This document shows positions 1 to 64,000 of a DNA stretch of 64,000 nt, piece after piece. The notes below the pieces were generated by a model that was not told where the DNA came from, did no database searches, and saw nothing but the letters and a program-made list of their open reading frames with translations. The DNA is from an uncultured Verrucomicrobiae bacterium. Its GTDB lineage: Bacteria; Verrucomicrobiota; Verrucomicrobiia; Chthoniobacterales; JAATET01. How positions within the stretch are numbered: the first letter of the stretch is position 1; every line of letters begins with the position of its first letter. The translations under genes were made by a program, and so were the position numbers. Location: assembly GCA_963761705.1 (NCBI GenBank), contig CAVXHK010000001.1, positions 259,140 through 323,139 on the forward strand. Reading direction: 5' to 3'.

Positions 1-1293
1 TCGACCGTCACCCCGCCCGCCGCGATCCGCAGCGGCTCGCCAACCCGCCCGCTCACGCTCAGGTCCAGCGCCCGCTTCGACCGCGACGGCAGGTGCCCGG
101 CGAAGCTCGCGCGCAACTCCCGGCCGAGCGCCGGGTCATCCGTTTTCCACACCCGGTCGCCGACCGACACTCCCGCCAGCTTCGTGCGGATCGGGTCGAA
201 TTCCACCCGCCGTCCCGCCACCCGCACGATCCGCCCACCGTTCTCCCGGTCCGTGTCGCCGCCCGCGTCGAAGACAATCCCGTCTCCCAGGCTCAGCGTC
301 AGATCCCCGTCCACCTCGACCCAATCCCGCCCGACCCGCGTCACCCGCCCGGCGAAAGGCCCCCGCTTCTTGCCGAACCTCGCCGGGACGAGCCGCTGAT
401 GGTTCACCCCGTGCATCCAGCCGGAAAAAAGCCCGCGCGAAAACGTCATCTCCAGCCGGTACCAATCGTCCGCCGTCACGGCGTGCGCCCGCGCGTCGAT
501 GGCCGCGTCCAGCGCCTTGCGGTACACGCTCGTCACCGCGGCGACGTATTCCGGCGTCTTGAGACGACCTTCGATTTTGAAACTTTTGATCCCCAGCGCG
601 ACCAAGTTCGGGATTTCCGCGACCGCCGCCAAATCCTGCGGCGACAGCAGATACCGCCGGTCTCCCAAGTCCCGCGTCTCCCCGTCGACGACCAATTCAT
701 ACGGCATCCGGCACGCCTGCGCGCACTCGCCCCGGTTCGCGCTCCGCTGCCCGAGCGACTCGCTGGTGAGACATTGACCCGAATACGCCACGCACAACGC
801 CCCGTGCACAAACACCTCCAACGGCACCACCGCCGGGTCAAATTTCCGGAACTCCCGCAGCGACAGCTCCCGCGCCAGCACGACCTGCCGCACCCCCAGC
901 TCCCGCGCAAACGCCACGCCCTCCGGCGAAGTGATCGTCATCTGCGTCGAGGCGTGAACCCGCAATCCGGGCGTGATCCGTCGCGCCAGGTCCGCCAGCC
1001 CCACGTCCTGAATGATCACCGCGTCCACCCCCGCGTCCTCGAAGCTCCCGCAGCTGATCCGCCGCCGCCGCCAGCTCATCGGTGAAGACTAGCACGTTGA
1101 ACGTAACGTACGCCTTCACCCCGTGGTTGTGCAGGAACGTCACCACCGCCGGGAGATCGTCGAAATTTTCCGCCCGCATCCGCGCGTTGAAAGTCGGCAG
1201 CCCGAAGAACACCGCGTCCGCCCCGCTCGCCACCGCCGCCCGCACGCAATCCCAGTCCCCGGCGGGCGCGAGAAGTTCAGGCAAAGCGGTCAT
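1..1293 (-). pseudogene. Peptidase U32 family protein, apparently frameshifted; C-terminal part runs off the left edge
   Basis: ORF 838..1293 reads MTALPELLAPAGDWDCVRAAVASGADAVFFGL...NVLVFTDELAAAADQLREL and then turns into Gly/Arg-rich junk. My manual translation of the +1 frame from 1040 downward gives EDAGVDAVIIQDVGLADLARRITPGLRVHASTQMTITSPEGV...ECAQACRMPYELVVDG...IKSFKIEGRLKTPEYV, a contiguous U32 core that continues to position 1. The frames switch at GAG CTT C (1047..1041). Confidence 0.6.
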
Positions 1294-1398
1294 CAGGATC
1301 TACCATGAACCAGGAAGGGCGTGAAAAACACGAAGGGATGAGAATTAAATGCATTCCCCCTTCCCGCTCCTCATCCCCTTCATGGTAGAAAAATCCCC

Positions 1399-1701
1399 AT
1401 GCCCACCGCACTCGCCCCCACCGTCGTCAACCGCATCGGCCACGAACTCGCCATCGCCTGGACCGACGGTGCCGAGACGTACTTCGAACTCGAGCGCCTC
1501 CGCCGCGCCTGCCCCTGCGCGGCCTGCGGGGGCGAACCCGACGTCCTCGGCCGCGTCATCCGTCCCGACGTCATCTACTCCCCCACCAGCTTCGAGCTGG
1601 CCGGCTGGGACTTCGTCGGCGGCTATGGCCTGCAGCTGCGATGGGGCGACGGCCACCGCACCGGCATCTACTCTTACGCTTACCTCCGCCGCCTCGCCTG
1701 A
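1399..1701 (+). CDS. DUF971 family protein (gamma-butyrobetaine hydroxylase N-terminal-like)
   Basis: 100-aa ORF with CPCAAC and GYGLQLRWGDGHRTGIYSYAYLR, as I recall for DUF971. Confidence 0.6.
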   Translation: MPTALAPTVVNRIGHELAIAWTDGAETYFELERLRRACPCAACGGEPDVLGRVIRPDVIYSPTSFELAGWDFVGGYGLQLRWGDGHRTGIYSYAYLRRLA

Positions 1702-1708
1702 CGCACCC

Positions 1709-2542
1709 TCACGCAAACGCCACCGCCACCAAAGGCGTCAGCAAGGCCAGGTCCGCCCACCCGCAAGTCCCATCCGCCCCCAGCCGCCGCTCCACCCACG
1801 GCGCGGCTGCGATCAACCCCGCTGACCCCAGCAGCGACAGCCCCGTCGCGCTCACACCTGCCACTCCCATGGCCGCCGCCACGGCGACCGCCAGCCCACC
1901 CGCCACCACCAGCGAGGGCCGCGCCCCCTCGCGAAACCGCACCGCGATCGACGTCTCCCCCCGCGCCAGATCCCGCTCCCGCTCCAGCCGCGCGATGAGC
2001 AAACAATTCGCGAAGCACACCACCGCAAATCCCACCGTCTCCCACGCGACCTCCCACGAGAACGCGTTCACCAACGGCACCAAGGCCGCCCCACCCGCGA
2101 AAACCAGACTCACCACGACCTCCTTCAACCACCCCCGCCCGAACCGCGAGCCCGCCAGTTGATTCCAGAAAAAATACCCCACCACCAGCGCCCCGAGCCC
2201 CGCACCAGCCGCTAACACCCGGCCCGGCAAAAACGCCAGAGCCAGCCACGCCTCCACGAGACACGCCACCCCGATTCCCACCACGAGAACTCCCGCGTGC
2301 CGCTGGCTAAACCGATGCCGCGCCGCCGTCGTCGGCCCCACTGACAGCCGGAATCCATCCAGCACCCGGTCCCCCGCGTAAATCACCCACACGGCCAGAA
2401 AAAGCGCCCCCACCTCCGCCGGATGCAACCCGTAGCCCGCCGTCCGGGCGAAAAGCCACTGCCAGGCAACCGTAATGAGCGGCGCGTCCAGGTTGAGCAC
2501 GTTCAGCCACAGATACCAAGGGATCGCCGACCGCTCCTTCAT
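1709..2542 (-). CDS. Polytopic membrane protein, UbiA-superfamily prenyltransferase-like (tentative)
   Basis: 277 aa, many hydrophobic helices, and an Asp-rich YAGDRVLDG motif after the second helix. Family assignment is from motif memory only. Confidence 0.4.
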   Translation of the reverse strand: MKERSAIPWYLWLNVLNLDAPLITVAWQWLFARTAGYGLHPAEVGALFLAVWVIYAGDRVLDGFRLSVGPTTAARHRFSQRHAGVLVVGIGVACLVEAWLALAFLPGRVLAAGAGLGALVVGYFFWNQLAGSRFGRGWLKEVVVSLVFAGGAALVPLVNAFSWEVAWETVGFAVVCFANCLLIARLERERDLARGETSIAVRFREGARPSLVVAGGLAVAVAAAMGVAGVSATGLSLLGSAGLIAAAPWVERRLGADGTCGWADLALLTPLVAVAFA

Positions 2543-2590
2543 TCAGCAAGACTTGTCGCTCTCGCCCCGCCACGCTACATCATTTCGGAT

Positions 2591-3778
2591 ATGTCAGCGG
2601 TATTAGCACTTGAGGACGGACGGGTTTTTCGAGGAGACGCGTTCGGCGCGAAGACCACGACCGTCGGGGAGATCTGCTTCAACACGGCGATGACCGGCTA
2701 CCAGGAGATCCTCACCGATCCATCCTACCGTGGCCAGATCGTCGCCATGACCGCCCCGCAGATCGGCAACTACGGGTCCAACGACCTCGACGTCGAGAGC
2801 GACGCCCCGCACGTCCGCGGCTTCGTGATCGAAGAACTCAGCCGCATCCCGAGCAACTGGCGCTCGCAGCTGAGCCTCGAAGACTTCCTGGAAAAAAATG
2901 GCATCCCGGGCATCGAATCCATCGACACCCGTGCCCTCACGCGCCACCTGCGGACCCGCGGCGCGATGCGAGCCTGCGTGTCGACCGAGGACCTCTCCGA
3001 CGACGCAGCGGTTGAGCGCGCCCGCGCGGCGAACTACTCCGCCGTCGATTTCGTCGCCGAAGTCACCCCCGCCGCACCCTACGAATGGGACGCAGCCGGC
3101 GAGCGCAGCCGGACCTGGGTGCAGGCAAAAGAAGTCGCCGCCAGCACGGGCGACGCCGACGCGATGGGCAACGTCTTCCAACCCGCCGTCCCCATCGAGC
3201 GCCACATCGTCGCCTACGATTTCGGGATGAAAAAAAACATCCTCCGACTCCTGCGAGCGGCCGGTTTCGGCGTCCAGGTGGTCCCCGCCCGCACCAGCGC
3301 CGCGGACGTTCTCGCGATGAAGCCCGACGGCGTTTTTCTGTCGAACGGCCCCGGCGATCCCGGCGTCCTCGACTACGCTCACGAGACCGCCCGCGAACTT
3401 ATCGGCAAGATCCCCATCTTCGGCATCTGCCTTGGCCACCAGGTTCTCGCCTACGCGTTTGGCGGCAAGACGTTCAAGCTCAAGTTCGGCCACCGCGGCG
3501 CAAACCAACCCGTGAAAGACCTCCGCACGGGTCGCATCGCCATCACCTCGCAGAACCACGGCTACGCGATCGACCCCGATTCACTTCCCGACAACGTCGA
3601 GGTCACTCACATCAATCTCAACGACAACACCGTCGCCGGCATCGCGCACAAAACCCACCCGGTCTTTAGCGTGCAGCACCATCCCGAGGCCTCTCCCGGC
3701 CCCCGCGACGCCGCGTATTTCTTTGACCAGTTCGCGAAAACTGTCGATGAATACCGCTCGATCTCCAAGCCCTCCTGA
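2591..3778 (+). CDS. carA: Carbamoyl-phosphate synthase small (glutamine amidotransferase) subunit
   Basis: MSAVLALEDGRVFRG...NTAMTGYQEILTDPSYRGQIV and GATase region PIFGICLGHQ...VQHHPE. I chose ATG 2591 rather than the upstream in-frame start at 2423, whose extension is Arg/Pro-rich. Confidence 0.93.
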   Translation: MSAVLALEDGRVFRGDAFGAKTTTVGEICFNTAMTGYQEILTDPSYRGQIVAMTAPQIGNYGSNDLDVESDAPHVRGFVIEELSRIPSNWRSQLSLEDFLEKNGIPGIESIDTRALTRHLRTRGAMRACVSTEDLSDDAAVERARAANYSAVDFVAEVTPAAPYEWDAAGERSRTWVQAKEVAASTGDADAMGNVFQPAVPIERHIVAYDFGMKKNILRLLRAAGFGVQVVPARTSAADVLAMKPDGVFLSNGPGDPGVLDYAHETARELIGKIPIFGICLGHQVLAYAFGGKTFKLKFGHRGANQPVKDLRTGRIAITSQNHGYAIDPDSLPDNVEVTHINLNDNTVAGIAHKTHPVFSVQHHPEASPGPRDAAYFFDQFAKTVDEYRSISKPS

Positions 3779-3782
3779 CCCG

Positions 3783-4292
3783 ATGAACAAGCTCCGCATC
3801 ACCCTCCCCGACGGCACGCCGCTCACCCACGACCTCGCCGAAGACCGTGTCAGCGTCGGCCGTCTGCCCGAGAACGACCTCCAGATCGAAGACGACTCCG
3901 TCTCCAGCCTCCACGGCGAGATCACCTACGACGGCACCGCCCACCAACTCACCGACCTCGGCTCGACCAACGGCACCTTCGTCAACGGCTCGCAAGTGAC
4001 GGAGGCAACCCTCTCGCCCGGCGATCAAGTCCGCTTCGGCCAGATCGACTGCGTCTACGAGGGCGAAATAGGCACTCCCGGGTCCGCGCCGATGCCCAAC
4101 TCCGGTCCGGCCACCGTCGCTCTCGGCGAGGGCAGCGCCCGCCCGCCCGGCTTCGTTAGCGCATCCCCTTTCCCGAAGCTTGCCGAGCAGAACGGCCCCA
4201 TCGCCAAAGTCGCCGTCGCCTTCGCGATCCTCGGAGCCCTCGCCTTTGCCGCCGCCGTCTTCATGACGGTCCAAATGCAAGCCCCCGTCTAG
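3783..4292 (+). CDS. FHA domain protein with C-terminal membrane anchor
   Basis: VSVGRLPENDLQIEDDSVSSLHGEI...LTDLGSTNGTFVNG is an FHA core. The C-terminal hydrophobic stretch is IAKVAVAFAILGALAFAAAVF. Start taken at MNKLRITL. Confidence 0.8.
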   Translation: MNKLRITLPDGTPLTHDLAEDRVSVGRLPENDLQIEDDSVSSLHGEITYDGTAHQLTDLGSTNGTFVNGSQVTEATLSPGDQVRFGQIDCVYEGEIGTPGSAPMPNSGPATVALGEGSARPPGFVSASPFPKLAEQNGPIAKVAVAFAILGALAFAAAVFMTVQMQAPV

Positions 4293-4400
4293 GTCCGCCC
4301 CGGGCCGAGGCATTTCGTCCCCGCACTGGCACCACGACGATCAGCAATTTCATCGTCGGGAGGTTGACAGCGCCCGGGATGACGGGAAACTCTTTCATCC

Positions 4401-5570
4401 ATGCCGAGTTCTTCGTTTTCCGTATTTGTCGAGGGACCGTTCTCGGCCGAGGCCGCCCGCACGGCGGCCGTTTCGCTCCGTGACCACCTCGGAGCCCCCG
4501 CGACCATCGCGTTCGCCTTCGTCACGCCCGACTACCTCGGCCACCTCGACGAATTTATCGACACCGTCCGCGTCGACGGTCACGTCGCCGAAGTCGTCGG
4601 TTGCACCGCCTCGACCCTCATCGCCGACGACGAGGAAAAGGAGGGCACCCTCGGGTTCGTGCTCATGGGCCTGCATTCCCCCGACTCGACGACCCGCATC
4701 GTCGACCTCTCGACGGACCGCATGGAGGCATCCACCGGCTCCGAGTCGTGGCACGACGAGGCCGCTGGCGTGAACGGCTGGGTCGTCCTCGGCAATCCCT
4801 TCGGCTTCCCCGCCGACCAGTGGCTCACCGAGTGGAGCGGCGTCACGCCGGAGACCCCCGTCATCGGCGGCCTCGCCAGCGGCGGAGAAGCCGAAGCCGA
4901 GGTCGCGGTCTTCCACAACTCCGTCCTCATCGATGGTGCGGTCGCCGTCGGTTTCTCGGGTGCGTTGCAGATCGTCCCCGCAGTGAGCCAAGGCTGCCGG
5001 CCCATCGGCGAAGCACTCCCGGTCACGAAAGCCGAGGACAACGTCGTCTTTTCGCTCGGCTCTCGCCCGGCCTACCAGGCCCTCGAGACGGCCTTCGAAT
5101 CGCTCTCGGAGAACGAGCGCTCCCACGCACAGGGCAATCTCTTCGCCGGTCTCGCGAACAACGAATACATCGACGAATTCCGCTCGGGCGACTTCCTCAT
5201 CCGCAACATCATCGGTGCCGATCCGAACTCCGGCGCGGTCGTCATCGGCGGCATTCCGCGCATCGGCCAGACGCTGCAATACCAGCTCCGCGACGGCGAA
5301 GCGGCCGACGCCGATCTGCGCGGCGTGCTCCAGGCCCTCCCGTCCGCCCACCCGAAGACTCCCGTGGCGTCACTCGTTTTCAGCTGCCTGGGACGGGGGA
5401 CCAACCTCTTCAGCGAACCCAATCACGACGCCGGCCTCGTTCAGCAAACGCTGCACGCCCACCCGTCGGCCGGCTTTTTCGGCAACGGCGAGATCGGGCC
5501 CATCGGCGGGAAAAATTGCGTTCACGGCTACACGGCTTCGTGCGCGCTCTTCTACGATCGAGCAGTCTAG
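4401..5570 (+). CDS. FIST-domain signal-sensing protein (FIST_N + FIST_C)
   Basis: 389 aa. The layout ...AFAFVTPDY...VVGCTAS... then ...SLVFSCLGRG...NHD...FFGNGEIGP resembles FIST N/C domains from memory. Confidence 0.55.
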   Translation: MPSSSFSVFVEGPFSAEAARTAAVSLRDHLGAPATIAFAFVTPDYLGHLDEFIDTVRVDGHVAEVVGCTASTLIADDEEKEGTLGFVLMGLHSPDSTTRIVDLSTDRMEASTGSESWHDEAAGVNGWVVLGNPFGFPADQWLTEWSGVTPETPVIGGLASGGEAEAEVAVFHNSVLIDGAVAVGFSGALQIVPAVSQGCRPIGEALPVTKAEDNVVFSLGSRPAYQALETAFESLSENERSHAQGNLFAGLANNEYIDEFRSGDFLIRNIIGADPNSGAVVIGGIPRIGQTLQYQLRDGEAADADLRGVLQALPSAHPKTPVASLVFSCLGRGTNLFSEPNHDAGLVQQTLHAHPSAGFFGNGEIGPIGGKNCVHGYTASCALFYDRAV

Positions 5571-5573
5571 ATC

Positions 5574-6680
5574 ATGGGCAAGAAATCCTCGATCGGACTC
5601 GTCTTTTTCTTCGCCGTCGTGCTCTGCGCGGTGGGCGGCGCGGCGTGGTTTTTCCTCCAGGGCGATTTGCTCGAGGCGGACGCCGACGTTCCCAGCGACC
5701 TCATCACCCAAGCCGAGCGCCGCGACATCGAATCGAAGCTTCTCCTCTCCGGGGAAGTCATCCCGGCCTTCCAGGTCGACGTGAAACCCGAGGTCGGCGG
5801 CAAGGTCAAATCCCTCGACGTCGAGACCGGGCAGGTCGTCAAAAAAGGCGACCTCCTCGCCGTCATCGACGACACCGATCTGCTCACTGAAAAAGCCGCC
5901 GCCGGCACCGAGATCGCCGGAGCCCAGCTCTCCGTCGACAAAAACCGCGGCAACTACCAACGCGCCAAAGCCCTCTTCGACGAGAAACTCATCAGCAAGG
6001 AAGTCTACGCCAACCTCGAAGCGGACATGCTCATCTCGGAGAACTCACTCCTCAAAGCCGAGAGCCGCATGCGCTCCGTCGAAGATCGCCTCAGCAAGAC
6101 CCGCATCGTCGCCCCCGCCGACGGTACCATTCTCAACATCCCCGTCAACGAAGGCCAGGTCGTCACCGCCGCCGCGAGCGTGAACTCCGGCACGCTCCTC
6201 ATGACCTTCGCCGACCTCTCCCGCCTCCTCATCGATACCCACGTCAACCAGATGGACGTCGCCAAAGTGAAGCCGAAGCAGGACGTCGACGTGAACATGC
6301 AGGGTGCCGACGCCCGCACGATCCAAGCCCGCGTCGAGTTCGTCGCCCCGCTCGCCACGGTCAAAAACAACATCAAGGGCTTCCAAGTCCAGGCCCTCAT
6401 CCTCGACAACGAAGGCCGCCTGAAGCCCGGAATGTCCGTGAGCATGACGGTCCCCATCGGCGAATCGAAAGCCGCCCTCAGCGTACCCATCGCCGCCGTC
6501 TTCAGCGAAGACGACGAGAATGTCGTCTACGTTAAGTCGTCCAAACAAGGCCAGATCGCCGACCGCCGCATCGTCACCGTCGGCTTGTCGAACCTGTCGT
6601 TCGCGGAGATCACCTCCGGCCTGGAGGAAGGCGAAGAAATTCTCCTCGTGAACCCACGCCTGCTCAAATCGAACTCCTGA
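5574..6680 (+). CDS. Efflux transporter periplasmic adaptor (HlyD/MacA family)
   Basis: N-terminal TM segment, lipoyl-like VKKGDLLAVIDD, a coiled-coil segment, and beta-barrel motifs RIVAPADGTILNIPVNEGQVV and LKPGMSVSMTV. Confidence 0.85.
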   Translation: MGKKSSIGLVFFFAVVLCAVGGAAWFFLQGDLLEADADVPSDLITQAERRDIESKLLLSGEVIPAFQVDVKPEVGGKVKSLDVETGQVVKKGDLLAVIDDTDLLTEKAAAGTEIAGAQLSVDKNRGNYQRAKALFDEKLISKEVYANLEADMLISENSLLKAESRMRSVEDRLSKTRIVAPADGTILNIPVNEGQVVTAAASVNSGTLLMTFADLSRLLIDTHVNQMDVAKVKPKQDVDVNMQGADARTIQARVEFVAPLATVKNNIKGFQVQALILDNEGRLKPGMSVSMTVPIGESKAALSVPIAAVFSEDDENVVYVKSSKQGQIADRRIVTVGLSNLSFAEITSGLEEGEEILLVNPRLLKSNS

Positions 6681-6681
6681 C

Positions 6682-7392
6682 GTGGCCACCGTCCTCGTCG
6701 ATCTCGAAAACGTCCGCAAGACCTACGTCCTCGGCGACCAGGAAATCCACGCTCTCGGCGGCGTGACCCTCCAAATCCACGAGGGGGAATTCGTCGCCAT
6801 CACGGGTCCCAGCGGCAGCGGCAAGTCGACGCTCATGCACCTCCTCGGCTGCCTCGACACCCCCACCTCCGGGCGCATGGAGATCTGCGGTCACGACATC
6901 GTCGCCGCGTCGTCCGACCGACTCTCGATGATCCGTAACCGCGAGATCGGGTTCGTCTTTCAATCGTTCAACCTCCTGCCCCGCCTCGACGTCGTCGAAA
7001 ACGTCGCCATGCCGATGATCTACGCCGGCGTCGGCCAGCGCAAACGCCGCGCTCGCGCCCGGGAACTCGTCGATCGCGTCGGTCTCGGCGACCGAGCGCG
7101 CAACCGCCCCACCCAGCTCAGCGGCGGCCAATGCCAGCGCGTCGCCATCGCCCGCGCTCTCGTCAACGACCCAAAAATCCTCTTCGGCGACGAACCCACC
7201 GGCAACCTCGACAGCACCACCGGCAAAATGATTCTCGGCATGTTCCGCGAACTTCACGACTCCGGCCGCACCGTCGTTCTCGTCACGCACGATCCGAGCG
7301 TCGCCGCCGTCACGGACCGCGTGATCGAGATCCGCGACGGCGTCGTCCACCGCGTCTACGACCCGCAGCAAGAGGGGAGGGAGGCGGCATGA
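6682..7392 (+). CDS. ABC transporter ATP-binding protein (MacB/LolD type)
   Basis: Walker [10 protein letters not shown], signature [15 protein letters not shown], Walker [16 protein letters not shown] start lies 1 nt after the adaptor stop. Confidence 0.9.
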
Positions 7393-8705
7393 TGTTTTGG
7401 ATCACCGTCGAAACCGGCGTCCGCGAGATTTTCTCGCATAAATTCCGGAGCTTCCTCTCGATGCTCGGCATCGTCCTTGGGGTCAGCAGCCTCATCGCAA
7501 CCCTGGCGCTCACGGACGGCATCGAGCGCAGCTCGCGCGAGTTCATGGCGAACATGGGCGGCATCGAGATGGTGAAGATCGTCGACAAGGACATCTCCGA
7601 CGAGAACCTCGATTTCTGGAATTTGTCACCCGGTCGCACCCTCCAGGACGCGGAAGCCATCCGCCGCTCAGCCCCACTCGTGTCCTACGTCTCGCCCGAG
7701 TTCGACGACGGCATGCCGGTCTCCGTCGGCGGGAACCGCATGCGAACGCGCGTGCGTGGTGTCTGGCCGGAATACGTCGAAGCCACCGACACGCAGCTCG
7801 CAGTCGGGCGCACGATCTCCGACCTCGACGTCGAGCGAGCGACCCGCACGGTCGCCATCGGAGCCTCGGTCGCCGCCCAGCTGTGGCCCTACCTCTCGCC
7901 CGAACAAACGCTCGGGAAACAAATTTTTCTCCAACAGACGCCATTCGAAGTGATCGGCGTCTTCCAGCTTTACCAGCGCGAAAGCGACAAGGAGGAGGAC
8001 AAGGATCAGAAAGCTCGGCGGGAAGCCCGCGGGGCCGGGAGGTCGGGGTGGGATCCCTTCCGCTGGAAGAACGAAGCCGTCGTCATCCCGATCACGACCA
8101 TGTTTCACGAATTTCAGTCCGGACTCTTTCCGGAGGATTCGATCGACACGGTGCGCATCCGCGACCTCACGTTTCGCGTGAGCGACTTAGAAAATTTCGA
8201 CGCGACCCTCGATCAGGTGCGCGCCGCCTTGAACAAAACCCACCGCGGCGTCGACGACTTCGGCTTCGATACGCGCGAGGATTGGTTCGACAACATGAAC
8301 GCCCAGATCGCCGCCACCCGCACGAGCGGTGGCCTCATCGCCGGCATCAGCCTGCTCGTCGGCGGCATCGGCATCGCGAACATCATGCTCGCCAGCATTT
8401 CCGAGCGCGTACGCGAGATCGGCATCCGCCGCGCGGTCGGCGCGCGCGGACGCGACATTTTTCTCCAGATCATCATCGAAAGCGTTTCGACCGCCCTCAT
8501 GGGCGGCGTCCTCGGCGTCTTCGTTGGCTTCGGCCTCATCGAGCTCATCGGCTACGTCGCCCCGAGCGACAGCCCGCCCATCGTTCAAGCCAGCAGCATC
8601 GTCCTCAGCGTCGCCTTCGCGGCCGTCGCCGGCGTCCTCTCCGGCATCTACCCCGCCATGCAAGCCTCGCGCCTCGATCCCATTCAGGCCCTCCGGTACG
8701 AGTAA
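7389..8705 (+). CDS. ABC transporter permease (MacB_PCD + FtsX domains)
   Basis: [34 protein letters not shown] at the N-terminus and FtsX-like C-terminus GISLLVGGIGIANIMLASISERVREIGIRRAVGA. ATG 7389 overlaps the upstream stop (ATGA). Confidence 0.88.
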   Translation: MMFWITVETGVREIFSHKFRSFLSMLGIVLGVSSLIATLALTDGIERSSREFMANMGGIEMVKIVDKDISDENLDFWNLSPGRTLQDAEAIRRSAPLVSYVSPEFDDGMPVSVGGNRMRTRVRGVWPEYVEATDTQLAVGRTISDLDVERATRTVAIGASVAAQLWPYLSPEQTLGKQIFLQQTPFEVIGVFQLYQRESDKEEDKDQKARREARGAGRSGWDPFRWKNEAVVIPITTMFHEFQSGLFPEDSIDTVRIRDLTFRVSDLENFDATLDQVRAALNKTHRGVDDFGFDTREDWFDNMNAQIAATRTSGGLIAGISLLVGGIGIANIMLASISERVREIGIRRAVGARGRDIFLQIIIESVSTALMGGVLGVFVGFGLIELIGYVAPSDSPPIVQASSIVLSVAFAAVAGVLSGIYPAMQASRLDPIQALRYE

Positions 8706-8758
8706 GCCCTCCGGCACGAGTCCGGGAATCCGCGGCATCGGCTTCCAGCTGATGGTGG

Positions 8759-10486
8759 CTACCGCATGAGGTAAACAACCTGCGTCCCACTCCGCGTCAC
8801 CGGCGGACTCATCTCGCCCAGTCGTTCTCGCCAAAAATCCGCCCGACCAGCCTCGGTGACCAACGCGACGCCAGCCCCCTCGCGCCAGATCTCCGCAAAC
8901 TGCTCGACCGTCACGTAACGATCACGCTCCGCCCCAAACTCCCGCGTCAGAAAATCGTCGTCCCCCTCCTGCCCGATGAGTAGCACCTCGTCGCCAACGT
9001 AGAAGAGCAGGCTGCTGCCCGTGTCGATTCCGCCGTCGTAGGCGATGCGGGTCCCGCGGTCCGCGAGTTCCCGGAGCGTTGGGGCCATCTCGGCGACGGA
9101 GAAATACGGCGCGACCCGCGCGTAACCCGCCATCGCGCCGAAGCTCAGACTTGCCGCCGCCAGGAACACGGCACGCAACGCAAACATTTGCCGGCCCCGT
9201 GCCAGCAGAACCGCCGCCAGCGCCAGGGCCACCACCGCGCAACCTAGACTTAATCGTCCCAACGTTGCGAGCGATCCCCAGACTTCCGCGTCCAACCCGA
9301 GCATCGTCGTCCACGCTGTCGACCGTTCCGCTACCGCCGCCGGGTCCGCCGCGCCACCCACGGTCGGCAAGACGAACAGTGCCCCAACGCAGACCAAACC
9401 AAAGGCAGCCACCCCAACCCACGAGATCCCCCGATCAACGAGCGCGGCCACCGCCAGAGCCAGCGCGGGCCAAGCCGCCAGCGCGTAATAATCCTGCCGC
9501 TGACCCGCCAACAGCACCGGCACGAAAACGACGACCGCCCAGACCCCCAAAAAAATCGCCCCACGCCTCCCGCCGAACACCGGGAGGTTCACCCGAGTGT
9601 CGACCTGTCGCGTTCGCACCGCGGCACGAATCCCTTCGGCGACACCAATGATCGACCACGGAAAAAGCCACGCGAGGTGCAGCAGAAGAAATTGTCCCCG
9701 CGGCACGTTCGTGTAGCTCGTCGCCGGAGCCGAGCTGCCCGCGACGTGGCCCCATTGCTCAACCCAGAAAAGGTTCGCCAACACACCCGGATAGCGGGTC
9801 TCGATGAACCAATACCAAGGCACGTTGATCGCCAGGAAAATGGTCGCACCCGTCGGCGACACCAGCCGCCGCGACCGCGCCCGCCATTCCGGCACCGCCA
9901 GCGCCGTTACCCCGACGATTGCCAGCGGGAAGAGCAATCCGTGCAGCCCCTTGGTGAAAACGGCCAACCCAGCCAGCACCCAGAAGCCGATCATCCAACG
10001 CCGATCCCGCGACTCGGCAAGCAACCCCCGCAGTCCGCAGTAAATCGCCCACGCGATGAACGCACAAAAGACCGGCTCCGGCATCACGATCCGCGCAAGC
10101 GTCGCCGTCCCCAGAAACGTCAGTAAGATCGCGCCCGCCACGAACCCCCGCCAGGCCCCGGCCATCAGCCCGCCAATCGCGAAGGTCGCCAGCACCCACG
10201 CCGTCACCCCCAGCGCGTTCGGCAGCCGGGCGGCAAATTCGCTCACCCCAAAGACGCGGAACGAACTCGCGATCATCCAATAGAGCAGCGGCGGCTTCAC
10301 GAGGCGCGGCACGCCGTTGTTCTGCGGGACGAGCCAGTCGCCGCCCCCGGCCATCACCCGGGCCGCGCCCGCGTATTGGCCGTCGGTCTCATTGTAAAGA
10401 GCGCCCCAACCCGCCGACTGGATCTGCAGCGCCGCGCAGAGCACGAGGAGAACGGCCGCGAACCCCGCGGTGGCGGACCATTTCAC
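8759..10486 (-). CDS. Glycosyltransferase family 39 (ArnT/PMT-like)
   Basis: NETDGQYAGAARVMAGGGDWLVPQNNGVPRLVKPPLLYWMIA plus many TM helices. GTG 10486 overlaps the stop of the upstream thioesterase (GTGA), which I prefer to the longer ORF start at 10579. Confidence 0.8.
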   Translation of the reverse strand: MKWSATAGFAAVLLVLCAALQIQSAGWGALYNETDGQYAGAARVMAGGGDWLVPQNNGVPRLVKPPLLYWMIASSFRVFGVSEFAARLPNALGVTAWVLATFAIGGLMAGAWRGFVAGAILLTFLGTATLARIVMPEPVFCAFIAWAIYCGLRGLLAESRDRRWMIGFWVLAGLAVFTKGLHGLLFPLAIVGVTALAVPEWRARSRRLVSPTGATIFLAINVPWYWFIETRYPGVLANLFWVEQWGHVAGSSAPATSYTNVPRGQFLLLHLAWLFPWSIIGVAEGIRAAVRTRQVDTRVNLPVFGGRRGAIFLGVWAVVVFVPVLLAGQRQDYYALAAWPALALAVAALVDRGISWVGVAAFGLVCVGALFVLPTVGGAADPAAVAERSTAWTTMLGLDAEVWGSLATLGRLSLGCAVVALALAAVLLARGRQMFALRAVFLAAASLSFGAMAGYARVAPYFSVAEMAPTLRELADRGTRIAYDGGIDTGSSLLFYVGDEVLLIGQEGDDDFLTREFGAERDRYVTVEQFAEIWREGAGVALVTEAGRADFWRERLGEMSPPVTRSGTQVVYLMR

Positions 10487-10908
10487 TTCGGATCGAAAGA
10501 AAAATGGTCGGGGAAGCCAGGCGGCAACCGGATCGGACGACCCTCGGGCATCCGCACCAGCGCAAGCGCCTGACGGCACGTCACGAGGAGCGCGTCGTCA
10601 CTCGGACGCACGACTTCGAACTCGCAGAAAAATCGCACTTTCGACGACTCCGCGATCCGCCCGTCGATCCGCAGTTTGTCACCAAGCAAGGCCGGACGCC
10701 GGTAGTCGATCTCGGTGCGCGTGACGACCGGGTGGACCTGCGTTCGCGCAATCTCCTCGAAGCTCATTCCCATCCGAATGGCGAGGTGCGTGCGCGTCGT
10801 CTCGATGAAGCGCAGGTAATTGATGTTGTTCACCACGCCCGCCGCGTCGGTGTCGAAATACATGACTTGAATCTCCGTGCTGATCCGCGTCTTCGGATTG
10901 TCGTCCAT
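10483..10908 (-). CDS. Acyl-CoA thioesterase, 4HBT/YbgC hot-dog family
   Basis: VMYFDTDAAGVVNNINYLRFIE...VVTRTEIDYRRPALLGDKL is typical of hot-dog fold thioesterases. Confidence 0.8.
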   Translation of the reverse strand: MDDNPKTRISTEIQVMYFDTDAAGVVNNINYLRFIETTRTHLAIRMGMSFEEIARTQVHPVVTRTEIDYRRPALLGDKLRIDGRIAESSKVRFFCEFEVVRPSDDALLVTCRQALALVRMPEGRPIRLPPGFPDHFSFDPK

Positions 10909-11096
10909 CGGGGGAATATGCGGCGGCGGTCTGCCGACTGTCGACTATCGAACAGCCCAGCCGCCCCGGATGTCATTCTTCACTTCGTTCAGAATGACAG
11001 GGACGACAAGAACGACGATCTCCCCTCCCCCAACTTGACCATTGACAACCCCGCACCCCTCTGGAAGGGTCCCCAACCCACAAATTCTCGACTCTC

Positions 11097-11270
11097 ATGA
11101 AACGCACCTACCAACCATCCAAGCGCACGCGCAAGCAACAGTTCGGCTTCCGGGCCCGGATGGCGACCAAAGGCGGTCGCGCCATTCTTTCCCGCCGCCG
11201 TCAGAAGGGCCGCAAGCGCCTCCTGCCGAAGGGTGCCGAGATCCACTTCAAGCGTCACACCGCTGCCTGA
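11097..11270 (+). CDS. rpmH: 50S ribosomal protein L34
   Basis: I translated this by hand because it falls below the ORF-track size cutoff: [57 protein letters not shown]. It has the canonical L34 core plus about 13 extra C-terminal residues. Confidence 0.9.
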
Positions 11271-11637
11271 TTCCCGACCGCTCCGGTTCACCCGGGCGGC
11301 TCGATTGAATCTGAGCCACGAATTTTCCGCCGTGCGCGAGCGCGGCGAGACGACTCAAGGCCGTTACTTCCGGGTAACGGTCCTTCGTTTTCCCGGCGAG
11401 GACTTCGCCCCCCGCATCGGCTTCATCACGTCCCGCCGCGTCGGTCCTGCCGTCGCCCGCAACCGGGTCCGCCGCCAGTTGCGCGAGATTTTCCGCCTCC
11501 TCCAGCACGAAGTCGCCCGCGGGGTCTGGATCGTCGTCGTGGGCAAGCGGGCCGCGACCGGGACCGACTACGGCACGCTGCGAGAGGAATGGTTGCGTCT
11601 CGCCAGGCGGCTTTCTATTGTCCCCCAGCTCGAATGA
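11233..11637 (+). CDS. rnpA: Ribonuclease P protein component
   Basis: [25 protein letters not shown]...[21 protein letters not shown], and its position directly after rpmH. The start is uncertain, because GTG 11233 overlaps rpmH by 38 nt. Confidence 0.8.
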
Positions 11638-11900
11638 AACACCTGCTTTTGGCCCTCATCTACGGTTACCGCCTGGCGATCGTCCCGGCGTTGCGGTTCA
11701 TCGTCGGACCCAGCGGCTCCTGCCGCTACCAGCCGACGTGCTCGCACTACGCCATCGAGGCCATTGAAGTCCACGGCGCCGCGCGAGGCGGCTGGCTCGC
11801 GCTCAAACGAATCTGCCGTTGCCACCCCTGGGGTGGTCTCGGCGCCGACCCGGTGCCACCGGTCGCCCCCGTCGATCATCGCCCCCTCCGGCAGGGCTAA
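11634..11900 (+). CDS. yidD: Membrane protein insertion efficiency factor YidD
   Basis: [20 protein letters not shown]...[41 protein letters not shown] 11634 overlaps the rnpA stop (ATGA). Confidence 0.88.
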
Positions 11901-11915
11901 ACCTCTCTTCACCAA

Positions 11916-13748
11916 ATGGATCGCAAAACCTGGGTCGCCATCGGCCTCTCCATCCTCGCCTTCATCGCTTGGCAGTATTACTACACCGCCACCTACGGCG
12001 ATTTCATCAAGCAGCAGCAACTCGAGCGCGTCCGCCAAGCCGAGGAGCAAGCGGCCAATCCAACGCCAGCACCGACCGCGACTGCGCCCGGGACGACGCC
12101 GGCGACTGCCGACGCGGCGCCGACGCCACTCGCGCCCACTTCGACGATGTCCGCGCAGAGCGAGACGGTCAGCGCGGGACCGGGCGCGGATTTCAAGTTC
12201 AACAACGACACTGGCGGCATCGACACCGCCATCCTTCTTCTGCACCTCGGCGAGGACCAGGAGGCCGTCGGGATCAATAGTCACACGTCCATTCCCATCG
12301 GCGCGCTGGCTTTCGAACCCGGGCAATTCATCGGTGGCTTCGAGATGCGGGTCGACCGCACGCGGCGGCAGGTCATTTTTACCAATCAGCAACCCGACGG
12401 ACTCGAAATCACGAAGACCTTTACCGTCTCCGACGCCAACGCCGAGGTCTACGACGAGGAAACCGCCACCGATCCCGACGCGCCGAAGAACGACCCCTAC
12501 GTCGTCGATCTCGACGTCACGTTCCGCAATACCGGCACCGCACCCGTCCAACGCGACGGCTACTTCCTGAGCACGGGCGGAGCCGAGCCGATCCACGTGA
12601 AGGATCTGCCGACCTACACGCGCTTCGATTGGTCGAAAGACGGCGAGATGGAGGACATCGACGTCAATTGGTTCGGTGGATCGAGCATCCCAGTCGTCGG
12701 GATTTCCCTGCGCGACTCCGCGAATCTTTACGCGGAGTCTGCGGAAGAGGTCCAATGGGCCGCCGTCACGAGCCAGTATTTTTGCACGATCATCACGGCC
12801 AAGGGCGACACGGTCGGCAAGATGGTCACCGCCCAGCGCTACGCTGTTCCGAACGACCAAGGTAAGACGATCTACGGGATCCGAGGCTCCCTCGGGATGG
12901 GTGCGTTCGAACTCGCTGCGGGCGAGGCGACCAGCGCGAAGTTCGAGATCTACGCCGGCCCGAAGGACCTCAACCGCCTCCGCTCCCTCGGCGGCAACCA
13001 CGAGGAGGTCATGAACTTCGGCATGTTCGGCTTCGTGAGCAAATTTCTGCTCTGGGCCATGAACCTTCTCCACGGCGTCCTCCACAGCTACGCCGCGGCC
13101 ATCATCGTCCTCACGCTCTGCATCAAGTCCGCCCTCTGGCCGCTGCAGAACAAAGCGACCCAGTCGATGAAGCGCATGTCGCTGCTCTCACCGAAGATGA
13201 CCGAGCTTCGCGAGAAGTACAAGGATGACCCGACGAAGATGAACACGGAGCTCATGGGGCTCTACAAAAAATACAGCGTCAACCCCTTCAGCGGGTGCCT
13301 CCCGATGCTCGTTCAGATCCCGATTTTCTTCGGTTTCTACTCGATGCTCGGGACCGCCATCGAGCTTCGCAACAGCTCGTTCCTGTGGATCAACGATCTC
13401 TCGCAACCCGACACGGTCGGCCATTTCCTCGGCTTCCCGATCAATCTCCTCCCGCTCCTCATGGCCGGCTCGATGGTCTGGCAGATGGGAATCACGCCAA
13501 AGACGGGCGACAAGATGCAACAGCGCATGATGATGTTCATGCCCGTCATCTTCGTCGTCTTCGCCTACAACTACGCATCGGGCCTCTCGCTTTATTGGAC
13601 AACGCAGAACATCTTTTCTATCGTTCAGCTCTACCTCACGCGGAACCAACCGCTGCCGACGCTGGAGGAGAAAAAAAAGCCACCCGTTGCGCGCACCGGC
13701 GGCTCCTCGACGACGGCAAAAAGTCGAAAAAAACGCTCAAAACCATGA
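11916..13748 (+). CDS. yidC: Membrane protein insertase YidC
   Basis: 610 aa with a large periplasmic domain and a conserved 60-kDa-IMP core: LQNKATQSMKRMSLLSPKMTELREKYKDDPTKMNTELMGLYKKYSVNPFSGCLPMLVQIPIFFGFY. Confidence 0.93.
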   Translation: MDRKTWVAIGLSILAFIAWQYYYTATYGDFIKQQQLERVRQAEEQAANPTPAPTATAPGTTPATADAAPTPLAPTSTMSAQSETVSAGPGADFKFNNDTGGIDTAILLLHLGEDQEAVGINSHTSIPIGALAFEPGQFIGGFEMRVDRTRRQVIFTNQQPDGLEITKTFTVSDANAEVYDEETATDPDAPKNDPYVVDLDVTFRNTGTAPVQRDGYFLSTGGAEPIHVKDLPTYTRFDWSKDGEMEDIDVNWFGGSSIPVVGISLRDSANLYAESAEEVQWAAVTSQYFCTIITAKGDTVGKMVTAQRYAVPNDQGKTIYGIRGSLGMGAFELAAGEATSAKFEIYAGPKDLNRLRSLGGNHEEVMNFGMFGFVSKFLLWAMNLLHGVLHSYAAAIIVLTLCIKSALWPLQNKATQSMKRMSLLSPKMTELREKYKDDPTKMNTELMGLYKKYSVNPFSGCLPMLVQIPIFFGFYSMLGTAIELRNSSFLWINDLSQPDTVGHFLGFPINLLPLLMAGSMVWQMGITPKTGDKMQQRMMMFMPVIFVVFAYNYASGLSLYWTTQNIFSIVQLYLTRNQPLPTLEEKKKPPVARTGGSSTTAKSRKKRSKP

Positions 13749-14194
13749 TCCAAACGCCCAAGGAAATCCTCGACACGATCCTGGGCTACCTTGGTTTTGT
13801 GGTCGAAATCAAGGAGATGGAACGCGACGGCGCTCGGGTCCTCCAAATTTACACCCAGGACGCCGAGGCGTTGATCGGGCGGCAGGACCAGACGCTGGGC
13901 GACCTGCAATTCATCGTCAACCGCATCCTGCACATTCAGCAGCCCGACTCGCCGAAGATCGTCGTCGACGTCGAACACCACCGCGACATGCGCGACGACG
14001 CCCTCGTTCACAAGGCGCAGCAACTCGCCGAGACCGTCCGCCACGGCGGCCACGCGGTTCAGACCGAGCCGCTCAATTCCTACGATCGCCGCATCGTTCA
14101 CAACGTCTTTGCCGAAGACGCCGACCTCGAAACCTACAGCCCGCGGAGCGCCGACCGGGTCAAACGCATCACCATCCGCCGCCGGCGGTCGTAA
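13745..14194 (+). CDS. jag: RNA-binding protein Jag (KH + R3H domains)
   Basis: MIQTPKEILDTILGYLGF... and an R3H-type C-terminus EPLNSYDRRIVHNVFAED. ATG overlaps the yidC stop. It sits in the canonical position after yidC. Confidence 0.75.
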   Translation: MIQTPKEILDTILGYLGFVVEIKEMERDGARVLQIYTQDAEALIGRQDQTLGDLQFIVNRILHIQQPDSPKIVVDVEHHRDMRDDALVHKAQQLAETVRHGGHAVQTEPLNSYDRRIVHNVFAEDADLETYSPRSADRVKRITIRRRRS

Positions 14195-14300
14195 GTCCGA
14201 ATCGGGCACGCGCCGCGGGCACCCACGGCAACGCCAATCTGCTTAGACCGATTCTCATCATTCAGCGGACGAATTTTATCGGCTGGCAGCCGACGGTGCT

Positions 14301-15206
14301 CTAATTCGGCAGCTCTTTCATCCGGCGGATGAGGGTGTCGGCCATGTCGGCGGGGGTCTCGGCGACGGCAATCCCCGCGTCTTTCAACGCTTCGATCTTC
14401 GCGGCAGCCGTTCCTTCGCCACCACTGACAATCGCACCGGCGTGACCCATCCGGCGTCCCGGAGGAGCGGTCGCTCCGGCGATGAAGGCGGCGATGGGTT
14501 TCTTGCAGTTGGCCTTCGCCCAGGCGGCGGCTTCTTCTTCGGCGGTGCCACCGATCTCACCGATCATGATGATCGCTTCGGTCTCGGGGTCGTCGTTGAA
14601 CATTTCCAAGACGTCGCGGTGCGAGGTACCATTGACTGGATCGCCGCCGATGCCGACGCAGGTGCTCTGGCCAAGGCCGCGGGTCGTCAGTTGCCAGACG
14701 GCCTCGTAAGTCAGCGTGCCGGAGCGCGAGACGACGCCGACGTTGCCGCGCTTGTGGATGTAGCCGGGGGCGATGCCGATGCGGCAACCGCCGTGGGAGT
14801 TCTCGCCGGTGCCGGGAGTTACGATACCGGGACAGTTCGGGCCGATGAGGCGGGTTTTCGATCCCTTGAGCGCCTGCTTCACGCGAACCATGTCGTTAAC
14901 CGGGATGCCTTCGGTGATGCAGATCGCAAGGTCGAGGCCCGCGTCCATGGCTTCGAAGATGGCGTCCGCGGCGAACGGCGGCGGGACGAAGATGACGGAG
15001 ACGGTCGCTCCGGTCTCGGCGACCGCGTCACGGACGGTGTCAAAGATCGGCACGGTGTCGGCGAAGGTCTGACCGCCCTTACCGGGCGTGACGCCAGCGA
15101 CGATCTGGGTGCCGTAGTCGAGGCTGAGCTGCGCGTGACGGGCACCGAAGCTGCCGGTGATGCCCTGAACGAGGACTTTGGTTTCGGGAGTGACGAGAAT
15201 GGCCAT
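14301..15206 (-). CDS. sucD: Succinate--CoA ligase subunit alpha
   Basis: [21 protein letters not shown]...[11 protein letters not shown]...SRSGTLTYE...[11 protein letters not shown]. Confidence 0.95.
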
Positions 15207-15250
15207 TTGGAGAATTTTCGAGCTTGGGATCTCGGTTTTCGAGTGGTGAG

Positions 15251-15630
15251 TTACGCGGGCGATTGTTGGTCGCTCGGTTTGCGTTTGTGAATGATGAGGA
15301 TGTTGCCGTCGGGATCTTTGACCATCGCCAGGTCGCAGACGGGGGTCTCGAAGGGTTCCAGGTGGAAGGGGACTTCGTCGGCTTTGAGTTCGGAGATCGC
15401 GGTTTCAAAGCAGTCGACCTCCAGACCAACGGAGCAGCCGTCGCTGGAAGATTTCCAACCCGGGGCTTTGCCGATGCTGAGCGTGCCGGGGCCGATGTCG
15501 TATTCAACCCAGTGACCGCCTTGCGTCTCGTGGTCCAGCGTGCATTCCAGGCCAAGGATTCCTTCGTAGAAGGCCTTGGCGCGGGGCACATCCGTGACCG
15601 GATAGCAGGAAAACGCGATCTCTTGGATCT

Positions 15631-15634
<4 letters not shown>
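15251..15634 (-). CDS. VOC/glyoxalase family protein
   Basis: 127 aa. [29 protein letters not shown]...[14 protein letters not shown] is a glyoxalase-fold signature. ATG overlaps the sucC stop. Confidence 0.75.
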
Positions 15635-16827
<1,193 letters not shown>

Positions 16828-16988
16828 GCGTCAGGCCGCCGCGCCGAGTTGACGGTCGTGGCGGGGATCATGGGATATCGGAAGGTCTTGTCGTTGGCAA
16901 GGTTGGAGCGGATCGCTGGCAGGGTCACCGCATCGGGAGCGTGAGCCGGAGACGTTTCGCTTCGCTCAATCTGCCAGGTGGGTTCGGA

Positions 16989-19052
16989 TTACCTGGGTTC
17001 GTCGGGCGAAGGTTGGGGTGCGTCCCCGGCACGGCGGCGATATTCGGCGGCTTTGGTGGGGTCGGGATCGACACCGATGCCGAGTGCGTAGGCTTCGGCC
17101 ATGAGGCTGGCTCCGGCGGCGCTCCCGTCGTTCTCGGCCATGGTGGCGTATTTGATAAAAAGCGATGGCTCGGCCTCGCGGTAGCGGGTGGCGAGCAGGA
17201 GTTGGGCGGATTCGGAATGGGCTTCGGCGGCTTGCTGGAGGGGATCTTCGAGGTCGGCGAAGTCTTCGTCGGTGAGCGGCTCAAGGCTGATGGCGGCGGC
17301 GAGACGCTCCATTTCGGCGGGAAGATCTTCGTCGGAGCGGTCGCGCTCCCAAGCTTGCGCGAGAACGTCGAGGGCGACGCCCGGGCGGTCGGCGGCAGCG
17401 AGGGAGCGGGCGCGCTCAACGGTCGAGTTAGTGGGAGTGGCGGTCGGCTCGGGGGAATCGGTAGCGAACGGATTGGGCGTTGGGGTCGCGGAGGCAGGGG
17501 TCGGAGTCGGGCGGGGCGTCGGGTCTGGTAGCGGCGCGGGCGGAGGGGATTGAACTGAAAAAAGGAGGTACAGAAGAATGAGTCCGGCGAGTCCAACGAG
17601 TGCGCCGACCCAGGCCGGGACCCGGCGGCGGGGGGCGCGAGCAAGTTCGACTCGGTCGATGCGGGGGGTGCTCTTCCCGGGCGGAGGGATGACGACTTCA
17701 TCGGCGGCGGGTGCGCTGACGACTCCGCACGGGTCGCCAACGGCGTCGCCAAGGTCGGCAACGAAGGCGACGGGCGACGGGTGGCTTTTGTTCGGATCGA
17801 GGGCACGGCGGAGCACGCGGTTGGCCGCTGCGGAAAGGTCGGGGATCGGCTGGAACTCCGGGCCGCATTCGCAACCCGGATGGCCGGAGAGCATTTCGTA
17901 AGCGATGATGGCGAGACTCCGGGTCGAGTCGGCGGCGGGTTCGCCGATCTCGAATTGTGGTTGGAGCGCATCGGGTGGGAGTAATTTAACCCGCGCGGAC
18001 GCCATCTTGGGAGCTGGCTGCCCGGCTCGGCGGAGAGCCTCGAGGCCGCCGGCGAGCGAGGTGAGAATCGTCATCGCCGCGGCGACTGAGAGCGATCCCT
18101 CGCGTTCGACGGTCTCGCGAATCGACGGCGCGGTGGTCCATTCGGGCGTCGGCTCGCGGAAGATCGACGGATGGCGGACGTCGCGGATGCTGGCGACGCA
18201 TTGGGCGACGATGACCCGGAGATCGGCGGGCGTCTGCGGGCGTAGAGCGGGGTCTTTCTCCAGCATGATGCGCAGGAGTTTGACGATGGTGGGGGGTTGA
18301 TCGCCGAGGGGCGCAAGCGGGGCGGCCCGGTGGAGATGCTGGCTCATCACCTGGGCGACGGAGCCGCTGAAGGGGGCCTTGCCGGCGAGGAGGTAGTAGA
18401 GGGTGACGCCGAGCGAGTAGATGTCGGAGCGAACGTCGAGTTCGGTTTCTTCGAGCTGCTCGGGGCTGGCGAAGTGCGGGGTGCCGAGGAAGCCTCCCTG
18501 CGTGATGGTGGCGGCGTCGAAGCCGGAGTCGCGGTCGGCGGCTTTCGCGAGGCCGAAGTCGATGACGCGGACGCGGATGTCGTCGGGATCGTGCTCGTCG
18601 TCGCGGGTGAGCATGAGATTCGACGGTTTGATGTCGCGGTGGACGAGGCCTCGTTTGTGCGCGGCGGAGAGGGCGCGGGCGACTTGATCGACGATGTCGA
18701 GGGCGAGGAGCGGTGGGAGATTTCCCTCGCGGACCATGAAGTCCTCGACCGTCTCGCCGTCGATGAACTCCATCGCGTAAAAAAACGCGTCGTCGGCCTG
18801 GCCTAGGTGGAAGACGGTGGCGACGTTCGGGTGGCGGATCGCCGCGGCGGCGCGGGCTTCGCGGAGAAATCGGGCGCGGGCGTTGTCGCTCGTGAGGGTG
18901 GTGGCGTTGATGACCTTCAGCGCGACGGCGCAGTGGAGGCTGGTGTCGTGGGCGCGGTAGGTGATGCCCATGGCGCCGCGGCCGAGTTCCCAGAGCGACC
19001 CGTCGGCACGGCGAAGCACCTCGTAGTGCTCGAACCGAACCGATTCCGCCAT
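16989..19052 (-). CDS. Membrane Ser/Thr protein kinase with extracytoplasmic Pro/Thr linker and Sel1-like repeats
   Basis: Kinase motifs GRGAMGITYRA, AVALKVI, HRDIKPSNLML, DFGLAK. TM segment VPAWVGALVGLAGLILLYLLF. PT-rich linker. C-terminal Sel1-like segment AEAYALGIGVDPDPTKAAEYRRRAG. Confidence 0.88.
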   Translation of the reverse strand: MAESVRFEHYEVLRRADGSLWELGRGAMGITYRAHDTSLHCAVALKVINATTLTSDNARARFLREARAAAAIRHPNVATVFHLGQADDAFFYAMEFIDGETVEDFMVREGNLPPLLALDIVDQVARALSAAHKRGLVHRDIKPSNLMLTRDDEHDPDDIRVRVIDFGLAKAADRDSGFDAATITQGGFLGTPHFASPEQLEETELDVRSDIYSLGVTLYYLLAGKAPFSGSVAQVMSQHLHRAAPLAPLGDQPPTIVKLLRIMLEKDPALRPQTPADLRVIVAQCVASIRDVRHPSIFREPTPEWTTAPSIRETVEREGSLSVAAAMTILTSLAGGLEALRRAGQPAPKMASARVKLLPPDALQPQFEIGEPAADSTRSLAIIAYEMLSGHPGCECGPEFQPIPDLSAAANRVLRRALDPNKSHPSPVAFVADLGDAVGDPCGVVSAPAADEVVIPPPGKSTPRIDRVELARAPRRRVPAWVGALVGLAGLILLYLLFSVQSPPPAPLPDPTPRPTPTPASATPTPNPFATDSPEPTATPTNSTVERARSLAAADRPGVALDVLAQAWERDRSDEDLPAEMERLAAAISLEPLTDEDFADLEDPLQQAAEAHSESAQLLLATRYREAEPSLFIKYATMAENDGSAAGASLMAEAYALGIGVDPDPTKAAEYRRRAGDAPQPSPDEPR

Positions 19053-19064
19053 CGTGGTGTCGGC

Positions 19065-20672
19065 CTACGCCATCGTGACGGCTGCGCGGTCGTCGACGGC
19101 GGCGCTCTTTTCGATGAAGTAGTCGTAACCGCCGGGATACGGGATGATCTGGCCGCCGTTCACGTGGAGGACTTTACTCGCGAGCTGGCGGATGAAGTGG
19201 ACGTCATGCGAGATGAAGACGAGCGTGCCGTCGTATTCCTTGAGCGCCAGGATGAGCGACTCGACGGTGTGGATGTCCAAGTGGGTCGTCGGCTCGTCCA
19301 TGAGGAGAAGGTTTGGTGGGTCGACGAGAAATTTGATCAGGTTAAGTCGGCTTTTTTCGCCGCCGCTGAGGACCGCCGTTTTCTTGTAGATCGCGTCCTT
19401 ACGAAAAAGGAAGGTGCCGAGAATGCCGCGGGCGTCTTCTTCGCGGATGCCGTTGCCAGCTTCGAGGACTTCTTCGAGGATCGTTTTTTCGGGGTCAAGC
19501 GTATCGGCGCGGTGCTGGCTGAAGTAGCCGATCTTCGCGTTGTGACCTTCGTTCACGCGCCCGCTGCCGGGCTGAAGGACGCCGGCCAGGAGCTTGAGGA
19601 GAGTGGATTTGCCCGCACCGTTCGGGCCGACGAGAACGGTGCGCTCGCCGCGTTCGACGGAAAGGCTCAGGCCCTCGTAGACGACGTGGTCGCCGTAGGC
19701 AAAGTCGACGTCCTCGAGCGAGATCGCGCGCTGACCACCGCGCTCGGGCTGCGGGATCTGGAATTTGAAGGGCTTCTTGGGCGGCATCGGCTTCTCGACG
19801 AGTTCCATGCGCTCGAGTTCTTTCTGGCGACTCTGAGCCTGCGCCGCCTTCGACGAGACCGATCGAAATTTATCGATAAATTCGTTGAGCGCCTTGATCT
19901 GCTTTTGCTGATTTTTGTAGGCCGCGATGTTGTTTTCGTAGTTCGCTTGGCGCTTCTCGAGGAACTCGGTGTAGTTCGATTTGTAGGCGACGAGACGCTG
20001 GTTCTCGATCTCGTAAACGGTCTGCGCGAGTTCATCCATGAAGTAGCGGTCATGCGAGATCAGGAGGACCGCGCCGGAGTAGCTCTTGAGGTATTCCTGG
20101 AGCCAGATGAGCGAATTGAGATCGAGGTGGTTGGTCGGTTCGTCCAGCAGGAGGAGGTCGGGTTGCATGACGAGGAGGCGGGCCAGGTGGGCTCGCATCA
20201 CCCAGCCGCCGGAGAGCTCCTTCGCCTTTTTGGTGTAGGTCTTCTCGTTGTAGCCGAGGCCGGCGAGGATGGACTTCGCCTTGGCCTCGACCTGCGGGTC
20301 GTTGAGCGCCTCGAACTGCATGTTCGCCTCGTTGTAATCCGGGCTGTCGACGTTGCCGTCCTGCTCGAAGGCGCGGAGTTTTTTGTCCAGAGCGTCGATC
20401 TCGCCCGCGCGTCCGGTCGCGATGTCCATGACCGTTTCCTCGCCGACGGCTTCGCCCTCCTGAGGCAGGTAGCCGACCATCGTCCACTCATCGCGGTCGA
20501 CGTGGCCGGAGTCGGGGGTGTCGTGTTTGAGAATGATCGAGAAGAGCGTGGATTTCCCGGCGCCATTTGGCCCGACGAGCGCCACCCGCTCGCCGTAGTT
20601 CACCTGCATCCCGGCTTTCTCGAACAGCACGCGCCCCCCATGGCTCTTTTTCAGATCACGAATCGTTAGCAT
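19065..20672 (-). CDS. ABC-F family ATPase (two ABC domains, no TM)
   Basis: Two Walker A motifs (GPNGAGKST twice), two LSGG signatures (LSGGWVMRAHLARL and LSGGEKSRLNLIKFL), and a charged linker between them. Start taken at MLTIRDLKK. Confidence 0.88.
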   Translation of the reverse strand: MLTIRDLKKSHGGRVLFEKAGMQVNYGERVALVGPNGAGKSTLFSIILKHDTPDSGHVDRDEWTMVGYLPQEGEAVGEETVMDIATGRAGEIDALDKKLRAFEQDGNVDSPDYNEANMQFEALNDPQVEAKAKSILAGLGYNEKTYTKKAKELSGGWVMRAHLARLLVMQPDLLLLDEPTNHLDLNSLIWLQEYLKSYSGAVLLISHDRYFMDELAQTVYEIENQRLVAYKSNYTEFLEKRQANYENNIAAYKNQQKQIKALNEFIDKFRSVSSKAAQAQSRQKELERMELVEKPMPPKKPFKFQIPQPERGGQRAISLEDVDFAYGDHVVYEGLSLSVERGERTVLVGPNGAGKSTLLKLLAGVLQPGSGRVNEGHNAKIGYFSQHRADTLDPEKTILEEVLEAGNGIREEDARGILGTFLFRKDAIYKKTAVLSGGEKSRLNLIKFLVDPPNLLLMDEPTTHLDIHTVESLILALKEYDGTLVFISHDVHFIRQLASKVLHVNGGQIIPYPGGYDYFIEKSAAVDDRAAVTMA

Positions 20673-20735
20673 CGGCGGACCGTAGCAGAAGTTTCCCACC
20701 CGGGAAACGGGCATGTGGGAACCCGTCGAAAAACC

Positions 20736-22085
20736 TCAGACCGCCCGTGACGCCGCCAGCCGCCGCTGCGGATTGTCGGCCCAAAACGCCGCGATCGTCA
20801 GCGTCGCCGGCACCACAGCCGTCGCCAAAAATCCCACGTGATAGCTCCCGAGCCAATCCTTCGACAGGCTGAAGGCAAACGGCCCCACCGCGCTCGCCAG
20901 CACGATCGTCGACATGTTTAACCCGCTGATTGCCCCCAGGTGAGTCCGCCCAAAGTACCGCGGCCACACCAACCCGATGCACGTCTGAAACGCCCCGCCC
21001 GATGTCCCCAACCCCGCGATGAGCAGCCACCGGCCGATCGGCTCCGCCATCCACGCCATGCCCAAGCCCGCCGCCGTCAGTCCGGTCGTCAGCAGCATGA
21101 GCACGTATTTCGCCCTCGTTTTATCGGCCACCCAGCCAGAGAAAAAATTCGTGAAGACCCCCACCATCGCCATCGGCAGAAAAAGCCCCAGCACCGCCGA
21201 TTTATCCAACCCCGCCTCCTCACCGATCGACACCACGTGAAACGTGTAGGCCGTGATCGCCAGCGCCTGCCACGCCGTTGCGAAGTTGAAGGCCCAGAAA
21301 GAAAACGTCCGTACCGCCTCGGCCCGCGTGAGGTCCCGCACGATCAATCGGTCCGGATTTTCCGGCTTGCCCGTCGCCTTCCCCGGCCCACCGTCCATCT
21401 CCAGTCCGCATTCCTCCGGATTGTCGCGAAACACCGCCCAGGCAAATCCCGCGACGACCACGACCATCACGCCTCCCATCCCCAGGTAAGCCCCGCGCCA
21501 ACCCACCGCCTCGATGAGGGAGTTCAGCGGTTGCGGAGCCGCCGAAAAAGAAAAGGAAATCGCCACCCCGCTCACCGCGAGAACCAACCCCCGCCGCCGG
21601 TCGAACCATTTCCCCAGCATCGTCCGCGACGTCACCGTCACCATTCCCTGACCCAGAAACCGGACGAGGAAAAATCCCACCGCCATCACGACCAGCGACA
21701 CGGGCCACAGCTCACTCGTCCCCAGCGCCGCCCGGACCCCGCGAGCCACCGAGTCACTCGCCGCCATGAGCGCCAGCACCCCGCCGAAGAGCACCGTCGC
21801 CACCGTCATCGTCCGCCGCGCTCCGAACCGGTCCAGCAGCCGCCCGCCCCGTGGCAGCAGCAGCCCGCTGCCCGTCGTCCCGATCAGGTACGCGAGGCTC
21901 AACTGCACTCGCGTCAGCTCGAGGTTCGCCATGAGCGATTCCGTAAAAACGCTCACCCCCATCGTCTGCCCGGGCAGGCTCGCCACGATCCCGACCGTCG
22001 CCGCAATCAGGATCATCCAGCCGTAAAAGATCGGAAAGCGCCCGGGTCGAAACGGAAAATCCGTGCTCCAAAATCTCGCCCCCAT
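20736..22085 (-). CDS. MFS transporter
   Basis: About 12 hydrophobic helices and an MFS loop motif LLPRGGRLLDRFGARR. The start is uncertain: the ORF extends to 22172, and I prefer MGARFWS at 22085. Confidence 0.75.
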   Translation of the reverse strand: MGARFWSTDFPFRPGRFPIFYGWMILIAATVGIVASLPGQTMGVSVFTESLMANLELTRVQLSLAYLIGTTGSGLLLPRGGRLLDRFGARRTMTVATVLFGGVLALMAASDSVARGVRAALGTSELWPVSLVVMAVGFFLVRFLGQGMVTVTSRTMLGKWFDRRRGLVLAVSGVAISFSFSAAPQPLNSLIEAVGWRGAYLGMGGVMVVVVAGFAWAVFRDNPEECGLEMDGGPGKATGKPENPDRLIVRDLTRAEAVRTFSFWAFNFATAWQALAITAYTFHVVSIGEEAGLDKSAVLGLFLPMAMVGVFTNFFSGWVADKTRAKYVLMLLTTGLTAAGLGMAWMAEPIGRWLLIAGLGTSGGAFQTCIGLVWPRYFGRTHLGAISGLNMSTIVLASAVGPFAFSLSKDWLGSYHVGFLATAVVPATLTIAAFWADNPQRRLAASRAV

Positions 22086-22227
22086 TTTTCGTGAGCCGCG
22101 ACCCTCGTCGCGCGGCTCCGGACGCGCAAGCGCCGAGAAATGCGCGACCGACCCAAGTTTCGCCATTGACACACTCAGCGAAACGTCATTGACGCACCTT
22201 CACACCACTCTTATTGACAACTCCTTC

Positions 22228-23166
22228 ATGAAAACTCAAATCGCTTGCGCCATGGTCCTCTCGGCCCTCGCGCTCTTGACCGTCTCGAATCTCCCGGCGC
22301 AGCAGCTCGCCACCTACGAGTTCGACGGCAACTTCGACGCCGACCCCGTCGACCCGAGCATCACCGCCGGACCGTTCGGTAGCTTCGGGTCGGAAGCCCA
22401 GGTGGGTATCGGCGTCATGGAAGGAAAAAGCTACGGCTACATCCTCCTCAAAGAACGCTCGAAAGACTCCAACGCCAGCCGCTCGAACCAGCAATACGGC
22501 CAATTCACGCTCACCCGTAAGTTCGGCTTTCAGGCCCGCATTTTCAGCATCAGCTTCAAAGCAGCCGCCGCTGGCCAGTTCGATGATGTCACGAACGGCC
22601 TTGCCCTCCGGTGGAGCTTCGACGGCTACAACAGCGACCTCGGGAACTTCACCGTCAACAACGGCCCGCTGAACTTCCGCACGTTCACGATCAATTTCGA
22701 CCAGCCTCCGCTCTTCAACGACTCGGTCACCTTCCGCCTCTACGCCTTCAGCGGTCGCAACGGCCAGTCGATGCGCTTCCAGGATCTGAAAATCAACGGC
22801 GACATCATCCAAAATCCGCCCGATCTCGGCCCGCCGACCGTGACGGTCTTCGGCAACTCGCTGAACAAGAAGACGCGCAAGCGCCGCTACACCCTTTCCG
22901 GGAGTGCCAAGGACGAGAACACCGTCCGGATCGTCCAGATCTCGCCGAACCGCAACGGACCCTATGAAGCCGTCCAAGGCACCGACCGCTGGAGATTCAC
23001 GACCATCCTCGCCCGCGGCAAAACGCGCTTCTTCGTCCGCGCCATCGATTTCGCCGAGAGCGTCTCCAAGCCGATCAAAGTGACCGTTCGCCGCCGCGCC
23101 ATGCGCACCGGCCCGCCACCGACGCCGACGCCGATTCCGACGCCGACTCCGTTCCCGCAGCGGTAA
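22228..23166 (+). CDS. Secreted hypothetical protein with C-terminal Pro/Thr tail
   Basis: Signal-peptide-like MKTQIACAMVLSALALLTVSNLPAQQ. No family recognised. Ends PPPTPTPIPTPTPFPQR. The next gene starts 15 nt downstream. Confidence 0.6.
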   Translation: MKTQIACAMVLSALALLTVSNLPAQQLATYEFDGNFDADPVDPSITAGPFGSFGSEAQVGIGVMEGKSYGYILLKERSKDSNASRSNQQYGQFTLTRKFGFQARIFSISFKAAAAGQFDDVTNGLALRWSFDGYNSDLGNFTVNNGPLNFRTFTINFDQPPLFNDSVTFRLYAFSGRNGQSMRFQDLKINGDIIQNPPDLGPPTVTVFGNSLNKKTRKRRYTLSGSAKDENTVRIVQISPNRNGPYEAVQGTDRWRFTTILARGKTRFFVRAIDFAESVSKPIKVTVRRRAMRTGPPPTPTPIPTPTPFPQR

Positions 23167-23181
23167 ATTCGGATTTCGCGA

Positions 23182-24312
23182 GTGAAAATTCTCGCGCTCA
23201 TTTTCCTCGTCGTTGGGTTTCCGGTCCTCACCTTCGGGCAAGAACGGACGATAACGGACCGCCACGGCAGCGACCTCGGGTCGCTCGCTTCACACGTTCG
23301 CACCGCCCTCGCTGCCGGGGACGCACCCGTCCAGCTCACGCTCGACGCCGGACTCCAGGCCGAGGTCGAGCGCATCCTCGGTCAAGTCGAACGCGGGGCC
23401 GCCATCGTGATCGATCCAGCGACGGGCGACATCCTCGCGATGGTCTCCGTTCCCGGTAGCGGATGGCCCAACCGCGCGATCACCGCCTACGCGCCCGGGG
23501 CCGCGTTCCTTCCGGTCACCGGATTGGTCGGCCTTTCGCGGGGACTCGCCGACCGCAAATTCACCTGCACCGGCGGCGTCAGCTACGGCAACTCCTACCT
23601 GAAGTGCTGGATCGCCAGCCGCGGTTCGCACGGCCCGCTCACTCTCACCGAAGCGCTCGCCGCCTCGTGTGGTCCGTTCTTTTTTCAATCCGGCAACGAC
23701 GCCGGCATCGACGCCTTCACGGCCCTTGGCTCCCGACTCGGCTTGGGAAAAATGACCGGCGTTCCGTTGCTCGGCGAATCAGCCGGCATCCTCCCCGACC
23801 CCGCCTGGCTGGCCAAGCGCTATCCCCGCGACACTTGGCGCGACGGCTACACGGCGAACGTCTCGATCGGCCAGGGATTCGTTCTCACAACGCCCCTCCA
23901 ACTCGTCGGCGTCACCGCGACCATTGCCAACGGTGGCACCGCCCGCCCGCCGCGCCTCCTGCTCACCGACCCCATCGCGGCCGGCGACGACCTCCTCGAC
24001 GACACCCTTACCACCGCCGCCTTCGAACGGGTTCGCCGCGGCATGTGGGAGACGGTCAACGGCTCCGGCTCCGGGAAGTTGGCCCGCATCGACGGGTTCG
24101 AAGTCGCCGGCCGCACCGGCAGCGCGCAAAATCTCCTCCGCCGCCCCGACGGCCAGGTCGTTAAAGACAACCACGCTTGGTTCCTGGCCTTCGCTCCCTA
24201 CGAGGACCCGAAGTTCGCCGTCGTCGTCTTCGTCCAAGGCGCAAAATCCGGTGGCCAAGTCGCCGCCCCCCTCGCCCGCGAGATCCTCGAAGCCGCCCTC
24301 CCCAACCGGTAG
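23182..24312 (+). CDS. Secreted penicillin-binding-protein transpeptidase-fold protein with degenerate catalytic motifs
   Basis: It aligns by eye to the PBP2/FtsI transpeptidase domain (VIDPATGDILAMVSVP, NRAITAYAPG, VSIGQGFVLTTPLQL, AWFLAFAPYEDPKFAVVVFV). The catalytic motifs differ: SxxK reads AAFL, SxN reads SCG, and KTG reads RTG. Confidence 0.75.
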   Translation: MKILALIFLVVGFPVLTFGQERTITDRHGSDLGSLASHVRTALAAGDAPVQLTLDAGLQAEVERILGQVERGAAIVIDPATGDILAMVSVPGSGWPNRAITAYAPGAAFLPVTGLVGLSRGLADRKFTCTGGVSYGNSYLKCWIASRGSHGPLTLTEALAASCGPFFFQSGNDAGIDAFTALGSRLGLGKMTGVPLLGESAGILPDPAWLAKRYPRDTWRDGYTANVSIGQGFVLTTPLQLVGVTATIANGGTARPPRLLLTDPIAAGDDLLDDTLTTAAFERVRRGMWETVNGSGSGKLARIDGFEVAGRTGSAQNLLRRPDGQVVKDNHAWFLAFAPYEDPKFAVVVFVQGAKSGGQVAAPLAREILEAALPNR

Positions 24313-24444
24313 GGCAACCAGTCTCCGCCCGCCCTGCTATTTCCAAGTGCTTCCCGCGGGCGTTTCGGTCGGAGAGTCATGGCGCGAAGCTCACAACGAG
24401 CCAAGACTCCGCAACTTGGCGCGCGCATCCGGGTTTCATTCCGC

Positions 24445-24966
24445 ATGAAAGCCCTCCTCCTCGCTACCAGTCTCCTCCTTTTCGTCACGTCCAGCCAAGC
24501 CAAGCCCCAACCGCCACCCAGCCTGCTCGACGGACGCCCGCCCATGACCGGCGGCCCCTTCAACAAGCTCCCGGACGAACTCCGCGACCGCGTCGAGGCG
24601 GCCCAGCGTAAGGCGATTGAAGAACCCGGCATCCGCGAAGCCCGGGAGAAGATCGCCGAGGAAGCCGCCGCCCTGCGTGACCGCGTGCGCGACGCCATCT
24701 TCGAGATCGACCCCGGTCTTCGCGACGCGATCAAAGCAGAAATGCCCAACGCCAAGCTCGGCGACGAAACCAAGCCAAGACCCGACGGCATCGCCGCCCT
24801 CGAGCCGGAAAAACGCCAGAAGCTCCTGGCCGCCCGCGAAGCCGTGAAAGACGACTCAGCCGTCGTCACCGCCCGCGAAGCCCTCGACCGCGCCAACACC
24901 CCCGAGGACCGCCGATCCGCCGGAGCCGCCTACCGCGCCGCCATGGCCGCGGCGCTCGAGAAATAA
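24445..24966 (+). CDS. Secreted helical hypothetical protein
   Basis: Signal peptide MKALLLATSLLLFVTSSQA followed by charged Ala/Glu/Arg-rich sequence. No family recognised. Confidence 0.55.
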   Translation: MKALLLATSLLLFVTSSQAKPQPPPSLLDGRPPMTGGPFNKLPDELRDRVEAAQRKAIEEPGIREAREKIAEEAAALRDRVRDAIFEIDPGLRDAIKAEMPNAKLGDETKPRPDGIAALEPEKRQKLLAAREAVKDDSAVVTAREALDRANTPEDRRSAGAAYRAAMAAALEK

Positions 24967-24970
24967 TCCA

Positions 24971-25044
24971 GCCGCAAAAAAGGCGCAAAGGGCGCAAAAG
25001 AATTTATTCTCATCGCTTTTGCGCCTCCCGCACCTCTTCGCGGC
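24971..25044. repeat. Gene-less hairpin of the GCGCCTCT-GCGG inverted-repeat family (purine-rich arm, 15-nt loop, pyrimidine-rich arm)
   Basis: GCCGCAAAAAAGGCGCAAAGGGCGCAAAAG, loop aatttattctcatcg, then CTTTTGCGCCTCCCGCACCTCTTCGCGGC. This is an imperfect inverted repeat related to the arms at 42385..42414 and 42797..42826. Confidence 0.7.
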
Positions 25045-25047
25045 CAA

Positions 25048-26226
25048 TTAATAAAACGCCGCAATCGCCCCGACGACCTCGCCGATCTCGTCCTCGCGCA
25101 GCTCCGAGAAGATCGGCAACGCGATCGTCTCCAGCGCCGCGCGCTCCGACTCCGGCAGGCTTCCCTCTCCGTGACCCAGATACGCGAAGCACTCCTGCCG
25201 GTGCAGCGGCACCGGGTAGTAAATTCCATGGCCGATCCCGCGCGCGGCGAGGTGCCGCGAGAGTTCATCCCGCCGCGGAGCGCGCAACACGTATTGGTGG
25301 AAGATGTGATCGCTCGCGACCTGGCCCGCGAATGGCCGGGCGGGCAGCGTCAGCCGATCCGACAATTCCACCGCCGCAAAAGCCTCGCCGTAGCGCTCGG
25401 CGTTTTGCCTCCGCTCCGCGTTCCAGCCGTTCACGTGCGGCAGCTTCACCGACAGGATCGCGGCCTGCAGCGAATCGAGGCGAAAATTCCCCCCCACCTC
25501 GCGGTGGAAATATCGCTCTTCCATCCCGTGGTTCCGCATCAGCTTCAGCCGCCCCGCGTCCTCCGCGCTGGCGCAAGTCGACAGCCCGGCGTCGCCGTAA
25601 GCCCCGAGATTCTTCGCCGGAAAAAAACTGAAATACCCGCTGTCCCCGATGGCCCCGGCCTGGACCGTCCCCGCCGCGCCCGGATACTCCGCGCCGACAG
25701 CCTGCGCGGCGTCCTCGACGACCTTCAACCCGGCCTCCCGCGCAATCCGCATGATTGCATCCATCTCGCAGACCAATCCGAACAGATGCACCGGCACGAT
25801 CGCGCGCACCCGGTTTCCCTTCGGCGTGAAAATTTCCCCACCCTCGCCGCGCCGCATTCCAGCCAGCCGCTCCTCGAGCCGGGCCGGGTCGAGGTTGTAA
25901 GTGCCCGGGTCGATGTCGACAAAAACGGTCTCGATCCCCAGCCGATGCACGCACCCGACGGTCGCGAAAAACGTGTAGGGTGTCGTGATGATCGCGTCCC
26001 CCGGCCCCCAGCCTTCCGCCATCAGGATCGCCAGCCACGCGTCGGTGCCGGACGACATGCCGACCGCGTGACCGCAGCCGGTCGCCTCGACGAACGCCGA
26101 CTCGAGCGCCTCGACCTTCGGGCCGAGGATGAAGGATTGCGACGCGACGACGGATTCGATTTCCGCCGCAACGGCGTCTTTGATTCGCGCGTGTTGGCGC
26201 GAGAGGTCAAGCAGGGGAACGGCCAC
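25048..26226 (-). CDS. DegT/DnrJ/EryC1/StrS family sugar aminotransferase
   Basis: VPLLDLSRQHARIKD...GCGHAVGMSSGTDAWLAIL...GDAIITTPYTFFATV...FFPAKNLGAYGDAG. The ORF extends to 26292, but that would overlap pal by 59 nt. GTG 26226 lies 7 nt after the pal stop. Confidence 0.85.
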   Translation of the reverse strand: MAVPLLDLSRQHARIKDAVAAEIESVVASQSFILGPKVEALESAFVEATGCGHAVGMSSGTDAWLAILMAEGWGPGDAIITTPYTFFATVGCVHRLGIETVFVDIDPGTYNLDPARLEERLAGMRRGEGGEIFTPKGNRVRAIVPVHLFGLVCEMDAIMRIAREAGLKVVEDAAQAVGAEYPGAAGTVQAGAIGDSGYFSFFPAKNLGAYGDAGLSTCASAEDAGRLKLMRNHGMEERYFHREVGGNFRLDSLQAAILSVKLPHVNGWNAERRQNAERYGEAFAAVELSDRLTLPARPFAGQVASDHIFHQYVLRAPRRDELSRHLAARGIGHGIYYPVPLHRQECFAYLGHGEGSLPESERAALETIALPIFSELREDEIGEVVGAIAAFY

Positions 26227-26233
26227 GCTCGCC

Positions 26234-26740
26234 CTAGCGAATGACGCCGAACTCCGCCCGGCGGTTTGCCGCCCAAGCCGCGTCGCCGCCACCCGCGTCG
26301 GCCGGCATCTCCTCGCCGAAGCTCACGGTCTGGATGCGCTGACCGCTGATCCCCATGCCGATGAGCGCCTCGCGGACGGCCTGCGCGCGTCGCTCGCCGA
26401 GGCCACGATTGTATTCTTCCGTCCCGCGTTCATCCGTGAAGCCGGCGATGATGATGTCGCTGTCGATGCCCTGCATCGACGACGCCACAGTGTCGAGCGT
26501 CGTGAACTCCGAGTCCGCCACCTCGACGCTGTCGTAGCCGAAATAAACGGGCGGGAACTGGCTGCGGTTCACCGTCGAGCCGAAGAAATTCGACCCCTCG
26601 ATGCGATCCGGCAGCGGCGTCCCGGTCACGTAGTCGCCGTCGACCCCGACGTAATCGCCGTCGTTCCCGCGTTTGTTCGCGCAGGACGTGAGGCCGACCG
26701 CGACCGCGGTGGTGAGAACCAGAGAAAGAAATCGCTTCAT
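26234..26740 (-). CDS. pal: Peptidoglycan-associated lipoprotein (OmpA-like domain)
   Basis: Lipobox LTSC and OmpA-like core VYFGYDS...IIIAGFTDERGTEEYNRGLGERRAQAVREAL...NRRAEFGVIR. Sits immediately downstream of tolB. Confidence 0.88.
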   Translation of the reverse strand: MKRFLSLVLTTAVAVGLTSCANKRGNDGDYVGVDGDYVTGTPLPDRIEGSNFFGSTVNRSQFPPVYFGYDSVEVADSEFTTLDTVASSMQGIDSDIIIAGFTDERGTEEYNRGLGERRAQAVREALIGMGISGQRIQTVSFGEEMPADAGGGDAAWAANRRAEFGVIR

Positions 26741-26789
26741 GCCGCTATTGAAAACGCCGTTTCGCCCGAAAACTCAATGCTTATCGGAG

Positions 26790-27944
26790 CTACCGCGACC
26801 ACGTCGGCTCCGACACCTTGCCGAGACCCGACACGATCGTAGTCGGACGTCCACTCTGCGTATCGAGTAGAATGATCGCCGATCCCGAGCTGTAGACGAC
26901 GTGGCGCGAGTTGGCACCCCACTCCGGATTTTCCCCGGAAGCGAGGACGCGTGAACTGCCCGACGCGAGGTCAACCATCGCGATGGAAAATCCGCCCGTC
27001 CGCGCCGTGAAGGCGATTTTTTTTCCGTCCGGCGACCAGCTCGGCTCGGTGCAATACCCGAAGCCCGCCCCGATCTTGCGACCCTGTCCGCCACCCGAGC
27101 CGATGCTATACAGCTGCGGACTCCCGCCCTCATCGGATGAGTAAACGATCTCGCTGCCGTTCGGCGACCACGAGGGCGACGACTCCACTCCGCGGGTGCG
27201 GGTGAGCCGCTTCGCGCCACCGCCGTTGGCGCCGACCACGTAGAGCTCGGGATTGCCGTCCTTGCTGATCGAGCACGCGATGCGACCCCCGTCCGGCGAG
27301 AAGGCTGCGCCGCTGTTCGTGCCGGGAAAATTGATGATCTTGTTCCGCGCTCCGCTGCCGAGTTCGACGAGATAAATGTCTGCGTAACCGCTCTGGTAGC
27401 CGGTGTAAGCCAGCTTCCGACCGTCGGGGCTGATCGCCGGGGCGACGCTGATCACGCCGTCGCGCGTGAGCTGCTTCACGTTCGCGCCGTCGTAGTCCGC
27501 GGTGTAGATCTCTTTTTTCCCGGTCTTGGTCGAGACGAACGCGATGGTCGACGACGCGATGCCCGGGTTGCCCGTGATCGTCTCGACGATCTCGTCGGCA
27601 AACTGGTGCGCCCGCTCGCGCGGCGTCCCGGTGTACGTCCCGCTCAACACGCTCGCGCCGCTTCGATCCTTCACCGTCCCGCTCAGCGATCCGCCCGAAG
27701 CCGAGCCCGACACCACGTAGGACGCACTGCCCGGCGACGACATCGAGAACCAGCCCGCGAGCGAAAGATCATTTTTCAACACGGACTCGACCGCCGCCCC
27801 GTCACCTCCGCCGATCCCCTCGACGGCGAGACTCACGGCATCGCTTTTCCGAACGGTGATGGTTGGCGTGTCCTGCGCGACGAGCGTCGGTGCGATCAGA
27901 AGAGCGAAGACGGTAAAAAGAGAGGAGAGCCGGACGGTATTCAT
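26790..27944 (-). CDS. tolB: Tol-Pal system beta-propeller protein TolB
   Basis: Signal peptide MNTVRLSSLFTVFALLIAPTLVAQ and repeated propeller motifs (PAISPDGRKLAYT, AAFSPDGGRIACS, PSWSPNGSEIVYS, PSWSPDGKKIAFT). Confidence 0.88.
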   Translation of the reverse strand: MNTVRLSSLFTVFALLIAPTLVAQDTPTITVRKSDAVSLAVEGIGGGDGAAVESVLKNDLSLAGWFSMSSPGSASYVVSGSASGGSLSGTVKDRSGASVLSGTYTGTPRERAHQFADEIVETITGNPGIASSTIAFVSTKTGKKEIYTADYDGANVKQLTRDGVISVAPAISPDGRKLAYTGYQSGYADIYLVELGSGARNKIINFPGTNSGAAFSPDGGRIACSISKDGNPELYVVGANGGGAKRLTRTRGVESSPSWSPNGSEIVYSSDEGGSPQLYSIGSGGGQGRKIGAGFGYCTEPSWSPDGKKIAFTARTGGFSIAMVDLASGSSRVLASGENPEWGANSRHVVYSSGSAIILLDTQSGRPTTIVSGLGKVSEPTWSR

Positions 27945-28102
27945 GCGGAGATCGGGGGTGGGTTCGGCCCCGGAACGGTCGTCGCAAATCCCTCCCGCGT
28001 TTGCAATCCTCAAAGCGTCGTGGCACACCAGAGCGGCACATGGGCCGACACCGCGCTTTGAATTTCGACGAACCCGCAATCCGCTCGCCCGACTCCGGTG
28101 GA

Positions 28103-30670
<2,568 letters not shown>

Positions 30671-30692
30671 CCGCTCCCGCGCCGGTCTCGCG

Positions 30693-31100
30693 TCACGCGT
30701 CGAGACCGGCGTCTTCGAGCACCTTCTGCGCTCTTTTCACGTCGCTCACACTCAGGATCAGCAGCCCCTTCTTCGCCGTCGGCAGCGTCGCGAGGTAAGC
30801 GTAGTCGATGTTCACTTTCTTCTTCGCGAGGGCCTTCACGATCGCGGAGAGCCCACCCGGTTTGTTCGATCCCTCGAGCATGAGCACGTCGCTTTCGATC
30901 ACGAGCGTCCCCCGCTCCTCGAACAAATGCAGCGCGCGCCGCGGATCACTCAAGACCAGGCGGATGACCGCGTAATCCGACGAGTCCGCCACGCTCAGCG
31001 CGTAGATGCTGATCCGCTCCGCCGCCAAAGCATCGCAGACCGCCGCGAGGGTTCCGGGTTCGTTGTCGAGGAAGAGCGCGAGTTGTTCGACGATTTTCAT
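30693..31100 (-). CDS. ACT domain-containing protein
   Basis: 135 aa. Two ACT-like halves: LALFLDNEPGTLAAVCDALAAERISIYAL and MLEGSNKPGGLSAIVKALAKKKVNIDY. Confidence 0.65.
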   Translation of the reverse strand: MKIVEQLALFLDNEPGTLAAVCDALAAERISIYALSVADSSDYAVIRLVLSDPRRALHLFEERGTLVIESDVLMLEGSNKPGGLSAIVKALAKKKVNIDYAYLATLPTAKKGLLILSVSDVKRAQKVLEDAGLDA

Positions 31101-31151
31101 GGAGCGAGTAGGTTTCGTCGAAATTAACGGCAGCGACCCGAAACGAAAATC

Positions 31152-31832
31152 TTAAAGATCGATCGTTTCCCCGATCTCCGGAAGCAACAACGTCCGCCCG
31201 GCCCGCTCGAAGACGTTGACCGCCTTGGCCTGATCGATCTCGATCGGCGGGAACGTGTCGTAATGCACCCCGACCACCCGCTCGCACCCGACGAACTCCG
31301 CGGCCCGCGCCGCGTCTTTCGCTCCCATCGTGAAATGATCGCCAATCGGCAGCACTGCGAAGTCGAGCCGAAATTCATCGCCGATCAGCTTCATGTCCAT
31401 CGTGAGCGCCGTGTCGCCGGAATTGTAAAACGTCCCGTCTTTCGTCGACACCACGAAGCCACCCGGATTGCCCGCGTATTTTCCGTCGGGGAAGCTGCTG
31501 GAATGGACCGCCGTCGTGTACTTGACGCGGCCAAACTCGAACTTCGCCGCCCCCCCGTGGTTCATCCCCCGGGCGTCCTCCACGCCCTCCTGCTCCAACC
31601 ATTGCGCGATCTCGAAGTTCGTGATCACCGGGGCCTTCGTCCGCTTCGCGATGTCGACCGCGTCGGCCACGTGGTCGATGTGCGCGTGGGTGATAAAAAC
31701 GAAGTCCGCCGCGATTTTCTTGGCGTCGATCGTTTTCGCCAAATCGTTGGGCGTGATGAAGGGATCGAAAAGCAGCGTTTTGCCGCCAGCGCGGACGGAG
31801 AAGCAGGAGTGGCCGTAGTAGGTCAATTTCAT
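31152..31832 (-). CDS. Metal-dependent hydrolase, MBL fold (UPF0173-like)
   Basis: MKLTYYGHSCFSVRAGGKTLLFDPFI...FVFITHAHIDHVADA. Start taken at ATG 31832. The upstream in-frame extension is Arg-rich junk. Confidence 0.8.
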   Translation of the reverse strand: MKLTYYGHSCFSVRAGGKTLLFDPFITPNDLAKTIDAKKIAADFVFITHAHIDHVADAVDIAKRTKAPVITNFEIAQWLEQEGVEDARGMNHGGAAKFEFGRVKYTTAVHSSSFPDGKYAGNPGGFVVSTKDGTFYNSGDTALTMDMKLIGDEFRLDFAVLPIGDHFTMGAKDAARAAEFVGCERVVGVHYDTFPPIEIDQAKAVNVFERAGRTLLLPEIGETIDL

Positions 31833-31884
31833 CTGGAAAGTAGATCGAAGGTTGCCGAAATTTTGCGGGTATCCCCCGCGAAAC

Positions 31885-32817
31885 TCAAACCCGAACGGTC
31901 CCCGGACGCCGAATCTCCGGCGTTCCGCACCACCGCTTCGACAGATCCACCGGATCCCCCACCCGCACCTCCGCCGCGTCGACCTGGTAAGACCACACCT
32001 CGAACTTCGACAGAATCGCGCTGCCGAAAAACGTGCCAAACGCGCAGTTCACCGCGTCGTAGCCCGCGCAGATCCGGATGCGCGCCGTCCGCGGATCCGC
32101 GAATCGCGCGTCGAACACCTGCCACCGCCCGCCCATGAACACTTCGAAATAAGCGTGGAAATCCATCGGCGTTCCGGGATCCTCGCAGCCGATGTCCGGC
32201 ACGTAACCGCTCACGTAACGCGCCGGCAGATTAAACGTCCGGCACAGCGCCACGCCGGCGTGCGCCAAGTCGCGGCACACTCCGTAACCCCGCTGGATCG
32301 TCTCCCACGCCGACGTGTTCGCGCTGTAGGTCCCCGTCCGATACTCGATGTGCTCGTGCAACCACCCGCAGATCGCGCGGATGCGGGCCAGCCCCTGCGG
32401 AAGGTGGCCAAATTTTTCCCAGGCAAAGTTGAGGAGTTTGTCCGAGTCGCAATATCGCGTTGGCACCGTGTAGCGCAGGATCGACGCCGGCAGCAGGTGG
32501 GGCGGGTGCGGCTGGTCGAGCCAGAGAAAATCCTCACGCGCACTCGGCACGTTAACCAGCGCGTCGTAGCGCATCGCGGTATGCCCCGGCTGCAAGATCA
32601 TCCGGTAGACGATGTTCTCGTGATCGTCTTCGAACTCCGCGGCGTGCGGCTCTGGATCGAACGACACGGCCTCCTGCCGGATCGACTGAAACGGATCCTG
32701 CCGCGGCTTGAGCGTCACCAGAGCCGGCGTCGCCGCGGACGTCTCGTAGGTGATCTCGTAGCCCACCCGCACGGTGAGATCGAGATCAACAACGGGCAGA
32801 TCGGCAGTGATTTCCAT
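31885..32817 (-). CDS. Transglutaminase-like family protein (Bact_transglu_N + transglutaminase core)
   Basis: GYGVCRDLAHAGVALCRTFNLPARYVSGY...HAYFEVFMGGRWQVFD matches a Cys-His-Asp core arrangement. Confidence 0.8.
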   Translation of the reverse strand: MEITADLPVVDLDLTVRVGYEITYETSAATPALVTLKPRQDPFQSIRQEAVSFDPEPHAAEFEDDHENIVYRMILQPGHTAMRYDALVNVPSAREDFLWLDQPHPPHLLPASILRYTVPTRYCDSDKLLNFAWEKFGHLPQGLARIRAICGWLHEHIEYRTGTYSANTSAWETIQRGYGVCRDLAHAGVALCRTFNLPARYVSGYVPDIGCEDPGTPMDFHAYFEVFMGGRWQVFDARFADPRTARIRICAGYDAVNCAFGTFFGSAILSKFEVWSYQVDAAEVRVGDPVDLSKRWCGTPEIRRPGTVRV

Positions 32818-32911
32818 ACGTCGGTCAGGTTAAGGTGACCTAGCATCGCACGAGCCAGGTTCGGTGGATGTCCCACGCGTTCCCGTTCCCTCTCCCGATG
32901 TTTTTTCCACC

Positions 32912-33799
32912 ATGAGCTGGTTTCAGATTAATCACGAAACGATTTACCGCTACCGCGTACCCGTTCGCTTCGCTTCGCATCGCCTCGTGCTCCGCCCCCG
33001 CGAGGGTCACGACATTCACGTAACCGAGATGCGTCTCACGATCTCACCCGAGTTCGAAATCGAGTGGCGGCGCGACGTTTTCAGTAATTCCGTCGCTCTC
33101 GTCCATTTGCTCGACGAAGCCGACGAACTGCTCATCCGCAGCGAATGCGTTGTTCACCAAACGAGCGACTTCCCGACCATCAAGCGCCCGCCGTCGCGCC
33201 ACGCGCCCTTCCCGCTCGTGTTCGACGACCGCGAGCTGATCGTCGCCTGCGCCTACCGCCAGACCACCTTCCCCGACGACCAGGCCGCCGTCCGTGATTG
33301 GGTCGAAACGGTCGACCTCCCCGCGCGACCGAACGCCGACGATGTCGTCGACACCCTCAACCGCGCCGTCCACGATCGCATCCGCTACAACCGCCGCGAA
33401 GCCCGCGGCGTCCAGTCTCCCGGCCAGACCCTCACCCTCGGCACCGGCTCCTGCCGCGACGTGTCCGTCCTCCTCATGGAAGGCCTGCGCAGCCTCGGCT
33501 TCCCGGCCCGATTCGCGAGTGGCTACCTCGATTGCAGCGCCTCCGAAGCCGGCCGAGCTTCGACCCACGCCTGGGCGGAAGCGTACCTTCCAGAAACGGG
33601 TTGGATCGGTTTCGACCCGACAATGGGCCTCCGCACGTCGAACCGCCACGTCGTCCTCGGCGTCAGCAATCATCCCCGCGGCGTCATGCCCATCACCGGC
33701 TCCTATTTTGGCGAGTCCGCCGATTTTCTTGAAATGACCGTTGCCGTCCAGACCGAGCGCCTCACGGAACCCCCGGTGCTCGTCGGCACCACCGAATGA
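32912..33799 (+). CDS. Transglutaminase-like family protein
   Basis: MSWFQINHETIYRYRVPVRFASHRLVLRP...GTGSCRDVSVLLMEGLRSLGFPARFASGY...HAWAEAYLPETGWIGFDPT. Divergent from the previous gene. Confidence 0.8.
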   Translation: MSWFQINHETIYRYRVPVRFASHRLVLRPREGHDIHVTEMRLTISPEFEIEWRRDVFSNSVALVHLLDEADELLIRSECVVHQTSDFPTIKRPPSRHAPFPLVFDDRELIVACAYRQTTFPDDQAAVRDWVETVDLPARPNADDVVDTLNRAVHDRIRYNRREARGVQSPGQTLTLGTGSCRDVSVLLMEGLRSLGFPARFASGYLDCSASEAGRASTHAWAEAYLPETGWIGFDPTMGLRTSNRHVVLGVSNHPRGVMPITGSYFGESADFLEMTVAVQTERLTEPPVLVGTTE

Positions 33800-35025
33800 A
33801 CGCCGCCGATCTCACCGCCGCCTGCGAGGGTCACCTCCCCGCGACCCTCGACCTACTCGAGCGACTCGTCGCGGTCAACAGCTTCACCACCAACCGCGAC
33901 GGCGTGCGCCAAACGGCCGAACTCACCGCCGCCGCGTTTGCCCCGTTCGGTTTCGAGGCCGAGTTCGTCCCGCCGGCCAATCCAGCACACGGCCCGCACC
34001 TCGTCCTCCGCCGCGCCGCGACCGCAACCCCAGCGCCGACCCTCGCACTCATCTCGCACAGCGACACCGTCTTCCCCGAGGAAGAAGAGCTCCGGAACGA
34101 CTTCGCGTGGCGGCGAGAAGGCAACCGGATCTACGGTCCCGGCACGAACGACATCAAGGGCGGCACCGCCGGGATCTTGCTGCTCCTCCACGCACTCCAC
34201 GACACCGACAAAGCGCTCTTCAACGCCACGAATTGGGTCCTCCTCTTCAACGCGTGCGAAGAAGTCGACTCGCACGATTTCGGACGCCTCTGCCACCGCG
34301 TCCTCCCCGCCGACACCCGCGCCTGCCTCATCTTTGAAGCCGACGGCAGCTCGCCGGCCGAGTCCGACCTCGTCGCCGCCCGCAAGGGCCGGGCCTCCGC
34401 CCGCATCGACGTCTCCGGCCACGCCGCCCACGCCGGCGGTGGCCACGCCTACGGAGCCAACGCCATCGTCGAACTCGCCCGAGTCGTCGCGGCTGCCAGC
34501 GACCTCACCGATTACTCCACCGACCTCACCGTCAACGTCGGTCGCATCGAAGGCGGCACCGTCACCAACCGAGTCCCCCACGCCGCCCACGCCCGCCTCG
34601 AGCTCCGAGCCTTTGACCCCGCGAGCTACGAAACCGCGAAAGCCCGGCTGCTCGAACTCTCCGGCCCGGGCCGGATCGAAACCCAGGACGGTACCCACCG
34701 GACCTGCGAGATCACCGTCACCATCGAAGACGAGACGCAACCCTGGCCCATCAACCCCGGCACCGACTCGCTCATCGCGATCTGGAAAGAAGCGGGGCGA
34801 CAGCTCGGTCATCCGGTCCGTGCGGTCCCGCGGGGCGGTCTGAGCGACGGCAACGTGCTCTGGGCAGCCTTCCCCACCCTCGACGGCCTCGGCCCCAGCG
34901 GAGAGAACAGCCATTGCTCCGAGCAAAGCCCCGACGGCACCAAGCAGCAGGAATGGGTCGACTCAACGTCCTTCGTTCCAAAGACGGTCCTGAACGCGGT
35001 CGCAATTGCCGCCATTCTCCGGTAG
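33796..35025 (+). CDS. M20 family metallopeptidase (carboxypeptidase G2-like)
   Basis: LISHSDTVFP, GPGTNDIKGG and a GHAAHAG-type region. ATG overlaps the upstream stop (ATGA). Confidence 0.75.
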   Translation: MNAADLTAACEGHLPATLDLLERLVAVNSFTTNRDGVRQTAELTAAAFAPFGFEAEFVPPANPAHGPHLVLRRAATATPAPTLALISHSDTVFPEEEELRNDFAWRREGNRIYGPGTNDIKGGTAGILLLLHALHDTDKALFNATNWVLLFNACEEVDSHDFGRLCHRVLPADTRACLIFEADGSSPAESDLVAARKGRASARIDVSGHAAHAGGGHAYGANAIVELARVVAAASDLTDYSTDLTVNVGRIEGGTVTNRVPHAAHARLELRAFDPASYETAKARLLELSGPGRIETQDGTHRTCEITVTIEDETQPWPINPGTDSLIAIWKEAGRQLGHPVRAVPRGGLSDGNVLWAAFPTLDGLGPSGENSHCSEQSPDGTKQQEWVDSTSFVPKTVLNAVAIAAILR

Positions 35026-35105
35026 CCGCCGAGCGAAATTGTCCGGTTCCGGTTGCCCTTCCCCCATTCCACCCGTATCATCCTCGCTCCTCGCAACCGA
35101 CCAAC

Positions 35106-35483
35106 ATGACTGCAATCACCACCACCTTCGGCACTCTCCTGATCCTCCTCGGCCTCGGGGGCTACTTCGGCACGGGAGCGGAGAGTCCGACCGCTTTGAT
35201 CCCGGCAGCATTTGGGATCGTTTTAATCATCTTCGCGGCTCTGGCCCGACTTGGTCGCGTGATGAATCTCATATTTGCCCATCTTGCCGTCCTCTTCGGA
35301 CTGTTTGGCGGGGTTTCCGGACTGGTCATGTCCATCCCGAAGCTCTTTTCCGATCAGGAAAAACTGACCAACGTCGCCGTTTACCTCCAGTTCGGGATGG
35401 GCCTCATCCTCGTCGTCTACGTCATCTTCTGCGTTCGTTCGTTCATCGCCGCCCGCAAAGCCCGCACGGCCAACGGCTCTTAA
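35106..35483 (+). CDS. Small integral membrane protein
   Basis: 125 aa with four hydrophobic helices. No family recognised. Confidence 0.55.
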   Translation: MTAITTTFGTLLILLGLGGYFGTGAESPTALIPAAFGIVLIIFAALARLGRVMNLIFAHLAVLFGLFGGVSGLVMSIPKLFSDQEKLTNVAVYLQFGMGLILVVYVIFCVRSFIAARKARTANGS

Positions 35484-35490
35484 TTCACCC

Positions 35491-36438
35491 ATGAAAAAAC
35501 CCCACCTCTCCGTAGCCGGTAACGCCGCCTACTCCGCCATCGTCCCCATCATCGTCGTCCTGGCGTTCATCCTGTTTCTAGTGGCCGGCGCGTTCGTCGT
35601 CGTCCAAGCCGGTCACGTCGGCGTCGTCAAACGCCTCGGTGCCGTGCAAACCGACGCGCTCTCGGAGGGACTTCATTTCAAGCGACCGTTCATGGACGTC
35701 GTCGAGCAGATCGACATTCGACTCATGCCGACCAACGCGAAGTCGACCGCCGCTTCCCGCGACCTTCAGACCGTTTCAACGGAAGTCAACGTGACGTATT
35801 CCGTCAACGGCGAACTCGCTCCCCTCATGTTCCAGCGGATCGGCGACACGCGCAAGGTTGCCGCCGCTCTCGTCGAACCCGCCATTCAGGAGTCGGTCAA
35901 AGCCGTCACCGCGCAATACACCGCCGAAGAACTCGTCACCAAGCGAGCGGAAGTGAAAATCGCCATCCAAGGAGCGATCGAGGAATTCATCGCCAAAACG
36001 CTCGCCGAAAAAGACATCGCTAACGGTGTCCGTCTCGCCAACGTCGCGATCACCGACTTCGTCTTCAGCGAGGAATTCAACAAAGCCATTGAGTCCAAGG
36101 TCAAAGCCGAGCAAGAAGCTCTCCGCGCCAAAAACGAATACCTCATGCGAGTCACCCAGGCCGAAGCCGGCGAAGCCGAGGTCAAGCTCGCCGCCGACGC
36201 GAAAGCCTACTCGACCCAGGTCGAGTCCGAAGCCCGCGCCAACGCGATCAAAGTCGAGGCCGCCGCCCTCCGCGACAACCCCGCCATCATCGAACTCCGC
36301 GCCATCGAGCGTTGGGATGGAGCGCTTCCCAAGCTCTCTGGCACCAGCGCCGTCCCGTTCCTCAACCTCGAAACGATGACCGATGACGAACCATCAGCGG
36401 CCCCCAAGCCCACCCAAAGCAGCTCCTTCCTCAGGTAG
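35491..36438 (+). CDS. SPFH/band-7 (prohibitin-like) family protein
   Basis: N-terminal TM segment, then VVQAGHVGVVKRLGAV...LHFKRPFMDVVEQIDIR...TKRAEVK and a coiled-coil tail. Confidence 0.8.
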   Translation: MKKPHLSVAGNAAYSAIVPIIVVLAFILFLVAGAFVVVQAGHVGVVKRLGAVQTDALSEGLHFKRPFMDVVEQIDIRLMPTNAKSTAASRDLQTVSTEVNVTYSVNGELAPLMFQRIGDTRKVAAALVEPAIQESVKAVTAQYTAEELVTKRAEVKIAIQGAIEEFIAKTLAEKDIANGVRLANVAITDFVFSEEFNKAIESKVKAEQEALRAKNEYLMRVTQAEAGEAEVKLAADAKAYSTQVESEARANAIKVEAAALRDNPAIIELRAIERWDGALPKLSGTSAVPFLNLETMTDDEPSAAPKPTQSSSFLR

Positions 36439-36533
36439 ACCAACGGGGAGCGCAGGCTTCCAGCCTGCCGTCCCGGGCTTCCAGCCCGGGACACACGCGT
36501 AGGATCAGAGCCGAACGGGCGAACAATCTCTGC

Positions 36534-37403
36534 ATGCAAACCCTCGGCCGCCCAGCCTGGGAAGCCCGCCAAACCGCCCATCACGCCCGGGTCGACGCGT
36601 GGATTACCCCGCACCTCGCCCGCACCAGCCGCGGCGAGAAGCATCCGGTCCACGACTTCCTTTTCGACTACTACCACCACCGTCCCTCCCACCTTCGGCG
36701 CTGGCACCCCGGCCTCGGCTTTACCCTCGAGGAAGCCACCGAATTTTCCGACCGGCCATTCTACCGGACGACGCCCGGAGGCCTCACCACCGCCACCCCC
36801 ACCGAACTCAATCCCAACCGTCGCGAAGCCGTCGACTGGATCGCCAATCTCCTGCGCTCCATCGAAGCCCGCCCGCCCTTCTACGGCTGCGCCGGCTTGC
36901 ACGAATGGGCGATGGTCCACCGCTCGGATGATCTCCGTCACGCGGCCCACCCGCTCCGGCTCACCGCGGACGCCGTCGCCACCGTCGTCGAGTCGCATCC
37001 GATCCGGTGCACGCATTTCGACGCCTTCCGATTCTTCACCCCGACAGCCCGCCCGCTCAATCGCTTGCAACCCGCCCGCGAGACGGTCCCCGATCTGGAA
37101 CAAAGCGGCTGCCTCCACGTGAACATGGACCTCTACAAATGGGCGTTCAAACTCAATCCGTTCACGCCCTCCGAACTCGTCGCCGACACGTTCGCCCTCG
37201 CCCGGGACATCCGCGAGATCGACATGCGCGCCAGCCCCTACGACTTGACGGCCCTCGGCTTCGATCCCATCCCCATCGAATCCCCCGCGGGCCGCGCAAC
37301 CTACGAGACCCACCAACGCGACTTCAGCGCACGCGCAATCCCCTTCCGCCGTGCACTCATCACCGTCTGCGAGCGAATCCAGGCCCAGCTCACCGCGGCC
37401 TGA
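36534..37403 (+). CDS. Conserved hypothetical protein (a family I recall being annotated as 3-methyladenine DNA glycosylase; unverified)
   Basis: 289 aa. ARVDAWITPHLARTSRGEKHPVHDFLFDYYHHRPSHLRRWHPG resembles a conserved N-terminus seen in that family. From memory only. Confidence 0.35.
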   Translation: MQTLGRPAWEARQTAHHARVDAWITPHLARTSRGEKHPVHDFLFDYYHHRPSHLRRWHPGLGFTLEEATEFSDRPFYRTTPGGLTTATPTELNPNRREAVDWIANLLRSIEARPPFYGCAGLHEWAMVHRSDDLRHAAHPLRLTADAVATVVESHPIRCTHFDAFRFFTPTARPLNRLQPARETVPDLEQSGCLHVNMDLYKWAFKLNPFTPSELVADTFALARDIREIDMRASPYDLTALGFDPIPIESPAGRATYETHQRDFSARAIPFRRALITVCERIQAQLTAA

Positions 37404-37421
37404 CCCATCCGCGAAAGCGGC

Positions 37422-39311
37422 TCAACCTCCCCGGAACATCTCGCGGATCAACCCCGCGTAGCGATCGGCAATGACGTGCCGTTTGAGTTTGAGCGTCGCC
37501 GTCATTTCGTCCCCGATCTCAAACGCCTTCGGAACGAACCGCCACGCCACCACCCGCTCGAACGACTTGAACCCCGTGTCCGCGCAAACCAAGCGCCGCA
37601 CCTCCGCCGTCACCATTTTTCGAGCCACCTCGTCCGACGTCACCGCCTCGACCGTTTCCAGACCGGCATCCGCAAAGCCTGCCAGCGTCGGCACAATCAA
37701 CGCCCCGAGACACTTCTCGTCCTGCCCGACGACCATGCACTGATCAATCAGATCGGACTGCATGAGCTTGCCTTCGATCGGCACCGGCTCCACGTTTTCG
37801 CCACTCTGGAGAACGATCGTGTCCTTCGACCGACCGAGGATCTTGAGGCAGTCGTTGAACGTCACCATCCCGATGTCTCCCGTATCCAACCAGCCATCGC
37901 GCAGGACGAGCGCCGTATTCTCCGGGTCTTTGTAGTATCCCTTCATGATCTGCGGCCCGCTCGCGTGGATGCCGCCGCGCAGGCCGCGACCCCCACCCCG
38001 CCGCGACGGATCGGGGTACAACACCGCACCCGTTTCCAGGTCGACGATCCGGATCTTCGTCTCCGGATACGGCGCTCCGACCGAACCAATCACCAGATTA
38101 TCCCACGTCCGCACGGCCAGCACCGGCGTCGTCTCCGTGAGCCCGTAACCTTCAAGCACGGGAATCCCGATGAAGTTGAAAAATTCGTCCACGTGCCGTT
38201 GCAGAGCTCCGCCACCGCTGATCGTGCCGCGAAATTCCCCCCCGACAATCGCGCGAATCTTTTTCAAAACGATCGGATCCAACACCCGGTGCGGAACGGT
38301 GAAAATCGCGAGGTTCAACGCGTGCCCGAGTCCGGCGACCGCCTTCCGCCGCAACGATAATCCCGTCACGTCAAGCTGCTGTCCGACGAAGAACCGCTCG
38401 GCGCGATGGACCTTCTCCGTGCTCGCTGTCGCCAGTCGAAAGAGCGCTCGACGCAGCGGCGAGGCACTCGCGACGTTCGCCATGATCTTGAGGTAGAGGC
38501 TCTCCCAGAGACGAGGCGTCGAGACCATGATGTTTGGCCGCACCGTTTTCAGATCCGCCGCGATGTGCCGCAGGCTCGTGTAGTAAGTGCAGACGCCCCA
38601 GCTCATCGCGAGCGTTTCGAAGACCCGCTCGTAACTGTGCCAGATCGGCAGGATCGAAAGCGACCGGTCACCAACCCGAAACGGGAACGGCAGATTGCGG
38701 ATCTGCGACACCATGTTTGAGTGCGTGAGCTGCACGCCCTTCGGCGTCCCGGTCGTCCCCGACGTGTAGATGATGGTGAACAGATCGTCCGGCTGGATCC
38801 CCGCCATCCGTTCCTCCGCCCGCCGGTCGCCCGCGTCCCGCAAGCGGCGCCCGGTCGCCCGCACCTCCGCCAGAGTCCGCGCCCCACCGCCCTCCATCAC
38901 GATCACCTCGCGCAGCCGCGGCAGATCCCCCGCGCGAACCTTCGCGAGGATCGCCGCATTCTCGACGATCGCCACCTCCACGTCCGCGTGTTCGAGGATG
39001 TATTGCACCTCGCCCACCGTGATGTCCGTCCCGCGCGGCACATCGACCGCCCCGGCGATCTGCACCGCGCAGTCGCAGATCATCCACTCGAGCCGATTGT
39101 CCGCGAGCAGCCCGACGTGTTGCCGCGCCTCGACGCCCAGCTCGATCAGTCCAGTCGCCAATTCCAGCCCTGCCTGGAAAAGTTCGGCGTAGCTACATTT
39201 CGAAAAATTGCCGTCCGCATCGCGCGAAGCAAACGCCGCGTGATCCCCAAACGCATCCGCCCCCAACCGAAAAAGCTCGGCGACGTTCGGGGGAACAACC
39301 TGGCCGGTCAC
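37422..39311 (-). CDS. Long-chain fatty acid--CoA ligase (AMP-binding family)
   Basis: AMP-binding motif IIYTSGTTGTPKGVQLTH and later GYGLTET, GWLDTGDIG. 629 aa. Confidence 0.85.
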   Translation of the reverse strand: MTGQVVPPNVAELFRLGADAFGDHAAFASRDADGNFSKCSYAELFQAGLELATGLIELGVEARQHVGLLADNRLEWMICDCAVQIAGAVDVPRGTDITVGEVQYILEHADVEVAIVENAAILAKVRAGDLPRLREVIVMEGGGARTLAEVRATGRRLRDAGDRRAEERMAGIQPDDLFTIIYTSGTTGTPKGVQLTHSNMVSQIRNLPFPFRVGDRSLSILPIWHSYERVFETLAMSWGVCTYYTSLRHIAADLKTVRPNIMVSTPRLWESLYLKIMANVASASPLRRALFRLATASTEKVHRAERFFVGQQLDVTGLSLRRKAVAGLGHALNLAIFTVPHRVLDPIVLKKIRAIVGGEFRGTISGGGALQRHVDEFFNFIGIPVLEGYGLTETTPVLAVRTWDNLVIGSVGAPYPETKIRIVDLETGAVLYPDPSRRGGGRGLRGGIHASGPQIMKGYYKDPENTALVLRDGWLDTGDIGMVTFNDCLKILGRSKDTIVLQSGENVEPVPIEGKLMQSDLIDQCMVVGQDEKCLGALIVPTLAGFADAGLETVEAVTSDEVARKMVTAEVRRLVCADTGFKSFERVVAWRFVPKAFEIGDEMTATLKLKRHVIADRYAGLIREMFRGG

Positions 39312-39317
39312 GGGGAC

Positions 39318-39560
39318 CTACCGGCGTTGCCGCGGCGGCCGACCGCTTTCGCGGAAGGTGATCCGCGCCTTCGTCAGGTCGTAGGGAGAGAGCTCGATCG
39401 TCACCGCGTCGCCCGGAACGATCCGAATGAAATGCTTGCGCATCTTCCCGGAGATGTGGGCCAGAACGAGGTGACCGTTCGGCAGTTTCACACGAAACAT
39501 CGTGCCGGGTAACACGTCGGTCACGACGCCTTGACTGGTAATTGCTTCCTCTTTTGCCAT
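39318..39560 (-). CDS. infA: Translation initiation factor IF-1
   Basis: [70 protein letters not shown] plus a short basic tail. Confidence 0.93.
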
Positions 39561-39574
39561 GCGGGAGCGGACTT

Positions 39575-40663
39575 CTAATCGCAAACCATTTCGAAATCAA
39601 CCCACTTTACGAGCGAAGCTAAATTCCCCGCTCCCTCCGCGTGCCACGTCAGCGGCGGATTCTGCATCCGCCCGAGCGCACAGACGCGCGACACCGGCAG
39701 CCCCGCGACCAGCGTCGCGTTTGCCTCCGAGACCGGCCAGATCCCCGCCGCCGCCAGCCAATGCGCCACCGGAGCCAGCGCCATTCCGAGGTCGCCCGGC
39801 AACGGCTTCACGAACACGACGCGATTCAGCGGTGACGTCGCGAACCACGGATCCTCCTCGTAGATGACCGTCCAATCCGTCCCTCCCTCGCTGACCCACA
39901 ATTGCGTCCGCACGTCCCCCGCCGAGCGGAACGCGTAGCTCGCCCGCAGATCCACGATCTCCGCCGCCTCGCCGATCCCGAGCTTCCGCCGCGGAGTGTG
40001 CGCGTTAAACGCCGCCATCTCCCGAGCCAGCTCCGCCGCGAATCCGCGGGCCGTCAACCCGCCTCCCTCGGCCACAAAGAGGCAATGTGGCGAGAGGCAC
40101 CCCTGCTGGTCAAACAACGAGACGTCCCGCGCGGCCCGCCGCGCCGCCTCCGCGCCGTCACCGAACACGATTCCCAAGCTCACCCGGTGCCCGTGCGCCT
40201 GAAACGGCACCCCGTTTGGCGTCCGCCGTCGGAACTCCGCCACCGTCTCGTCGCTCCCAAACACGATCACCGCCCCCGCGTCCCGCAGCCACCCGTCCGG
40301 CAAGATCTCCGCCGTCTCGACCGACTGCCGCAGGCCGTCCGGCAACGCCTCGACGAACGCCGCGACCTCCGGCAATCCGCCCGTCGGTAGTTTCACCCGG
40401 TTGCGCGACCCGAGCAGCAGGCCTCGGATGAGACTCTGCAGCGCTCCGTGCGGCGTGTTCCCGCTCACCACGTGCAGAATCACCTCCGGCGGGACGGCCC
40501 GCGCCCGGTGCGATCCGTAGTCCGCAAACCCATCGAGAATCTCCGCGTTCCCCAACTCCAGCCGAATCACCTCCAACAGATCCGGCGAAGTCACCGATCC
40601 CAACAAATCAGCGACCACCCCCGCCGCTCCCGCGATTCCGTCCGCCCGTTCTCTCGTTTTCAT
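39575..40663 (-). CDS. Acyl-CoA reductase, LuxC-like (aldehyde dehydrogenase superfamily)
   Basis: [32 protein letters not shown] and [14 protein letters not shown] (candidate catalytic Cys). Start taken at MKTRER, because the upstream extension looks non-coding. Confidence 0.55.
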
Positions 40664-40732
40664 GATCCGCCACCAGTAGCGCAAGCATCCTGCTTGCGCG
40701 ACCCTGTCCATCGCGGCAAACCTACCCGTCCC

Positions 40733-41344
40733 ATGCCGGAAAACATCCACACCGAATTCCACCGCTTCCTCACCCCCGCCGACAAGGAGCGCCTGCTCGG
40801 TCAGCGAGGCGGCGTCTTCTGGATGGTCGGCCTTTCTGGTTCCGGCAAATCCACCATCGCCAACGCCGCCGAGCGCACCCTCCACGACGCCGGGCGCTTC
40901 ACCACCATCCTCGACGGGGACAACCTGCGAAGCGGGTTAAATTCCAACCTCGGCTTCACCGACGACGACCGCCGCGAGAACATCCGGCGCACCGCCGAGG
41001 TCGCCCGGCTCTTCGCCAGCTCGGGCGTCATCACCTTGGTCTCCCTCATCACCCCCCGCGAGGCCTTCCGCGCGATGGCCCGCGAGATCGTCGGCCCCGC
41101 TTACCAAGAGATCTACGTCCGCGCCTCGTTCGAATCCTGCGCCGCCCGCGACCCCAAGGGCCTCTACCAGAAAGCCGCCACCGGAGCCGTCGCCAACTTC
41201 ACGGGCAAAGACAGCAGCTTCGAAGCGCCGGAAAATCCCGACCTCCTGCTCGATACCGAGAGCGACACCGCCGAATCGTGCGCCAAGCGGCTGATCGACT
41301 TTGTCGAGTCGAAGGTGATGGGGTCCAAAGTCGGAAAGTCTTAA
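40733..41344 (+). CDS. cysC: Adenylyl-sulfate (APS) kinase
   Basis: GGVFWMVGLSGSGKSTIANAAERTL...LDGDNLRSGLNSNLGFTDDDRRENIRR...RDPKGLYQKA. The last codons (SKVGKS) are encoded by 8-mer repeat units. Confidence 0.92.
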   Translation: MPENIHTEFHRFLTPADKERLLGQRGGVFWMVGLSGSGKSTIANAAERTLHDAGRFTTILDGDNLRSGLNSNLGFTDDDRRENIRRTAEVARLFASSGVITLVSLITPREAFRAMAREIVGPAYQEIYVRASFESCAARDPKGLYQKAATGAVANFTGKDSSFEAPENPDLLLDTESDTAESCAKRLIDFVESKVMGSKVGKS

Positions 41345-41365
41345 GGTCGGAAAGTCCGGGAACCC

Positions 41366-41413
41366 GCGCCAAAGGCAATCACCTTTTGGCGCCCTTTGCG
41401 CCTCTTTGCGGCC
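41366..41413. repeat. Gene-less hairpin / pyrimidine-rich arm of the same inverted-repeat family
   Basis: GCGCCAAAGG, caatca, then CCTTTTGGCGCCCTTTGCGCCTCTTTGCGGCC. The last 20 nt match the arm at 42805..42824. Confidence 0.6.
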
Positions 41414-41480
41414 AATCCTCACCGCCATTTCGACCTTTGACATTCGTCCTTCCGACTTTCAGACTCACCCGCTTTTTCCG

Positions 41481-42387
41481 ATGCCCGACTACAATCTAAG
41501 CCATCTCGATCAACTCGAGGCCGAGGCCATTTTCATCCTCCGCGAGACCGCCGCGCAGTTCCGCAAGCCGGCCCTCCTCTTTTCCGGCGGCAAGGATTCC
41601 ATCCTCATGGCGCACCTCGCGCACAAGGCGTTCTGGCCGTCGAAACTTCCGTTCCCGCTCGTCCACGTCGACACGGGACACAATTTCGACGAGACGATGA
41701 CTTACCGCGACGCTTACGTTGAAAAGCTCGGCGCCGAGCTCGTCGTCGGCTCCGTCCAACGGTCCATCGACGAGGGCCGCGTCGTCGAAGAGAAGGGCAT
41801 CAACGCCTCTCGCAACAAACTCCAGACCGTCACCCTCCTCGACACCATCGAGGCCAACCAATACGACGCCTGCCTCGGCGGCGGTCGCCGCGACGAAGAA
41901 AAGGCCCGCGCGAAAGAACGCTTCTTTTCCCACCGTGACGAGTTCGGTCAGTGGGATCCGAAGAACCAACGTCCCGAGCTTCTGGAATCTCTTCAACGGG
42001 CGCAAGAGCGAGGGCGAGCACTTCCGCGTCTTCCCGCTGTCGAACTTCACCGAAATGGACGTCTGGCTCTACATCCAGCGCGAGAAGATCGACCTCCCGT
42101 CGCTCTACTTCTCCCACGAGCGCGAAGTCTTCGTTCGCAACGGCACGATGCTGGCCGTCACCGATTTCCTCAAGCCGCAGGACAACGAACTCGTCGAGCG
42201 CAAGGTCGTGCGGTTTCGCACCATCGGCGACGCCACCTGCACGGGCGCGGTCGAATCCCGCGCCTCGACCCTCGACGACATCATCGAAGAAGTTGCCGCC
42301 TCCCGGCAGACCGAACGCGGCACCCGCTCCGACGACAAACGCTCCGAGACCTCGATGGAAGATCGGAAGAGGGAAGGTTATTTTTAG
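41481..42387 (+). pseudogene. cysD: Sulfate adenylyltransferase subunit 2, interrupted by an apparent +1 frameshift
   Basis: Frame A reads MPDYNLSHLDQLEAEAIFILRE...LLFSGGKDS...HRDEFGQWDPKNQRPEL up to 41981. Frame B, from TGG 41983, reads WNLFNGRKSEGEHFRVFPLSNFTEMDVWLYIQ...DRKREGYF, ending at 42387. The two parts total about 301 aa, the normal CysD length. The extra base lies within GAG CTT C TGG (41976..41985). Confidence 0.75.
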
Positions 42388-42826
42388 CCGCAAAGAGGCG
42401 CAAAAGGCTCAAAAAATGACCGATAAGGAGGTGTTCGCTCTTTGTGACAAGGTTCGCGAGACTTCGTTCTCGTTGCATCGCTTTTTACGTTTTGGACATC
42501 TGGAGAAAGTCTACGAGCGGGGAATGAAAAACCGCCTCAAGAAATCCGGTATCCAAGCCGCGTCGCAGTATGCCATCCCAGTCCGTGATGAAGACGGCAC
42601 GCTTTTGGGAGATTTTTTCGCAGACTTATTCGTTGAGGAGATGCTGCTAGTTGAAATCAAGGCAGCCCGCAGTCTCGCAGCCGAGCACACCGCCCAGATC
42701 CTCGGCTACCTCAGAGCCACTGGCATCGAGCATGGTCTCTTGATCAACTTTGGAGCGCCCAAGTTGGAAATAAAGAAATTCGCCCTATCAAAACCCTTTT
42801 GAGCTTTTTGCGCCTCTTTGCGGCTA
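42385..42826 (+). mobile_element. Inverted-repeat-flanked GxxExxY gene cassette inserted between cysD and cysN
   Basis: The left arm 42385..42414 is TAGCCGCAAAGAGGCGCAAAAGGCTCAAAA. The reverse complement of the right arm 42797..42826 is TAGCCGCAAAGAGGCGCAAAAAGCTCAAAA, a 29/30 match counted by hand. The left arm begins with the cysD stop codon. The right arm ends 7 nt before the cysN ATG. Confidence 0.7.
42416..42802 (+). CDS. GxxExxY family protein (PD-(D/E)XK nuclease-like fold)
   Basis: 128 aa with GHLEKVYE (GxxExxY), ADLFVEEMLLVEIK (D...ExK) and C-terminal GLLINFG. Confidence 0.8.
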   Translation: MTDKEVFALCDKVRETSFSLHRFLRFGHLEKVYERGMKNRLKKSGIQAASQYAIPVRDEDGTLLGDFFADLFVEEMLLVEIKAARSLAAEHTAQILGYLRATGIEHGLLINFGAPKLEIKKFALSKPF

Positions 42827-42833
42827 AATAACC

Positions 42834-44078
42834 ATGGACATTCTACGTTTCACCACCGCCGGCTCCGTCGACGACGGCAAATCCACCCTCATCGGCCGCC
42901 TCCTCTACGACTCGAAGAGCATCTTCGAGGACCAGATGACGGCCATGGAGGAAAGCTCCAAACGCCGCGGCGACGCCTCCGTCAACCTCGCCCTCCTCAC
43001 CGACGGCCTCAAAGCCGAGCGCGAACAAGGCATCACCATCGACGTCGCTTACCGCTACTTCGCCACGCCCAAACGCAAATTCATCATCGCCGACACTCCC
43101 GGTCACATTCAATACACGCGAAACATGGTCACCGGCGCCTCCACGGCGAACCTGGCCATCATCCTGATCGACGCCCGCAAAGGTGTCATCGAGCAGACCA
43201 AGCGTCACACCTTCATCGCCGATCTCCTCAAGATCCAGCACGTCGTCGTCTGCGTGAACAAGATGGACCTCGTGGACTACGACGAAGCGGTCTACACGCG
43301 CATCGTCGAAGATTACAAATCCTTCGCTTCCCGCCTCGACAGCCTCGTCGACATCACGACCATCCCGATCAGCGCGCTCAACGGCGACAACGTCGTCGAT
43401 AAATCCACCACCATGCCGTGGTATCAGGGTCCCTCCCTGCTCTATTTCCTCGAAACGGTCTACGTCGGCGGCGAACACAACCACGTCGACGCGCGCTTCC
43501 CCGTTCAGTGGGTCATCCGCCCGCAATCCAAGGAGCACCACGACTACCGCGGCTACGCCGGTCGCGTCGCCGGCGGCGTCTTCAAGCCCGGCGACGACGT
43601 CGTCTGCCTGCCCTCCGGCTTCAAGACCACGATCAAAGGCATCCACTCGGCCGACGGCGACCTCGACGAAGCCTTCGCGCCCCAGTCGACCACGCTCACC
43701 CTCGCCAACGAAATCGACATCTCGCGCGGCGACCTGATCGCCAAACCCAACAACCCACCGAAAGTCTCCCAGGACATCGAGGCCATGATCTGCTGGTTCT
43801 CGCAGACCCCCATGCAGCCTCGCGGCAAGTACCTCATCCGCCACACGACTCGGGAGACCCAGGCCGTCGTCCGCGAGGTCCGCTACATCACCGACATCAA
43901 CACCCTGCACAAGTGCGAAGGCGATCGCACCTTCGAGATGAACGACATCGGCAAGATCCTCCTCCGCACCGCCGCACCGCTCATCCACGATTCCTACCGC
44001 CGCAACCGCATCACCGGCTCCTTCGTTCTCATCAATCCCCAAACGAACGAAACCGTCGCCGCCGGCATGATCGTTTGA
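42834..44078 (+). CDS. cysN: Sulfate adenylyltransferase subunit 1 (GTPase)
   Basis: LRFTTAGSVDDGKSTLIGRLL, DTPGHIQYTRNM, NKMDL; 414 aa. No APS-kinase fusion. Confidence 0.92.
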   Translation: MDILRFTTAGSVDDGKSTLIGRLLYDSKSIFEDQMTAMEESSKRRGDASVNLALLTDGLKAEREQGITIDVAYRYFATPKRKFIIADTPGHIQYTRNMVTGASTANLAIILIDARKGVIEQTKRHTFIADLLKIQHVVVCVNKMDLVDYDEAVYTRIVEDYKSFASRLDSLVDITTIPISALNGDNVVDKSTTMPWYQGPSLLYFLETVYVGGEHNHVDARFPVQWVIRPQSKEHHDYRGYAGRVAGGVFKPGDDVVCLPSGFKTTIKGIHSADGDLDEAFAPQSTTLTLANEIDISRGDLIAKPNNPPKVSQDIEAMICWFSQTPMQPRGKYLIRHTTRETQAVVREVRYITDINTLHKCEGDRTFEMNDIGKILLRTAAPLIHDSYRRNRITGSFVLINPQTNETVAAGMIV

Positions 44079-44088
44079 GGCCGCCACG

Positions 44089-44856
44089 ATGATCGAAGAC
44101 CTCATCCAAATCGCTCGGGACGCTGGCGCGGTCATCCTCACCCACTACGGCCAACCGATCCCGGCTGAGAAAAAGGCCGACAACTCGCCGCTGACCATCG
44201 CCGACCGCGCGGCCCACACCCACATCGTCACGGCTCTCACGGCGCTCACTCCAGCCATCCCGATCATCTCGGAAGAAGGCGAACCCCCGTCCCCCGCCGA
44301 GCGCGCGGACTGGACGCGCTTCTGGCTCGTCGATCCGCTCGACGGCACCAAGGAATTCATCAAGCAAACCGGCGAGTTCACCGTGAACATCGGCCTCATC
44401 GAGGACGGTATCCCGACCGTCGGTGTCGTCTACGCTCCGGCCACCGGCCTGCTGTATTGGGCCAGCCATGGGACCGCTTGGAAGCAACTTCCCGACCGCG
44501 ACCCCACGCCAATCGACGGCGGAACCTACCGCGAGGGCGATTTCCCCACCTTCGTCGCCAGCCGCGACCACGCCGGCCCCGCCGTTCAAGCCCTCGCCGA
44601 CCGCCACCCGAACGCCGCGTTTCGCAGCCTGGGCAGTTCGCTCAAGTTTTGCCTGGTCGCCGAAGGGGCCGCCGACGTCTACCTGCGCGACGTCCCCACG
44701 ATGGAATGGGACACCGCCGCCGCTCACGCCCTCGTCTTGGCGAGCGGAGGCACCCTCCGTCAACTCGACGGCGCGCCCCTGGCCTACAACAAACCCGAAC
44801 TCAGAAACCCGGCGCTCGTGACCTTTCGCGCCGGAGCCAACCGGCTGCTGGCGTAG
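44089..44856 (+). CDS. cysQ: 3'(2'),5'-bisphosphate nucleotidase
   Basis: ISEE...WLVDPLDGTKEFI...WDTAAAHALV are inositol-monophosphatase-family motifs, and it sits in a cys operon context. Confidence 0.85.
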   Translation: MIEDLIQIARDAGAVILTHYGQPIPAEKKADNSPLTIADRAAHTHIVTALTALTPAIPIISEEGEPPSPAERADWTRFWLVDPLDGTKEFIKQTGEFTVNIGLIEDGIPTVGVVYAPATGLLYWASHGTAWKQLPDRDPTPIDGGTYREGDFPTFVASRDHAGPAVQALADRHPNAAFRSLGSSLKFCLVAEGAADVYLRDVPTMEWDTAAAHALVLASGGTLRQLDGAPLAYNKPELRNPALVTFRAGANRLLA

Positions 44857-45039
44857 GGGAATCCCCGAAATTGCATTTTTTAACAAATCTAGGCTTTGGA
44901 TCGGCACGTTTTACGCTACGAGTCACCGCCAACCAGCGGTCCGCCCGAAACGGCCGGTCTGCCTCGATTGAGAACAGATCAGCAATCGGACCTTGACGAA
45001 ACCAACTGACAGCCTTACCAACTTAAACAGCCAACGATT

Positions 45040-45519
45040 ATGAAAAAACTCGCCGCACTCCTTCTCATCACGGCCTTCGCCGTGTCTTTCGCACCGGTTA
45101 CGGCCAGCGCTCAAACCAGCAAAGAGGACAAAGACAAGAAAAAGACCCAGAGGTTCTTCACGAAACTCAAGAAGCTGCCCAACGCCCGCACCCGCCCGGC
45201 CAAGGTCATCAGTCTGGCCCGCAAGTTGGTGAAGCTGGACCCGAAGAAAGCCAAGCGTTACTACAAAACAGCGACCATCAAGTTCCTAACGGCGTTCGCC
45301 GAGCGCAAGGCGATCCAGCTCGACGGTATCTACACCCGCTTGCTCTCTCGGGCCGCCGTTCAAGGGCAGATCACCAACTCCATCGCGAAGCGCAACATCC
45401 GCCAGGTCGAGAAGATCCTTGCCCGGATCGTCCTTCGCAACGAGCCAACGCCGACGCCGATCCCGACGCCAACCCCTTACCAGGCTTCGGCCTCGGAACT
45501 TCGGACCATCACCGCGTAA
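45040..45519 (+). CDS. Secreted lysine-rich hypothetical protein with Pro/Thr tail
   Basis: Signal peptide MKKLAALLLITAFAVSFAPVTASA, a Lys-rich body, and the ending EPTPTPIPTPTPYQ... Confidence 0.6.
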   Translation: MKKLAALLLITAFAVSFAPVTASAQTSKEDKDKKKTQRFFTKLKKLPNARTRPAKVISLARKLVKLDPKKAKRYYKTATIKFLTAFAERKAIQLDGIYTRLLSRAAVQGQITNSIAKRNIRQVEKILARIVLRNEPTPTPIPTPTPYQASASELRTITA

Positions 45520-45550
45520 GCGGAACCAAAGCGAAACCCATTGAATTGGA

Positions 45551-45578
45551 GAAGGGCGGGGCCGATTCCCCGCCCTTC
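45551..45578 (+). terminator. Putative intrinsic terminator hairpin
   Basis: GAAGGGCGGGG ccgatt CCCCGCCCTTC is a perfect 11-bp stem. It is followed by TCTTGT, which is only weakly T-rich. It lies 30 nt after the stop of the preceding gene. Confidence 0.55.
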
Positions 45579-45738
45579 TTCTTGTCCAAATCGTTCATTT
45601 CGTGTTCCGAAACCCCACGCGCCCGGGGATGCCAACCTTCCCGGCCGGTAACCGGACACCCTTCCCGGACTCCTTCGACGGAGTCTGGTGTTGCGAAACC
45701 CTCGCGCGGGTGATCCCCTCGTCTCTCCGTCTTCCAGC

Positions 45739-46359
45739 ATGTCTAAATTTGTATCCGAAACGCTCGCACTAGCCGCCATCGGTTCGGTGGCTTTCCTGTT
45801 GTCGGGCTGTTCCGCACCCATCCAGAAACGGCAGATCACCATCGAACCCGCTGCCGCATCCGAAAAGCGTGGCAATTACCAACTCGGTCCCGGCGACGTG
45901 GTCCAGGTCACCATCTTTCAAGAGGTGGACATGACGGCTGAGCAACGCCTCGGTCAAGACGGCTCGATCAATTTGCCACTCGTGGGCCGGGTTGCGATCG
46001 GCGGGATGACCGTCGACTCCGCCGGGCAGGCCATCGCCACCCGCCTGAAGGCCGGCTTCCTCGTCAATCCGCAGGTCACCGTGAGCGTCCTGGAGTACGC
46101 GCCTCGTCGATTCACGATCTTCGGGCAGGTCAATGCCGCCGGGAGCTTCGAAATTCCCAGTGAGGAACGAGTCACGCTCCCAACGGCGATCGCGATGGCC
46201 GGCGGCAACACCCGAATCGGGAATTTGCGGGCCGTGGCGGTCACCCGGTCCAGCGACACCGAGATTACCGAATACCGGGTGAACGTTCTCAGTGCCGAAG
46301 GTCGCCAGTTCGTGATCCAAGACCGGGACCTCATCACCGTGCCGGAGAGCCTATTTTAA
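45739..46359 (+). CDS. Polysaccharide export lipoprotein (Wza/EpsA-like, Poly_export + SLBB)
   Basis: Lipobox LLSGC, YQLGPGDVVQVTIFQ, GSINLPLVGRVAIGGMTVDSAGQAIATRL, VTVSVLEY. Confidence 0.8.
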   Translation: MSKFVSETLALAAIGSVAFLLSGCSAPIQKRQITIEPAAASEKRGNYQLGPGDVVQVTIFQEVDMTAEQRLGQDGSINLPLVGRVAIGGMTVDSAGQAIATRLKAGFLVNPQVTVSVLEYAPRRFTIFGQVNAAGSFEIPSEERVTLPTAIAMAGGNTRIGNLRAVAVTRSSDTEITEYRVNVLSAEGRQFVIQDRDLITVPESLF

Positions 46360-46362
46360 ACG

Positions 46363-48591
46363 ATGCCAGCAAACTTTGAGAACGAGCGGGATGCTCCGCG
46401 CCACGCTTACCCCGAGACCGTCGACGAGGAGGAGGGGATCTCCATCGACTTCGGTCGCATTCTGGGTGCCCTGCGCAAATACTTCTGGGTCGTTCTGCTC
46501 TTCCTGGTCGCTGGAGCCATCGCTGCCGTTACCTACCTCAACGTGGCCACGCCAATCTACCAATCCAACGTCCTCATCAAGATCGAGCAGCGGGTGCAGG
46601 ACGCGTCGCCTCTCGCCGGCGCGACGACCAGTGCGGTGGAGGATCTCCGCGCCATGGAAATGCTGGGCACCATCCAGCGCGGATTTCTGAGTCGGACGCT
46701 CATGGAGCGAGTCGCCGAGAAGCTCAACCTGGTCGACCGCCCGGAATTTCTCGGGGAAGACGTCCCCGCCGAAGATCGCACGGAAGCCGCGTGCGTGGGC
46801 CTGCTACTCGAGAACACCGAAGCGACCGTCGTCCGCGGAACGCGGTTGATCCAAGTCACCTTCGATCATCCGAACGAAGATCTCGCGACGGAGGTCGCCG
46901 GCGCGCTCGTTCGGGACTACGTCGCCCTCGATGGCGAGCAGCGTCTCCGCAGCGCGGGCTCGAACATCAGCTATCTCATCAACGAGAAGGACGCGCTCGA
47001 AAGCAAACTCCGCGAGTCCGAGCAGGAATTGGCTCAATATTCGCAATCGCTAGACAGCGTGTCCGTCGACAGCGAACTCAACATCATCGCGGATCAGTTG
47101 CGGGAACTCAATTCCCGCCTCACCGTGGCGAAGGCGGATCGGCTCAAACTCGAAAGCGACTTCGAGCAAGTTCAAAACGTCCGCGACGATCCCGCCGCGC
47201 TCGTTCAGATCTCGAGTGTGGCCCAACTGCCCGAGATTCAGAGTCTCCGCACCCAACTGAACGACCTGGACGCCCAGATCAGCGCCCAAAGGAAACGGTA
47301 CGGTGCCCGCAATCCCGCCATCATCGAACTCGAAACCCAGCGGAATTCCCTTCGGGAAGCCCTCCAGGCGGAGGCTCTCCGCGCGCCCCGGACACTCGAA
47401 ATCTCGTTGCGAGCCGCTCGTCAGAACGAGACGAGCCTCGAACGCGAGACCAAGGCCCAGGAAAAGAAGACGCTCAACGTCAAAAAATTGGCCATCCAAT
47501 CCTCCGTCCTCGAACGGCAGATCGAAGCCGATAAGCTTGCCTTCCAAGCGGTCCTTCAGCGGTTGAGTGCGGAGTCCTCGCAGGCGAGGAGTCCCACGGT
47601 CTTCGTCCAGACGGTTGACGCCGCTTCCCCGGCCTACCGGGTCAAGCCGAAGCCGTTGATCGTCATCGCTCTGGCGACTGTCGGGTCACTGGCCCTGTCG
47701 GCGGCGACCATTTTCCTGCTTGCGATTCTGGATACTTCGATCAAATCCGTCGACGAAGCCGAGTCCGCGCTCGGTCTGCCGGTTTTGGCTGCCATCCCCG
47801 AAATGTCGGCGTTCCCTTCGGGTAAGAAAGCGAAAACTGGGACCGCGAAGGCGGGGGATGGCGGATTTCGTCTGCCGCTGCTGGAAGATGCCCACTCGAC
47901 GGTCAGCGAAGCTTTCCGAACGTTCCGAGCGTCGATCCTCATGTCGGAAGTTGATCACAAACGAATGCTCATCACGAGCGCGGTGCCGGGTGAGGGGAAG
48001 TCGTTCTGCTCGATCAACGCCGCGGTCGCACTCGCCCAGCAGGACACCGACGTGCTGCTCATCGACTCGGACCTTCGGAAGCCGATCGTCGAGAAACGTC
48101 TTTTCGGGGAAGGCTCGTCCGCTCCGGGTCTCGCCGACTTCTTAACGGGGCGGGCGGAGTTCGACGACATCGTGAGGCCGTCGCAGGTGCCCCGACTCTT
48201 CGTCATCACGGCTGGCCGCGGCTACTCCAATCCTTCCGAATTGCTCTCCCGCAAGGAACGGATGACCGACCTGCTGGAGCGCGCGGAACAACGTTTTGGG
48301 CGGATCGTGGTCGACTCCGCGCCCGTTCTGGCGGTCAGCGACACACTCAGCCTGGCTCCGCATTTTCCCTTCATCACGGTGGTGATTCGATCTCACAAGA
48401 CGGGGCGGAAATTTGCGAAGCGGGCCACCGATTTGCTTGCCCGCACCGGGCACCCCGCCAGTGGGGTGGCCCTCAACATGGTGCCCGCCAAGGGAGCGGC
48501 CTATTACTACTACTACACCCACGGAAAAGACGGCCAAGCCTACGGCGACCCGGCCGCCCGAGGCACCCCGCCGCCCGCTTCGGTCTCGTGA
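46363..48591 (+). CDS. Polysaccharide chain-length determinant / tyrosine autokinase (Wzc/GumC-like)
   Basis: Wzz-like N-terminus with TM and a long coiled coil. Walker A SAVPGEGKS, A' LLIDSDLRKP, B IVVDSAPVLAVSD. C-terminal Tyr cluster AAYYYYYTHGKDGQAYGD. Confidence 0.85.
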   Translation: MPANFENERDAPRHAYPETVDEEEGISIDFGRILGALRKYFWVVLLFLVAGAIAAVTYLNVATPIYQSNVLIKIEQRVQDASPLAGATTSAVEDLRAMEMLGTIQRGFLSRTLMERVAEKLNLVDRPEFLGEDVPAEDRTEAACVGLLLENTEATVVRGTRLIQVTFDHPNEDLATEVAGALVRDYVALDGEQRLRSAGSNISYLINEKDALESKLRESEQELAQYSQSLDSVSVDSELNIIADQLRELNSRLTVAKADRLKLESDFEQVQNVRDDPAALVQISSVAQLPEIQSLRTQLNDLDAQISAQRKRYGARNPAIIELETQRNSLREALQAEALRAPRTLEISLRAARQNETSLERETKAQEKKTLNVKKLAIQSSVLERQIEADKLAFQAVLQRLSAESSQARSPTVFVQTVDAASPAYRVKPKPLIVIALATVGSLALSAATIFLLAILDTSIKSVDEAESALGLPVLAAIPEMSAFPSGKKAKTGTAKAGDGGFRLPLLEDAHSTVSEAFRTFRASILMSEVDHKRMLITSAVPGEGKSFCSINAAVALAQQDTDVLLIDSDLRKPIVEKRLFGEGSSAPGLADFLTGRAEFDDIVRPSQVPRLFVITAGRGYSNPSELLSRKERMTDLLERAEQRFGRIVVDSAPVLAVSDTLSLAPHFPFITVVIRSHKTGRKFAKRATDLLARTGHPASGVALNMVPAKGAAYYYYYTHGKDGQAYGDPAARGTPPPASVS

Positions 48592-48704
48592 CGTTCGCCC
48601 CGGGTGGCAAGCGCCTTCCGGCCGGGCGATGATTTTCAACTCACCGGCCAGACGCCGGTGCACCGAAACGACCTCGCCGCCTGGTTGATCACCAACCGTT
48701 CGTC

Positions 48705-50186
48705 TCAGCTTCCTTCGCCGTCCGTACGTCGCGCCATTAAACTCCAACCCAGAGCGATCCAGATCAGAAAGTAAAACTGCAGGGACATGATCTGCATCGG
48801 AAAGTCGACCAGGGCGTGCAGCGCCGTGGTGGAGATCGCGATGACGCCTCCGACCGCGACCATCGGAGCCCTCGCGTCGGGCAGGGCCGTCCAAGCTTGG
48901 CGGACGTGTTCGCGCCAGCCAAAAGCGTAACTGTCGTCTCCACCGGACGGGTCCCGTGCGCGCCCCGTCGAACGGCGAAGCAGCGCCCACGTCGGGACGA
49001 CGAACAGCAAGCCCCAGAGCACCGTCCCGCCGTAGCCCCACTCCACCACCGTCTGAAGATAATCCTGGTGGGCGACCCAGAACGCCGCCCGCCGCATCAC
49101 GCGGTCGTCGCCGACGTAGTCCCAGTAAGCCAGTTGAAAGCTCCCGGGGCCGAAGCCGAGCCACCCGGCGTCGGGCAACATTTGAACGAAATACCCGTAA
49201 GCCACCGCGCGCGGGTTGGAGTGGATGTCCCGCGCCTGGAGGTATTCCCATCGGTTCTGGGGAATGGCGAACGCCAGGGAGACGGCGATCACCACGACGG
49301 GCACAAGACCGCCGATGACGGCCACCGGAGACAAGCGCAGCCCCCGCCAACCCCGCGATCGCCAACGGGCGACCGCCAAGAGAACGCCGAACAGAACGAG
49401 TCCGACGACCGCAAGCACGTTCCCAGCCTTGGACACGTTCAGAAACAACGCGGCGAAGACCAGCAGCGCCCCGCCGAGCCAAACCGTCCATCCCCGGGCC
49501 CGGTGCGCGAACGCCGTGTGGGCCGCGAGCGCCGCGAGGAGCGGCCAGGTCAAATTCAAGTACGAAGCCCCGTTCCCCCAGTATCGAAACGTCGCGAAGC
49601 TGAGCGTCACCCGAGGATTCACGTTGCTCGGCAGCAGAAATGGGCCGCCAAAGGCCCGTTGCAGATAGAAGAAAACCACCATCCCCAAGGCGGTGAGGGC
49701 CAGCGTCAAAAACAGCGCTCGAGACCAGTTTCGCGAGGAGAACAGGTCCACCGCCACGAGGAACCCCCCCAGCAGGGCACTCGTCCGCCAAGCTGCCCCG
49801 ACGGCGAGATCGAAATCGAACGCGCCGAACAAAATCCACCCGTCCAACCAAAGTGGATACTCCGGCGCGAGGTCGTAGAGGTGAAGGTCGAGCCAAGCCA
49901 GACCGACCGAAGTCCAGCCAACGCCGAGCACGCCCGCGGCGAGTCCCCACGCGGACCAGGGGATCACCGGCCGGCGAGGGAGCAAAACGTGACCGACCCC
50001 CCACGCGGCGAAAGTCCAGCCCAACCACTGGGTGAAAAAATGGATCGTCGTCTCCCGGGTCAGGCCATAGGCCACCGAGGCGATCACGACCCCGGCCAGG
50101 AGGCTCCCCCTCGCCAGTTGCACGGCCGTCGCTCCAATCCGTTCGCGCATTGGAGCGGAGCATCTCGTCAGGCGGAGCGCCCGCAA
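48705..50186 (-). CDS. O-antigen ligase-like (Wzy_C) polytopic membrane protein
   Basis: 493 aa with more than 10 TM helices and a loop segment GFGPGSFQLAY...AHQDYLQTVVEWGYGG typical of the O-antigen ligase family. The start within the first 15 codons is uncertain. Confidence 0.65.
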   Translation of the reverse strand: MRALRLTRCSAPMRERIGATAVQLARGSLLAGVVIASVAYGLTRETTIHFFTQWLGWTFAAWGVGHVLLPRRPVIPWSAWGLAAGVLGVGWTSVGLAWLDLHLYDLAPEYPLWLDGWILFGAFDFDLAVGAAWRTSALLGGFLVAVDLFSSRNWSRALFLTLALTALGMVVFFYLQRAFGGPFLLPSNVNPRVTLSFATFRYWGNGASYLNLTWPLLAALAAHTAFAHRARGWTVWLGGALLVFAALFLNVSKAGNVLAVVGLVLFGVLLAVARWRSRGWRGLRLSPVAVIGGLVPVVVIAVSLAFAIPQNRWEYLQARDIHSNPRAVAYGYFVQMLPDAGWLGFGPGSFQLAYWDYVGDDRVMRRAAFWVAHQDYLQTVVEWGYGGTVLWGLLFVVPTWALLRRSTGRARDPSGGDDSYAFGWREHVRQAWTALPDARAPMVAVGGVIAISTTALHALVDFPMQIMSLQFYFLIWIALGWSLMARRTDGEGS

Positions 50187-50315
50187 GTCTATTTTCCGAT
50201 TTTTCGCGGGGGAGGCGGACCCACCGGAGCAGATCGACCACTATCCCTTGCCGAAAAGCTTCCCCGTTAGTATCTTTTCACCCACCGTCAAGACACCCCG
50301 ACGGGCGATCACCCC

Positions 50316-52382
50316 ATGAGCAAACCAACGACCCCGACTCGCAAGAAACAAAAGCTGACGATCGTTCAGCGGGCCGCCGCCTTCTACGGAAAGCTCAGCC
50401 TCTGGAACAAACTCGCCCTCCTGGCCCTCGTCCTGGCCTTGCCGGCGGGTTATGGGGCTTTGTTGCTCCTGAAGCCGGTCTACAAGAACTGGCGCGCGCA
50501 CAATGCTCTCCAAATGGCCGCTTCCGCGATCGAGTCCGGTGACCAAAATGCGGCGTCTCTCGCCTTCCGGACGGCGATTCGCTCGAGACCAAAGGACCCC
50601 CAGGTCTGGCGGAAGGTCGCGCAATTTCTCGACGAACTGAAATCTCCCGAGTCCTTCTCGGTTTGGTCCCGAGTCGTGAAGATGGAACCCGACGACCTCC
50701 CGGCTCGCTTCGCCCTCGTCGACAGTGCCCTCGCGGGCGGGCGCGTCGAACAAGCCTCCGAAGCTCTCGCGGGTGTTCCGGAATCCGCCCGCACCGGGGC
50801 TGATTATCTCCGGGCCGCCGCCGCCATCGCGATCGCTTCGAACCAGCCCACCGAAGCGGAACGCCATCTCGTCGCTCTCGAATCCCTGGAGCCGGAATCG
50901 GATCGCGTTTCCTGGGACTTGGCGCGGGTCCGGTCCGTCAGCACCGACGAGTCGTCCCGAGCCGCCGGACTCGCGGCGGTGGAAGCCATCGCGACCGGGG
51001 AAAACCCCTTCGTCGCCGACGCCCAGCGGCACTTAGTCCGCCTCGCTCTGTCCCGTCAGGATTTCTACACCGCGAATCGATGGGCGGAGAAGCTCGTCGC
51101 GCGACCCGACGCGACCGCTGAAGATCAGATCCTTTTTTTGGACACCGAGTTCGCCTCGCAGAGTTTCACCCTCCCAGGCACGATCTCGGAAACGTTCGAG
51201 CACGCGCGAGATCGCCCCGAAGACGCACCCCTGATCATCGCTTACCTGACAGCGCGGGGATTGGCCGACCGGGTCGCCACCTGGTTCGAGCAACTCCCAC
51301 CGGACGTCCGCTCCGACCAGTCGATGCAACTGGCGTCGTTCGATTTTGCCCTGCAAACCGGCGATTGGAGCCTCGTTTTCGAGATTCTACGCGGCGAGCA
51401 CGCGCCGCACACGTTGAGTCCCGAGTTCGTGGACGCGACGGAGACAGGGTTGGCTGATCATCGCCGGGGCGACCCGGAAGCGATCGCCGCGTGGCAGGAG
51501 GCCATCCGCTCGTCCGGCGGGGATCCGGCCTCCACTTACCTTCTCGCCTCGATGGCGAAGGCGGCGTCGTGGCCCCAGGCAAACCGGGCGGCTCTCTGGC
51601 GACTCACCGAATTGGTGGGACAAAATCCCAAGATCTGGCTCGAGGTCCTGAAGCTCGAGCTGCAAGCCAAAGACTCCGTCGGCATCCTGCGGGCTTTGTC
51701 GGGAGCCGTCCGGGCTGACCCCGACGATCGACAGGTTCGCAACGACTGGATTCTCCTCAATCTTCTCCTGGATCAAGGTAACCCGGATGATTTGCTGAAA
51801 CTCGCCGCGGACAACGCCTCGTTCGCCCCCGACAATTTCTTCTACACCTCGACCCACGCAATGGCGCTTTCGACCGTCGGACGTCACGCCGAAGCCGTCG
51901 CCGCCATCGAACTCATCGACCCAGCCGACCAAAATCGACCCGAGCGGGCCCTCTACGTCGGCACCGTTCTCGTCGCCGCGGGGGAGTTCGAGCGGGCCCA
52001 GCGGTACCTCGATCTGGCGGAATCGGCCCGCGGGAGCTTTCTCCCGGAGGAAGAGGCCATGCTGTCGCGCGGTCAGGCCGTCGCCTCCGGCGCGGCCTCC
52101 GTCAGCGACGAGGTTGCCCGCCTGACCACTCGCCGGGAGATGACCGAGTCGGAGGCCGCCGAGTTCGCCGCGACCCTGCAAGCCCAACGCCGCGCCGGCG
52201 AGGGTTTGGACTCGGAAGAAATTGCCCAATCGCTGCGGGAAGCAGCGGACCGCGGCCAGCGTTCCCCCGAGGAAATCGAGCAAATTCTCCAGGGCATCCG
52301 CGGGGAATCGGCACCGGGTGCGTCCACCCCCGAATCAGCTTCGTCCGAAGCATCCGCGAACGGAGGGGAGACCTCCCGTTAG
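50316..52382 (+). CDS. TPR-repeat protein with N-terminal membrane anchor
   Basis: 688 aa. TM segment LALLALVLALPAGYGALLLL followed by repeated Ala/Leu-rich helical-pair periodicity. Confidence 0.6.
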   Translation: MSKPTTPTRKKQKLTIVQRAAAFYGKLSLWNKLALLALVLALPAGYGALLLLKPVYKNWRAHNALQMAASAIESGDQNAASLAFRTAIRSRPKDPQVWRKVAQFLDELKSPESFSVWSRVVKMEPDDLPARFALVDSALAGGRVEQASEALAGVPESARTGADYLRAAAAIAIASNQPTEAERHLVALESLEPESDRVSWDLARVRSVSTDESSRAAGLAAVEAIATGENPFVADAQRHLVRLALSRQDFYTANRWAEKLVARPDATAEDQILFLDTEFASQSFTLPGTISETFEHARDRPEDAPLIIAYLTARGLADRVATWFEQLPPDVRSDQSMQLASFDFALQTGDWSLVFEILRGEHAPHTLSPEFVDATETGLADHRRGDPEAIAAWQEAIRSSGGDPASTYLLASMAKAASWPQANRAALWRLTELVGQNPKIWLEVLKLELQAKDSVGILRALSGAVRADPDDRQVRNDWILLNLLLDQGNPDDLLKLAADNASFAPDNFFYTSTHAMALSTVGRHAEAVAAIELIDPADQNRPERALYVGTVLVAAGEFERAQRYLDLAESARGSFLPEEEAMLSRGQAVASGAASVSDEVARLTTRREMTESEAAEFAATLQAQRRAGEGLDSEEIAQSLREAADRGQRSPEEIEQILQGIRGESAPGASTPESASSEASANGGETSR

Positions 52383-52575
52383 ACCAATCCGACCGATTCA
52401 TTTTTTCTTGAACGATTTGAATCCGCCAGTCTACTGGTAGTCGGGTGGAGCGTTTCGGCGTCACGAATCTGTGTTCAATGCGAGGTGCCGGCTCCCGTCA
52501 CCACGGGCGGCAGCATCGCAACAAGGGGCCCCGTGAGGGGTGGGGGAGTCCGCGGTGAGTTCGGTGACCGTAGAA

Positions 52576-53085
52576 ATGTCCGGACAGTCCGCCGAAGCGC
52601 CAACGGACCGGATTCAGGAATTTCAGCTCGAATGCATCGAGCTATTCGCTCACGCTGCCCGCGCCCTGGCCTTGCCGAAGTCGGTCGGGCAGATCTACGG
52701 GTTGCTCTTTTCCAGCCAAACCGACTTGAGCCTCGACGAAGTGGCGCTCAAACTCAAAATCAGCCGGGGCTCGGCGAGTCAGGGCCTGCGCTGGCTCCGC
52801 GACATCGGGGCCGCGCGGCTGAGCTTCGTGCCCGGAGACCGGCGGGACCGCTTCACCGCCGAAACCGAGCTTCGCCGGCTGGCCACGGGATTTCTCCGGG
52901 AGACCGCCGAACCTCACCTCCGCAACGGCGAGGACCACCTGGCGCGATTGCAAGAATCGTGGAAGGAAATGGCCCCAAGCGAGGAACGTGAATTCTCCAA
53001 GAACCGCATCTCGAAGCTGCGCCGCTGGCACAAATTCGCCAACCAGACCCTCCCGCTCATCCTCAAGGTCGCGGGGAAATTCTAA
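52576..53085 (+). CDS. GbsR/MarR-like winged-helix transcriptional regulator
   Basis: LPKSVGQIYGLLFSSQTDLSLDEVALKLKISRGSASQGLRWLRDIGA looks like a wHTH. The start is ambiguous between GTG 52540 and ATG 52576. Confidence 0.55.
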   Translation: MSGQSAEAPTDRIQEFQLECIELFAHAARALALPKSVGQIYGLLFSSQTDLSLDEVALKLKISRGSASQGLRWLRDIGAARLSFVPGDRRDRFTAETELRRLATGFLRETAEPHLRNGEDHLARLQESWKEMAPSEEREFSKNRISKLRRWHKFANQTLPLILKVAGKF

Positions 53086-53179
53086 ATTGCTCGGAAGGTC
53101 CCTGGTCAAAAAGTTATTTGAGAATCGTTGGAGCGATTGATTTCGAACCGTCGATCCTCCTCCGCCGACCTTTGACGTC

Positions 53180-53315
53180 CCGACCTTCCGACCTTCCGAC
53201 CTTCCGACCTTCAGACCTTCAGACCTTCAGACCTTCAGACCTTCAGACCTTCAGACCTTCAGACCTTCAGACCTTCCGACCTTCCGACCTTCAGACCTTC
53301 CGACCTTCCGACCTT
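53180..53315. repeat. 17 tandem copies of the 8-bp unit C[C/A]GACCTT, ending 2 nt before the gmd ATG
   Basis: Counted by hand: 4x CCGACCTT, 8x CAGACCTT, 2x CCG, 1x CAG, 2x CCG. The array occupies exactly 53180..53315. Confidence 0.9.
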
Positions 53316-53317
53316 TT

Positions 53318-54370
53318 ATGAAAACAGCAATGATCACCGGGATCACCGGTCAAGACGGGTCCTACCTCGCCGAGCAACTTCTCGCGAAGGGATACGAAGT
53401 CCACGGCATGATCCGCCGCTCCAGCAGCTTCAACACCGAGCGGATCGACCACCTCTACCGCGACCCGGAGATTCTCGACAAAAAGCTCTTCCTCCACCAC
53501 GGCGACCTCACCGATTCGTCCAACCTCAACCGTCTGCTCGAGAAGATCGGCCCGGACGAGATCTACAACCTCGGTGCGCAGAGCCACGTGAAGGTTTCGT
53601 TCGAAGTCCCGGAGTACACCGCCGAAGTCGACGGGATCGGCACCCTTCGCTTCCTCGACGCCATCAAAGAGGTCGGTCTCAAGGACAAGGTCCGGTTTTA
53701 CCAGGCCTCGACCAGCGAGCTCTACGGCCTCGTCCAGGAGGTCCCGCAGACCGAGAAGACCCCGTTTTATCCCCGCTCGCCCTACGGCGTCGCCAAGCTC
53801 TACGGCTATTGGATCATCGTCAACTACCGCGAGTCCTACGGGATCCACGCGTCGAACGGCATCCTCTTCAATCACGAATCTCCCCGTCGCGGTGAGACGT
53901 TCGTCACCCGCAAGATCACCCGCGCCGCCGGTCGCATCAAGGAAGGTCTCGAAGATTGCCTGTTCATGGGCAACATCGACTCCCAGCGCGACTGGGGCTA
54001 CGCGCCCGAATACACGGACGCCATGTGGCACATCCTCCAGCAAGACGAACCCGGCGATTACGTCGCCGCCACGAACGAGATGCACTCCGTTCGGGAGTTC
54101 ATCGACGAGACGTTCAAGCACCTCGGCATGGAACTCGAGTTCCGGGGCGAAGGCGTCAACGAGACCGGCGTCGAGAAATCAACCGGTCGGACGCTCTTCC
54201 GCATCGACCCCAGCTACTTCCGCCCCGCCGAAGTCGAACTCCTCATCGGGGACGCCACCAAAGCCAAGGAAACCTTCGGCTGGGAACCGAAAACGAAATT
54301 CGCCGAACTGGTCAAGATCATGGCCGACGCCGACTGGAAGCTCGCGCAGAAAGAGCGAAGGAATAAGTGA
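53318..54370 (+). CDS. gmd: GDP-mannose 4,6-dehydratase
   Basis: [47 protein letters not shown]...YGVAKLY...[10 protein letters not shown]. Confidence 0.95.
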
Positions 54371-54558
54371 GTCGCAAGGTCCAAGGTCGAAGCGTCAGGT
54401 CAGAATCGCTGGTGCGATTGAAGCTGGGGAGCGCACGCGTCCCCGCGTGTGAGATGCGGCGTCCCGCCGCATCGCAGCAAGCACTTTGGTAGGGCAGGCC
54501 GTCCGCGCCCACCGCCATCCCTACGGCCCATCAAAAAAATCGCACCAGCGATTCAATC

Positions 54559-54667
54559 CCGACCACTCCGACCACTCCGACCACTCCGACCACTCCGACC
54601 ACTCCGACCACTCCGACCTTCCGACCTTCCGACCTTCCGACCTTCCGACCTTCCGACCTTCCGACCC
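54559..54667. repeat. Tandem array of 6x CCGACCACT (9 bp), then 6x CCGACCTT (8 bp) plus a partial unit, ending 11 nt before the exosortase ATG
   Basis: Counted by hand: 9-mers span 54559..54612, 8-mers span 54613..54660, and a partial CCGACCC follows. Confidence 0.9.
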
Positions 54668-54678
54668 GAGAACATCCC

Positions 54679-55599
54679 ATGCAACCCCCCGAAACCATGA
54701 CCCAACCAAAGAACCGCGCCCACACCGTCGCGTTTCCGGAGTGGGCACCCTTCGCGATCATCACGTTAATCTGGCTGCCGGCGCTGATGCGATTCAGCGT
54801 CGAGTGGTCGATCAATCCGCAGTATTACTACGGTTGGTCGGTTCCGCTGCTTTCGGCCTACCTGATCTACGATCGATGGTTGGCGCGGCCGACACCGGTC
54901 CCGCCCGAGCGGATACTGGTGCCGGCGATATTGATTATCCTGTGCGCCTTGCCGCAGTTGCCCCTGCGTCTGGTCGGCGAGGCGAACACGGATTGGCGGT
55001 TCGTTTCCTGGATCATGGGGCTGAACGCGTTGGCGATCGGCCTCGCGATCCTCTACATCCAAGGCGGTTGGCGGTGGCTGGGCTTCTTCGCTCTCCCAGT
55101 TCTTTTTCTGCTCACCGCCATCCCGTGGCCGTCCGGTGCCGAGAAGCTGCTGGTTCAGGGCCTGATGCGCGTCAACGCCGAGATCGCCGCCAACCTCGTC
55201 GGAATCGTCGGCATCCCGGCGGTCGCTCAGGGCAACGTGATCGAGGTGCCCACCGGGGTGTTGGGCGTCAACGAGGCCTGCAGCGGCATCCGGTCTCTTC
55301 AATCCACCCTCATGGCCGCCGCCTTCTTGGGATTGCTTTACCGACGGTCTTTGATCGGCCTCGGCTGCCTGATTTTCCTCGGTTCCCTCATCGCGTTCGT
55401 CTGCAACGTCATCCGCACAACGTTCCTCACCTACCAGGGAGCCACGAACGGCATCGAAGCCGTCGACAAGTGGCACGACTCAGCCGGATTCTTCATTCTC
55501 GGCGTCGTGCTCGTGTGTCTGTGGGGGATGAGCCAGTGGCTCGAGCGCTCGGAAAGGAAAGGATCTGAACGAAAGAGTGCTGAGGAAGCAAAGGTCTGA
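54679..55599 (+). CDS. Exosortase (Xrt family transpeptidase)
   Basis: Polytopic membrane protein with YYYGW near the N-terminus, the catalytic-Cys region VNEACSGIRSL, a later NVIRT, and His in DKWHDSAGF. Confidence 0.85.
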   Translation: MQPPETMTQPKNRAHTVAFPEWAPFAIITLIWLPALMRFSVEWSINPQYYYGWSVPLLSAYLIYDRWLARPTPVPPERILVPAILIILCALPQLPLRLVGEANTDWRFVSWIMGLNALAIGLAILYIQGGWRWLGFFALPVLFLLTAIPWPSGAEKLLVQGLMRVNAEIAANLVGIVGIPAVAQGNVIEVPTGVLGVNEACSGIRSLQSTLMAAAFLGLLYRRSLIGLGCLIFLGSLIAFVCNVIRTTFLTYQGATNGIEAVDKWHDSAGFFILGVVLVCLWGMSQWLERSERKGSERKSAEEAKV

Positions 55600-55712
55600 A
55601 GATGCATTGAAACCCACCCGGTGTGGCTGGAGTCTGGCTCGACCTGAATAGGATTCGTGTCATCCGGCGGACCGAAAGGGGGTGGCTTTCAATCCAATCG
55701 AAGCTAAATTGC

Positions 55713-56042
55713 ATGACAATGCTGCAACAACGCGACGAGCAGCGAAGGCAAACGCGCCTCGAGCTTTTCGACGAGACCCGGCGAACGCTTTTTGCCGAGC
55801 TTCGTGCCCGGCTCCCCCGCGGGACGGTGGTATGGATCTTTGGCTCGTTGGCTCGACGAGGAGTCTTCAACGCAGCTTCCGACGTCGACATCGCTCTGGA
55901 ATGTGAGCCAGCGGGGTCGAGTTGTTTTCGCCTGAGTTCCGAGTTGGACGAAGCTGTTGGCCGCCCCGTCGATGTGGTGCTGCTGAATGAAAGTCGGCTG
56001 GCCGCTCAGATCCAAAGCGCGGGAGAAAAATGGACGCTATAG
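55713..56042 (+). CDS. Nucleotidyltransferase (MNT-type antitoxin)
   Basis: VWIFGSLARRGVFNAASDVDIAL matches the GS-x-RG...DxD minimal nucleotidyltransferase motif. It overlaps the next gene by 13 nt. Confidence 0.75.
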   Translation: MTMLQQRDEQRRQTRLELFDETRRTLFAELRARLPRGTVVWIFGSLARRGVFNAASDVDIALECEPAGSSCFRLSSELDEAVGRPVDVVLLNESRLAAQIQSAGEKWTL

Positions 56043-56512
56043 GCTTGGCCACGCTGCATCGGGAAATGCAGGAGGATGTGCGCGTGATGCACGACGCGTT
56101 CGATCTTGCGACGGAGCGTTTTTCCCACGCTGGAGCGATGGGCTTGGAGTCGACGGCGCATCATTTATGCCGGTTCTACAACGCGTGCGAACAAATGGCT
56201 TTGCGAGTGGCGAAGGCATTCGAAAATCATATCGATGACGACCGAGGATGGCACACCGCTCTCCTCACGCGGATGAGCCTGGAGATCGGAGGGATTCGCC
56301 CGGCCCTGATCCCGTTGGATCTCAAACCCGATCTCCAAGAGTTGAAAGGGTTTCGACACGTTTTCGTTCATGCTTACGAGTTGCGGTTGGACGAAGAAAA
56401 GCTGCGATTGCTTATCCAATACGCCGGCCGGGTGAATGCGCGGTTGGATGAAATGATCAAAGTCTTCGCGGATCGTGCTTTCGAAGACGCAGATCCGGAT
56501 TCTACATCGTAG
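56030..56512 (+). CDS. HEPN-type (HepT-like) putative ribonuclease toxin
   Basis: Helical 160-aa protein with an R-x4-H motif in GFRHVFVHAY. Paired with the upstream MNT gene. Confidence 0.6.
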   Translation: MDAIGLATLHREMQEDVRVMHDAFDLATERFSHAGAMGLESTAHHLCRFYNACEQMALRVAKAFENHIDDDRGWHTALLTRMSLEIGGIRPALIPLDLKPDLQELKGFRHVFVHAYELRLDEEKLRLLIQYAGRVNARLDEMIKVFADRAFEDADPDSTS

Positions 56513-56674
56513 AAGTCGAGTGAACGGGTAGCTGGTAATACTAACGAGCAACCAGCAACTCACATCCGGGAAGCTCGCAGAGCTCCTCCCCAGCGCGGAT
56601 GAAATCATGAATTCCGCGATGTTCCTCGGGACAAACATCGCGACGATCAAGAGCGTCGTGAGGAGCTTTTGATT

Positions 56675-57413
56675 CTCGCGCAGAGGCGCAGAGGCGCAGA
56701 GATTGATACAAATGGCGATGGGTTTCACGCAAAGAGCGCTAAACCTACAGATCAGCTGTTTCCAAAAACAAAAACTCAATAACTATCACCTGTATCTCAG
56801 CCCTCAGCGCCTCCGCGCCTCTGCGGGAGAAAAGCATTCAATACAGGAACTCGCGCAACCGAAGGCTCGGGGGAGCCGAAGGTAGACGAAAAGCCCGAAG
56901 GGTGACCGAGCTGGGTTGCGAGGGAATCAAAGACGCAGAGGCGCAGAGATTGATACAAATGGCGATGGGTTTCACGCAAAGAGCGCTAAACCTACAGATC
57001 CGCTAATTCCAATAACTAGTAACTGTATCTCAGCCCTCCGCGTCTCTGCGCCTCTGCGGGCTAAAAGTATCAATACAGGGACTCGCGCAGAGACGCAGAG
57101 GCGCAGAGATTGATACAAATGCGGATCAGGAAGAGCTGAGAGAGAAGAACGGATGAAAGCCAAAAAAGCTAAATCTTAAAAAGAATCCCCTCCGCGTCTC
57201 TGCGCCTCTGCGGGCTAAAAGTATCAATACAGGGACTCGCGCAGAGGCGCAGAGATTCATACAAATGCGGATGAGAAAAGGCTGAAAGAGAAGAACAGGG
57301 GAAATTAAAGGAAGCTGAATCTTCTAAAGAATCCCCTCCGCGTCTCAGCGCCTCTGCGCGATTCATCGTATTATGCAACCAGAGGGTGAGGTTCGCGCGG
57401 AGGCGCGGGAAGA
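56675..57413. repeat. Mosaic palindromic-repeat zone 1 (hairpins plus B/C/D modules)
   Basis: An R arm lies at 56675..56701. Hairpins lie at 56801..56948 (with a D insert), 57034..57108 and 57187..57254, plus a degenerate one ending at 57413. Confidence 0.85.
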
Positions 57414-57469
57414 GTGTTAGTTGTTGGCTGGACGGTGGACATGACGAAACTACATGATATGTTTTTCGG

Positions 57470-57721
57470 ATGAGTGAATCGACATTGACCGAACGGGGAC
57501 AGGTATCCATCCCGGCGAAAATACGTAAATCCATGGGGTTGAAAGCTGGGCAACGGCTGCAATGGGAGCAGGTGTCCGCTCTGGAGTGCCGTATCTCCGC
57601 AATCGAGCCGCACGGTGACGGTCCACTTTCTGTATTGGGGTATGCCGCAAGGATTCGGGAGAATTCCGGACGTTCGACCGACGATTGGATGAAAGAGTTG
57701 CGAGCGGGCGAGATGCAATAG
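57470..57721 (+). CDS. AbrB/MazE/SpoVT-type antitoxin
   Basis: LTERGQVSIPAKIRKSMGLKAGQRLQWE is a swapped-hairpin DNA-binding motif. A PIN gene starts 4 nt downstream. Confidence 0.75.
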   Translation: MSESTLTERGQVSIPAKIRKSMGLKAGQRLQWEQVSALECRISAIEPHGDGPLSVLGYAARIRENSGRSTDDWMKELRAGEMQ

Positions 57722-57724
57722 CCC

Positions 57725-58147
57725 ATGTGGATTGTTGACACCTGCATTGTCCTCGATGTGTTCGAGGATGATCCCGAGTTTGGGAGAAAATCGGCGAACC
57801 TGCTTGAAAAACTATGTGGCGAAGGACTCTGCATCTGCCCCGTAACCATGGTCGAGCTGTCTCCAGCCTTTCAAGGCGATCTCTCGGAGCAGAAAAAATT
57901 CCTCTCGCTTGCCCGCATCTCGTTTTCCGCGAATTGGTCAGTTTTGGATACCGAAACGGCCCATCAGGCGTGGAGTGATTATGTCCACCTCCGCCGTCGC
58001 GAGGTCACACCAAGACGCCCGATCGCGGACATCCTGATCGGGGCATTCGCGTCAAATCGAAAAGGTTTGGTGACTCGGAACGCCAAAGACTTTCGACCTT
58101 GGTATCCCAAACTTGCCATCCAGGAGTCCGGCGCATCCTCCGGGTAG
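57725..58147 (+). CDS. PIN-domain toxin (VapC-like)
   Basis: MWIVDTCIVLDVF (first acidic residue), VTMVELS, IADILIGAFA, LVTRNAKDF. Confidence 0.8.
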   Translation: MWIVDTCIVLDVFEDDPEFGRKSANLLEKLCGEGLCICPVTMVELSPAFQGDLSEQKKFLSLARISFSANWSVLDTETAHQAWSDYVHLRRREVTPRRPIADILIGAFASNRKGLVTRNAKDFRPWYPKLAIQESGASSG

Positions 58148-58769
58148 CTAATAACCAGTAACCAATAACTGTATCTCAGCCCTCCGCGTCTCCGCGCCTC
58201 TGCGGGCTAAAAGTATCGATACAGGAACTCGCGCAGAGGCGCAGAGACGCAGAGATCGATACAAATGCGGATGATGAAGAGCTGAAAAGAAGAACGGATG
58301 ATATCCAAAGAAGCTAGATCTTAAAAAGAATCCCCTCCGCGCCTCTGCGCCTCTGCGGGCTAAAAGTATCAATACAGGAACTCGCGCAGAGGCGCAGAGA
58401 TTGATACAAATGCGGATGATGAAGAGTTGAAAAGAAGAACGGATGAAAATCAAAGAAGCTAAATCTTAAAAAGAATCCCCTCCGCGTCTCTGCGCCTCTG
58501 CGGGCTAAAAGTATCAATACAGGAACTCGCGCAACCGAAGGCTCGGGGGAGCCGAAGATAGACGAAAAGCCCGAAGGGTGACCGAGCTGGGTTGCGAGGG
58601 AATCAAAGACGCAGAGGCGCAGAGATTGATACAAATGAGGATGAGAAGGAGCTGAAACAGAAGAACGGATGAAATCCAAGGAAGCTAAATCTTAAAAAGA
58701 ATCCCCTCTGCGCCTCTGCGCCTCTGCGGGAGAAAAGTATCAATACAGGAACTCGCGCAGAGGCGCGAG
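58148..58769. repeat. Mosaic palindromic-repeat zone 2
   Basis: Includes the hairpin at 58332..58399, about four hairpin units in total, and D copy 58530..58596. Ends with a truncated R arm. Confidence 0.85.
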
Positions 58770-58832
58770 TCATTCCGAATCACGCAACTGATCCAAGTTG
58801 ACCGGGTTAAATGATCGCGTTACGATATCAAA

Positions 58833-59048
58833 ATGAAATCAATTCTCATCCGAAACGTCTCGCCCGAGACCGTTCAGCGGCTGAAGGCCAACGCCCGCGC
58901 TAATCATCGCTCGTTGCAAGGCGAGCTTCACGCATTGATTGAAGCGGGGATCGGCGTTCCCGACTCGTCGGAGCCCGAGTTCGAGCTGCGAACGGTGCGA
59001 ACCGATGGAACGCAGCGTTGGACCCGGGAAGAAATGTATGCGGATTGA
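58833..59048 (+). CDS. Ribbon-helix-helix (Arc/FitA-like) antitoxin
   Basis: MKSILIRNVSPETVQRLKANARANHRSLQGELHALIEAG is the typical RHH plasmid-stability N-terminus. It overlaps the downstream PIN gene by 11 nt. Confidence 0.7.
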   Translation: MKSILIRNVSPETVQRLKANARANHRSLQGELHALIEAGIGVPDSSEPEFELRTVRTDGTQRWTREEMYAD

Positions 59049-59511
59049 GCCGGGATCTCGGGTGAGTCTCGACACCAATGTCCTGCTAGACGCAACTGAC
59101 GAGGGTCGCGCTCGACACGGCGTTGCCATGCGACTCTTGGTCGAATCCCAGAGCCGTGGAATCGGCCTCTTCGTCGCAGCGCAAGTGATCCGCGAATATC
59201 TCGTAGTCGCCACCCGACCTCTTACGGCGAACGGTCTCGATCTTTCCATTGACGATGCGCTTTTCAACGTCCGGCAGTTGACGCGCCAAACCACCCTCCT
59301 CTGGGAGACCGTCGGGGCCTCCCAACTCTTTCTCGACTGGGCCCGGGAGCTTGGCGTTACGGGCACGAAACTTCACGACCTCCAGATCCTTGCCACGACT
59401 CACAGCGCTGGCATCCCGTGCCTCGTGACCTCGAACATCGACGATTTTCCGTCCAGAGTCGGCCCGCTCGTCTTCCCTCTCGGCGAATTGGACTGGGGGA
59501 ATGGGGACTAA
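59038..59511 (+). CDS. PIN-domain toxin (VapC-like)
   Basis: VSLDTNVLLDATDEG, AAQVIREYLVVATR, HDLQILATTHSAGIPCLVTSNIDDF. Start taken at MRIEPG. Confidence 0.75.
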   Translation: MRIEPGSRVSLDTNVLLDATDEGRARHGVAMRLLVESQSRGIGLFVAAQVIREYLVVATRPLTANGLDLSIDDALFNVRQLTRQTTLLWETVGASQLFLDWARELGVTGTKLHDLQILATTHSAGIPCLVTSNIDDFPSRVGPLVFPLGELDWGNGD

Positions 59512-59629
59512 GGATCCATTAGGTTCAGTCGGGTCAGGGCCCGTGCCCGTCTCCCGCCTCGAGGACAGGTTTCAACAATTACCCCGACGAGTCCTTGGCC
59601 CGTCAGTTCGATCCTGCCGTTTTCTAATT

Positions 59630-60263
59630 CCTCTCTGCGTCTCAACGCCTCTGCGGGAAAAAAGTATCGATACAGGAACTCGCGCAACCGAAGGCTCGGG
59701 GGAGCCGAAGATAGACGAAAAGCCCGAAGGGTGACCGAGCTGGGTTGCGAGGGAATCAAAGGCGCAGAGGCGCAGAGAATGAAGATGCTGGTGGGTTTCA
59801 CCCAAAGAGCGCTAAACCTACAGATCAGCTAATTCCAATAACTATCAACTGTATCTCAGGCCTCCGCGCCTCCGCGCCTCCGCGGGCTAAAAGTATCAAT
59901 ACAGGGACTCGCGCTGAGACGCAGAGGCGCAGAGAATGAAGATGGCTATGGGTTTCACGCGGTTCCTGCACGAAGAGCTACTGATTAGATATTTCCAACA
60001 ACAAAAACTCAATAACTATCAACTGTATCTCAGCCCTCCGCGTCTCTGCGCCTCCGCGGGAGAAAAGTATCGATACAGGGACTCGCGCAGAGGCGCAGAG
60101 GCGCAGAGAATGAAGATGGCGATGGGTTTCACGCAAAGAGCGCTAAATTTACAGATCAGCTAATTCCAATAATTAGTAACTGTATCTCAGCCCTCCGCGC
60201 CTCTGCGCCTCTGCGGGAGAAAAGTATCAGTATCAATCCAGGAACTCGCGCAGAGACGCAGAG
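59630..60263. repeat. Mosaic palindromic-repeat zone 3
   Basis: Four hairpin units, three C modules, and D copy 59683..59749. Confidence 0.85.
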
Positions 60264-60285
60264 AGTGGTGAAGGGTCCTTGAAAA

Positions 60286-60669
60286 ATGACGGAGAATGAG
60301 ATCGGAACGAAGGTTCTGGAGGTATCGATTGAAATCCACAGGGAGCTGGGTCCCGGGCTGCTTGAAACGGTTTACGAAGTGGTTCTGGCAAAGGAACTGT
60401 CTTTACGTGGCCTGATTGTGCAGCGCCAGGTGCCGGTGCCAATCCTGTGTCGCGGAACTCGGTTTGATGAAGGTTTTCGCGCTGATCTGATTATTAACCG
60501 GACCGTCCTTCTGGAACTCAAATCTGTCGAAAAGGTAATCCCTGCCCACAAGAAGCAAGTGCAGACCTACCTGCGACTCACTGGTATCAAGCTGGGTTAT
60601 CTTTTGAACTTTGGTGAGTCTGTTCTGAAAAGTGGGATCACTCGCTGCGTCAATGGCCTCGAATCATGA
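60286..60669 (+). CDS. GxxExxY family protein (PD-(D/E)XK nuclease-like fold)
   Basis: GLLETVYE, RADLIINRTVLLELK, GYLLNFG. An R arm ends 22 nt upstream and an L arm starts 3 nt after the stop. Confidence 0.8.
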   Translation: MTENEIGTKVLEVSIEIHRELGPGLLETVYEVVLAKELSLRGLIVQRQVPVPILCRGTRFDEGFRADLIINRTVLLELKSVEKVIPAHKKQVQTYLRLTGIKLGYLLNFGESVLKSGITRCVNGLES

Positions 60670-60672
60670 ATT

Positions 60673-61115
60673 CCCTCCGCGCCTCTGCGCCTCTGCGGGC
60701 TAAAAGTATCAATCCAGGAACTCGCGCAGAGGCGCAGAGATTGAAGATGCGATGGGTTTCAAGCGGCCCTCGAGCGAAGAGCGGCAGGTCTACAGATCAA
60801 CTGCTCCCAATACCCAATAACTATCACCTGGATCTCAGCCCTCAGCGCCTCCGCGCCTCTGCGGGCTAAAAGCATTCAATACAGAAACTCGCGCAACCGA
60901 AGGCTCGGGGGAGCCGAAGATAGACGAAAAGCCCGAAGGGTGACCGAGCTGGGTTGCGAGGGAATCAAAGACGCAGAGACGCAGAGATTCATACAAATGC
61001 GGATGAGAAAAGGCTGAAAGAGAAGAACAGGGGAAATTAAAGGAAGCTGAATTTTGTAAAGAATCCCCTCAGCGTCTCAGCGCCTCTGCGGGAGAAAAGT
61101 ATCAATACAGGGACT
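60673..61115. repeat. Mosaic palindromic-repeat zone 4
   Basis: Hairpin at 60673..60739, a C module, a hairpin with D copy 60892..60958, a B module, and a final L arm plus linker. Confidence 0.85.
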
Positions 61116-61160
61116 CGTTTAAGAATCGCGCAAGGTAGAGTCTTGCGCTAACATCCAGCA

Positions 61161-61478
61161 ATGACAACGATAGATATAGCCGCGAAGATCGCCCACCGAC
61201 TGATTGGCGGGCTGCCGGCTGAGCAAGTCTGGCTGTTTGGCTCGCAAGCCAGGGGCGATGCCTCGCCTGATAGTGATTTGGATATTCTCGCGGTCGTTGG
61301 CGAAGCAAAGCCGTCCCGGATACGGCAGACCGTTGAGGCCTATTCCCTCGTGGCAGACATCCATGCTCCCAAAGACATCATCATTCTGACTCGCGACCAG
61401 TGGACGCGACAGAAAGGCGTCGTAAACACGATTCCCTACCTTGCTCTCAAAGAGGGCATCCCGCTCCACGAGGGGTGA
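61161..61478 (+). CDS. Nucleotidyltransferase (MNT-type antitoxin)
   Basis: VWLFGSQARGDASPDSDLDILAV is the GSxxRG...DxD motif. Confidence 0.8.
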   Translation: MTTIDIAAKIAHRLIGGLPAEQVWLFGSQARGDASPDSDLDILAVVGEAKPSRIRQTVEAYSLVADIHAPKDIIILTRDQWTRQKGVVNTIPYLALKEGIPLHEG

Positions 61479-61484
61479 CTCAGG

Positions 61485-61913
61485 ATGACCCAAGAATACT
61501 TGCAAGTGGTTGAAGCTTGGTTGGCGAAGGCCGGGTCGGATCTTGCATCAGCCAAATTGTTGATCGAAAACGACGATCCGCATCTCGATACCGGCAGTTA
61601 CCATTGCCAGCAAGCCGCAGAAAAGGTCCTCAAAGGCTGGCTGACTGCTAACAAAGTCGAATTTCGCAAAACCCACGACATCTCTGAGCTTCTCGGCCAA
61701 TGCATTCAAATCGAGGTCAGCTTCCGAGCGTTCGAAGATGCCGGACGTTTCCTCCTGCCATTCGCCACCCAATTCCGCTATCCCGGAGACGTCTTCGAAC
61801 CGTCGCGGGATGAGGCTTTGGAAGCGTTCGAGTCAGCAGCCTCGATTGACTCCTTCGCTCCCGCTCATCTCGCCCTGCGGGCTACGCCGCAGAGCCGCCG
61901 TAGTCTGCCCTGA
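61485..61913 (+). CDS. HEPN domain protein (toxin partner of MNT)
   Basis: AWLAKAGSDLASAKLL...YHCQQAAEKVLKGWL...FRKTHDISELL...QFRYPG is a classical HEPN layout. It starts 6 nt after the MNT gene. Confidence 0.78.
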   Translation: MTQEYLQVVEAWLAKAGSDLASAKLLIENDDPHLDTGSYHCQQAAEKVLKGWLTANKVEFRKTHDISELLGQCIQIEVSFRAFEDAGRFLLPFATQFRYPGDVFEPSRDEALEAFESAASIDSFAPAHLALRATPQSRRSLP

Positions 61914-62035
61914 GGCGTCCCACGCCTCCGGTGCTCTCGACGCGGTTTGGTTTGACTTGAATGCGAAATTTCCGGGCCAGCTTGAATAAGGAAGCCCTTT
62001 GGACCCGCCTCGAATTTTAGACAGCTGACCGTTGC

Positions 62036-63081
62036 CCTCCGAGCCTCTGCGGGAAAAACACATCAATACAGGAACTTGCGCAACCGAAGGCTCGGGGGAG
62101 CCGAAGATAGACGAAAAGCCCGAAGGGTGACCGAGCTGGGTTGCTAGGGAATCAAAGGCGCAGAGACGCAGAGAATGATATAAATGCGGATGAGGAAGAG
62201 CTGAAAAGAAAGAACGGATAAGATCCAAGGAATCTAATCTTCAAAAGGATTCCCTCCGCGCCTCCGCACCTCTGCGGGCTAAAAGTATCGATACAGGAAC
62301 TCGCGCAGAGGCGCAGAGGCGCAGAGATTGATACAAATGCGGATCAGGAAGAGCTGAGAGAGAAGAACGGATGAAAGCCAAAGAAGCCAAATCTTCAAAA
62401 AAATCCCCTCCGCGCCTCTGCGCCTCTGCGGGCTAAAAGTATCAATACAGGGACTCGCGCAGAGGCGCAGAGGCGCAGAGATTGATACAAATGCGGATCA
62501 GGAAGAGCTGAGAGAGAAGAACGGATGAAAGCCAAAGAAGCCAAATCTTCAAAAAAATCCCCTCCGCGCCTCTGCGCCTCCGCGGGATAAAGTATCAATA
62601 CAGGAACTCGCGCAGAGACGCAGAGGCGCAGGAAGCTCGAGAAGGGAATTCGTAATACCAATACAGGGACTCGCGCAACCGAAGGCTCGGGGGAGCCGAA
62701 GATAGACGAAAAGCCCGAAGGGTGACCGAGCTGGGTTGCGAGGGAATCAAAGGCGCAGAGGCGCAGAGAATGAAGATGGCGGCGGATTCATCACGCAAAG
62801 AGCGCTAAACCTACAGATTAGCTGCTTCTAATAACTAATAACAAATAACTATCAACTGTATCTCATTCCCTCCGCGCCTCTGCGCCTCTGCGGGATAAAG
62901 TATCAATACAGGAACTCGCGCAACCGAAGGCTCGGGGAAGCCGAAGATAGACGAAAAGCCCGAAGGGTGACCGAGCTGGGTTGCGAGGGAATCAAAGGCG
63001 CAAAGGCGCAGAGAAGGAAAACCCGCTACCCAGTACCCGTATCTCATCGCCATTCCCTCTGCGCCTCCGCGCCTCTGCGGG
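62036..63081. repeat. Mosaic palindromic-repeat zone 5 (longest)
   Basis: About seven hairpin units and three D copies (62079..62145, 62674..62740, 62919..62985). Ends with a lone L arm at 63055..63081. Confidence 0.85.
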
Positions 63082-63240
63082 ATAATCACTCAGAACCTCA
63101 GAACGCACCTCCCCTCCCATGAAAAAAACAGTAATCATCGTTGCCTCCCGCTCGCCCGAGCGTGTCGCCCTACGGGCTGTCGCTCCACTCCAGGCTACCC
63201 CGACCGTCCCCATCGGTCCGGTGTTCTCTTCCACAAAAGC

Positions 63241-63930
63241 ATGAAAAAGTCACTTATCGTTCTTTTTTCCTCCGTCATCGGTTGGTTCGTCGTGTCCGAG
63301 GCGGCCACCGAGGCTTGGTACCGTTGGCACGAGATGCGGGCCGAGACGTCGGCGGAGTGGCAGGTCACCTGGCCGGACGAACCGGAATCGGATTGGGCCG
63401 TGCAGGATTTCACAGAGTTTCCAACCTCCGATCAAGTGCAGGAAGTTCTGCGCTACGACGAAATGCGCGGTGCCCGCTGGGTTGATCCCGCGTCCCGGGT
63501 CGCGTGGAACGTCAACTTCATCGAATGGGAGCCGGATAAGGATCTCAACGGCATCAATGCCGTTCACAACCCCACGATTTGTCTGCCGAGCGCTGGGATG
63601 CAGCTCGTCGAGACCCTGGGAGAACGGACTCTTGAGGTCGGTGGCCAGACGATCTCCTTCCAATGCTTCATCTTCGAGACCCAGGGTCGCCAACTCTACG
63701 TCTTCTCCGCTGCGAATCAGGAACTGAAATTGAAACCTGCAGACATGGAAGGTGCCGACTTCGGGCGAGCGAATCGCCTGGATACCGTGAATTCCGCCAA
63801 CCGCCAGGGTCCGCGCCAGGTCATGCACATCTACCTCATGGGGCCGCGCAGCTTCGACGAGGCGCTCGCGGAGCTGAAATCCGGACTCCAGAAGCTCGTG
63901 GAGGCGCAGCCCGCCCGGAAGAGCGCGTAG
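63241..63930 (+). CDS. EpsI family exosortase-associated protein
   Basis: N-terminal TM segment SLIVLFSSVIGWFVV and the hallmark segment AVHNPTICLPSAGMQLVE, followed by QLYVFS. 229 aa. Confidence 0.75.
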   Translation: MKKSLIVLFSSVIGWFVVSEAATEAWYRWHEMRAETSAEWQVTWPDEPESDWAVQDFTEFPTSDQVQEVLRYDEMRGARWVDPASRVAWNVNFIEWEPDKDLNGINAVHNPTICLPSAGMQLVETLGERTLEVGGQTISFQCFIFETQGRQLYVFSAANQELKLKPADMEGADFGRANRLDTVNSANRQGPRQVMHIYLMGPRSFDEALAELKSGLQKLVEAQPARKSA

Positions 63931-64000
63931 CGAGTGAAGGGTAGCGGGTCGCGCGTGGCGAGTGGGCGGTGGTTTCAGTGGGTGACAATAGGCGCAGAGG

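Follow-up and report, generated by a model that had tools for sequence, protein, structure and literature searches.

A variable array of toxin-antitoxin-type cassettes, separated by hairpin repeats, between two partner genes of an exosortase operon in a soil bacterium

Several described systems are relevant to arrays of small exchangeable genes. Sedentary chromosomal integrons sit at a fixed chromosomal site downstream of attI/Pc and hold many short, co-oriented cassettes, largely toxin-antitoxin genes, whose content and order differ between close relatives and which are separated by imperfect palindromes that each travel with the upstream cassette. Clusters of such attC sites whose integrase lies elsewhere or has been lost (CALINs) are common (PMC4889954). 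Horizontal-transfer hotspots, by contrast, show rapid gene turnover between two conserved genes; many lack mobile elements and show recombination in the flanking core genes (Oliveira et al. 2017, PMC5635113). REP/BIME palindromes (with RAYT transposases) and bacterial MITEs are GC-rich intergenic units, sometimes in tandem clusters, that could stabilise or terminate transcripts; REPs are dispersed genome-wide in hundreds of copies and BIMEs alternate in orientation. Mobile insertion cassettes (MICs) are passenger genes between IS-type inverted repeats that are moved in trans, and intervening sequences of 23S rRNA can carry an IVP/S23p ORF inside an RNase III stem.

Here, we analysed a window of 64,000 nt from an uncultured soil Verrucomicrobiae bacterium (GCA_963761705.1, contig CAVXHK010000001.1, positions 259,140 to 323,139). 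A preliminary description had noted that an exosortase gene (xrt) and its EpsI partner are split by 7,641 nt (55600-63240) holding nine small co-oriented genes and five zones of one repeat family with about 20 hairpin units, and this observation is confirmed. The interval is organised as follows:

54679-55599 (+): exosortase of the xrt/EpsH family, without subtype assignment; the conserved left anchor
55713-56512 (+): cassette 1, an MntA-like nucleotidyltransferase (MNT; the ORF could start at 55623) and a HepT-like_2 toxin (56030-56512)
56513-56672 (+): spacer with a possible gene remnant
56673-57364 (+): repeat zone 1, a lone right arm, then type-2 linkers, one hairpin with insert B, two plain hairpins with type-1 linkers, and a variant hairpin leading into cassette 2
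57436-58147 (+): cassette 2, a promoter-like site (57436-57463), an AbrB/MazE-type antitoxin (57470-57721) and a PIN toxin (57725-58147)
58148-58767 (+): repeat zone 2 (repeats from 58176), tandem 145-nt units of hairpin plus type-1 linker, one carrying insert B
58798-59511 (+): cassette 3, a promoter-like site (58798-58826), a FitA-like RHH antitoxin (58833-59048) and a PIN toxin (about 59047-59511; start uncertain)
59627-60265 (+): repeat zone 3, four hairpins (one with insert B) joined by type-2 linkers
60286-60669 (+): cassette 4, a GxxExxY protein (PD-(D/E)XK_3), bracketed by complementary arms at 60201-60219 and 60721-60739
60669-61114 (+): repeat zone 4
61161-61913 (+): cassette 5, an MNT (61161-61478) and a HEPN protein (61485-61913)
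62036-63085 (+): repeat zone 5, three tandem 154-nt units, three B-type modules and a last lone left arm (63057-63081)
63241-63930 (+): EpsI-family protein, the right anchor, very divergent between relatives
63990-64000 (+): an 11-nt match to the right arm at the window edge

The gene calls rest on profile searches. The exosortase matches Pfam Exosortase_EpsH (PF09721, E=4e-43), contains the motif NEACSGIRS and scores 56 bits against a cut-off of 23 for the NCBIfam exo_archaeo signature, although no subtype cut-off is reached. EpsI contains HNPTICLPSAG, yet its Pfam hit to PF11984/DUF3485 is sub-threshold (E=0.0045); its assignment is supported by 33% identity (E=2e-40) to the PF11984-annotated protein that directly follows xrt in the relative L004 (L-numbers denote the comparison loci), and an HMM built from three such proteins finds EpsI next to or fused with xrt in many loci. 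Its closest homologues (75-92% identity) lie in sister arrays. All nine genes in between are intact and were confirmed by Pfam/NCBIfam as NTP_transf_2/MntA-like plus HepT-like_2, MazE/AbrB plus PIN, FitA-like RHH plus PIN, GxxExxY/PDDEXK_3 (TIGR04256, E=2e-37; PF13366, E=1e-37), and NTP_transf_2 (E=6e-9) plus HEPN (E=3e-21). The MNT of cassette 5 additionally matches the PADLOC candidate family PDC-S09.

The stems of the repeats are built from 8-nt units (CTCTGCGC/GCGCAGAG) around a conserved 25-nt loop, with 20 left-arm copies in the five zones. Allowing up to two mismatches, the 16-mer GCGCAGAGGCGCAGAG has 58 hits, all within 56678-63080 and none elsewhere in the 64 kb, whereas shuffles give 0.11. 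Contrary to the initial impression, however, the repeats are not one simple hairpin but a mosaic of modules (left arm, loop core, right arm, a 95-nt nested insert 'B' and two linker types) that sit in tandem units of 145-154 nt. The ORF-less units are amplified in tandem at 85-92% matches. The fragment at 63990-64000 (AGGCGCAGAGG), from which the preliminary description had concluded that the family continues beyond epsI, is present but too short to prove this, even though hairpins and small cassettes do continue among the downstream polysaccharide genes in relatives. The exact loop variant was found in only four species genomes, each time in or next to this polysaccharide locus and always in the xrt direction.

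Comparison of the xrt|epsI junction between related uncultured Verrucomicrobiae, which had been proposed beforehand as a test, revealed a highly variable site. The junction is empty in L004 (0.18 kb) and almost empty in L036 (0.5 kb), but holds different, shuffled cassette sets in five other genomes, spanning 3.0 kb in L002, 5.7 kb in L003 and 14.0 kb in L001/L035, compared to 7.6 kb here; L061 holds at least 14 kb of array, although its xrt was not seen. Internal duplications occur as well. Besides the gene types seen here, arrays in relatives include four-helix-bundle IVP (PF05635), DUF6036, DUF433 and UPF0175/DUF3368 genes. Across five arrays, 65 of 71 called genes are co-oriented with xrt, and the repeat modules lie between cassettes, with every loop core, insert B and linker found lying in the xrt orientation. 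An xrt-adjacent array with the same AbrB/PIN cassette is also present in an independent JGI sample (L060).

The shared cassettes are at least ten times younger at synonymous sites than the flanking genes, with dS values of 0.02-0.17 against 0.7-1.6 for gmd and xrt, and their composition is foreign (GC3 of 0.56-0.70 against 0.76-0.87 for host genes). The proteins of cassette 1, for instance, are 97% identical to the first cassette of L001 (dS 0.06 against 0.7-0.86 for gmd/xrt). Cassette 2 recurs in L003, L006, L061 and L060 at 84-90% nucleotide identity, with a PIN dS of 0.11 against 1.0-1.6 for the flanks; in L003 and L006 it is the first cassette after xrt, whereas here it is the second. Cassette 3 is 94.6% identical at the nucleotide level to L008 5062-5856 (dS 0.02-0.17), and a 65%-identical copy of the GxxExxY gene lies at a different intergenic site in L003. 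The block recently exchanged between the window and L001 starts inside the 3' end of xrt (~55500-55524), thus comprising the last ~80-100 nt of the gene, and ends at a right arm; the spacer behind cassette 1 differs from L001 by an in-frame 33-nt indel.

The earlier interpretation of the interval as a cassette landing pad that expanded inside an operon, integron-like in form but with another repeat type and no integrase, is supported by these comparative data, albeit with three qualifications. The premise that xrt and EpsI are always adjacent or fused does not hold in this clade, since in JGI relatives 0.7 to more than 10 kb of ordinary sugar-nucleotide genes often lie between them. Cassette edges are not as sharp as in an integron, given that only 44% of shared-block ends abut multi-copy repeats, against 22% of random positions. 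Finally, at least two cassettes have promoter-like sites of their own.

With regard to the closest described systems, the array shares with integrons and CALINs the fixed site, the uniform orientation, the toxin-antitoxin content, the palindromes that travel with the upstream cassette, the reshuffling between relatives and the existence of both empty and very large versions. Yet, there is no IntI nearby, several repeat units plus nested inserts lie between each pair of cassettes, and the array is located inside a host operon, between two functional partner genes. Like the hotspots without mobile elements, it combines rapid turnover between conserved genes and evidence for a crossover inside a flanking gene with the absence of recognisable mobility genes, but it is punctuated by a locus-specific, directional repeat family, its genes are strongly co-oriented and single-cassette units move independently. 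Like REP/BIME elements and MITEs, the units are GC-rich intergenic palindromes, sometimes in tandem clusters, and could stabilise or terminate transcripts. In contrast to REP/BIME elements, the family is confined to one locus and one orientation and alternates with exchangeable genes, and no RAYT gene was seen. Some cassettes resemble MICs in being small passenger genes bracketed by inverted arms without a transposase of their own; however, no target-site duplication and no matching IS were identified, many cassettes lack bracketing arms and the arms are tandem 8-mers. As in 23S rRNA intervening sequences, IVP genes in sister arrays sit in sense orientation inside a transcribed unit, tightly bracketed by 25-31-nt inverted repeats, and the 16-24-bp stems are in the size range of RNase III substrates. 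Here, however, the host is an mRNA operon, any processing would be purely hypothetical, and most cassettes are toxin-antitoxin pairs.

How the cassettes are exchanged remains unresolved. Our leading, though tentative, explanation, which we consider slightly less likely than not, is that exchange occurs mainly by RecA-type homologous or homeologous recombination, with the 80-150-nt repeat modules and the conserved flanking genes acting as portable homology both for incoming DNA and for unequal crossing-over within the array. In this view, recombination between two direct modules would excise a circle carrying one cassette and one hairpin, which could re-enter at any other module in the same orientation. 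This is in line with the breakpoint inside xrt, the tandem amplification of ORF-less units and a weak homogenisation within genomes (hairpin cores are 0.908 identical within and 0.892 between genomes, p about 0.05; the GGGCT loop variant is specific to this genome). It also fits the lack of a nearby recombinase: none was found among 20 mid-sized window ORFs tested or, apart from ordinary IS copies, in the gene calls of the relatives, a search that did not extend to the rest of the source genome. On the other hand, homeologous recombination across 80-nt repeats of about 90% identity is inefficient, and a module grammar conserved between lineages and samples (a periodic arm ending in CTGCGG, then TTMAAAGTATCRA...), together with a loop core at least as conserved as the stem, is more what one expects of a recognition site than of passive homology. 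The restriction of the exact loop variant to these loci, the precise bracketing of some cassettes by inverted arms and the repeated occurrence of cassette 5' ends after ...GCGC with GAT(T/C)(C/A)A likewise argue against purely homologous exchange. A dedicated structure- or site-specific system is not excluded and is a possible, if somewhat less favoured, alternative. Here, the modules would be recombination sites or terminal inverted repeats of non-autonomous elements (attC-like or MIC/MITE-like), moved in trans by an unidentified enzyme encoded elsewhere, such as a Y1/HUH single-strand transposase, a tyrosine recombinase or a DDE transposase, and the ORF-less hairpin units would be empty elements. 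Besides the locus-restricted, directional modules and their conserved grammar in an independent sample with a diverged sequence, this is supported by the AbrB/PIN cassette, whose contexts in five genomes diverge right after the loop core ACTCGCGC, with or without a right arm. AbrB/PIN, GxxExxY, two IVP genes and one MNT/HepT pair are bracketed by inverted arms at p<1/300 (the arms around GxxExxY score 33, above the maximum of 29 in 300 shuffles). The same 18-nt arm occurs in 23 IMG/VR contigs, in some of which it brackets small ORFs and in one of which a 90-nt palindrome is flanked by TTAA on both sides, and folding is slightly more stable on the minus strand, through G.U in place of C.A. Yet, no candidate enzyme was seen in the 64 kb or in the flanks of the relatives, inspection of the aligned junctions in the window revealed no target-site duplications, most cassettes tested lack significant bracketing repeats, fewer than half of the shared-block ends abut repeats, one breakpoint lies in xrt, and arm unit numbers are unequal and variable.

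It appears unlikely that the site is an ordinary transfer hotspot in which toxin-antitoxin genes accumulate by flank-mediated recombination while the hairpins are REP/MITE-like secondary colonisers, or RNA stabiliser or processing elements, with no part in cassette movement. Many hotspots lack mobile elements and show recombination in the flanking core genes (PMC5635113), the xrt breakpoint and the tandem amplification are compatible with it, and L060 carries the AbrB/PIN cassette without the GCGCAGAG hairpins. However, L060 has a diverged homologue of the same module between its cassettes, the 5' half of the module co-travels with cassettes, block ends are twofold enriched at repeats, and, unlike REP elements, the exact loop variant was not found outside the polysaccharide locus in the four species genomes that carry it, nor the arm motif in the other 56 kb of the window. 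A degenerate integron of the CALIN type is very unlikely despite the formal resemblance: the attC core pattern RYYYAAC-N40-130-GTTRRRY has 0 matches on either strand, the 7-mers after the right arm are ATTGATA or AATGAAG rather than GTTRRRY, and the stems are near-perfect 16-24-bp repeats of an 8-mer, unlike the R''/L''-L'/R' layout of attC. A search of Rfam matched no family and returned only generic hairpin (miRNA precursor) models below threshold, and no tyrosine recombinase was found among the ORFs tested. An assembly artefact, i.e. collapsed repeats or a chimera of co-assembled relatives, is equally improbable. Although repeats invite misassembly and most comparison loci come from a single metagenome (ERZ25039505/MFD03250), shared cassettes are 84-97% rather than 100% identical, repeat units differ from one another, the same architecture recurs on seven contigs and in an independent JGI sample, and the repeat zones are under 1.1 kb and lie on contigs of 0.1-2 Mb.

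Taken as a whole, the locus is best described as a hypervariable, co-oriented array of selfish or defence-type cassettes, namely type II and type VII toxin-antitoxin pairs and a GxxExxY nuclease, at a fixed site within an exosortase/polysaccharide locus of a lineage of uncultured soil Verrucomicrobiae. The analysis demonstrates that cassettes are gained, lost, duplicated and reordered, that they pass between co-resident species far more recently than those species diverged, and that they are separated by directional palindromic modules whose 5' half (left arm plus conserved loop core) travels with the upstream cassette, whereas the mechanism of exchange and the reasons for co-orientation are inferred. 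As for the latter, the directionality of the modules and selection for read-through from xrt to epsI may both contribute. None of 14 hairpins is followed by a T-run on the sense strand, while 7 of 20 are preceded by an A-run, and about a third of the hairpins would act as terminators for antisense transcription. The toxin-antitoxin pairs, in turn, probably stabilise the array by addiction.

The two anchor genes and the interval between them can be set out as follows:

54679-55599, the exosortase gene (xrt), which matches Pfam Exosortase_EpsH (PF09721) at E=4e-43 over the whole model and carries NEACSGIRS.
The 7,641-nt interval, nine + strand genes, namely an MNT with a HepT-like_2 toxin, a MazE/AbrB antitoxin with a PIN toxin, a FitA-like RHH antitoxin with a PIN toxin, a GxxExxY/PDDEXK_3 protein, and an MNT with a HEPN protein.
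63241-63930, the EpsI gene, which carries HNPTICLPSAG.

The exosortase call is solid, although no NCBIfam subtype cut-off is reached, so the subtype is unassigned. EpsI, by contrast, is weak in Pfam, where its hit to DUF3485/PF11984 (E=0.0045) lies below the cut-off, yet homology supports the call: the protein is 33% identical (E=2e-40) to the PF11984-annotated protein that directly follows xrt in the relative L004, an HMM built from three such proteins finds EpsI beside, or fused to, xrt in many loci, and the protein is homologous to the C-terminal halves of fused Xrt-EpsI proteins. With this reservation on the Pfam score, the two genes fulfil what is expected of an EpsH-family 8-TM protein with the Cys-containing motif and a PF11984 EpsI partner. 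The nine genes between them were confirmed by profile searches, and adjacent small antitoxin and toxin genes of matching type II and type VII families are present with intact catalytic motifs in their translations, i.e. GS..DxD in both MNTs, RxxxxH in HepT and N-terminal acidic residues in both PINs. A PADLOC search returned hits for the two MNT proteins only, to candidate family PDC-S09. The preliminary description of an exosortase gene and its EpsI partner split by a co-oriented array of small genes and palindromic repeats was confirmed.

Five intergenic zones carry about 20 units of one repeat family. The core unit is a hairpin with a left arm of (CTCYGCGY)2-3, a right arm of (GCGCAGAG)2-3 and, between them, a conserved 25-nt loop, GGGMKAAAAGTATCRATACAGGRACTCGCGC, and its predicted folding energy as RNA is -35 to -52 kcal/mol. 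Two linker types join the hairpins into tandem 145-154-nt units. The arm 16-mer occurs 58 times within 56678-63080 and nowhere else in the 64 kb, whereas shuffles give 0.11. In terms of composition, the interval is 52-58% G+C against 60-69% around it, and the cassette genes have a GC3 of 0.56-0.70 against 0.76-0.87 for host genes. Seven copies in the window carry a 95-nt nested palindrome (‘B’) inserted right after CTCGCGC; although this insert folds into a nested stem, 16 copies across genomes show no covariation, and we therefore treat it as a nested palindrome rather than as an RNA gene. Similarly, the loop box GTATCAAT could pair with ATTGATAC after the right arm, but a compensatory change was seen in only one of six variant copies, and this pairing was dropped. 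The linkers contain conserved mini-ORFs (e.g. at 58424-58470 and 60108-60165), of which type 1 encodes MKAKEAKS and a stop behind a purine-rich tract and type 2 encodes MKMAMGFTQRALNLQIS and a stop, but the frames are not kept in all copies, so these are probably not coding. A further short open frame lies after the HepT stop at 56540-56672 (...LTSGKLAELLPSADEIMNSAMFLGTN...SF and a stop); it differs from L001, a sister array in a related genome, by an in-frame 33-nt indel and may be a gene remnant or a small protein.

Repeats are also found next to host genes. Long 8/9-nt microsatellites lie directly upstream of host start codons at 53165-53315 and 54559-54667: (GACCTTCA/GACCTTCC) x about 17 ends 2 nt before the gmd ATG, and (CCGACCACT) x 6 followed by (TCCGACCT) x 7 ends 12 nt before the xrt ATG. 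Both are C-rich and G-poor on the mRNA strand, and repeats of the same type appear in ORF translations of the relatives L006 and L007; they could act as phase-variable spacers, Rho-loading sites or anti-Shine-Dalgarno tracts. The host gene gmd is itself bracketed by inverted copies of the 8-mer repeat at 53266-53304 and 54371-54405 (score 24 against a shuffle maximum of 18), meaning that periodic-arm inverted repeats around genes are not limited to the cassettes.

To ask how widely the repeat is distributed, an exact loop pattern was searched in one genome for each of 185,579 species. It hit only five stretches in four ‘uncultured Verrucomicrobiae’ MAGs from one sample (MFD03250), all in or next to the xrt polysaccharide locus: L006 and L009 contain xrt itself, L007 and L010 lie on the same contigs as xrt loci, and L008 lies in the large array L061. 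While an exact-match search would miss diverged copies, the exact loop variant is thus confined to one clade and one locus and, given that no arm match occurs in the other 56 kb of the window, is not a genome-wide REP. In every locus, the loop, insert B and the linkers point the same way as xrt.

Exact-protein look-ups of the window's xrt, EpsI and GxxExxY found nothing, and context was instead obtained from homologues of xrt, EpsI and the PIN toxin. These show that the same junction is occupied very differently among relatives.

The xrt-epsI junction in the window and its relatives (locus; identity of its xrt protein to the window's; xrt-epsI interval)
L004; 71%; 0.18 kb (empty)
L036; 80%; 512 nt, containing a decayed IVP fragment
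L002; 75%; 3.0 kb
L003; 74%; 5.7 kb
window; reference; 7.6 kb
L001/L035 (one contig); 86%; 14.0 kb, about 20 genes, including an IS and a second truncated EpsI copy
L061; xrt not seen; at least 14 kb, 27 small genes (26 co-oriented), with an internal duplication of RHH/PIN + DUF6036

Across five arrays, 65 of 71 called genes are co-oriented with xrt. Contig L060, which comes from an unrelated JGI sample (3300037326), shows the xrt 3′ end followed by such an array, arguing against a sample-specific artefact. Apparent frameshifts occur in xrt of L009 (4861-5764) and in the AbrB antitoxin of L003 (11379-11628), which could be real pseudogenes or long-read indel errors. The right anchor is itself variable: compared with L004, L002 and L036, EpsI diverges far faster than its partner, being 23-33% identical to the EpsI of L002 and L004, whose xrt is 68-75% identical, and yet 75-92% identical to EpsI in some sister arrays, which suggests allele swapping or diversifying selection. 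In L035, one array holds two EpsI-like genes (8322-8858 and 10001-10546) that are 79% and 92% identical to the window's EpsI, both shorter than it and separated by a UPF0175/DUF3368 cassette.

Individual cassettes recur in different genomes at different positions. MNT/HepT_2 is the first cassette both here and in L001, whereas AbrB/PIN is second here but first in L003 and L006, and also occurs in L061 and L060. RHH/PIN occurs in L008/L061, a DUF6036 + 95-aa pair sits at three different positions in L001, L006 and L008 at 97% identity, and L003 and L008 share three cassettes in a different order. Beyond the arrays proper, single GxxExxY, IVP and DUF6036 genes sit co-oriented in other intergenic gaps of the downstream polysaccharide operon (L002 16631-17023; L003 18168-18545 and 19705-20124; L004 14853-15245 and 18954-19762; L036 3247-3618), and the L003 IVP is bracketed by GTTGTTGG.../...CCAACAAC arms 4 nt before its start and 8 nt after its stop. 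Synonymous divergence settles the timing of these movements.

Synonymous divergence (dS) of flanking genes and shared cassettes (comparison; flanking genes gmd and xrt; shared cassette)
window and L003; 1.0-1.6; 0.11 (PIN)
window and L001; 0.7-0.86; 0.06 (MNT/HepT)
window and L008; not measured; 0.02-0.17 (RHH/PIN)

Cassettes have therefore passed between co-resident species long after those species diverged.

The ends of the exchanged blocks are informative as well. The recent block shared by the window and L001 (at least 95% identity) begins inside the last ~80-100 nt of xrt and ends at the first right arm, which is the signature of a homologous crossover in a flanking gene. The AbrB/PIN block shared with L003 runs from a hairpin arm (57329) to the CTCGCGC that closes the loop of the next hairpin (58234). 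When AbrB/PIN is aligned in five genomes, the 3′ flank always carries a (CAACNA)n tract, a left arm and the loop core, and contexts diverge only after ACTCGCGC, with or without a right arm, so that each inter-cassette hairpin is a hybrid whose 5′ half belongs to the upstream cassette. Overall, however, 44% of shared-block ends abut multi-copy repeats against 22% of random array positions, a twofold enrichment that is far from the precision of an integron. Hairpin cores are slightly more alike within a genome than between genomes (0.908 against 0.892, p about 0.05), with the GGGCT loop variant being specific to this genome, and ORF-less units are tandemly amplified; both points suggest local duplication or gene conversion.

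How, then, does the locus compare with described systems? Like integrons, it holds co-oriented cassettes whose content and order vary between relatives, and empty sites exist. Using the definitions of integron and CALIN in PMC4889954, however, a regex search for the cores of attC sites (57-141-nt imperfect palindromes with R′′ RYYYAAC and R′ GTTRRRY) gave 0 matches on either strand, against a shuffle mean of 0.8, and the 7-mers after the stems are ATTGATA or AATGAAG. An E-value scan of 55000-64000 against Rfam returned only generic hairpin (miRNA precursor) hits below threshold. Twenty mid-sized ORFs of the window returned only housekeeping or unrelated Pfam families, or none, and no recombinase or transposase, including no RAYT (IS200-like Y1) gene, and precomputed Pfam calls around six relatives' arrays show no PF00589. 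An IntI tyrosine recombinase adjacent to the array is required for a complete integron, though not for a CALIN. The gene calls of the relatives contain only ordinary IS copies. Such elements are inserted within sister arrays at L001 12746-14125 and L007 2286-2918, one being a DDE_Tnp_1/DUF772 element and one an ORF that looks like an integrase-core (rve) protein by eye; they are probably passengers, although a role as helpers is not excluded. With regard to MITEs and mobile insertion cassettes, bracketing by terminal inverted repeats is significant for AbrB/PIN, GxxExxY, two IVP genes and one MNT/HepT pair but not for 15 of the 20 cassettes tested, and the idea that every cassette sits in a long-range hairpin is therefore not general. 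No target-site duplication was seen by eye at the window junctions in the alignments. The locus does fit the definition of a horizontal-transfer hotspot (Oliveira et al. 2017, PMC5635113), as gene turnover is concentrated between conserved flanking genes and recombination is seen in the flanks. Literature searches on GxxExxY, exosortases with toxin-antitoxin genes, integron-like palindromic arrays, and HEPN/MNT in polysaccharide loci found no description of this architecture.

Some observations hint at a wider family. Contig L060 lacks the GCGCAGAG hairpins, but between its cassettes it has a diverged relative with the same grammar, (CCATCCGCGT)n CCATCTGCGG TTCAAATGTATCGAAG..., together with a homologue of the loop core. 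Sister arrays also use an ‘ICV’ module, ATCTGTGTAATCTGCGGTTAAAAC..., and IVP genes there are tightly bracketed by 25-31-nt inverted repeats. In viral contigs, the loop pattern is absent, yet the 18-nt arm GCCTCTGCGCCTCTGCGG occurs in 23 viral-classified IMG/VR contigs from many samples (L037-L059; e.g. L047 1753-2036, L056 432-1084 and L050 25-95). In some of these it forms hairpins or brackets small ORFs with no Pfam family, and in L050/L051 a 90-nt palindrome is flanked by TTAA on both sides.

The preliminary description had read the locus as a cassette landing pad that expanded inside an operon, formally reminiscent of a chromosomal integron array but with a different repeat type and no integrase in the window, and in substance the comparative data support this reading. 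Its premise, that xrt and EpsI are adjacent or fused in described systems, needs a caveat. In JGI metagenome relatives (xrt 51-63% identical), the two genes are adjacent in six loci but lie 0.7 to more than 10 kb apart in about a dozen others, where the gaps hold ordinary sugar-nucleotide genes such as UDP-glucose dehydrogenase, epimerases, SDRs, cytidylyltransferases and glycosyltransferases, with an occasional IVP; more distant homologues are fused Xrt-EpsI proteins. Separation in itself is thus not exceptional in this clade, and what is unusual is the cassette array.

While the variable occupancy of the junction and the recent passage of cassettes between species are shown by the comparisons themselves, the engine of exchange is inferred, as are the toxicity and neutralisation expected of the toxin-antitoxin pairs and the expression-related features of the array. 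Regarding the latter, promoter-like sites sit immediately upstream of the AbrB and RHH antitoxin genes. None of 14 hairpins is followed by a T-run on the sense strand, whereas seven of 20 are preceded by an A-run, so they would look like terminators to antisense transcripts. This fits selection for read-through from xrt to epsI and would also give a selective reason for co-orientation, beyond the directionality of the repeats.

Homologous recombination through the repeat modules and flanking genes appears to be the most likely engine, although we hold this view only tentatively. A dedicated hairpin-specific enzyme remains a serious rival that is kept alive by the hints of a wider family, if somewhat less favoured. 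That the repeats are mere bystanders is unlikely, and both a CALIN and an assembly artefact are very unlikely. In a more far-reaching version of the enzyme-based view, which is doubtful but compatible with the evidence, the arrays are a previously undescribed, integrase-independent cassette-capture platform. Small cargo genes (toxin-antitoxin pairs, GxxExxY, IVP) would be carried by palindromic elements whose arms are tandem 7-10-nt units ending in ...CTGCGG and whose core is TTMAAAGTATCRA, and a hairpin-specific enzyme encoded elsewhere would move them and target them to transcribed intergenic sites of polysaccharide operons. The stems might also act as RNase III-type processing sites that insulate host and cargo messages, as in rRNA intervening sequences. 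Since the same grammar appears in a diverged form in an independent sample and the arm occurs in IMG/VR contigs, the family could be widespread.

Integrons are the only well-understood bacterial platform that stockpiles and shuffles single-gene cassettes at a fixed site. We regard the present locus not as an integron but as a cassette array and transfer hotspot that gives the same outcome with different parts: a site that ranges from empty to at least 14 kb, single cassettes that cross species boundaries, and directional palindromes between cassettes, without attC sites or a nearby integrase and inside a working operon. If the repeats only provide portable homology, the locus shows how ordinary recombination can build an integron-like array, and it would also show how selfish toxin-antitoxin genes can sit inside an operon without breaking it. 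If, on the other hand, a dedicated enzyme exists, this is a new mobile-element class, which could explain the long-noted but unexplained scattering of GxxExxY, IVP and HEPN/MNT genes through polysaccharide loci.

Follow-up and report, generated by a model that had tools for sequence, protein, structure and literature searches.

A 7,641-nt islet separates an exosortase (EpsH) gene from its EpsI partner in the polysaccharide-export (EPS) locus of an uncultured Verrucomicrobiae bacterium; all coordinates are positions in the window, the 64-kb stretch of DNA that was analyzed. With modest confidence, we interpret this islet as a lineage-specific mosaic palindrome array of BIME/NIME-like architecture and is a hot spot for recombination; toxin-antitoxin (TA) modules would accumulate there, with the host's own recombination doing most of the shuffling. 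This interpretation is favored by empty and filled sites, the same hairpins accompanying different cassettes, heterogeneous junctions, EpsI duplications, local tandem duplications, the lack of a recombinase in the flanks examined, and foreign base composition.

A palindromic-repeat array in the exosortase-EpsI gap

The conserved left flank of the islet is the exosortase gene (54679 to 55599, plus strand; Pfam Exosortase_EpsH, 4e-43), whose orthologues border arrays in four relatives (L001, L007, L009, and L010). The conserved right flank is an EpsI-like gene (63241 to 63930, plus strand; weak Pfam DUF3485 match) with orthologues of 75 to 92% identity. In a distant relative (L011/L012), the exosortase and the EpsI homologue lie 13 nt apart, showing that an empty site exists, and in more distant homologues the two are fused into one protein (PF09721 plus PF11984, 520 to 530 aa). 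Among five related MAGs, the gap measures 3 to 14 kb (2,965 nt in L010, about 3.5 kb in L007, and 14,040 nt in L009/L005) and holds the same hairpins as the window, together with cassettes that are different, permuted in order, or found again at other EPS-locus sites. The base composition of the islet is foreign in character, with a GC content of 0.49 to 0.58 versus 0.60 to 0.68 in the flanks and a GC3 of 0.56 to 0.70 in the cassettes versus about 0.8 in host genes.

The array itself spans positions 56673 to 63085 (plus strand) and comprises about 22 co-oriented hairpins, as detected with an HMM. Every repeat copy lies on the plus strand within these limits, the remaining 56 kb of the window contain no hairpin copy, and instead of being dispersed the family is found at just one or two EPS-locus sites in each genome. 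Each hairpin consists of an L arm (CTCYGCGCCTCTGCGGG), a 23-nt loop containing GTATC(A/G)ATAC, and an R arm (CGCGCAGAGRCGCAGAG), giving a palindrome of 65 to 80 nt, or about 145 nt when a structured R-arm insert of about 75 nt (seven copies) is present. Between the hairpins lie linkers of two families, A (about 80 nt) and B (about 85 to 100 nt). The L-arm motif occurs 20 times versus 0.19 expected; the R-arm motif has 31 matches on both strands versus 0 expected, about half of them being L arms read on the minus strand. A tandem block at 62156 to 62631 (plus strand) contains 3.1 copies of a 154-nt unit of hairpin plus linker A (Tandem Repeats Finder, 92% matches, score 775), and similar blocks with units of 145 to 154 nt lie at 57034 to 57358 and 58180 to 58533. 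The last element of the array is an L arm alone (63052 to 63085, plus strand). As single-stranded DNA, the hairpins fold with a dG of −19.6 to −34 kcal/mol (z of −3.6 to −7.2), and the stem is a nearly perfect, continuous helix of 19 to 26 bp with one G-G mismatch and no extrahelical bases, bulges, or unpaired central spacer.

Such hairpins might be kept mainly for a role in RNA or transcription, insulating, stabilizing, or punctuating transcripts that run from the exosortase through the TA operons to EpsI, with the link to cassettes being secondary. Genes and hairpins are indeed oriented like the flanking exosortase and EpsI, which elsewhere are adjacent or fused; the hairpins lack a T-run and so would not terminate sense transcription; a terminator-like minus-strand hairpin is present in every R-arm insert copy; and E. 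coli REP/BIME elements stabilize mRNA (PMC3184786). Nevertheless, the stem shows no covariation or compensatory changes, no Rfam match exceeded any gathering score, and there is no gene that the tandem empty units could serve. We consider an RNA role as the main function quite unlikely.

Cassette genes and their junctions

Gene families were called by Pfam, with NCBIfam profiles as second support. The earlier note had proposed four TA pairs in the islet, and all eight halves, as well as the GxxExxY gene, were supported by profile searches at the coordinates it gave. Pair 1 comprises an MntA-like nucleotidyltransferase (MNT) antitoxin (55713 to 56042; Polbeta/NTP_transf_2, 3e-9; MntA, 7e-12, below cutoff) and a HepT-like_2 HEPN toxin (56030 to 56512; PF20797, 6e-27, profile positions 2 to 109 of 110) that bears the reported R-x4-H motif within FRHVFVHAY (Rx4HxY). 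Pair 2 comprises an AbrB/MazE-fold antitoxin (57470 to 57721; MazE_antitoxin, 1.3e-6; AbrB domain, 3e-8), preceded by a promoter-like site at 57436 to 57463, and a VapC-like PIN toxin (57725 to 58147; PIN, 1.7e-7; VapC, 8e-9). In pair 3, a FitA-like RHH antitoxin (58833 to 59048; PF22513, 2.5e-10) with a promoter-like site at 58798 to 58826 is followed by a second VapC-like PIN toxin (59038 to 59511; PIN, 4.7e-7), and pair 4 consists of an MNT antitoxin (61161 to 61478; NTP_transf_2, 6e-9; MntA, 4e-9) and a HEPN toxin (61485 to 61913; PF05168, 2.7e-21, profile positions 1 to 110 of 117). A GxxExxY PD-(D/E)XK protein forms a single-gene cassette (60286 to 60669; PDDEXK_3, 1e-37; TIGR04256, 1.8e-37). 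All these genes lie on the plus strand. The overlaps described for the pairs were likewise borne out, the partners overlapping by 13 nt (pair 1) and 11 nt (pair 3) or lying 3 nt (pair 2) and 6 nt (pair 4) apart. The label "type II" has to be withdrawn for pairs 1 and 4, which are HEPN/MNT modules and hence type VII-like, this class being type VII where characterized (NCBIfam MntA).

Pair 1 looked to the earlier note as if it had inserted into a linker. The comparison with L009 argues otherwise: window positions 52613 to 56687 are colinear with L009 7956 to 12057 at 83.6% identity, and conservation extends over the pair, the tail behind it, and the junction with the first R arm, where the block stops. 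In L009, the MNT orthologue is intact and the HepT-like_2 orthologue (160 aa) lies at 11367 to 11849. The unique DNA after pair 1 does adjoin an R arm directly, at 56673, and measures 160 nt (56513 to 56672) instead of the 162 nt given earlier; this non-repeat tail is kept in L009 and is possibly a decayed gene remnant. By this comparison, pair 1 is a conserved resident of the locus.

The four downstream cassettes are each flanked by a hairpin on the 5′ side and the next L arm on the 3′ side. In agreement with the earlier note, L arms follow the last three pairs and the GxxExxY gene (starts at 58182, 59632, 60675, and 62036), and full or truncated R arms precede three cassettes (ends at about 57410, 58766, and 60263). 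The first of these R arms is degenerate and belongs to a diverged variant hairpin 5′ of AbrB-PIN (57330 to 57413) with an L arm and an alternative loop, a loop variant also present in L001, L005, and L010. The second belongs to a hairpin (58700 to 58766) truncated after ...CAGAGGCGC at the left junction of the RHH-PIN cassette, and the third to a full hairpin (60188 to 60265) directly 5′ of the GxxExxY gene, whose stop codon overlaps the following hairpin (60669 to 60746). The MNT-HEPN pair, beyond the three cassettes listed before, also has a preceding hairpin (61063 to 61118), cut at the loop/R-arm junction after ACTCG. All four hairpins and the one 3′ of GxxExxY are on the plus strand. The closeness of cassettes to arms is partly automatic, since nearly all non-genic DNA of the islet is repeat. 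Still, for each of the four cassettes the left junction lies within an R arm or at its end. R arms account for about 18% of a 150-nt unit, and the probability of this pattern arising by chance is roughly 0.001 as a post hoc estimate.

The junctions are of several types, with the R arm either complete or ending after 15 or 4 nt, and some with an L arm only. Breakpoints are non-uniform, being concentrated at the two stem-loop junctions and the R-arm end; several (after ACTC, ACTCG, and ACTCGCGC(A)) are packed into about 8 nt where the loop meets the R arm. The core of the cassette encoding 172- and 97-aa proteins begins 75 nt before the ATG rather than at an arm, and no single fixed crossover point was found across the cassette junctions. 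Because INS1 and INS2 are related to each other, not every insertion can be counted as an independent event.

An R arm and the next L arm could also be seen as the terminal inverted repeats of MITE-like elements, with TA pairs as the cargo of larger versions transposing into the 23-nt loop as target. This would suit the GxxExxY cassette, whose bounding R and L arms are both complete and whose neighboring loops share a rare AATCC variant resembling a target duplication, and the empty units of R arm, linker, and L arm (125 to 135 nt) are of MITE-like size. However, no consistent target-site duplication or matching transposase was found (an IS5-like element in L009 has ends unrelated to the arms), copies are in tandem at one or two loci only, and the arms are truncated or missing at most cassettes, so that we regard this origin as very unlikely.

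Shuffling of cassettes among related arrays

As judged by comparing arrays, cassette content is hypervariable and shuffled: it differs completely between close relatives at the islet locus, with no gene cassette beyond pair 1 common to the window and L005/L009, and L005 and L001 have four cassettes in common in permuted order. The RHH-PIN core (58763 to 59557) matches L002 5062 to 5856 at another locus with 94.6% identity over 795 nt, AbrB-PIN is 90% identical to its counterpart in L001, and both pairs are accompanied by arms in those genomes; pair 4 has a distant homologue pair at L008 7632 to 8376. In L001, the PIN homologue of pair 2 is pseudogenized and AbrB both breaks off at a GTATC microhomology and has a TGG>TAA stop; in L010, a 5′ fragment of MNT was left behind. 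These last two cases indicate that repeat modules truncate genes. Like RHH-PIN, the 172- plus 97-aa pair is present again at other loci, with a left flank that differs among arrays and has no arm boundary. In L005 (at 8318 to 8712) and L008 (at 88 to 786), a diverged partial EpsI copy lies ahead of a TA cassette and the full EpsI, and these duplicated 5′ ends read as footprints of Campbell-like events or unequal crossover.

Hairpins and cassettes do not always go together. Similar TA and GxxExxY cassettes lie in the same EPS clusters of L007, L008, and L010 without any hairpin, and many cassettes in L005 (6067 to 9594) adjoin with no hairpin between them. L010, on the other hand, has a single hairpin separating each cassette from the next, although no hairpin stands between EpsI and the cassette nearest to it, an alternation of integron-like regularity, and about 85 to 90% of the cassettes are co-oriented with the hairpins. 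Hairpins are no more similar within a genome (0.85) than between genomes (0.77 to 0.86), giving no sign of the homogenization that frequent intra-array recombination might produce.

These observations bear on a dedicated, undescribed cassette system, either a non-attC integron analogue or an HUH/Y1-type single-strand nuclease, in which an enzyme encoded at some other genomic site would cut out cassettes bounded by hairpins and insert them. The repeat-payload-repeat architecture, the strong co-orientation, the alternation over most of the L010 array, the R-arm position and tight clustering of junctions, the cassettes common to arrays at different loci, and the stability of the folded single strands all agree with it. 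Against it stand the lack of a single crossover point, the non-arm-bounded flanks of one and the same cassette, the hairpin-free L005 stretch, the stem without covariation, and the related insertions; in addition, tblastn with IntI1 and IS608 TnpA gave no match, and no recombinase was found in Pfam scans of the ORFs at 20.7 to 55.6 kb of the window or in precomputed Pfam data for the flanks of L005, L007, L009, and L010. We therefore consider it unlikely. Regarding the proposal that each TA pair is a payload of the repeat system, the pairs are discrete, exchangeable units occupying slots between hairpins; the part implying a dedicated mobilizing system was not supported, since no recombinase was found in the regions searched, the hairpins did not pass the attC tests, and no fixed crossover emerged.

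Under the host-recombination reading, the array would have expanded within the normally tiny exosortase-EpsI gap, and the linker slots between successive hairpins would be filled by compact, self-contained TA operons and by further small selfish genes such as GxxExxY. Directly repeated hairpin-linker modules, with the conserved flanking genes, would provide portable homology and the long palindromes fragile sites, allowing inter-hairpin segments to be deleted, duplicated, permuted, or swapped between arrays and genomes through homologous and illegitimate recombination of the host, not an integron integrase. Being addictive, TA modules would be retained and build up in number and, as a by-product, may stabilize the array and the adjoining EPS genes. 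Host machinery, palindrome fragility, and stabilization are what we infer from this pattern. Co-orientation, the L010 regularity, clustered breakpoints, undispersed arrays, and the lack of homogenization weigh against this reading, and clustered breakpoints could also be produced by a structure- or site-specific enzyme. A part in defense or stabilization, as the earlier note envisaged, is conceivable; PADLOC matched only the two MNTs, and only to a candidate family.

Comparison with known systems

Sedentary chromosomal integrons and CALINs, such as the Vibrio cholerae superintegron, resemble the islet in having co-oriented small cassettes separated by homogeneous imperfect palindromes, abundant TA cassettes, and content that is variable and shuffled among close relatives; CALINs, moreover, have no integrase nearby. 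Integrons have been reported from Verrucomicrobia, and CALINs occur commonly (PMC4889954), which would fit an integron array whose integrase was lost or separated, with the hairpins as attC sites. However, attC sites are defined by extrahelical bases and an unpaired central spacer (PMC5027507), features shown to be absent from the continuous stem described above. Zero RYYYAAC...GTTRRRY pairs, and thus no AAC/GTT core, were found on either strand of 55600 to 63240, and neither IntI nor attI was detected in the flanks examined. The many 75- to 100-nt "cassettes" of two repeated linker families, the varying junction positions, and the promoter-like sites that TA cassettes appear to carry are also unlike integrons, and the truncated genes and duplicated EpsI 5′ ends likewise speak against one. 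Every integron hallmark tested being absent, we reject integron identity for the islet and consider a CALIN close to implausible.

BIMEs of E. coli and neisserial NIMEs, like the islet, are mosaics of GC-rich palindromes with few linker motifs and expand in tandem within intergenic DNA, and both have links to recombination and to variable loci (PMC3184786). They differ in having much shorter palindromes (21 to 65 nt) and hundreds of dispersed copies; only the islet has units all in direct orientation and protein-coding cassettes within the mosaic, and no RAYT was found in the flanks examined. As summarized in PMC3184786 (citing Mine et al. 2009), the ccdO157 TA system occupies the E. coli folA-apaH gap with palindromic repeats and is present, decayed, or absent depending on the strain. 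On that summary, it is likewise a chromosomal TA lodged between conserved genes in an intergenic region that is hypervariable, comprising one TA and one REP, whereas islet-type arrays contain >20 hairpins and up to 15 or more cassettes and show exchange between loci.

The pdif modules of Acinetobacter plasmids are discrete units, often TA pairs, bounded by short recombination sites and found in varied contexts, much like the cassettes described here. The bounding sequences there are 28-bp XerC/XerD sites that are plasmid-borne and alternate in orientation, whereas the islet has 65- to 80-nt direct repeats on a chromosome without a dif-like 11-6-11 layout.

Gene content and setting of the islet

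The EPS export locus upstream of the islet is composed of genes for Poly_export, Wzz/tyrosine kinase, TPR and GDP-mannose dehydratase proteins and for the exosortase EpsH (54679-55599), and the gene of an EpsI-like protein (63241-63930) forms the right flank of the repeat array. In a distant relative (loci L011 and L012), a full-length homologue of the EpsI-like protein (E value of 4e-13) lies 13 nt past the exosortase gene, and homologues with 43 to 47% identity are fusions of exosortase and EpsI of 520 to 530 amino acids (PF09721 plus PF11984). Exosortase and EpsI are partners, and since their genes are 13 nt apart or fused elsewhere, the 7,641-nt islet has been inserted where the gap is normally tiny.

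The cassette genes were assigned by Pfam matches, each above its own gathering score. The first pair consists of an MNT gene (Polbeta/NTP_transf_2, 55713-56042) and a HepT-like_2 gene (56030-56512; 6e-27); the second, of AbrB/MazE (57470-57721) and PIN (57725-58147) genes with a 3-nt gap; the third, of FitA-like RHH (58833-59048) and PIN (59038-59511) genes overlapping by 11 nt; and the fourth, of NTP_transf_2 (61161-61478) and HEPN (PF05168, 61485-61913; 3e-21) genes. A single GxxExxY gene (PDDEXK_3, 60286-60669) completes the set, and all five cassettes are carried by the plus strand. NCBIfam added MntA-like, VapC-like and TIGR04256 GxxExxY labels, and the profile searches agree with the toxin-antitoxin (TA) families and open reading frames that an earlier note had read from the DNA. 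For the PIN proteins of pairs 2 and 3, the VapC models of NCBIfam scored under the equivalog cutoff. The VapBC layout, in which the small gene of a DNA-binding antitoxin with AbrB or RHH fold lies directly 5' of a PIN gene, was found in both cases, and pairs 1 and 4 have the HEPN/MNT layout, with the MNT gene upstream. The GS...DxD motif of the MNT proteins reads FGSLARRGVFNAASDVDI in pair 1, whose HepT-like_2 partner has FRHVFVHAY (Rx4HxY), and FGSQARGDASPDSDLDI in pair 4, in whose HEPN protein a clear Rx4-6H was looked for and only RKTH and RYP were seen. HEPN/MNT modules, where characterized, belong to the type VII (MntA-HepT) class; because of this, pairs 2 and 3 are predicted to be the sole type II-like TA pairs of the islet. 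Thus, the earlier count of four type II pairs holds for AbrB-PIN and RHH-PIN and fails for both HEPN/MNT pairs.

The GC content of the islet (0.49 to 0.58) is lower than that of its flanks (0.60 to 0.68), and the GC3 of the cassette genes is 0.56 to 0.70 versus about 0.8 in host genes. Sigma-70-like promoters in the islet are at chance level (4 versus 3.2 expected), two of the sites adjoining the AbrB and RHH genes on their upstream side. PADLOC returned a candidate-family match for the MNTs alone and no established defense system in the islet.

Structure of the hairpin repeat

The repeat is an imperfect palindrome of 65 to 80 nt, in which an L arm built from 8-nt units (CTCYGCGC CTCTGCGC CTCTGCGGG) is followed by a loop of 23 nt, which contains the mini-palindrome GTATC(A/G)ATAC, and by an R arm that reads CGCGCAGAGG CGCAGAG(G CGCAGAG). 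The L-arm motif was matched 20 times versus 0.19 expected, and the R-arm motif 31 times (both strands counted) versus 0 expected. All hairpin copies are on the plus strand and inside 56673-63085, and no copy was detected by motif scans of positions 1 to 56672; an HMM built from nine copies recognized about 22 instances. Successive hairpins are joined by two linker families, A (about 80 nt) and B (about 85 to 100 nt), with further linker types in relatives. In seven copies, a structured insert of about 75 nt follows ACTCGCGCA, immediately within the R arm; a second type of loop and a shortened form of the insert also occur. Three blocks arose by recent tandem duplication of a unit of 145 to 154 nt formed by a hairpin plus linker A.

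When folded as single-stranded DNA, the hairpins reached -19.6 to -30.7 kcal/mol (z of -3.6 to -7.2), and an insert-bearing hairpin reached -34 kcal/mol with nested stems. The stem is a continuous helix of 19 to 26 bp with one G-G mismatch, and 87.7% of cells are paired over 18 copies. Stem covariation equaled the shuffled value, so that the variation is not compensatory, and in a test of concerted evolution the hairpins of one genome were no closer to each other than to those of other genomes. A search of 55000-64000 against Rfam in E-value mode gave nothing over any gathering score, and the sub-threshold matches, look-alikes of microRNA precursors, were set aside as generic hairpins.

We also observed that, on the minus strand, all seven R-arm inserts have one and the same terminator-like hairpin with a T-rich tail behind it (56892-56912, 58568-58588, 59721-59741, 60930-60950, 62117-62137, 62712-62732 and 62957-62977), which would keep antisense transcription from entering the cassettes. 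Perfect short tandem repeats lie on either side of the GDP-mannose dehydratase gene, at 53165-53315 (17 units of the 8-nt GACCTTCM) and 54559-54667 (12 units of CCGACCACT/TCCGACCT, 9 and 8 nt). In gaps of this kind, relatives have other micro- and minisatellites, for example the 7-nt GACATCT and 50-nt units of L005, and the hairpin arms are 8-nt tandem units too.

Cassette junctions and cassette exchange among relatives

As proposed in the earlier note, repeat arms bound the cassettes: the four downstream cassettes all lie between a hairpin, on the left, and an L arm, on the right. The left hairpins, all on the plus strand, are variant but complete at 57330-57413, truncated at 58766, full and ending at 60263, and cut at 61118, and the next L arm starts 5 to 122 nt past the cassette stop codon. 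Therefore, the cassettes replace a linker, although their nearness to an arm is partly automatic because nearly all nongenic DNA of the islet is repeat. All four left junctions fall in or at the R arm, which makes up about 18% of the unit (chance of about 0.001, a post hoc estimate). The junctions take several forms, with the R arm full or truncated after either 15 or 4 to 5 nt, or with the L arm alone; some genes are truncated by repeat modules. Truncated hairpins mostly end at one of the two stem-loop junctions or at the R-arm end, a clustering that fits structure-dependent breakage and that could also come from a site-directed enzyme.

Pair 1 is followed by 160 nt of nonrepeat DNA that abuts an R arm directly, without L arm or loop, as had been noticed before. 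The end of this tail (56607-56672) reads as a short in-frame ORF end of 21 codons, with about 33 codons in the related locus L009 (about 11935-12040), and may be what is left of a cassette gene after decay.

Exact matches to the loop motif were sought in 185,579 species genomes and were found at 4 loci in 3 metagenome-assembled genomes of uncultured Verrucomicrobiae, all from one Danish sample, and more loci from the same sample were added by protein-guided look-ups. Scans of JGI metagenomes (hairpin loop and insert motif) and of IMG/VR gave zero matches. The gap between exosortase and EpsI measures 2,965 nt in L010, where a hairpin, a reversed PIN pair, a hairpin, MNT/HepT, a hairpin and a 23S_rRNA_IVP protein gene precede EpsI, and about 3.5 kb in L007, with hairpins and cassettes that include two MNT genes. 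In L009/L005, it reaches 14,040 nt and holds at least 15 small genes, among them five MNT, four HepT/HEPN, PIN, HicAB-like and UPF0175/DUF3368 genes and an IS5-like element.

The window and L009 are colinear over 52613-56687 (83.6% identity), a block that contains the intact MNT/HepT-like_2 pair and its 160-nt tail and stops at the first R arm, past which the two have the repeats alone in common. Being part of this block, pair 1 is a conserved resident of longer standing, which L001, L007 and L010 lack. The AbrB-PIN pair is also found in L001, directly past the exosortase gene, in a pseudogenized form with TGG>TAA and ATG>CTG changes and a 5' end cut at a GTATC microhomology with a loop. The RHH-PIN pair has a 94.6% identical counterpart in L002, adjoining a DegT aminotransferase gene. 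Moreover, an overlapping pair of genes coding for 172 and 95 to 97 amino acids is 97% identical over three arrays (L001, 2581-3383; L002, 6076-6878; L005, 1060-1862); its common core starts 75 nt before the ATG, and the flanks differ in each array. This pair has no Pfam match and could represent a TA-like module of two genes that is yet to be classified.

Four cassettes are common to L005 and L001 in permuted order, and the cassette content of the window is wholly unlike that of L005/L009 (past pair 1), L010 and L007. The comparison among relatives that the earlier note had suggested thus shows that the content of the islet site is hypervariable and that cassettes pass from one array to another. 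In L005 (8318-8712) and L008 (88-786), a partial, diverged EpsI copy is followed by a TA cassette (UPF0175/DUF3368 and MNT-HEPN, respectively) and then by an intact EpsI gene. Integration by a single crossover, or an unequal exchange, with its anchor in the flanking gene would be expected to leave this footprint, and the arrays of both loci have grown by recombination inside EpsI.

In the window, the stretch upstream of EpsI (63110-63250, including the EpsI ATG) contains a 41-amino-acid ORF (63119-63244). The homologue of this stretch in the L005 array (about 2030-2115) passes directly into an L arm, and the array's right boundary has therefore shifted.

Known repeat systems and the origin of the array

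The closest known systems in behavior are chromosomal integron arrays and CALINs, the latter needing no IntI; as in integrons, the islet has co-oriented cassettes whose content varies between strains. However, attC sites are defined by an RYYYAAC/GTTRRRY core with an AAC cleavage triplet, by extrahelical bases and by an unpaired central spacer (PMC5027507). A regex search of both strands of 55600-63240 found no RYYYAAC...GTTRRRY pair at 40- to 150-nt spacing and no RYYYAAC at all, and the single-stranded DNA folds, with their continuous stem, show neither extrahelical bases nor an unpaired central spacer. Membership in a canonical attC/integron array or CALIN was therefore rejected on core pair and fold. 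In architecture, BIMEs and NIMEs are the closest known; the islet resembles REP/BIME clusters in its palindromic units and few recurrent linker motifs (tandem periods of 145 to 154 nt), whereas REP palindromes are dispersed over many intergenic regions and this family is not.

Other classes were also discarded. The arms are inverted repeats, as in a MITE, yet copies occur in arrays only and have no consistent target-site duplication; the sole duplication-like trace is a variant shared by the loops on either side of GxxExxY. By inspection only, the layout and orientation do not fit pdif/Xer-type sites. Neither a CRISPR-like array nor a type III TA, with a repeat RNA as antitoxin, was accepted, since the "spacers" consist of repeats as well and the islet has protein antitoxins.

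The hairpins might instead be recombination sites of an undescribed cassette-capture platform, an analogue of integrons with a long, almost perfect palindrome in place of attC and an enzyme encoded elsewhere, that stocks Verrucomicrobiae polysaccharide loci with exchangeable TA or defense cassettes. We consider this improbable. In the window and L001 to L004, tblastn had no match either to IntI1 or to IS608 TnpA, the query for a cognate RAYT (Y1 HUH transposase) gene as known from REP/BIME elements; both negatives are weak. No recombinase or transposase was found among the ORFs Pfam-scanned across 20.7 to 55.6 kb of the window, and no PF00589 in the array flanks of L005, L007, L009 and L010. 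In addition, L007, L008 and L010 have cassettes of these kinds between EPS genes with no hairpin present, and hairpins are therefore frequent companions of the cassettes rather than a requirement. The view of TA pairs as payload of the repeat system stands for discrete, exchangeable, payload-like units, and no evidence was obtained for a dedicated mobilizing system.

The heterogeneous junctions, truncated genes, partial EpsI copies and tandem duplications favor host recombination together with palindrome breakage. Hairpins, linkers and flanking genes would provide portable homology on which host recombination acts, with breakage at the long palindrome adding to it, and TA modules would pile up since their loss is costly. 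The TA cassettes of chromosomal integrons suggest, by analogy, that these modules might stabilize the array or the EPS locus.

The locus thus behaves like an integron, with discrete co-oriented TA cassettes, a homogeneous palindrome, hypervariable content and cassettes shared between arrays, without attC or integrase. If host recombination suffices, it would be a clean natural case of a repeat scaffold mimicking a dedicated gene-capture system, and integron/CALIN surveys resting on "repeat plus small cassettes" would need careful reading; if an enzyme is involved, it would represent a new cassette-recombination system. The EPS loci of this lineage are sinks for TA modules, and how EpsI expression is kept up becomes a question, as selfish DNA of up to 14 kb has come to lie between exosortase and EpsI, which are separate genes here.

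An IS5/IS4-like element with a DDE transposase and inverted ends of about 20 bp (GCTAGCAGCCTGTCGGACTT) is inserted in the L009 array (12746-14125), and a similar one lies near EpsI in L006; the ends of the element are unrelated to the hairpin arms. The last positions of the window (63988-64000) read AGGCGCAGAGG, resembling the start of an R arm, and a further hairpin or array may be located downstream of EpsI.

Follow-up and report, generated by a model that had tools for sequence, protein, structure and literature searches.

The 6.4-kb repeat stretch at positions 56678..63080 of the window, the whole 64,000-nt stretch of Verrucomicrobiae DNA that was analysed, probably represents a chromosomal hot-spot of an undescribed family of hairpin-bounded cassettes, a reading that we hold with modest confidence. 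An undescribed mobile cassette system is favoured over an integron or an ordinary repeat, since the same arms bracket a nuclease gene in three phyla and are gained or lost among close relatives. The basic unit would be a payload between inverted arms of two to three tandem octamers each (GCGCAGAG in R, its complement in L), with many such units gathered at the epsH | EpsI-like gene junction of an exopolysaccharide (sugar-coat) operon and joined by a linker, K, with or without a further module, D. Overall, the interpretation first given to this DNA was partly supported.

Organization of the cassette array

Formal parsing showed that the modular grammar described in the initial annotation is real, with about 21 units in 56678-63080, all on the + strand and in one orientation, repeating the order L, 7 nt, K, optional D, R, and payload. 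The L arm is 24 nt long and consists of three CTCYGCGY octamers, K is GTATCRATACAGGRACT followed by C or by CGCG plus D, and the R arm is 16 or 24 nt, that is, two or three GCGCAGAG octamers. A search with the arm pattern CTCTGCGCCTCTGCGGG, allowing up to 3 mismatches, gave 55 matches compared to 0.48 expected, every one of them in 56677-63081, and the linker pattern gave 17 matches compared to 0 expected, on the + strand only and all in 57063-62916. Modules B and C occur in nine and seven copies, as had been counted; the same list of L, linker, R, B, and C missed D, a 77-nt module whose seven copies lie invariably between K and R. The GC content of the array is 0.53-0.57 versus ~0.64 across the remaining window.

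The array, delimited by pattern searches, parsing, and GC content, lies between host genes that, like all features given here, are on the + strand. The exosortase gene epsH (54679..55599; Pfam Exosortase_EpsH, 4e-43) is followed up to the first R arm by a pair (55623..56512) of MNT (55623-56042) and HepT-like (56030-56512) genes, and an EpsI-like gene with a weak DUF3485 match (63241..63930) stands on the right. Unit 1 (56678..56826) comprises an R arm of three octamers, a C payload (56702-56802), and L; unit 2 (56835..57059) a K variant, D (56856-56932), R, a C payload (56949-57035), and L; and units 3-4 (57067..57359) are K-R-B-L twice (B at 57109-57189 and 57255-57335) within a tandem duplication of 146-nt period. 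The first of four gene cassettes, MazE/PIN (57360..58205), encodes a MazE/AbrB antitoxin (57470-57721) and a PIN/VapC toxin (57725-58147) behind a promoter-like site (57436-57463), and its ends are a non-K linker, a degenerate R at ~57394-57412, a C-type trailer, and L (58182-58205). Units 6-8 (58213..58729), K-R-B-L, K-R-B-L, and K-D-R-B-L (D 58532-58608), form a tandem duplication of 145-nt period, followed by the FitA/PIN cassette (58737..59656) with K, a partial R (58755-58770), a promoter-like site (58798-58826), a FitA-like RHH antitoxin (58833-59048), a PIN toxin (59038-59511), and L (59633-59656). Units 10-12 (59664..60216) read K-D-R-C-L (D 59685-59761) and K-R-C-L twice. The third cassette (60230..60698) has a canonical K, R (60248-60263), a gene for a GxxExxY PD-(D/E)XK nuclease (60286-60669), and L (60675-60698). 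After units 14-15 (60706..61091; K-R-C-L, then K variant-D-R-B-L with D at 60894-60970) comes the MNT/HEPN cassette (61099..62052), in which K, an MNT nucleotidyltransferase (61161-61478), an HEPN protein (61485-61913), and a degenerate two-octamer L (62037-62052) are present without a recognisable R arm. Units 17-19 (62060..62625), a K variant-D-R-B-L (D 62081-62157), K-R-B-L twice, and then K-R, form a tandem duplication of 154-nt period with 3.1 copies, 92% identical, and units 20-21 (62655..63080) are K variant-D-R-C-L (D 62676-62752) and K-D-R-43-nt payload-L (D 62921-62997). Because the beginning of another R arm, GGCGCAGAGG, lies at the window edge (63990..64000), more units are probably present beyond the EpsI-like gene.

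Among the four gene cassettes, a canonical K plus R precedes the GxxExxY gene alone, the R arms of the other three being degenerate, partial, or absent. The payloads include toxin-antitoxin pairs, the nuclease, and the gene-less B and C. Toxin-antitoxin pairs and genes of the 23S-IVS-type four-helix-bundle kind use the same arms. With the C leader found in L002 ahead of an S23p gene and the C trailer at the end of MazE/PIN cassettes, B and C are gene-less leader-plus-trailer cassettes, or remnants.

Empty and filled sites

Two sites outside the array, 42385-42826 and 24971-25044, had been described as carrying the same arms; they carry instead a related but different sister octamer, GCGCAAAG/GCGCAAAA, which does not match the array arms when 2 mismatches in 16 or 3 in 17 are allowed. 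The first is a complete unit (42388..42823) of R arm CCGCAAAGAGGCGCAAAAGG, GxxExxY gene (42416-42802), and L arm, inserted exactly where the cysD stop codon meets the native spacer to cysN, and its arms are computed to form an RNA duplex of ~29 bp (-54.7 kcal/mol). The second (24971..25044), between convergent genes, is a lone hairpin of the sister CAAAG type that has a 15-nt loop and no payload (fold z = -2.8), and a relic CAAAG-type hairpin or L arm occupies 41361..41415 immediately before cysD, at a junction read as cysC|cysD.

The cysD|cysN junction is filled in the window, L008, and L009 and empty in L005. At a CoA-transferase|aminotransferase junction, L044 is filled (511 nt) and L048 is empty (24 nt), and their flanks share 93.7% and 97.2% identity. 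Both of these clean pairs are inside operons, and neither has a target-site duplication. The R-payload-L unit therefore behaves as an insertion unit, as had been proposed, and units enter and leave very short intercistronic operon spacers without target duplication, although both pairs could be precise deletions instead of insertions.

Mobile insertion cassettes (such as Bacillus cereus MIC231) and bacterial MITEs carry terminal inverted repeats around passenger genes and are moved in trans. The array shares with them inverted ends, non-transposase passengers, short gene-less derivatives (B and C) beside gene-bearing versions, and presence/absence polymorphism, and a DDE_Tnp_1 IS is inserted within the L002 array. 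It is nevertheless unlikely that the units are non-autonomous elements of this kind, nested at a preferred target and mobilized by a DDE transposase in trans, given the lack of target-site duplication at either pair, arms that are octamers in variable tandem number and not a unique terminal sequence, and a constant inter-unit linker that nesting leaves unaccounted for. The L002 IS is a single insertion and, on a cursory look, shows no sign of arm-like ends.

Turnover of orthologous arrays

The same site in related MAGs contains a collinear array with different filling. EpsH synteny extends to L001/L047 and L003, where arrays stand immediately after epsH; in L047, epsH is followed by a 7.9 kb array and an EpsI-like gene, with a skeleton collinear with the window and lineage-specific cassettes between. 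In L047 the array ends with a terminal L arm and right flank identical to those of units 20-21, and a 230-aa gene closes it that shares 81% identity with the EpsI-like gene. L047 lacks the MNT/HepT-like pair after epsH, and in L002 the pair is 98% identical; the payloads of L002 include an S23p-family gene. The MazE/PIN cassette is 90-94% identical to those of L001/L047, the GxxExxY cassette 91% identical to its L047 counterpart, and module D 92-100% identical between genomes. Given this identity of D, and third-codon identities of 0.88-0.90 for MazE/PIN and 0.96 for HepT compared to 0.63-0.76 for GDP-mannose dehydratase and EpsH, the cassettes appear to be younger than the chromosome; their higher identity could derive partly from gene conversion or different codon constraints and not from transfer.

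As a series of independent insertions, the proposed head-to-tail concatenation is too simple a description of the array: three of its stretches are recent tandem duplications of a ~150-nt L-K-R-B unit. Breakpoints between orthologous arrays sit in arms and linkers. Judged by these comparisons, three processes drive the turnover of the array: cassettes are gained and lost, the ~150-nt unit is duplicated in tandem, and recombination takes place in the repeated framework. Outside the window, linker K is restricted to three MAGs of one sample series, a lineage-specific joiner in a narrow lineage, whereas the arms occur across phyla.

The duplications, the breakpoints, and the lack of covariation in the arms (below) would also suit an array with no dedicated mobility, in which a regulatory or terminator hairpin was amplified by slippage and unequal recombination and genes were trapped by rearrangement. 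This is quite unlikely, because the same arms with near-identical flanking motifs accompany a 77-90% identical nuclease gene in three phyla, the operon junctions that received insertions are unrelated and are cleanly empty in close relatives, and divergence is lower in the cassettes than in the backbone. In addition, the coding strand of the hairpins has no T-run, and there is no enrichment of terminator-like sites.

Folding of arms and junctions

The proposed L-K-R hairpins are supported by folding, as L-K-R and R-B-L fold at -21.9 to -28.4 kcal/mol, with z of -3.9 to -4.9 versus shuffles. A test for covariation of the arm pairs had been suggested; no partner-specific covariation or compensatory change was found in either pairing mode, so there is no evolutionary evidence for selection of any particular hairpin. 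A complementarity between the linker and the start of B and C had also been pointed out, and the double change GTATCAAT/ATTGATAC at 58216/58255 is present, but the other three GTATCGAT linkers show no co-variation and the change is thus no evidence of pairing.

The comparison with REP/BIME organisation made in the initial annotation is apt in form. As in REP/BIME-RAYT systems, the array is a mosaic of alternating orientation with conserved linkers and tandem expansion, solitary, doublet, and clustered forms lie between genes, and a gene stands between two inverted repeats the type of which tracks the protein clade, the logic that defines RAYTs (PMC2817692; PMC3333891); more than one sequence family per genome also fits. 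Single arms, however, fold at -5.0 and -3.2 kcal/mol compared to -10.6 for a REP-like control and are not palindromic, and for this reason they are not REPs. The arms are tandem octamers in whose consensus no GT(A/G)G head was seen by eye, the scanned window proteins include no Y1 transposase, the flanked gene encodes a PD-(D/E)XK nuclease and not an HUH Y1 RAYT, and there is protein-coding cargo. RAYTs are described from Proteobacteria only (PMC2817692), and the hosts here are Verrucomicrobiota, Planctomycetota, and Sumerlaeota. It is very unlikely that a RAYT generated these repeats as a true REP/BIME system.

An integron-type array without a nearby integrase (CALIN), with L-K-R or D as attC and a distant IntI, is likewise an improbable reading, though as plausible as the transposase-driven one. 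Integrons and abundant CALINs are reported, Verrucomicrobia included (PMC4889954), and, like them, the array is a long run of small cassettes in one orientation, enriched in toxin-antitoxin pairs with their own promoters, below the genome in GC, different in content between relatives at a fixed chromosomal site, and separated by hairpin junctions of attC-like size (~68 nt). In module D, an AAC...GTT pair (GCGCAAC...GTTGCGA, 69 nt) encloses a second stem, and each of the first four D-to-D intervals contains one gene cassette. Against this, the strict R''/R' consensus RYYYAAC...GTTRRRY has 0 matches on both strands, no L-K-R junction passes a relaxed AAC...GTT test, and D is present at only 7 of ~20 junctions, with GTC replacing GTT in two L004 copies. 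A scan of 20 predicted window proteins (23-56 kb) gave no tyrosine recombinase, and precomputed Pfam calls for L047 show none between or beside epsH and epsI; in the two genomes the array ends carry no integrase. Many array cassettes are gene-less modules of 80-100 nt, and solitary units are a gene between two inverted arms, not a gene plus one attC.

A putative stem-processing and mobilization mechanism

The closest known systems to the favoured hairpin-bounded cassettes are REP/BIME-RAYT and the 23S-rRNA intervening sequences. The latter, with S23p ORFs in Coxiella, Leptospira, and others, are likewise selfish inserts in which an inverted-repeat stem loops out a small ORF, with GC below the host and horizontal acquisition, and an S23p-family gene is among the payloads of related arrays. 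The Coxiella sequence, a selfish stem-loop, contains an S23p ORF, and its 5' arm has 2-3 tandem heptamers, different in number between strains, and is cut by RNase III at the first repeat (PMC4990558); the 5' arm of the array similarly has 2-3 copy-variable repeats of 7-8 nt. Unlike the 23S inserts, the array units occupy intercistronic spacers of protein-coding operons, are stacked with a fixed linker, and carry mainly GxxExxY nucleases and toxin-antitoxin pairs. By analogy, R and L may pair in a read-through transcript or single-stranded DNA into a 16-30-bp stem looping the payload out, and RNase III, whose processing of the array is presumed, would cut the stem, which would account for the tolerance of insertions within operons. 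The initial annotation had connected the array neither with GxxExxY nucleases nor with 23S-rRNA intervening sequences.

A GxxExxY PD-(D/E)XK nuclease of ~127 aa is the commonest payload across bacteria. The array protein matches Pfam PDDEXK_3 (1e-37) and TIGR04256, and its AF2 model (pLDDT 92.7) has a Cas4-like fold. With E27, D67, E77, and K79 invariant and a confident PD-(D/E)XK fold, the nuclease is probably active. Arm-flanked GxxExxY contigs belong to Verrucomicrobiota, Planctomycetota-like, and Sumerlaeota lineages (L044 is Phycisphaerae-like; L045 and L046 are Sumerlaeaceae). Nuclease identity is 77-90% in the CAGAG-armed group, 69% in the CAAAG-armed group, and 32-41% between groups, so in these six cases arm type tracks nuclease clade. 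This makes the nuclease, acting in trans on the arms, a candidate mobilising or homing enzyme, by analogy with RAYT and REP/BIME or with free-standing homing endonucleases. The tie is a correlation over six loci in which arms and gene could simply be co-inherited, and most array cassettes contain no GxxExxY gene. Arms are translated in 39 of 53 extended GxxExxY homologues, giving the peptides RRDAEAQS and PQRLCVSAG.

Modular organization of the array

The initial annotation had proposed that the array, at positions 56678-63080 of the window, follows a strict modular grammar, and this was borne out by match statistics for arm and linker and by formal parsing. A pattern for the L arm gave 55 matches with up to three mismatches, all in 56677-63081, where 0.48 were expected, and a pattern for the linker K gave 17 matches, exclusively on the + strand, where none were expected. 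Parsing resolved about 21 units, all on the + strand, in the order L, spacer, K, K-to-R joint, R, payload. The L arm is 24 nt long and made of three octamers CTCYGCGY, the 7-nt spacer that follows it reads GCTAAAA or a variant, and the linker core is GTATCRATACAGGRACT. K is joined to R by a single C or by CGCG and then the 77-nt module D, and the R arm consists of two or three octamers GCGCAGAG. The payload is module B (~80 nt, nine copies), module C (84-101 nt, seven copies), a 43-nt stub found once, or one of four gene cassettes (MazE/PIN, FitA/PIN, GxxExxY and MNT/HEPN). The copy numbers of B and C and the modules L, K and R agree with the earlier inventory, which overlooked D. This module occurs seven times, in every case with K before it and R after it, and a (G)CGCA repeat frames it. 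A canonical K-R on the 5′ side was found for the GxxExxY cassette only, R being degenerate, partial or missing in the other three gene cassettes. On folding, the stability of the L-K-R hairpins noted previously, and equally of the R-payload-L pairings, greatly exceeded that of shuffles.

The array interrupts an exopolysaccharide/exosortase operon, in the order GDP-mannose dehydratase, EpsH, MNT/HepT pair, array and EpsI-like gene, and the GC content falls across it from ~0.64 to ~0.54. Another R arm begins at the last bases of the window. The only two sigma-70-like sites of the array on the + strand (57436-57463 and 58798-58826) each lie directly upstream of a VapBC-type operon, which suggests, from promoter motifs, that these cassettes bring their own promoters. 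In the spacer between the GDP-mannose dehydratase gene and epsH, a 26-nt inverted repeat (54394-54419 and 54538-54563; complementarity 85%, separation 118 nt) could represent a further hairpin element. With PADLOC, the MNT proteins alone gave a match, to a candidate system, and Rfam searches at gathering and permissive thresholds returned nothing or sub-threshold miRNA-type hairpin matches.

R-payload-L units at empty and filled sites

The R-payload-L segment, proposed earlier as the mobile or duplicating unit, is an insertion unit by two independent comparisons of empty and filled sites. A solitary GxxExxY unit (42388-42823) lies exactly between the stop codon of cysD and the native spacer before the start codon of cysN. 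At the same junction, the related locus L005 (CysN 92% identical) has 12 nt only and is empty, while a homologous unit is present in L008 and L009 (87% identity). The second comparison concerns a spacer flanked by genes for a CoA-transferase and an aminotransferase. L044 has a solitary unit there, its arms being the GCGCAGAG arms of the array, and the junction measures 511 nt, compared to 24 nt in L048 (94-97% identical). R-payload-L units are thus polymorphic for insertion, and both sites are very short spacers inside operons. A target-site duplication was absent at the cysD|cysN junctions and at the L044/L048 junction; a TA duplication considered for cysD|cysN fitted the window and not L008, and was rejected.

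The arms outside the array in the window had been taken for the same arms as those within it, and are actually those of a sister family built on GCGCAAAG/GCGCAAAA. Sister-type hairpins also occur at 24971-25044, with a 15-nt loop, and at 41361-41415, as a relic just upstream of cysD. In another relative, L007, the cysD|cysN junction holds a 119-nt hairpin without payload (L007:9881-10000), the arms of which are tandem GAAATNN heptamers unrelated in sequence to the window's arms; because of this hairpin, we regard cysD|cysN as a hot spot where hairpin elements with tandem-short-repeat arms but from different sequence families occur. Intergenic short tandem repeats were also seen at window 41325-41365 (GTCGGAAAGTC...) and, as octamers GTCCAAGG/GTCTGAAG downstream of epsH, at L008:12925-12985, and may be arms of yet another family.

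The GxxExxY protein and its arms

Homologues of the array GxxExxY protein, at 75-96% identity, number in the thousands. Matches to the family model (TIGR04256 / PF13366, PDDEXK_3) have bit scores of 128.3 and 108, well over the cut-off of 35, and residues E27, D67 and E77-x-K79 are invariant in 36 sequences. The predicted structure (pLDDT 92.7) has a minimal PD-(D/E)XK nuclease fold, and the nearest solved structures, with weak scores, are Cas4 and lambda-exonuclease-type enzymes. Judged by profile and motif, the payload gene is a member of the GxxExxY family with an intact PD-(D/E)XK catalytic motif, and its product is the candidate mobilising enzyme.

The arms were recognised in the homologues themselves. 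Over-long proteins start with RRDAEAQS, which is translated CGCAGAGACGCAGAGGCGCAGAG, or end in PQRLCVSAG or PLRLCASAG, which is translated L arm, and such arm-derived peptides were present in 39 of 53 extended homologues, so that many predicted GxxExxY proteins owe their excess length to gene calls that ran on into the arms. Matching arms and outer motifs (ACTCG-R ... L-GGAGAA) characterise R-gene-L units in L044, from a Phycisphaerae-like genome, in L045, a contig without assignment that has an additional, nested hairpin (R-29 nt-L), and in L046, from a Sumerlaeaceae MAG in which L-linker-R junctions have a different linker of ~42 nt. The arms have therefore spread across phyla together with the nuclease gene. 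Proteins from GCGCAGAG-armed units (n = 4) are 77-90% identical and those from GCGCAAAG-armed units (n = 2) 69% identical, with 32-41% identity between the two groups; in this set, arm type tracks protein clade.

Related arrays and turnover at a fixed locus

A search of 185,579 species representatives for the K-R junction found it in three further genomes only, all of them uncultured Verrucomicrobiae MAGs from one Danish sample series. A scan of the JGI metagenome collection for the junction gave no array, all 34 matches (L010-L043) being chance 19-mers, which indicates that K is rare; it is a lineage-specific element. About 25 of these 34 matches are one recurrent marine sequence (...AATCAATCAATACAGGAACTCGCGCACGAACTCGGCGAAGACC...) unrelated to the array.

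The three related MAGs have the same grammar, including D, and in two of the three the array directly follows epsH. L047 is a complete orthologous locus with epsH, a 7.9-kb array and an EpsI-like gene. A skeleton of a C-L-K-D-R-C block, the MazE/PIN cassette (94% identity), the GxxExxY cassette (91% identity) and a terminal L is common to L047 and the window in the same order, the terminal L arm and right flank are identical, and differing cassettes lie between the common blocks. Payloads in the relatives comprise MNT/HepT, AbiEii-like nucleotidyltransferases, PIN, HicB and an S23p (23S-rRNA-IVS) protein, plus one IS and one epimerase gene. The IS, at L002:1350-2726 inside a related array, encodes a DDE_Tnp_1/DUF772 transposase of 459 aa. 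L047 holds two MazE/PIN copies (L047:2705-3552 and L047:7845-8611), one complete and 94% identical to that of the window, the other abutting epsH, cut off at a K-like half-site and with a 1-nt deletion in PIN; the copy next to epsH is probably a pseudogene.

Third-codon identity was 0.88-0.96 for shared cassettes versus 0.63-0.76 for flanking housekeeping genes, and D is 92-100% identical between genomes, indicating a more recent common ancestry for the cassettes and their framework than for the chromosomes on which they lie. Tandem Repeats Finder identified three runs of recent duplication of an L-K-R-B unit of ~145-154 nt, and breakpoints between the orthologous arrays fall in arms or linkers. 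These two results indicate that gain and loss of cassettes, local duplication, and recombination in the repeat framework shape the array, which turns over at a fixed locus.

Short modules

Divergence among copies is clearly greater for B (68-100% identity) and C (72-93%) than for the arms, K or D. In profile searches, the 5′ two-thirds of C matched the leader preceding the S23p gene in an L002 cassette and the 3′ third matched the trailer closing MazE/PIN cassettes. Because of these matches, B and C are best read, on sequence similarity, as gene-less cassettes, either deletion derivatives or empty vehicles. A few bases next to each arm, GGGAGAA or GGGCTAA on the far side of L and ACTCG ahead of R, are present at solitary units too and belong to the arms. 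The ~16-nt core of K holds a near-palindrome, GTATCRATAC, and one breakpoint in L001 falls inside it. Some linkers have a 6-nt internal duplication, GTATCAGTATCAAT (window 60226-60246, L047:10421-10451, and junctions in L004 and L003), pointing to slippage in K in addition to that in the arms.

D can be drawn with an outer 7-bp stem, an internal loop and an inner 6-bp stem. A structured RNA or an attC site was considered for it and rejected, given a fold z of only -1.5, no compensatory changes and a constant K-D-R context. The idea that D is an indel at an orthologous junction was likewise dropped: the terminal units of the window and L047 carry different payloads and so are not strictly orthologous. 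On the - strand, D (window 56856-56932 and six more copies) reads as a weak terminator-like hairpin with a T-rich tail, AGCTCGGTCACCCTTCGGGCT TTTCGTCTAT, and might stop antisense transcription into cassettes; the total count of terminator-like sites is not above chance.

Pairing of the arms

R/L duplexes around open-reading frames span 16-30 bp; the one at cysD|cysN has ~29 bp, and those of the array have 16-24 bp, interrupted by a few mismatches. Such duplexes are long enough for RNase III, which may process transcripts at the arms, and we infer a role for the stems at the RNA level. Covariation of arm pairs, raised as a check by the initial annotation, gave no signal: in partner shuffling, R matched its own L and other L arms equally (13.9/16 in both cases), and across 12 distinct L-K-R arm pairs, the stem positions that varied at all did so without compensation. 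Since both arms are copies of one octamer, their complementarity follows and is evidence neither for nor against a folded state. Arm mismatches in window 56678-63080 comprise 52 A.C versus 7 G.U on the + strand; on the - strand the A.C mismatches would become wobbles (G.T or G.U), a situation reminiscent of attC sites, which fold from the bottom strand. These counts were rejected as evidence for the strand of action, as the excess reflects repeated copying of one or two fixed consensus differences.

Comparison with known systems

To our knowledge, chromosomal cassette arrays are known essentially from integrons. An integron cassette ends in an attC site with pairing cores R″ (RYYYAAC) and R′ (GTTRRRY), and a complete integron has intI beside the array, while at least two attC sites without intI make a CALIN. 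The present array is like an integron in its one orientation, toxin-antitoxin cargo, atypical GC and content varying at a fixed site. Integrons also occur in Verrucomicrobia, and CALINs are common (PMC4889954). An integron-type array, with attC judged here by a core-consensus scan, keeps some weight. Against it, no strict R″/R′ pair was found on either strand of 56600-63150, and the array cannot be called a CALIN because the attC cores are missing. A relaxed AAC...GTT rule (at least 6/7 complementary) was passed by six of seven D modules and by no L-K-R junction; D is at a third of junctions, and two L004 copies have GTC instead of GTT. An integrase was found at neither end in two genomes: there was no integrase or transposase among 20 predicted proteins scanned from 23-56 kb of the window, and the genes called in and beside the epsH-to-EpsI array of L047 include no integrase. 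Unlike an integron, the array lacks attC cores and integrase, and its cassettes are bounded by inverted arms of a repeated octamer.

A REP unit is an imperfect palindrome with a GT(A/G)G head, and a RAYT is a Y1 HUH transposase flanked by two inverted REPs. The mosaic grammar supports the likeness to REP/BIME elements suggested previously, as L and R alternate with K on one side and payload on the other and units expand in tandem. The likeness does not extend to palindromic arms, head or RAYT, by criteria taken from PMC2817692. Single arms are not palindromes (R folds at -5.0 kcal/mol and L at -3.2, a REP-like control at -10.6), the arm consensus, read by eye, showed no GT(A/G)G head, there was no Y1 transposase among the scanned proteins of the window and loci, and the gene flanked is that of the PD-(D/E)XK GxxExxY protein. 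For MITEs and mobile insertion cassettes, whose mark is a target-site duplication at terminal inverted repeats, the inverted ends and short derivatives fit, but the units lack the duplication. By defining features, then, the array is not an integron, REP/BIME or MITE.

Intervening sequences (IVS) of 23S rRNA genes have their site in helix 25 or 45. The array's units resemble them in having an inverted-repeat stem around a small open-reading frame, two or three tandem short repeats per arm in variable number, and a place inside highly constrained transcription units. The Coxiella 23S IVS, which has been called a selfish element, is a stem-loop around an S23p ORF with a 5′ arm of 2-3 tandem heptamers that vary in number between strains, is cut by RNase III at the first repeat and has a GC content below that of its host (PMC4990558). 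An S23p payload occurs in L002, whereas the window's own payloads are of other families, and, unlike an IVS, the units lie between protein-coding genes, with no rRNA detected in the window by Rfam scan. The best description of the array is one of hairpin-bounded, IVS-like cassettes that grow into arrays in the manner of BIMEs and are tied to GxxExxY, an uncharacterised nuclease family. A search of the literature on GxxExxY, PDDEXK_3 and hairpin-bounded cassettes yielded no description of this system.

A wider reading, which we offer tentatively and consider rather doubtful, is that GxxExxY and its octamer arms form a new class of selfish elements, namely free-standing homing or REP-type nucleases in which the gene, set in a long inverted repeat, would be an RNase III-excisable 'pseudo-intron' in operons and rRNA genes. 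The 23S IVS, the large paralogue families of GxxExxY and S23p, and the toxin-antitoxin arrays would then be one system, and the arrays a non-integron route to chromosomal cassette platforms. GxxExxY is a very abundant family, and its arms travel with it in at least three phyla. If the link between arms and nuclease is functional, it would give GxxExxY proteins a role, explain the origin of rRNA intervening sequences and show how selfish genes sit in operons without breaking them. For genome annotation, the finding matters in that gene callers routinely read arms into proteins; in the public gene calls of the homologues P0122-P0240, spurious RRDAEAQS heads and PQRLCVSAGELPT tails are a systematic artefact.
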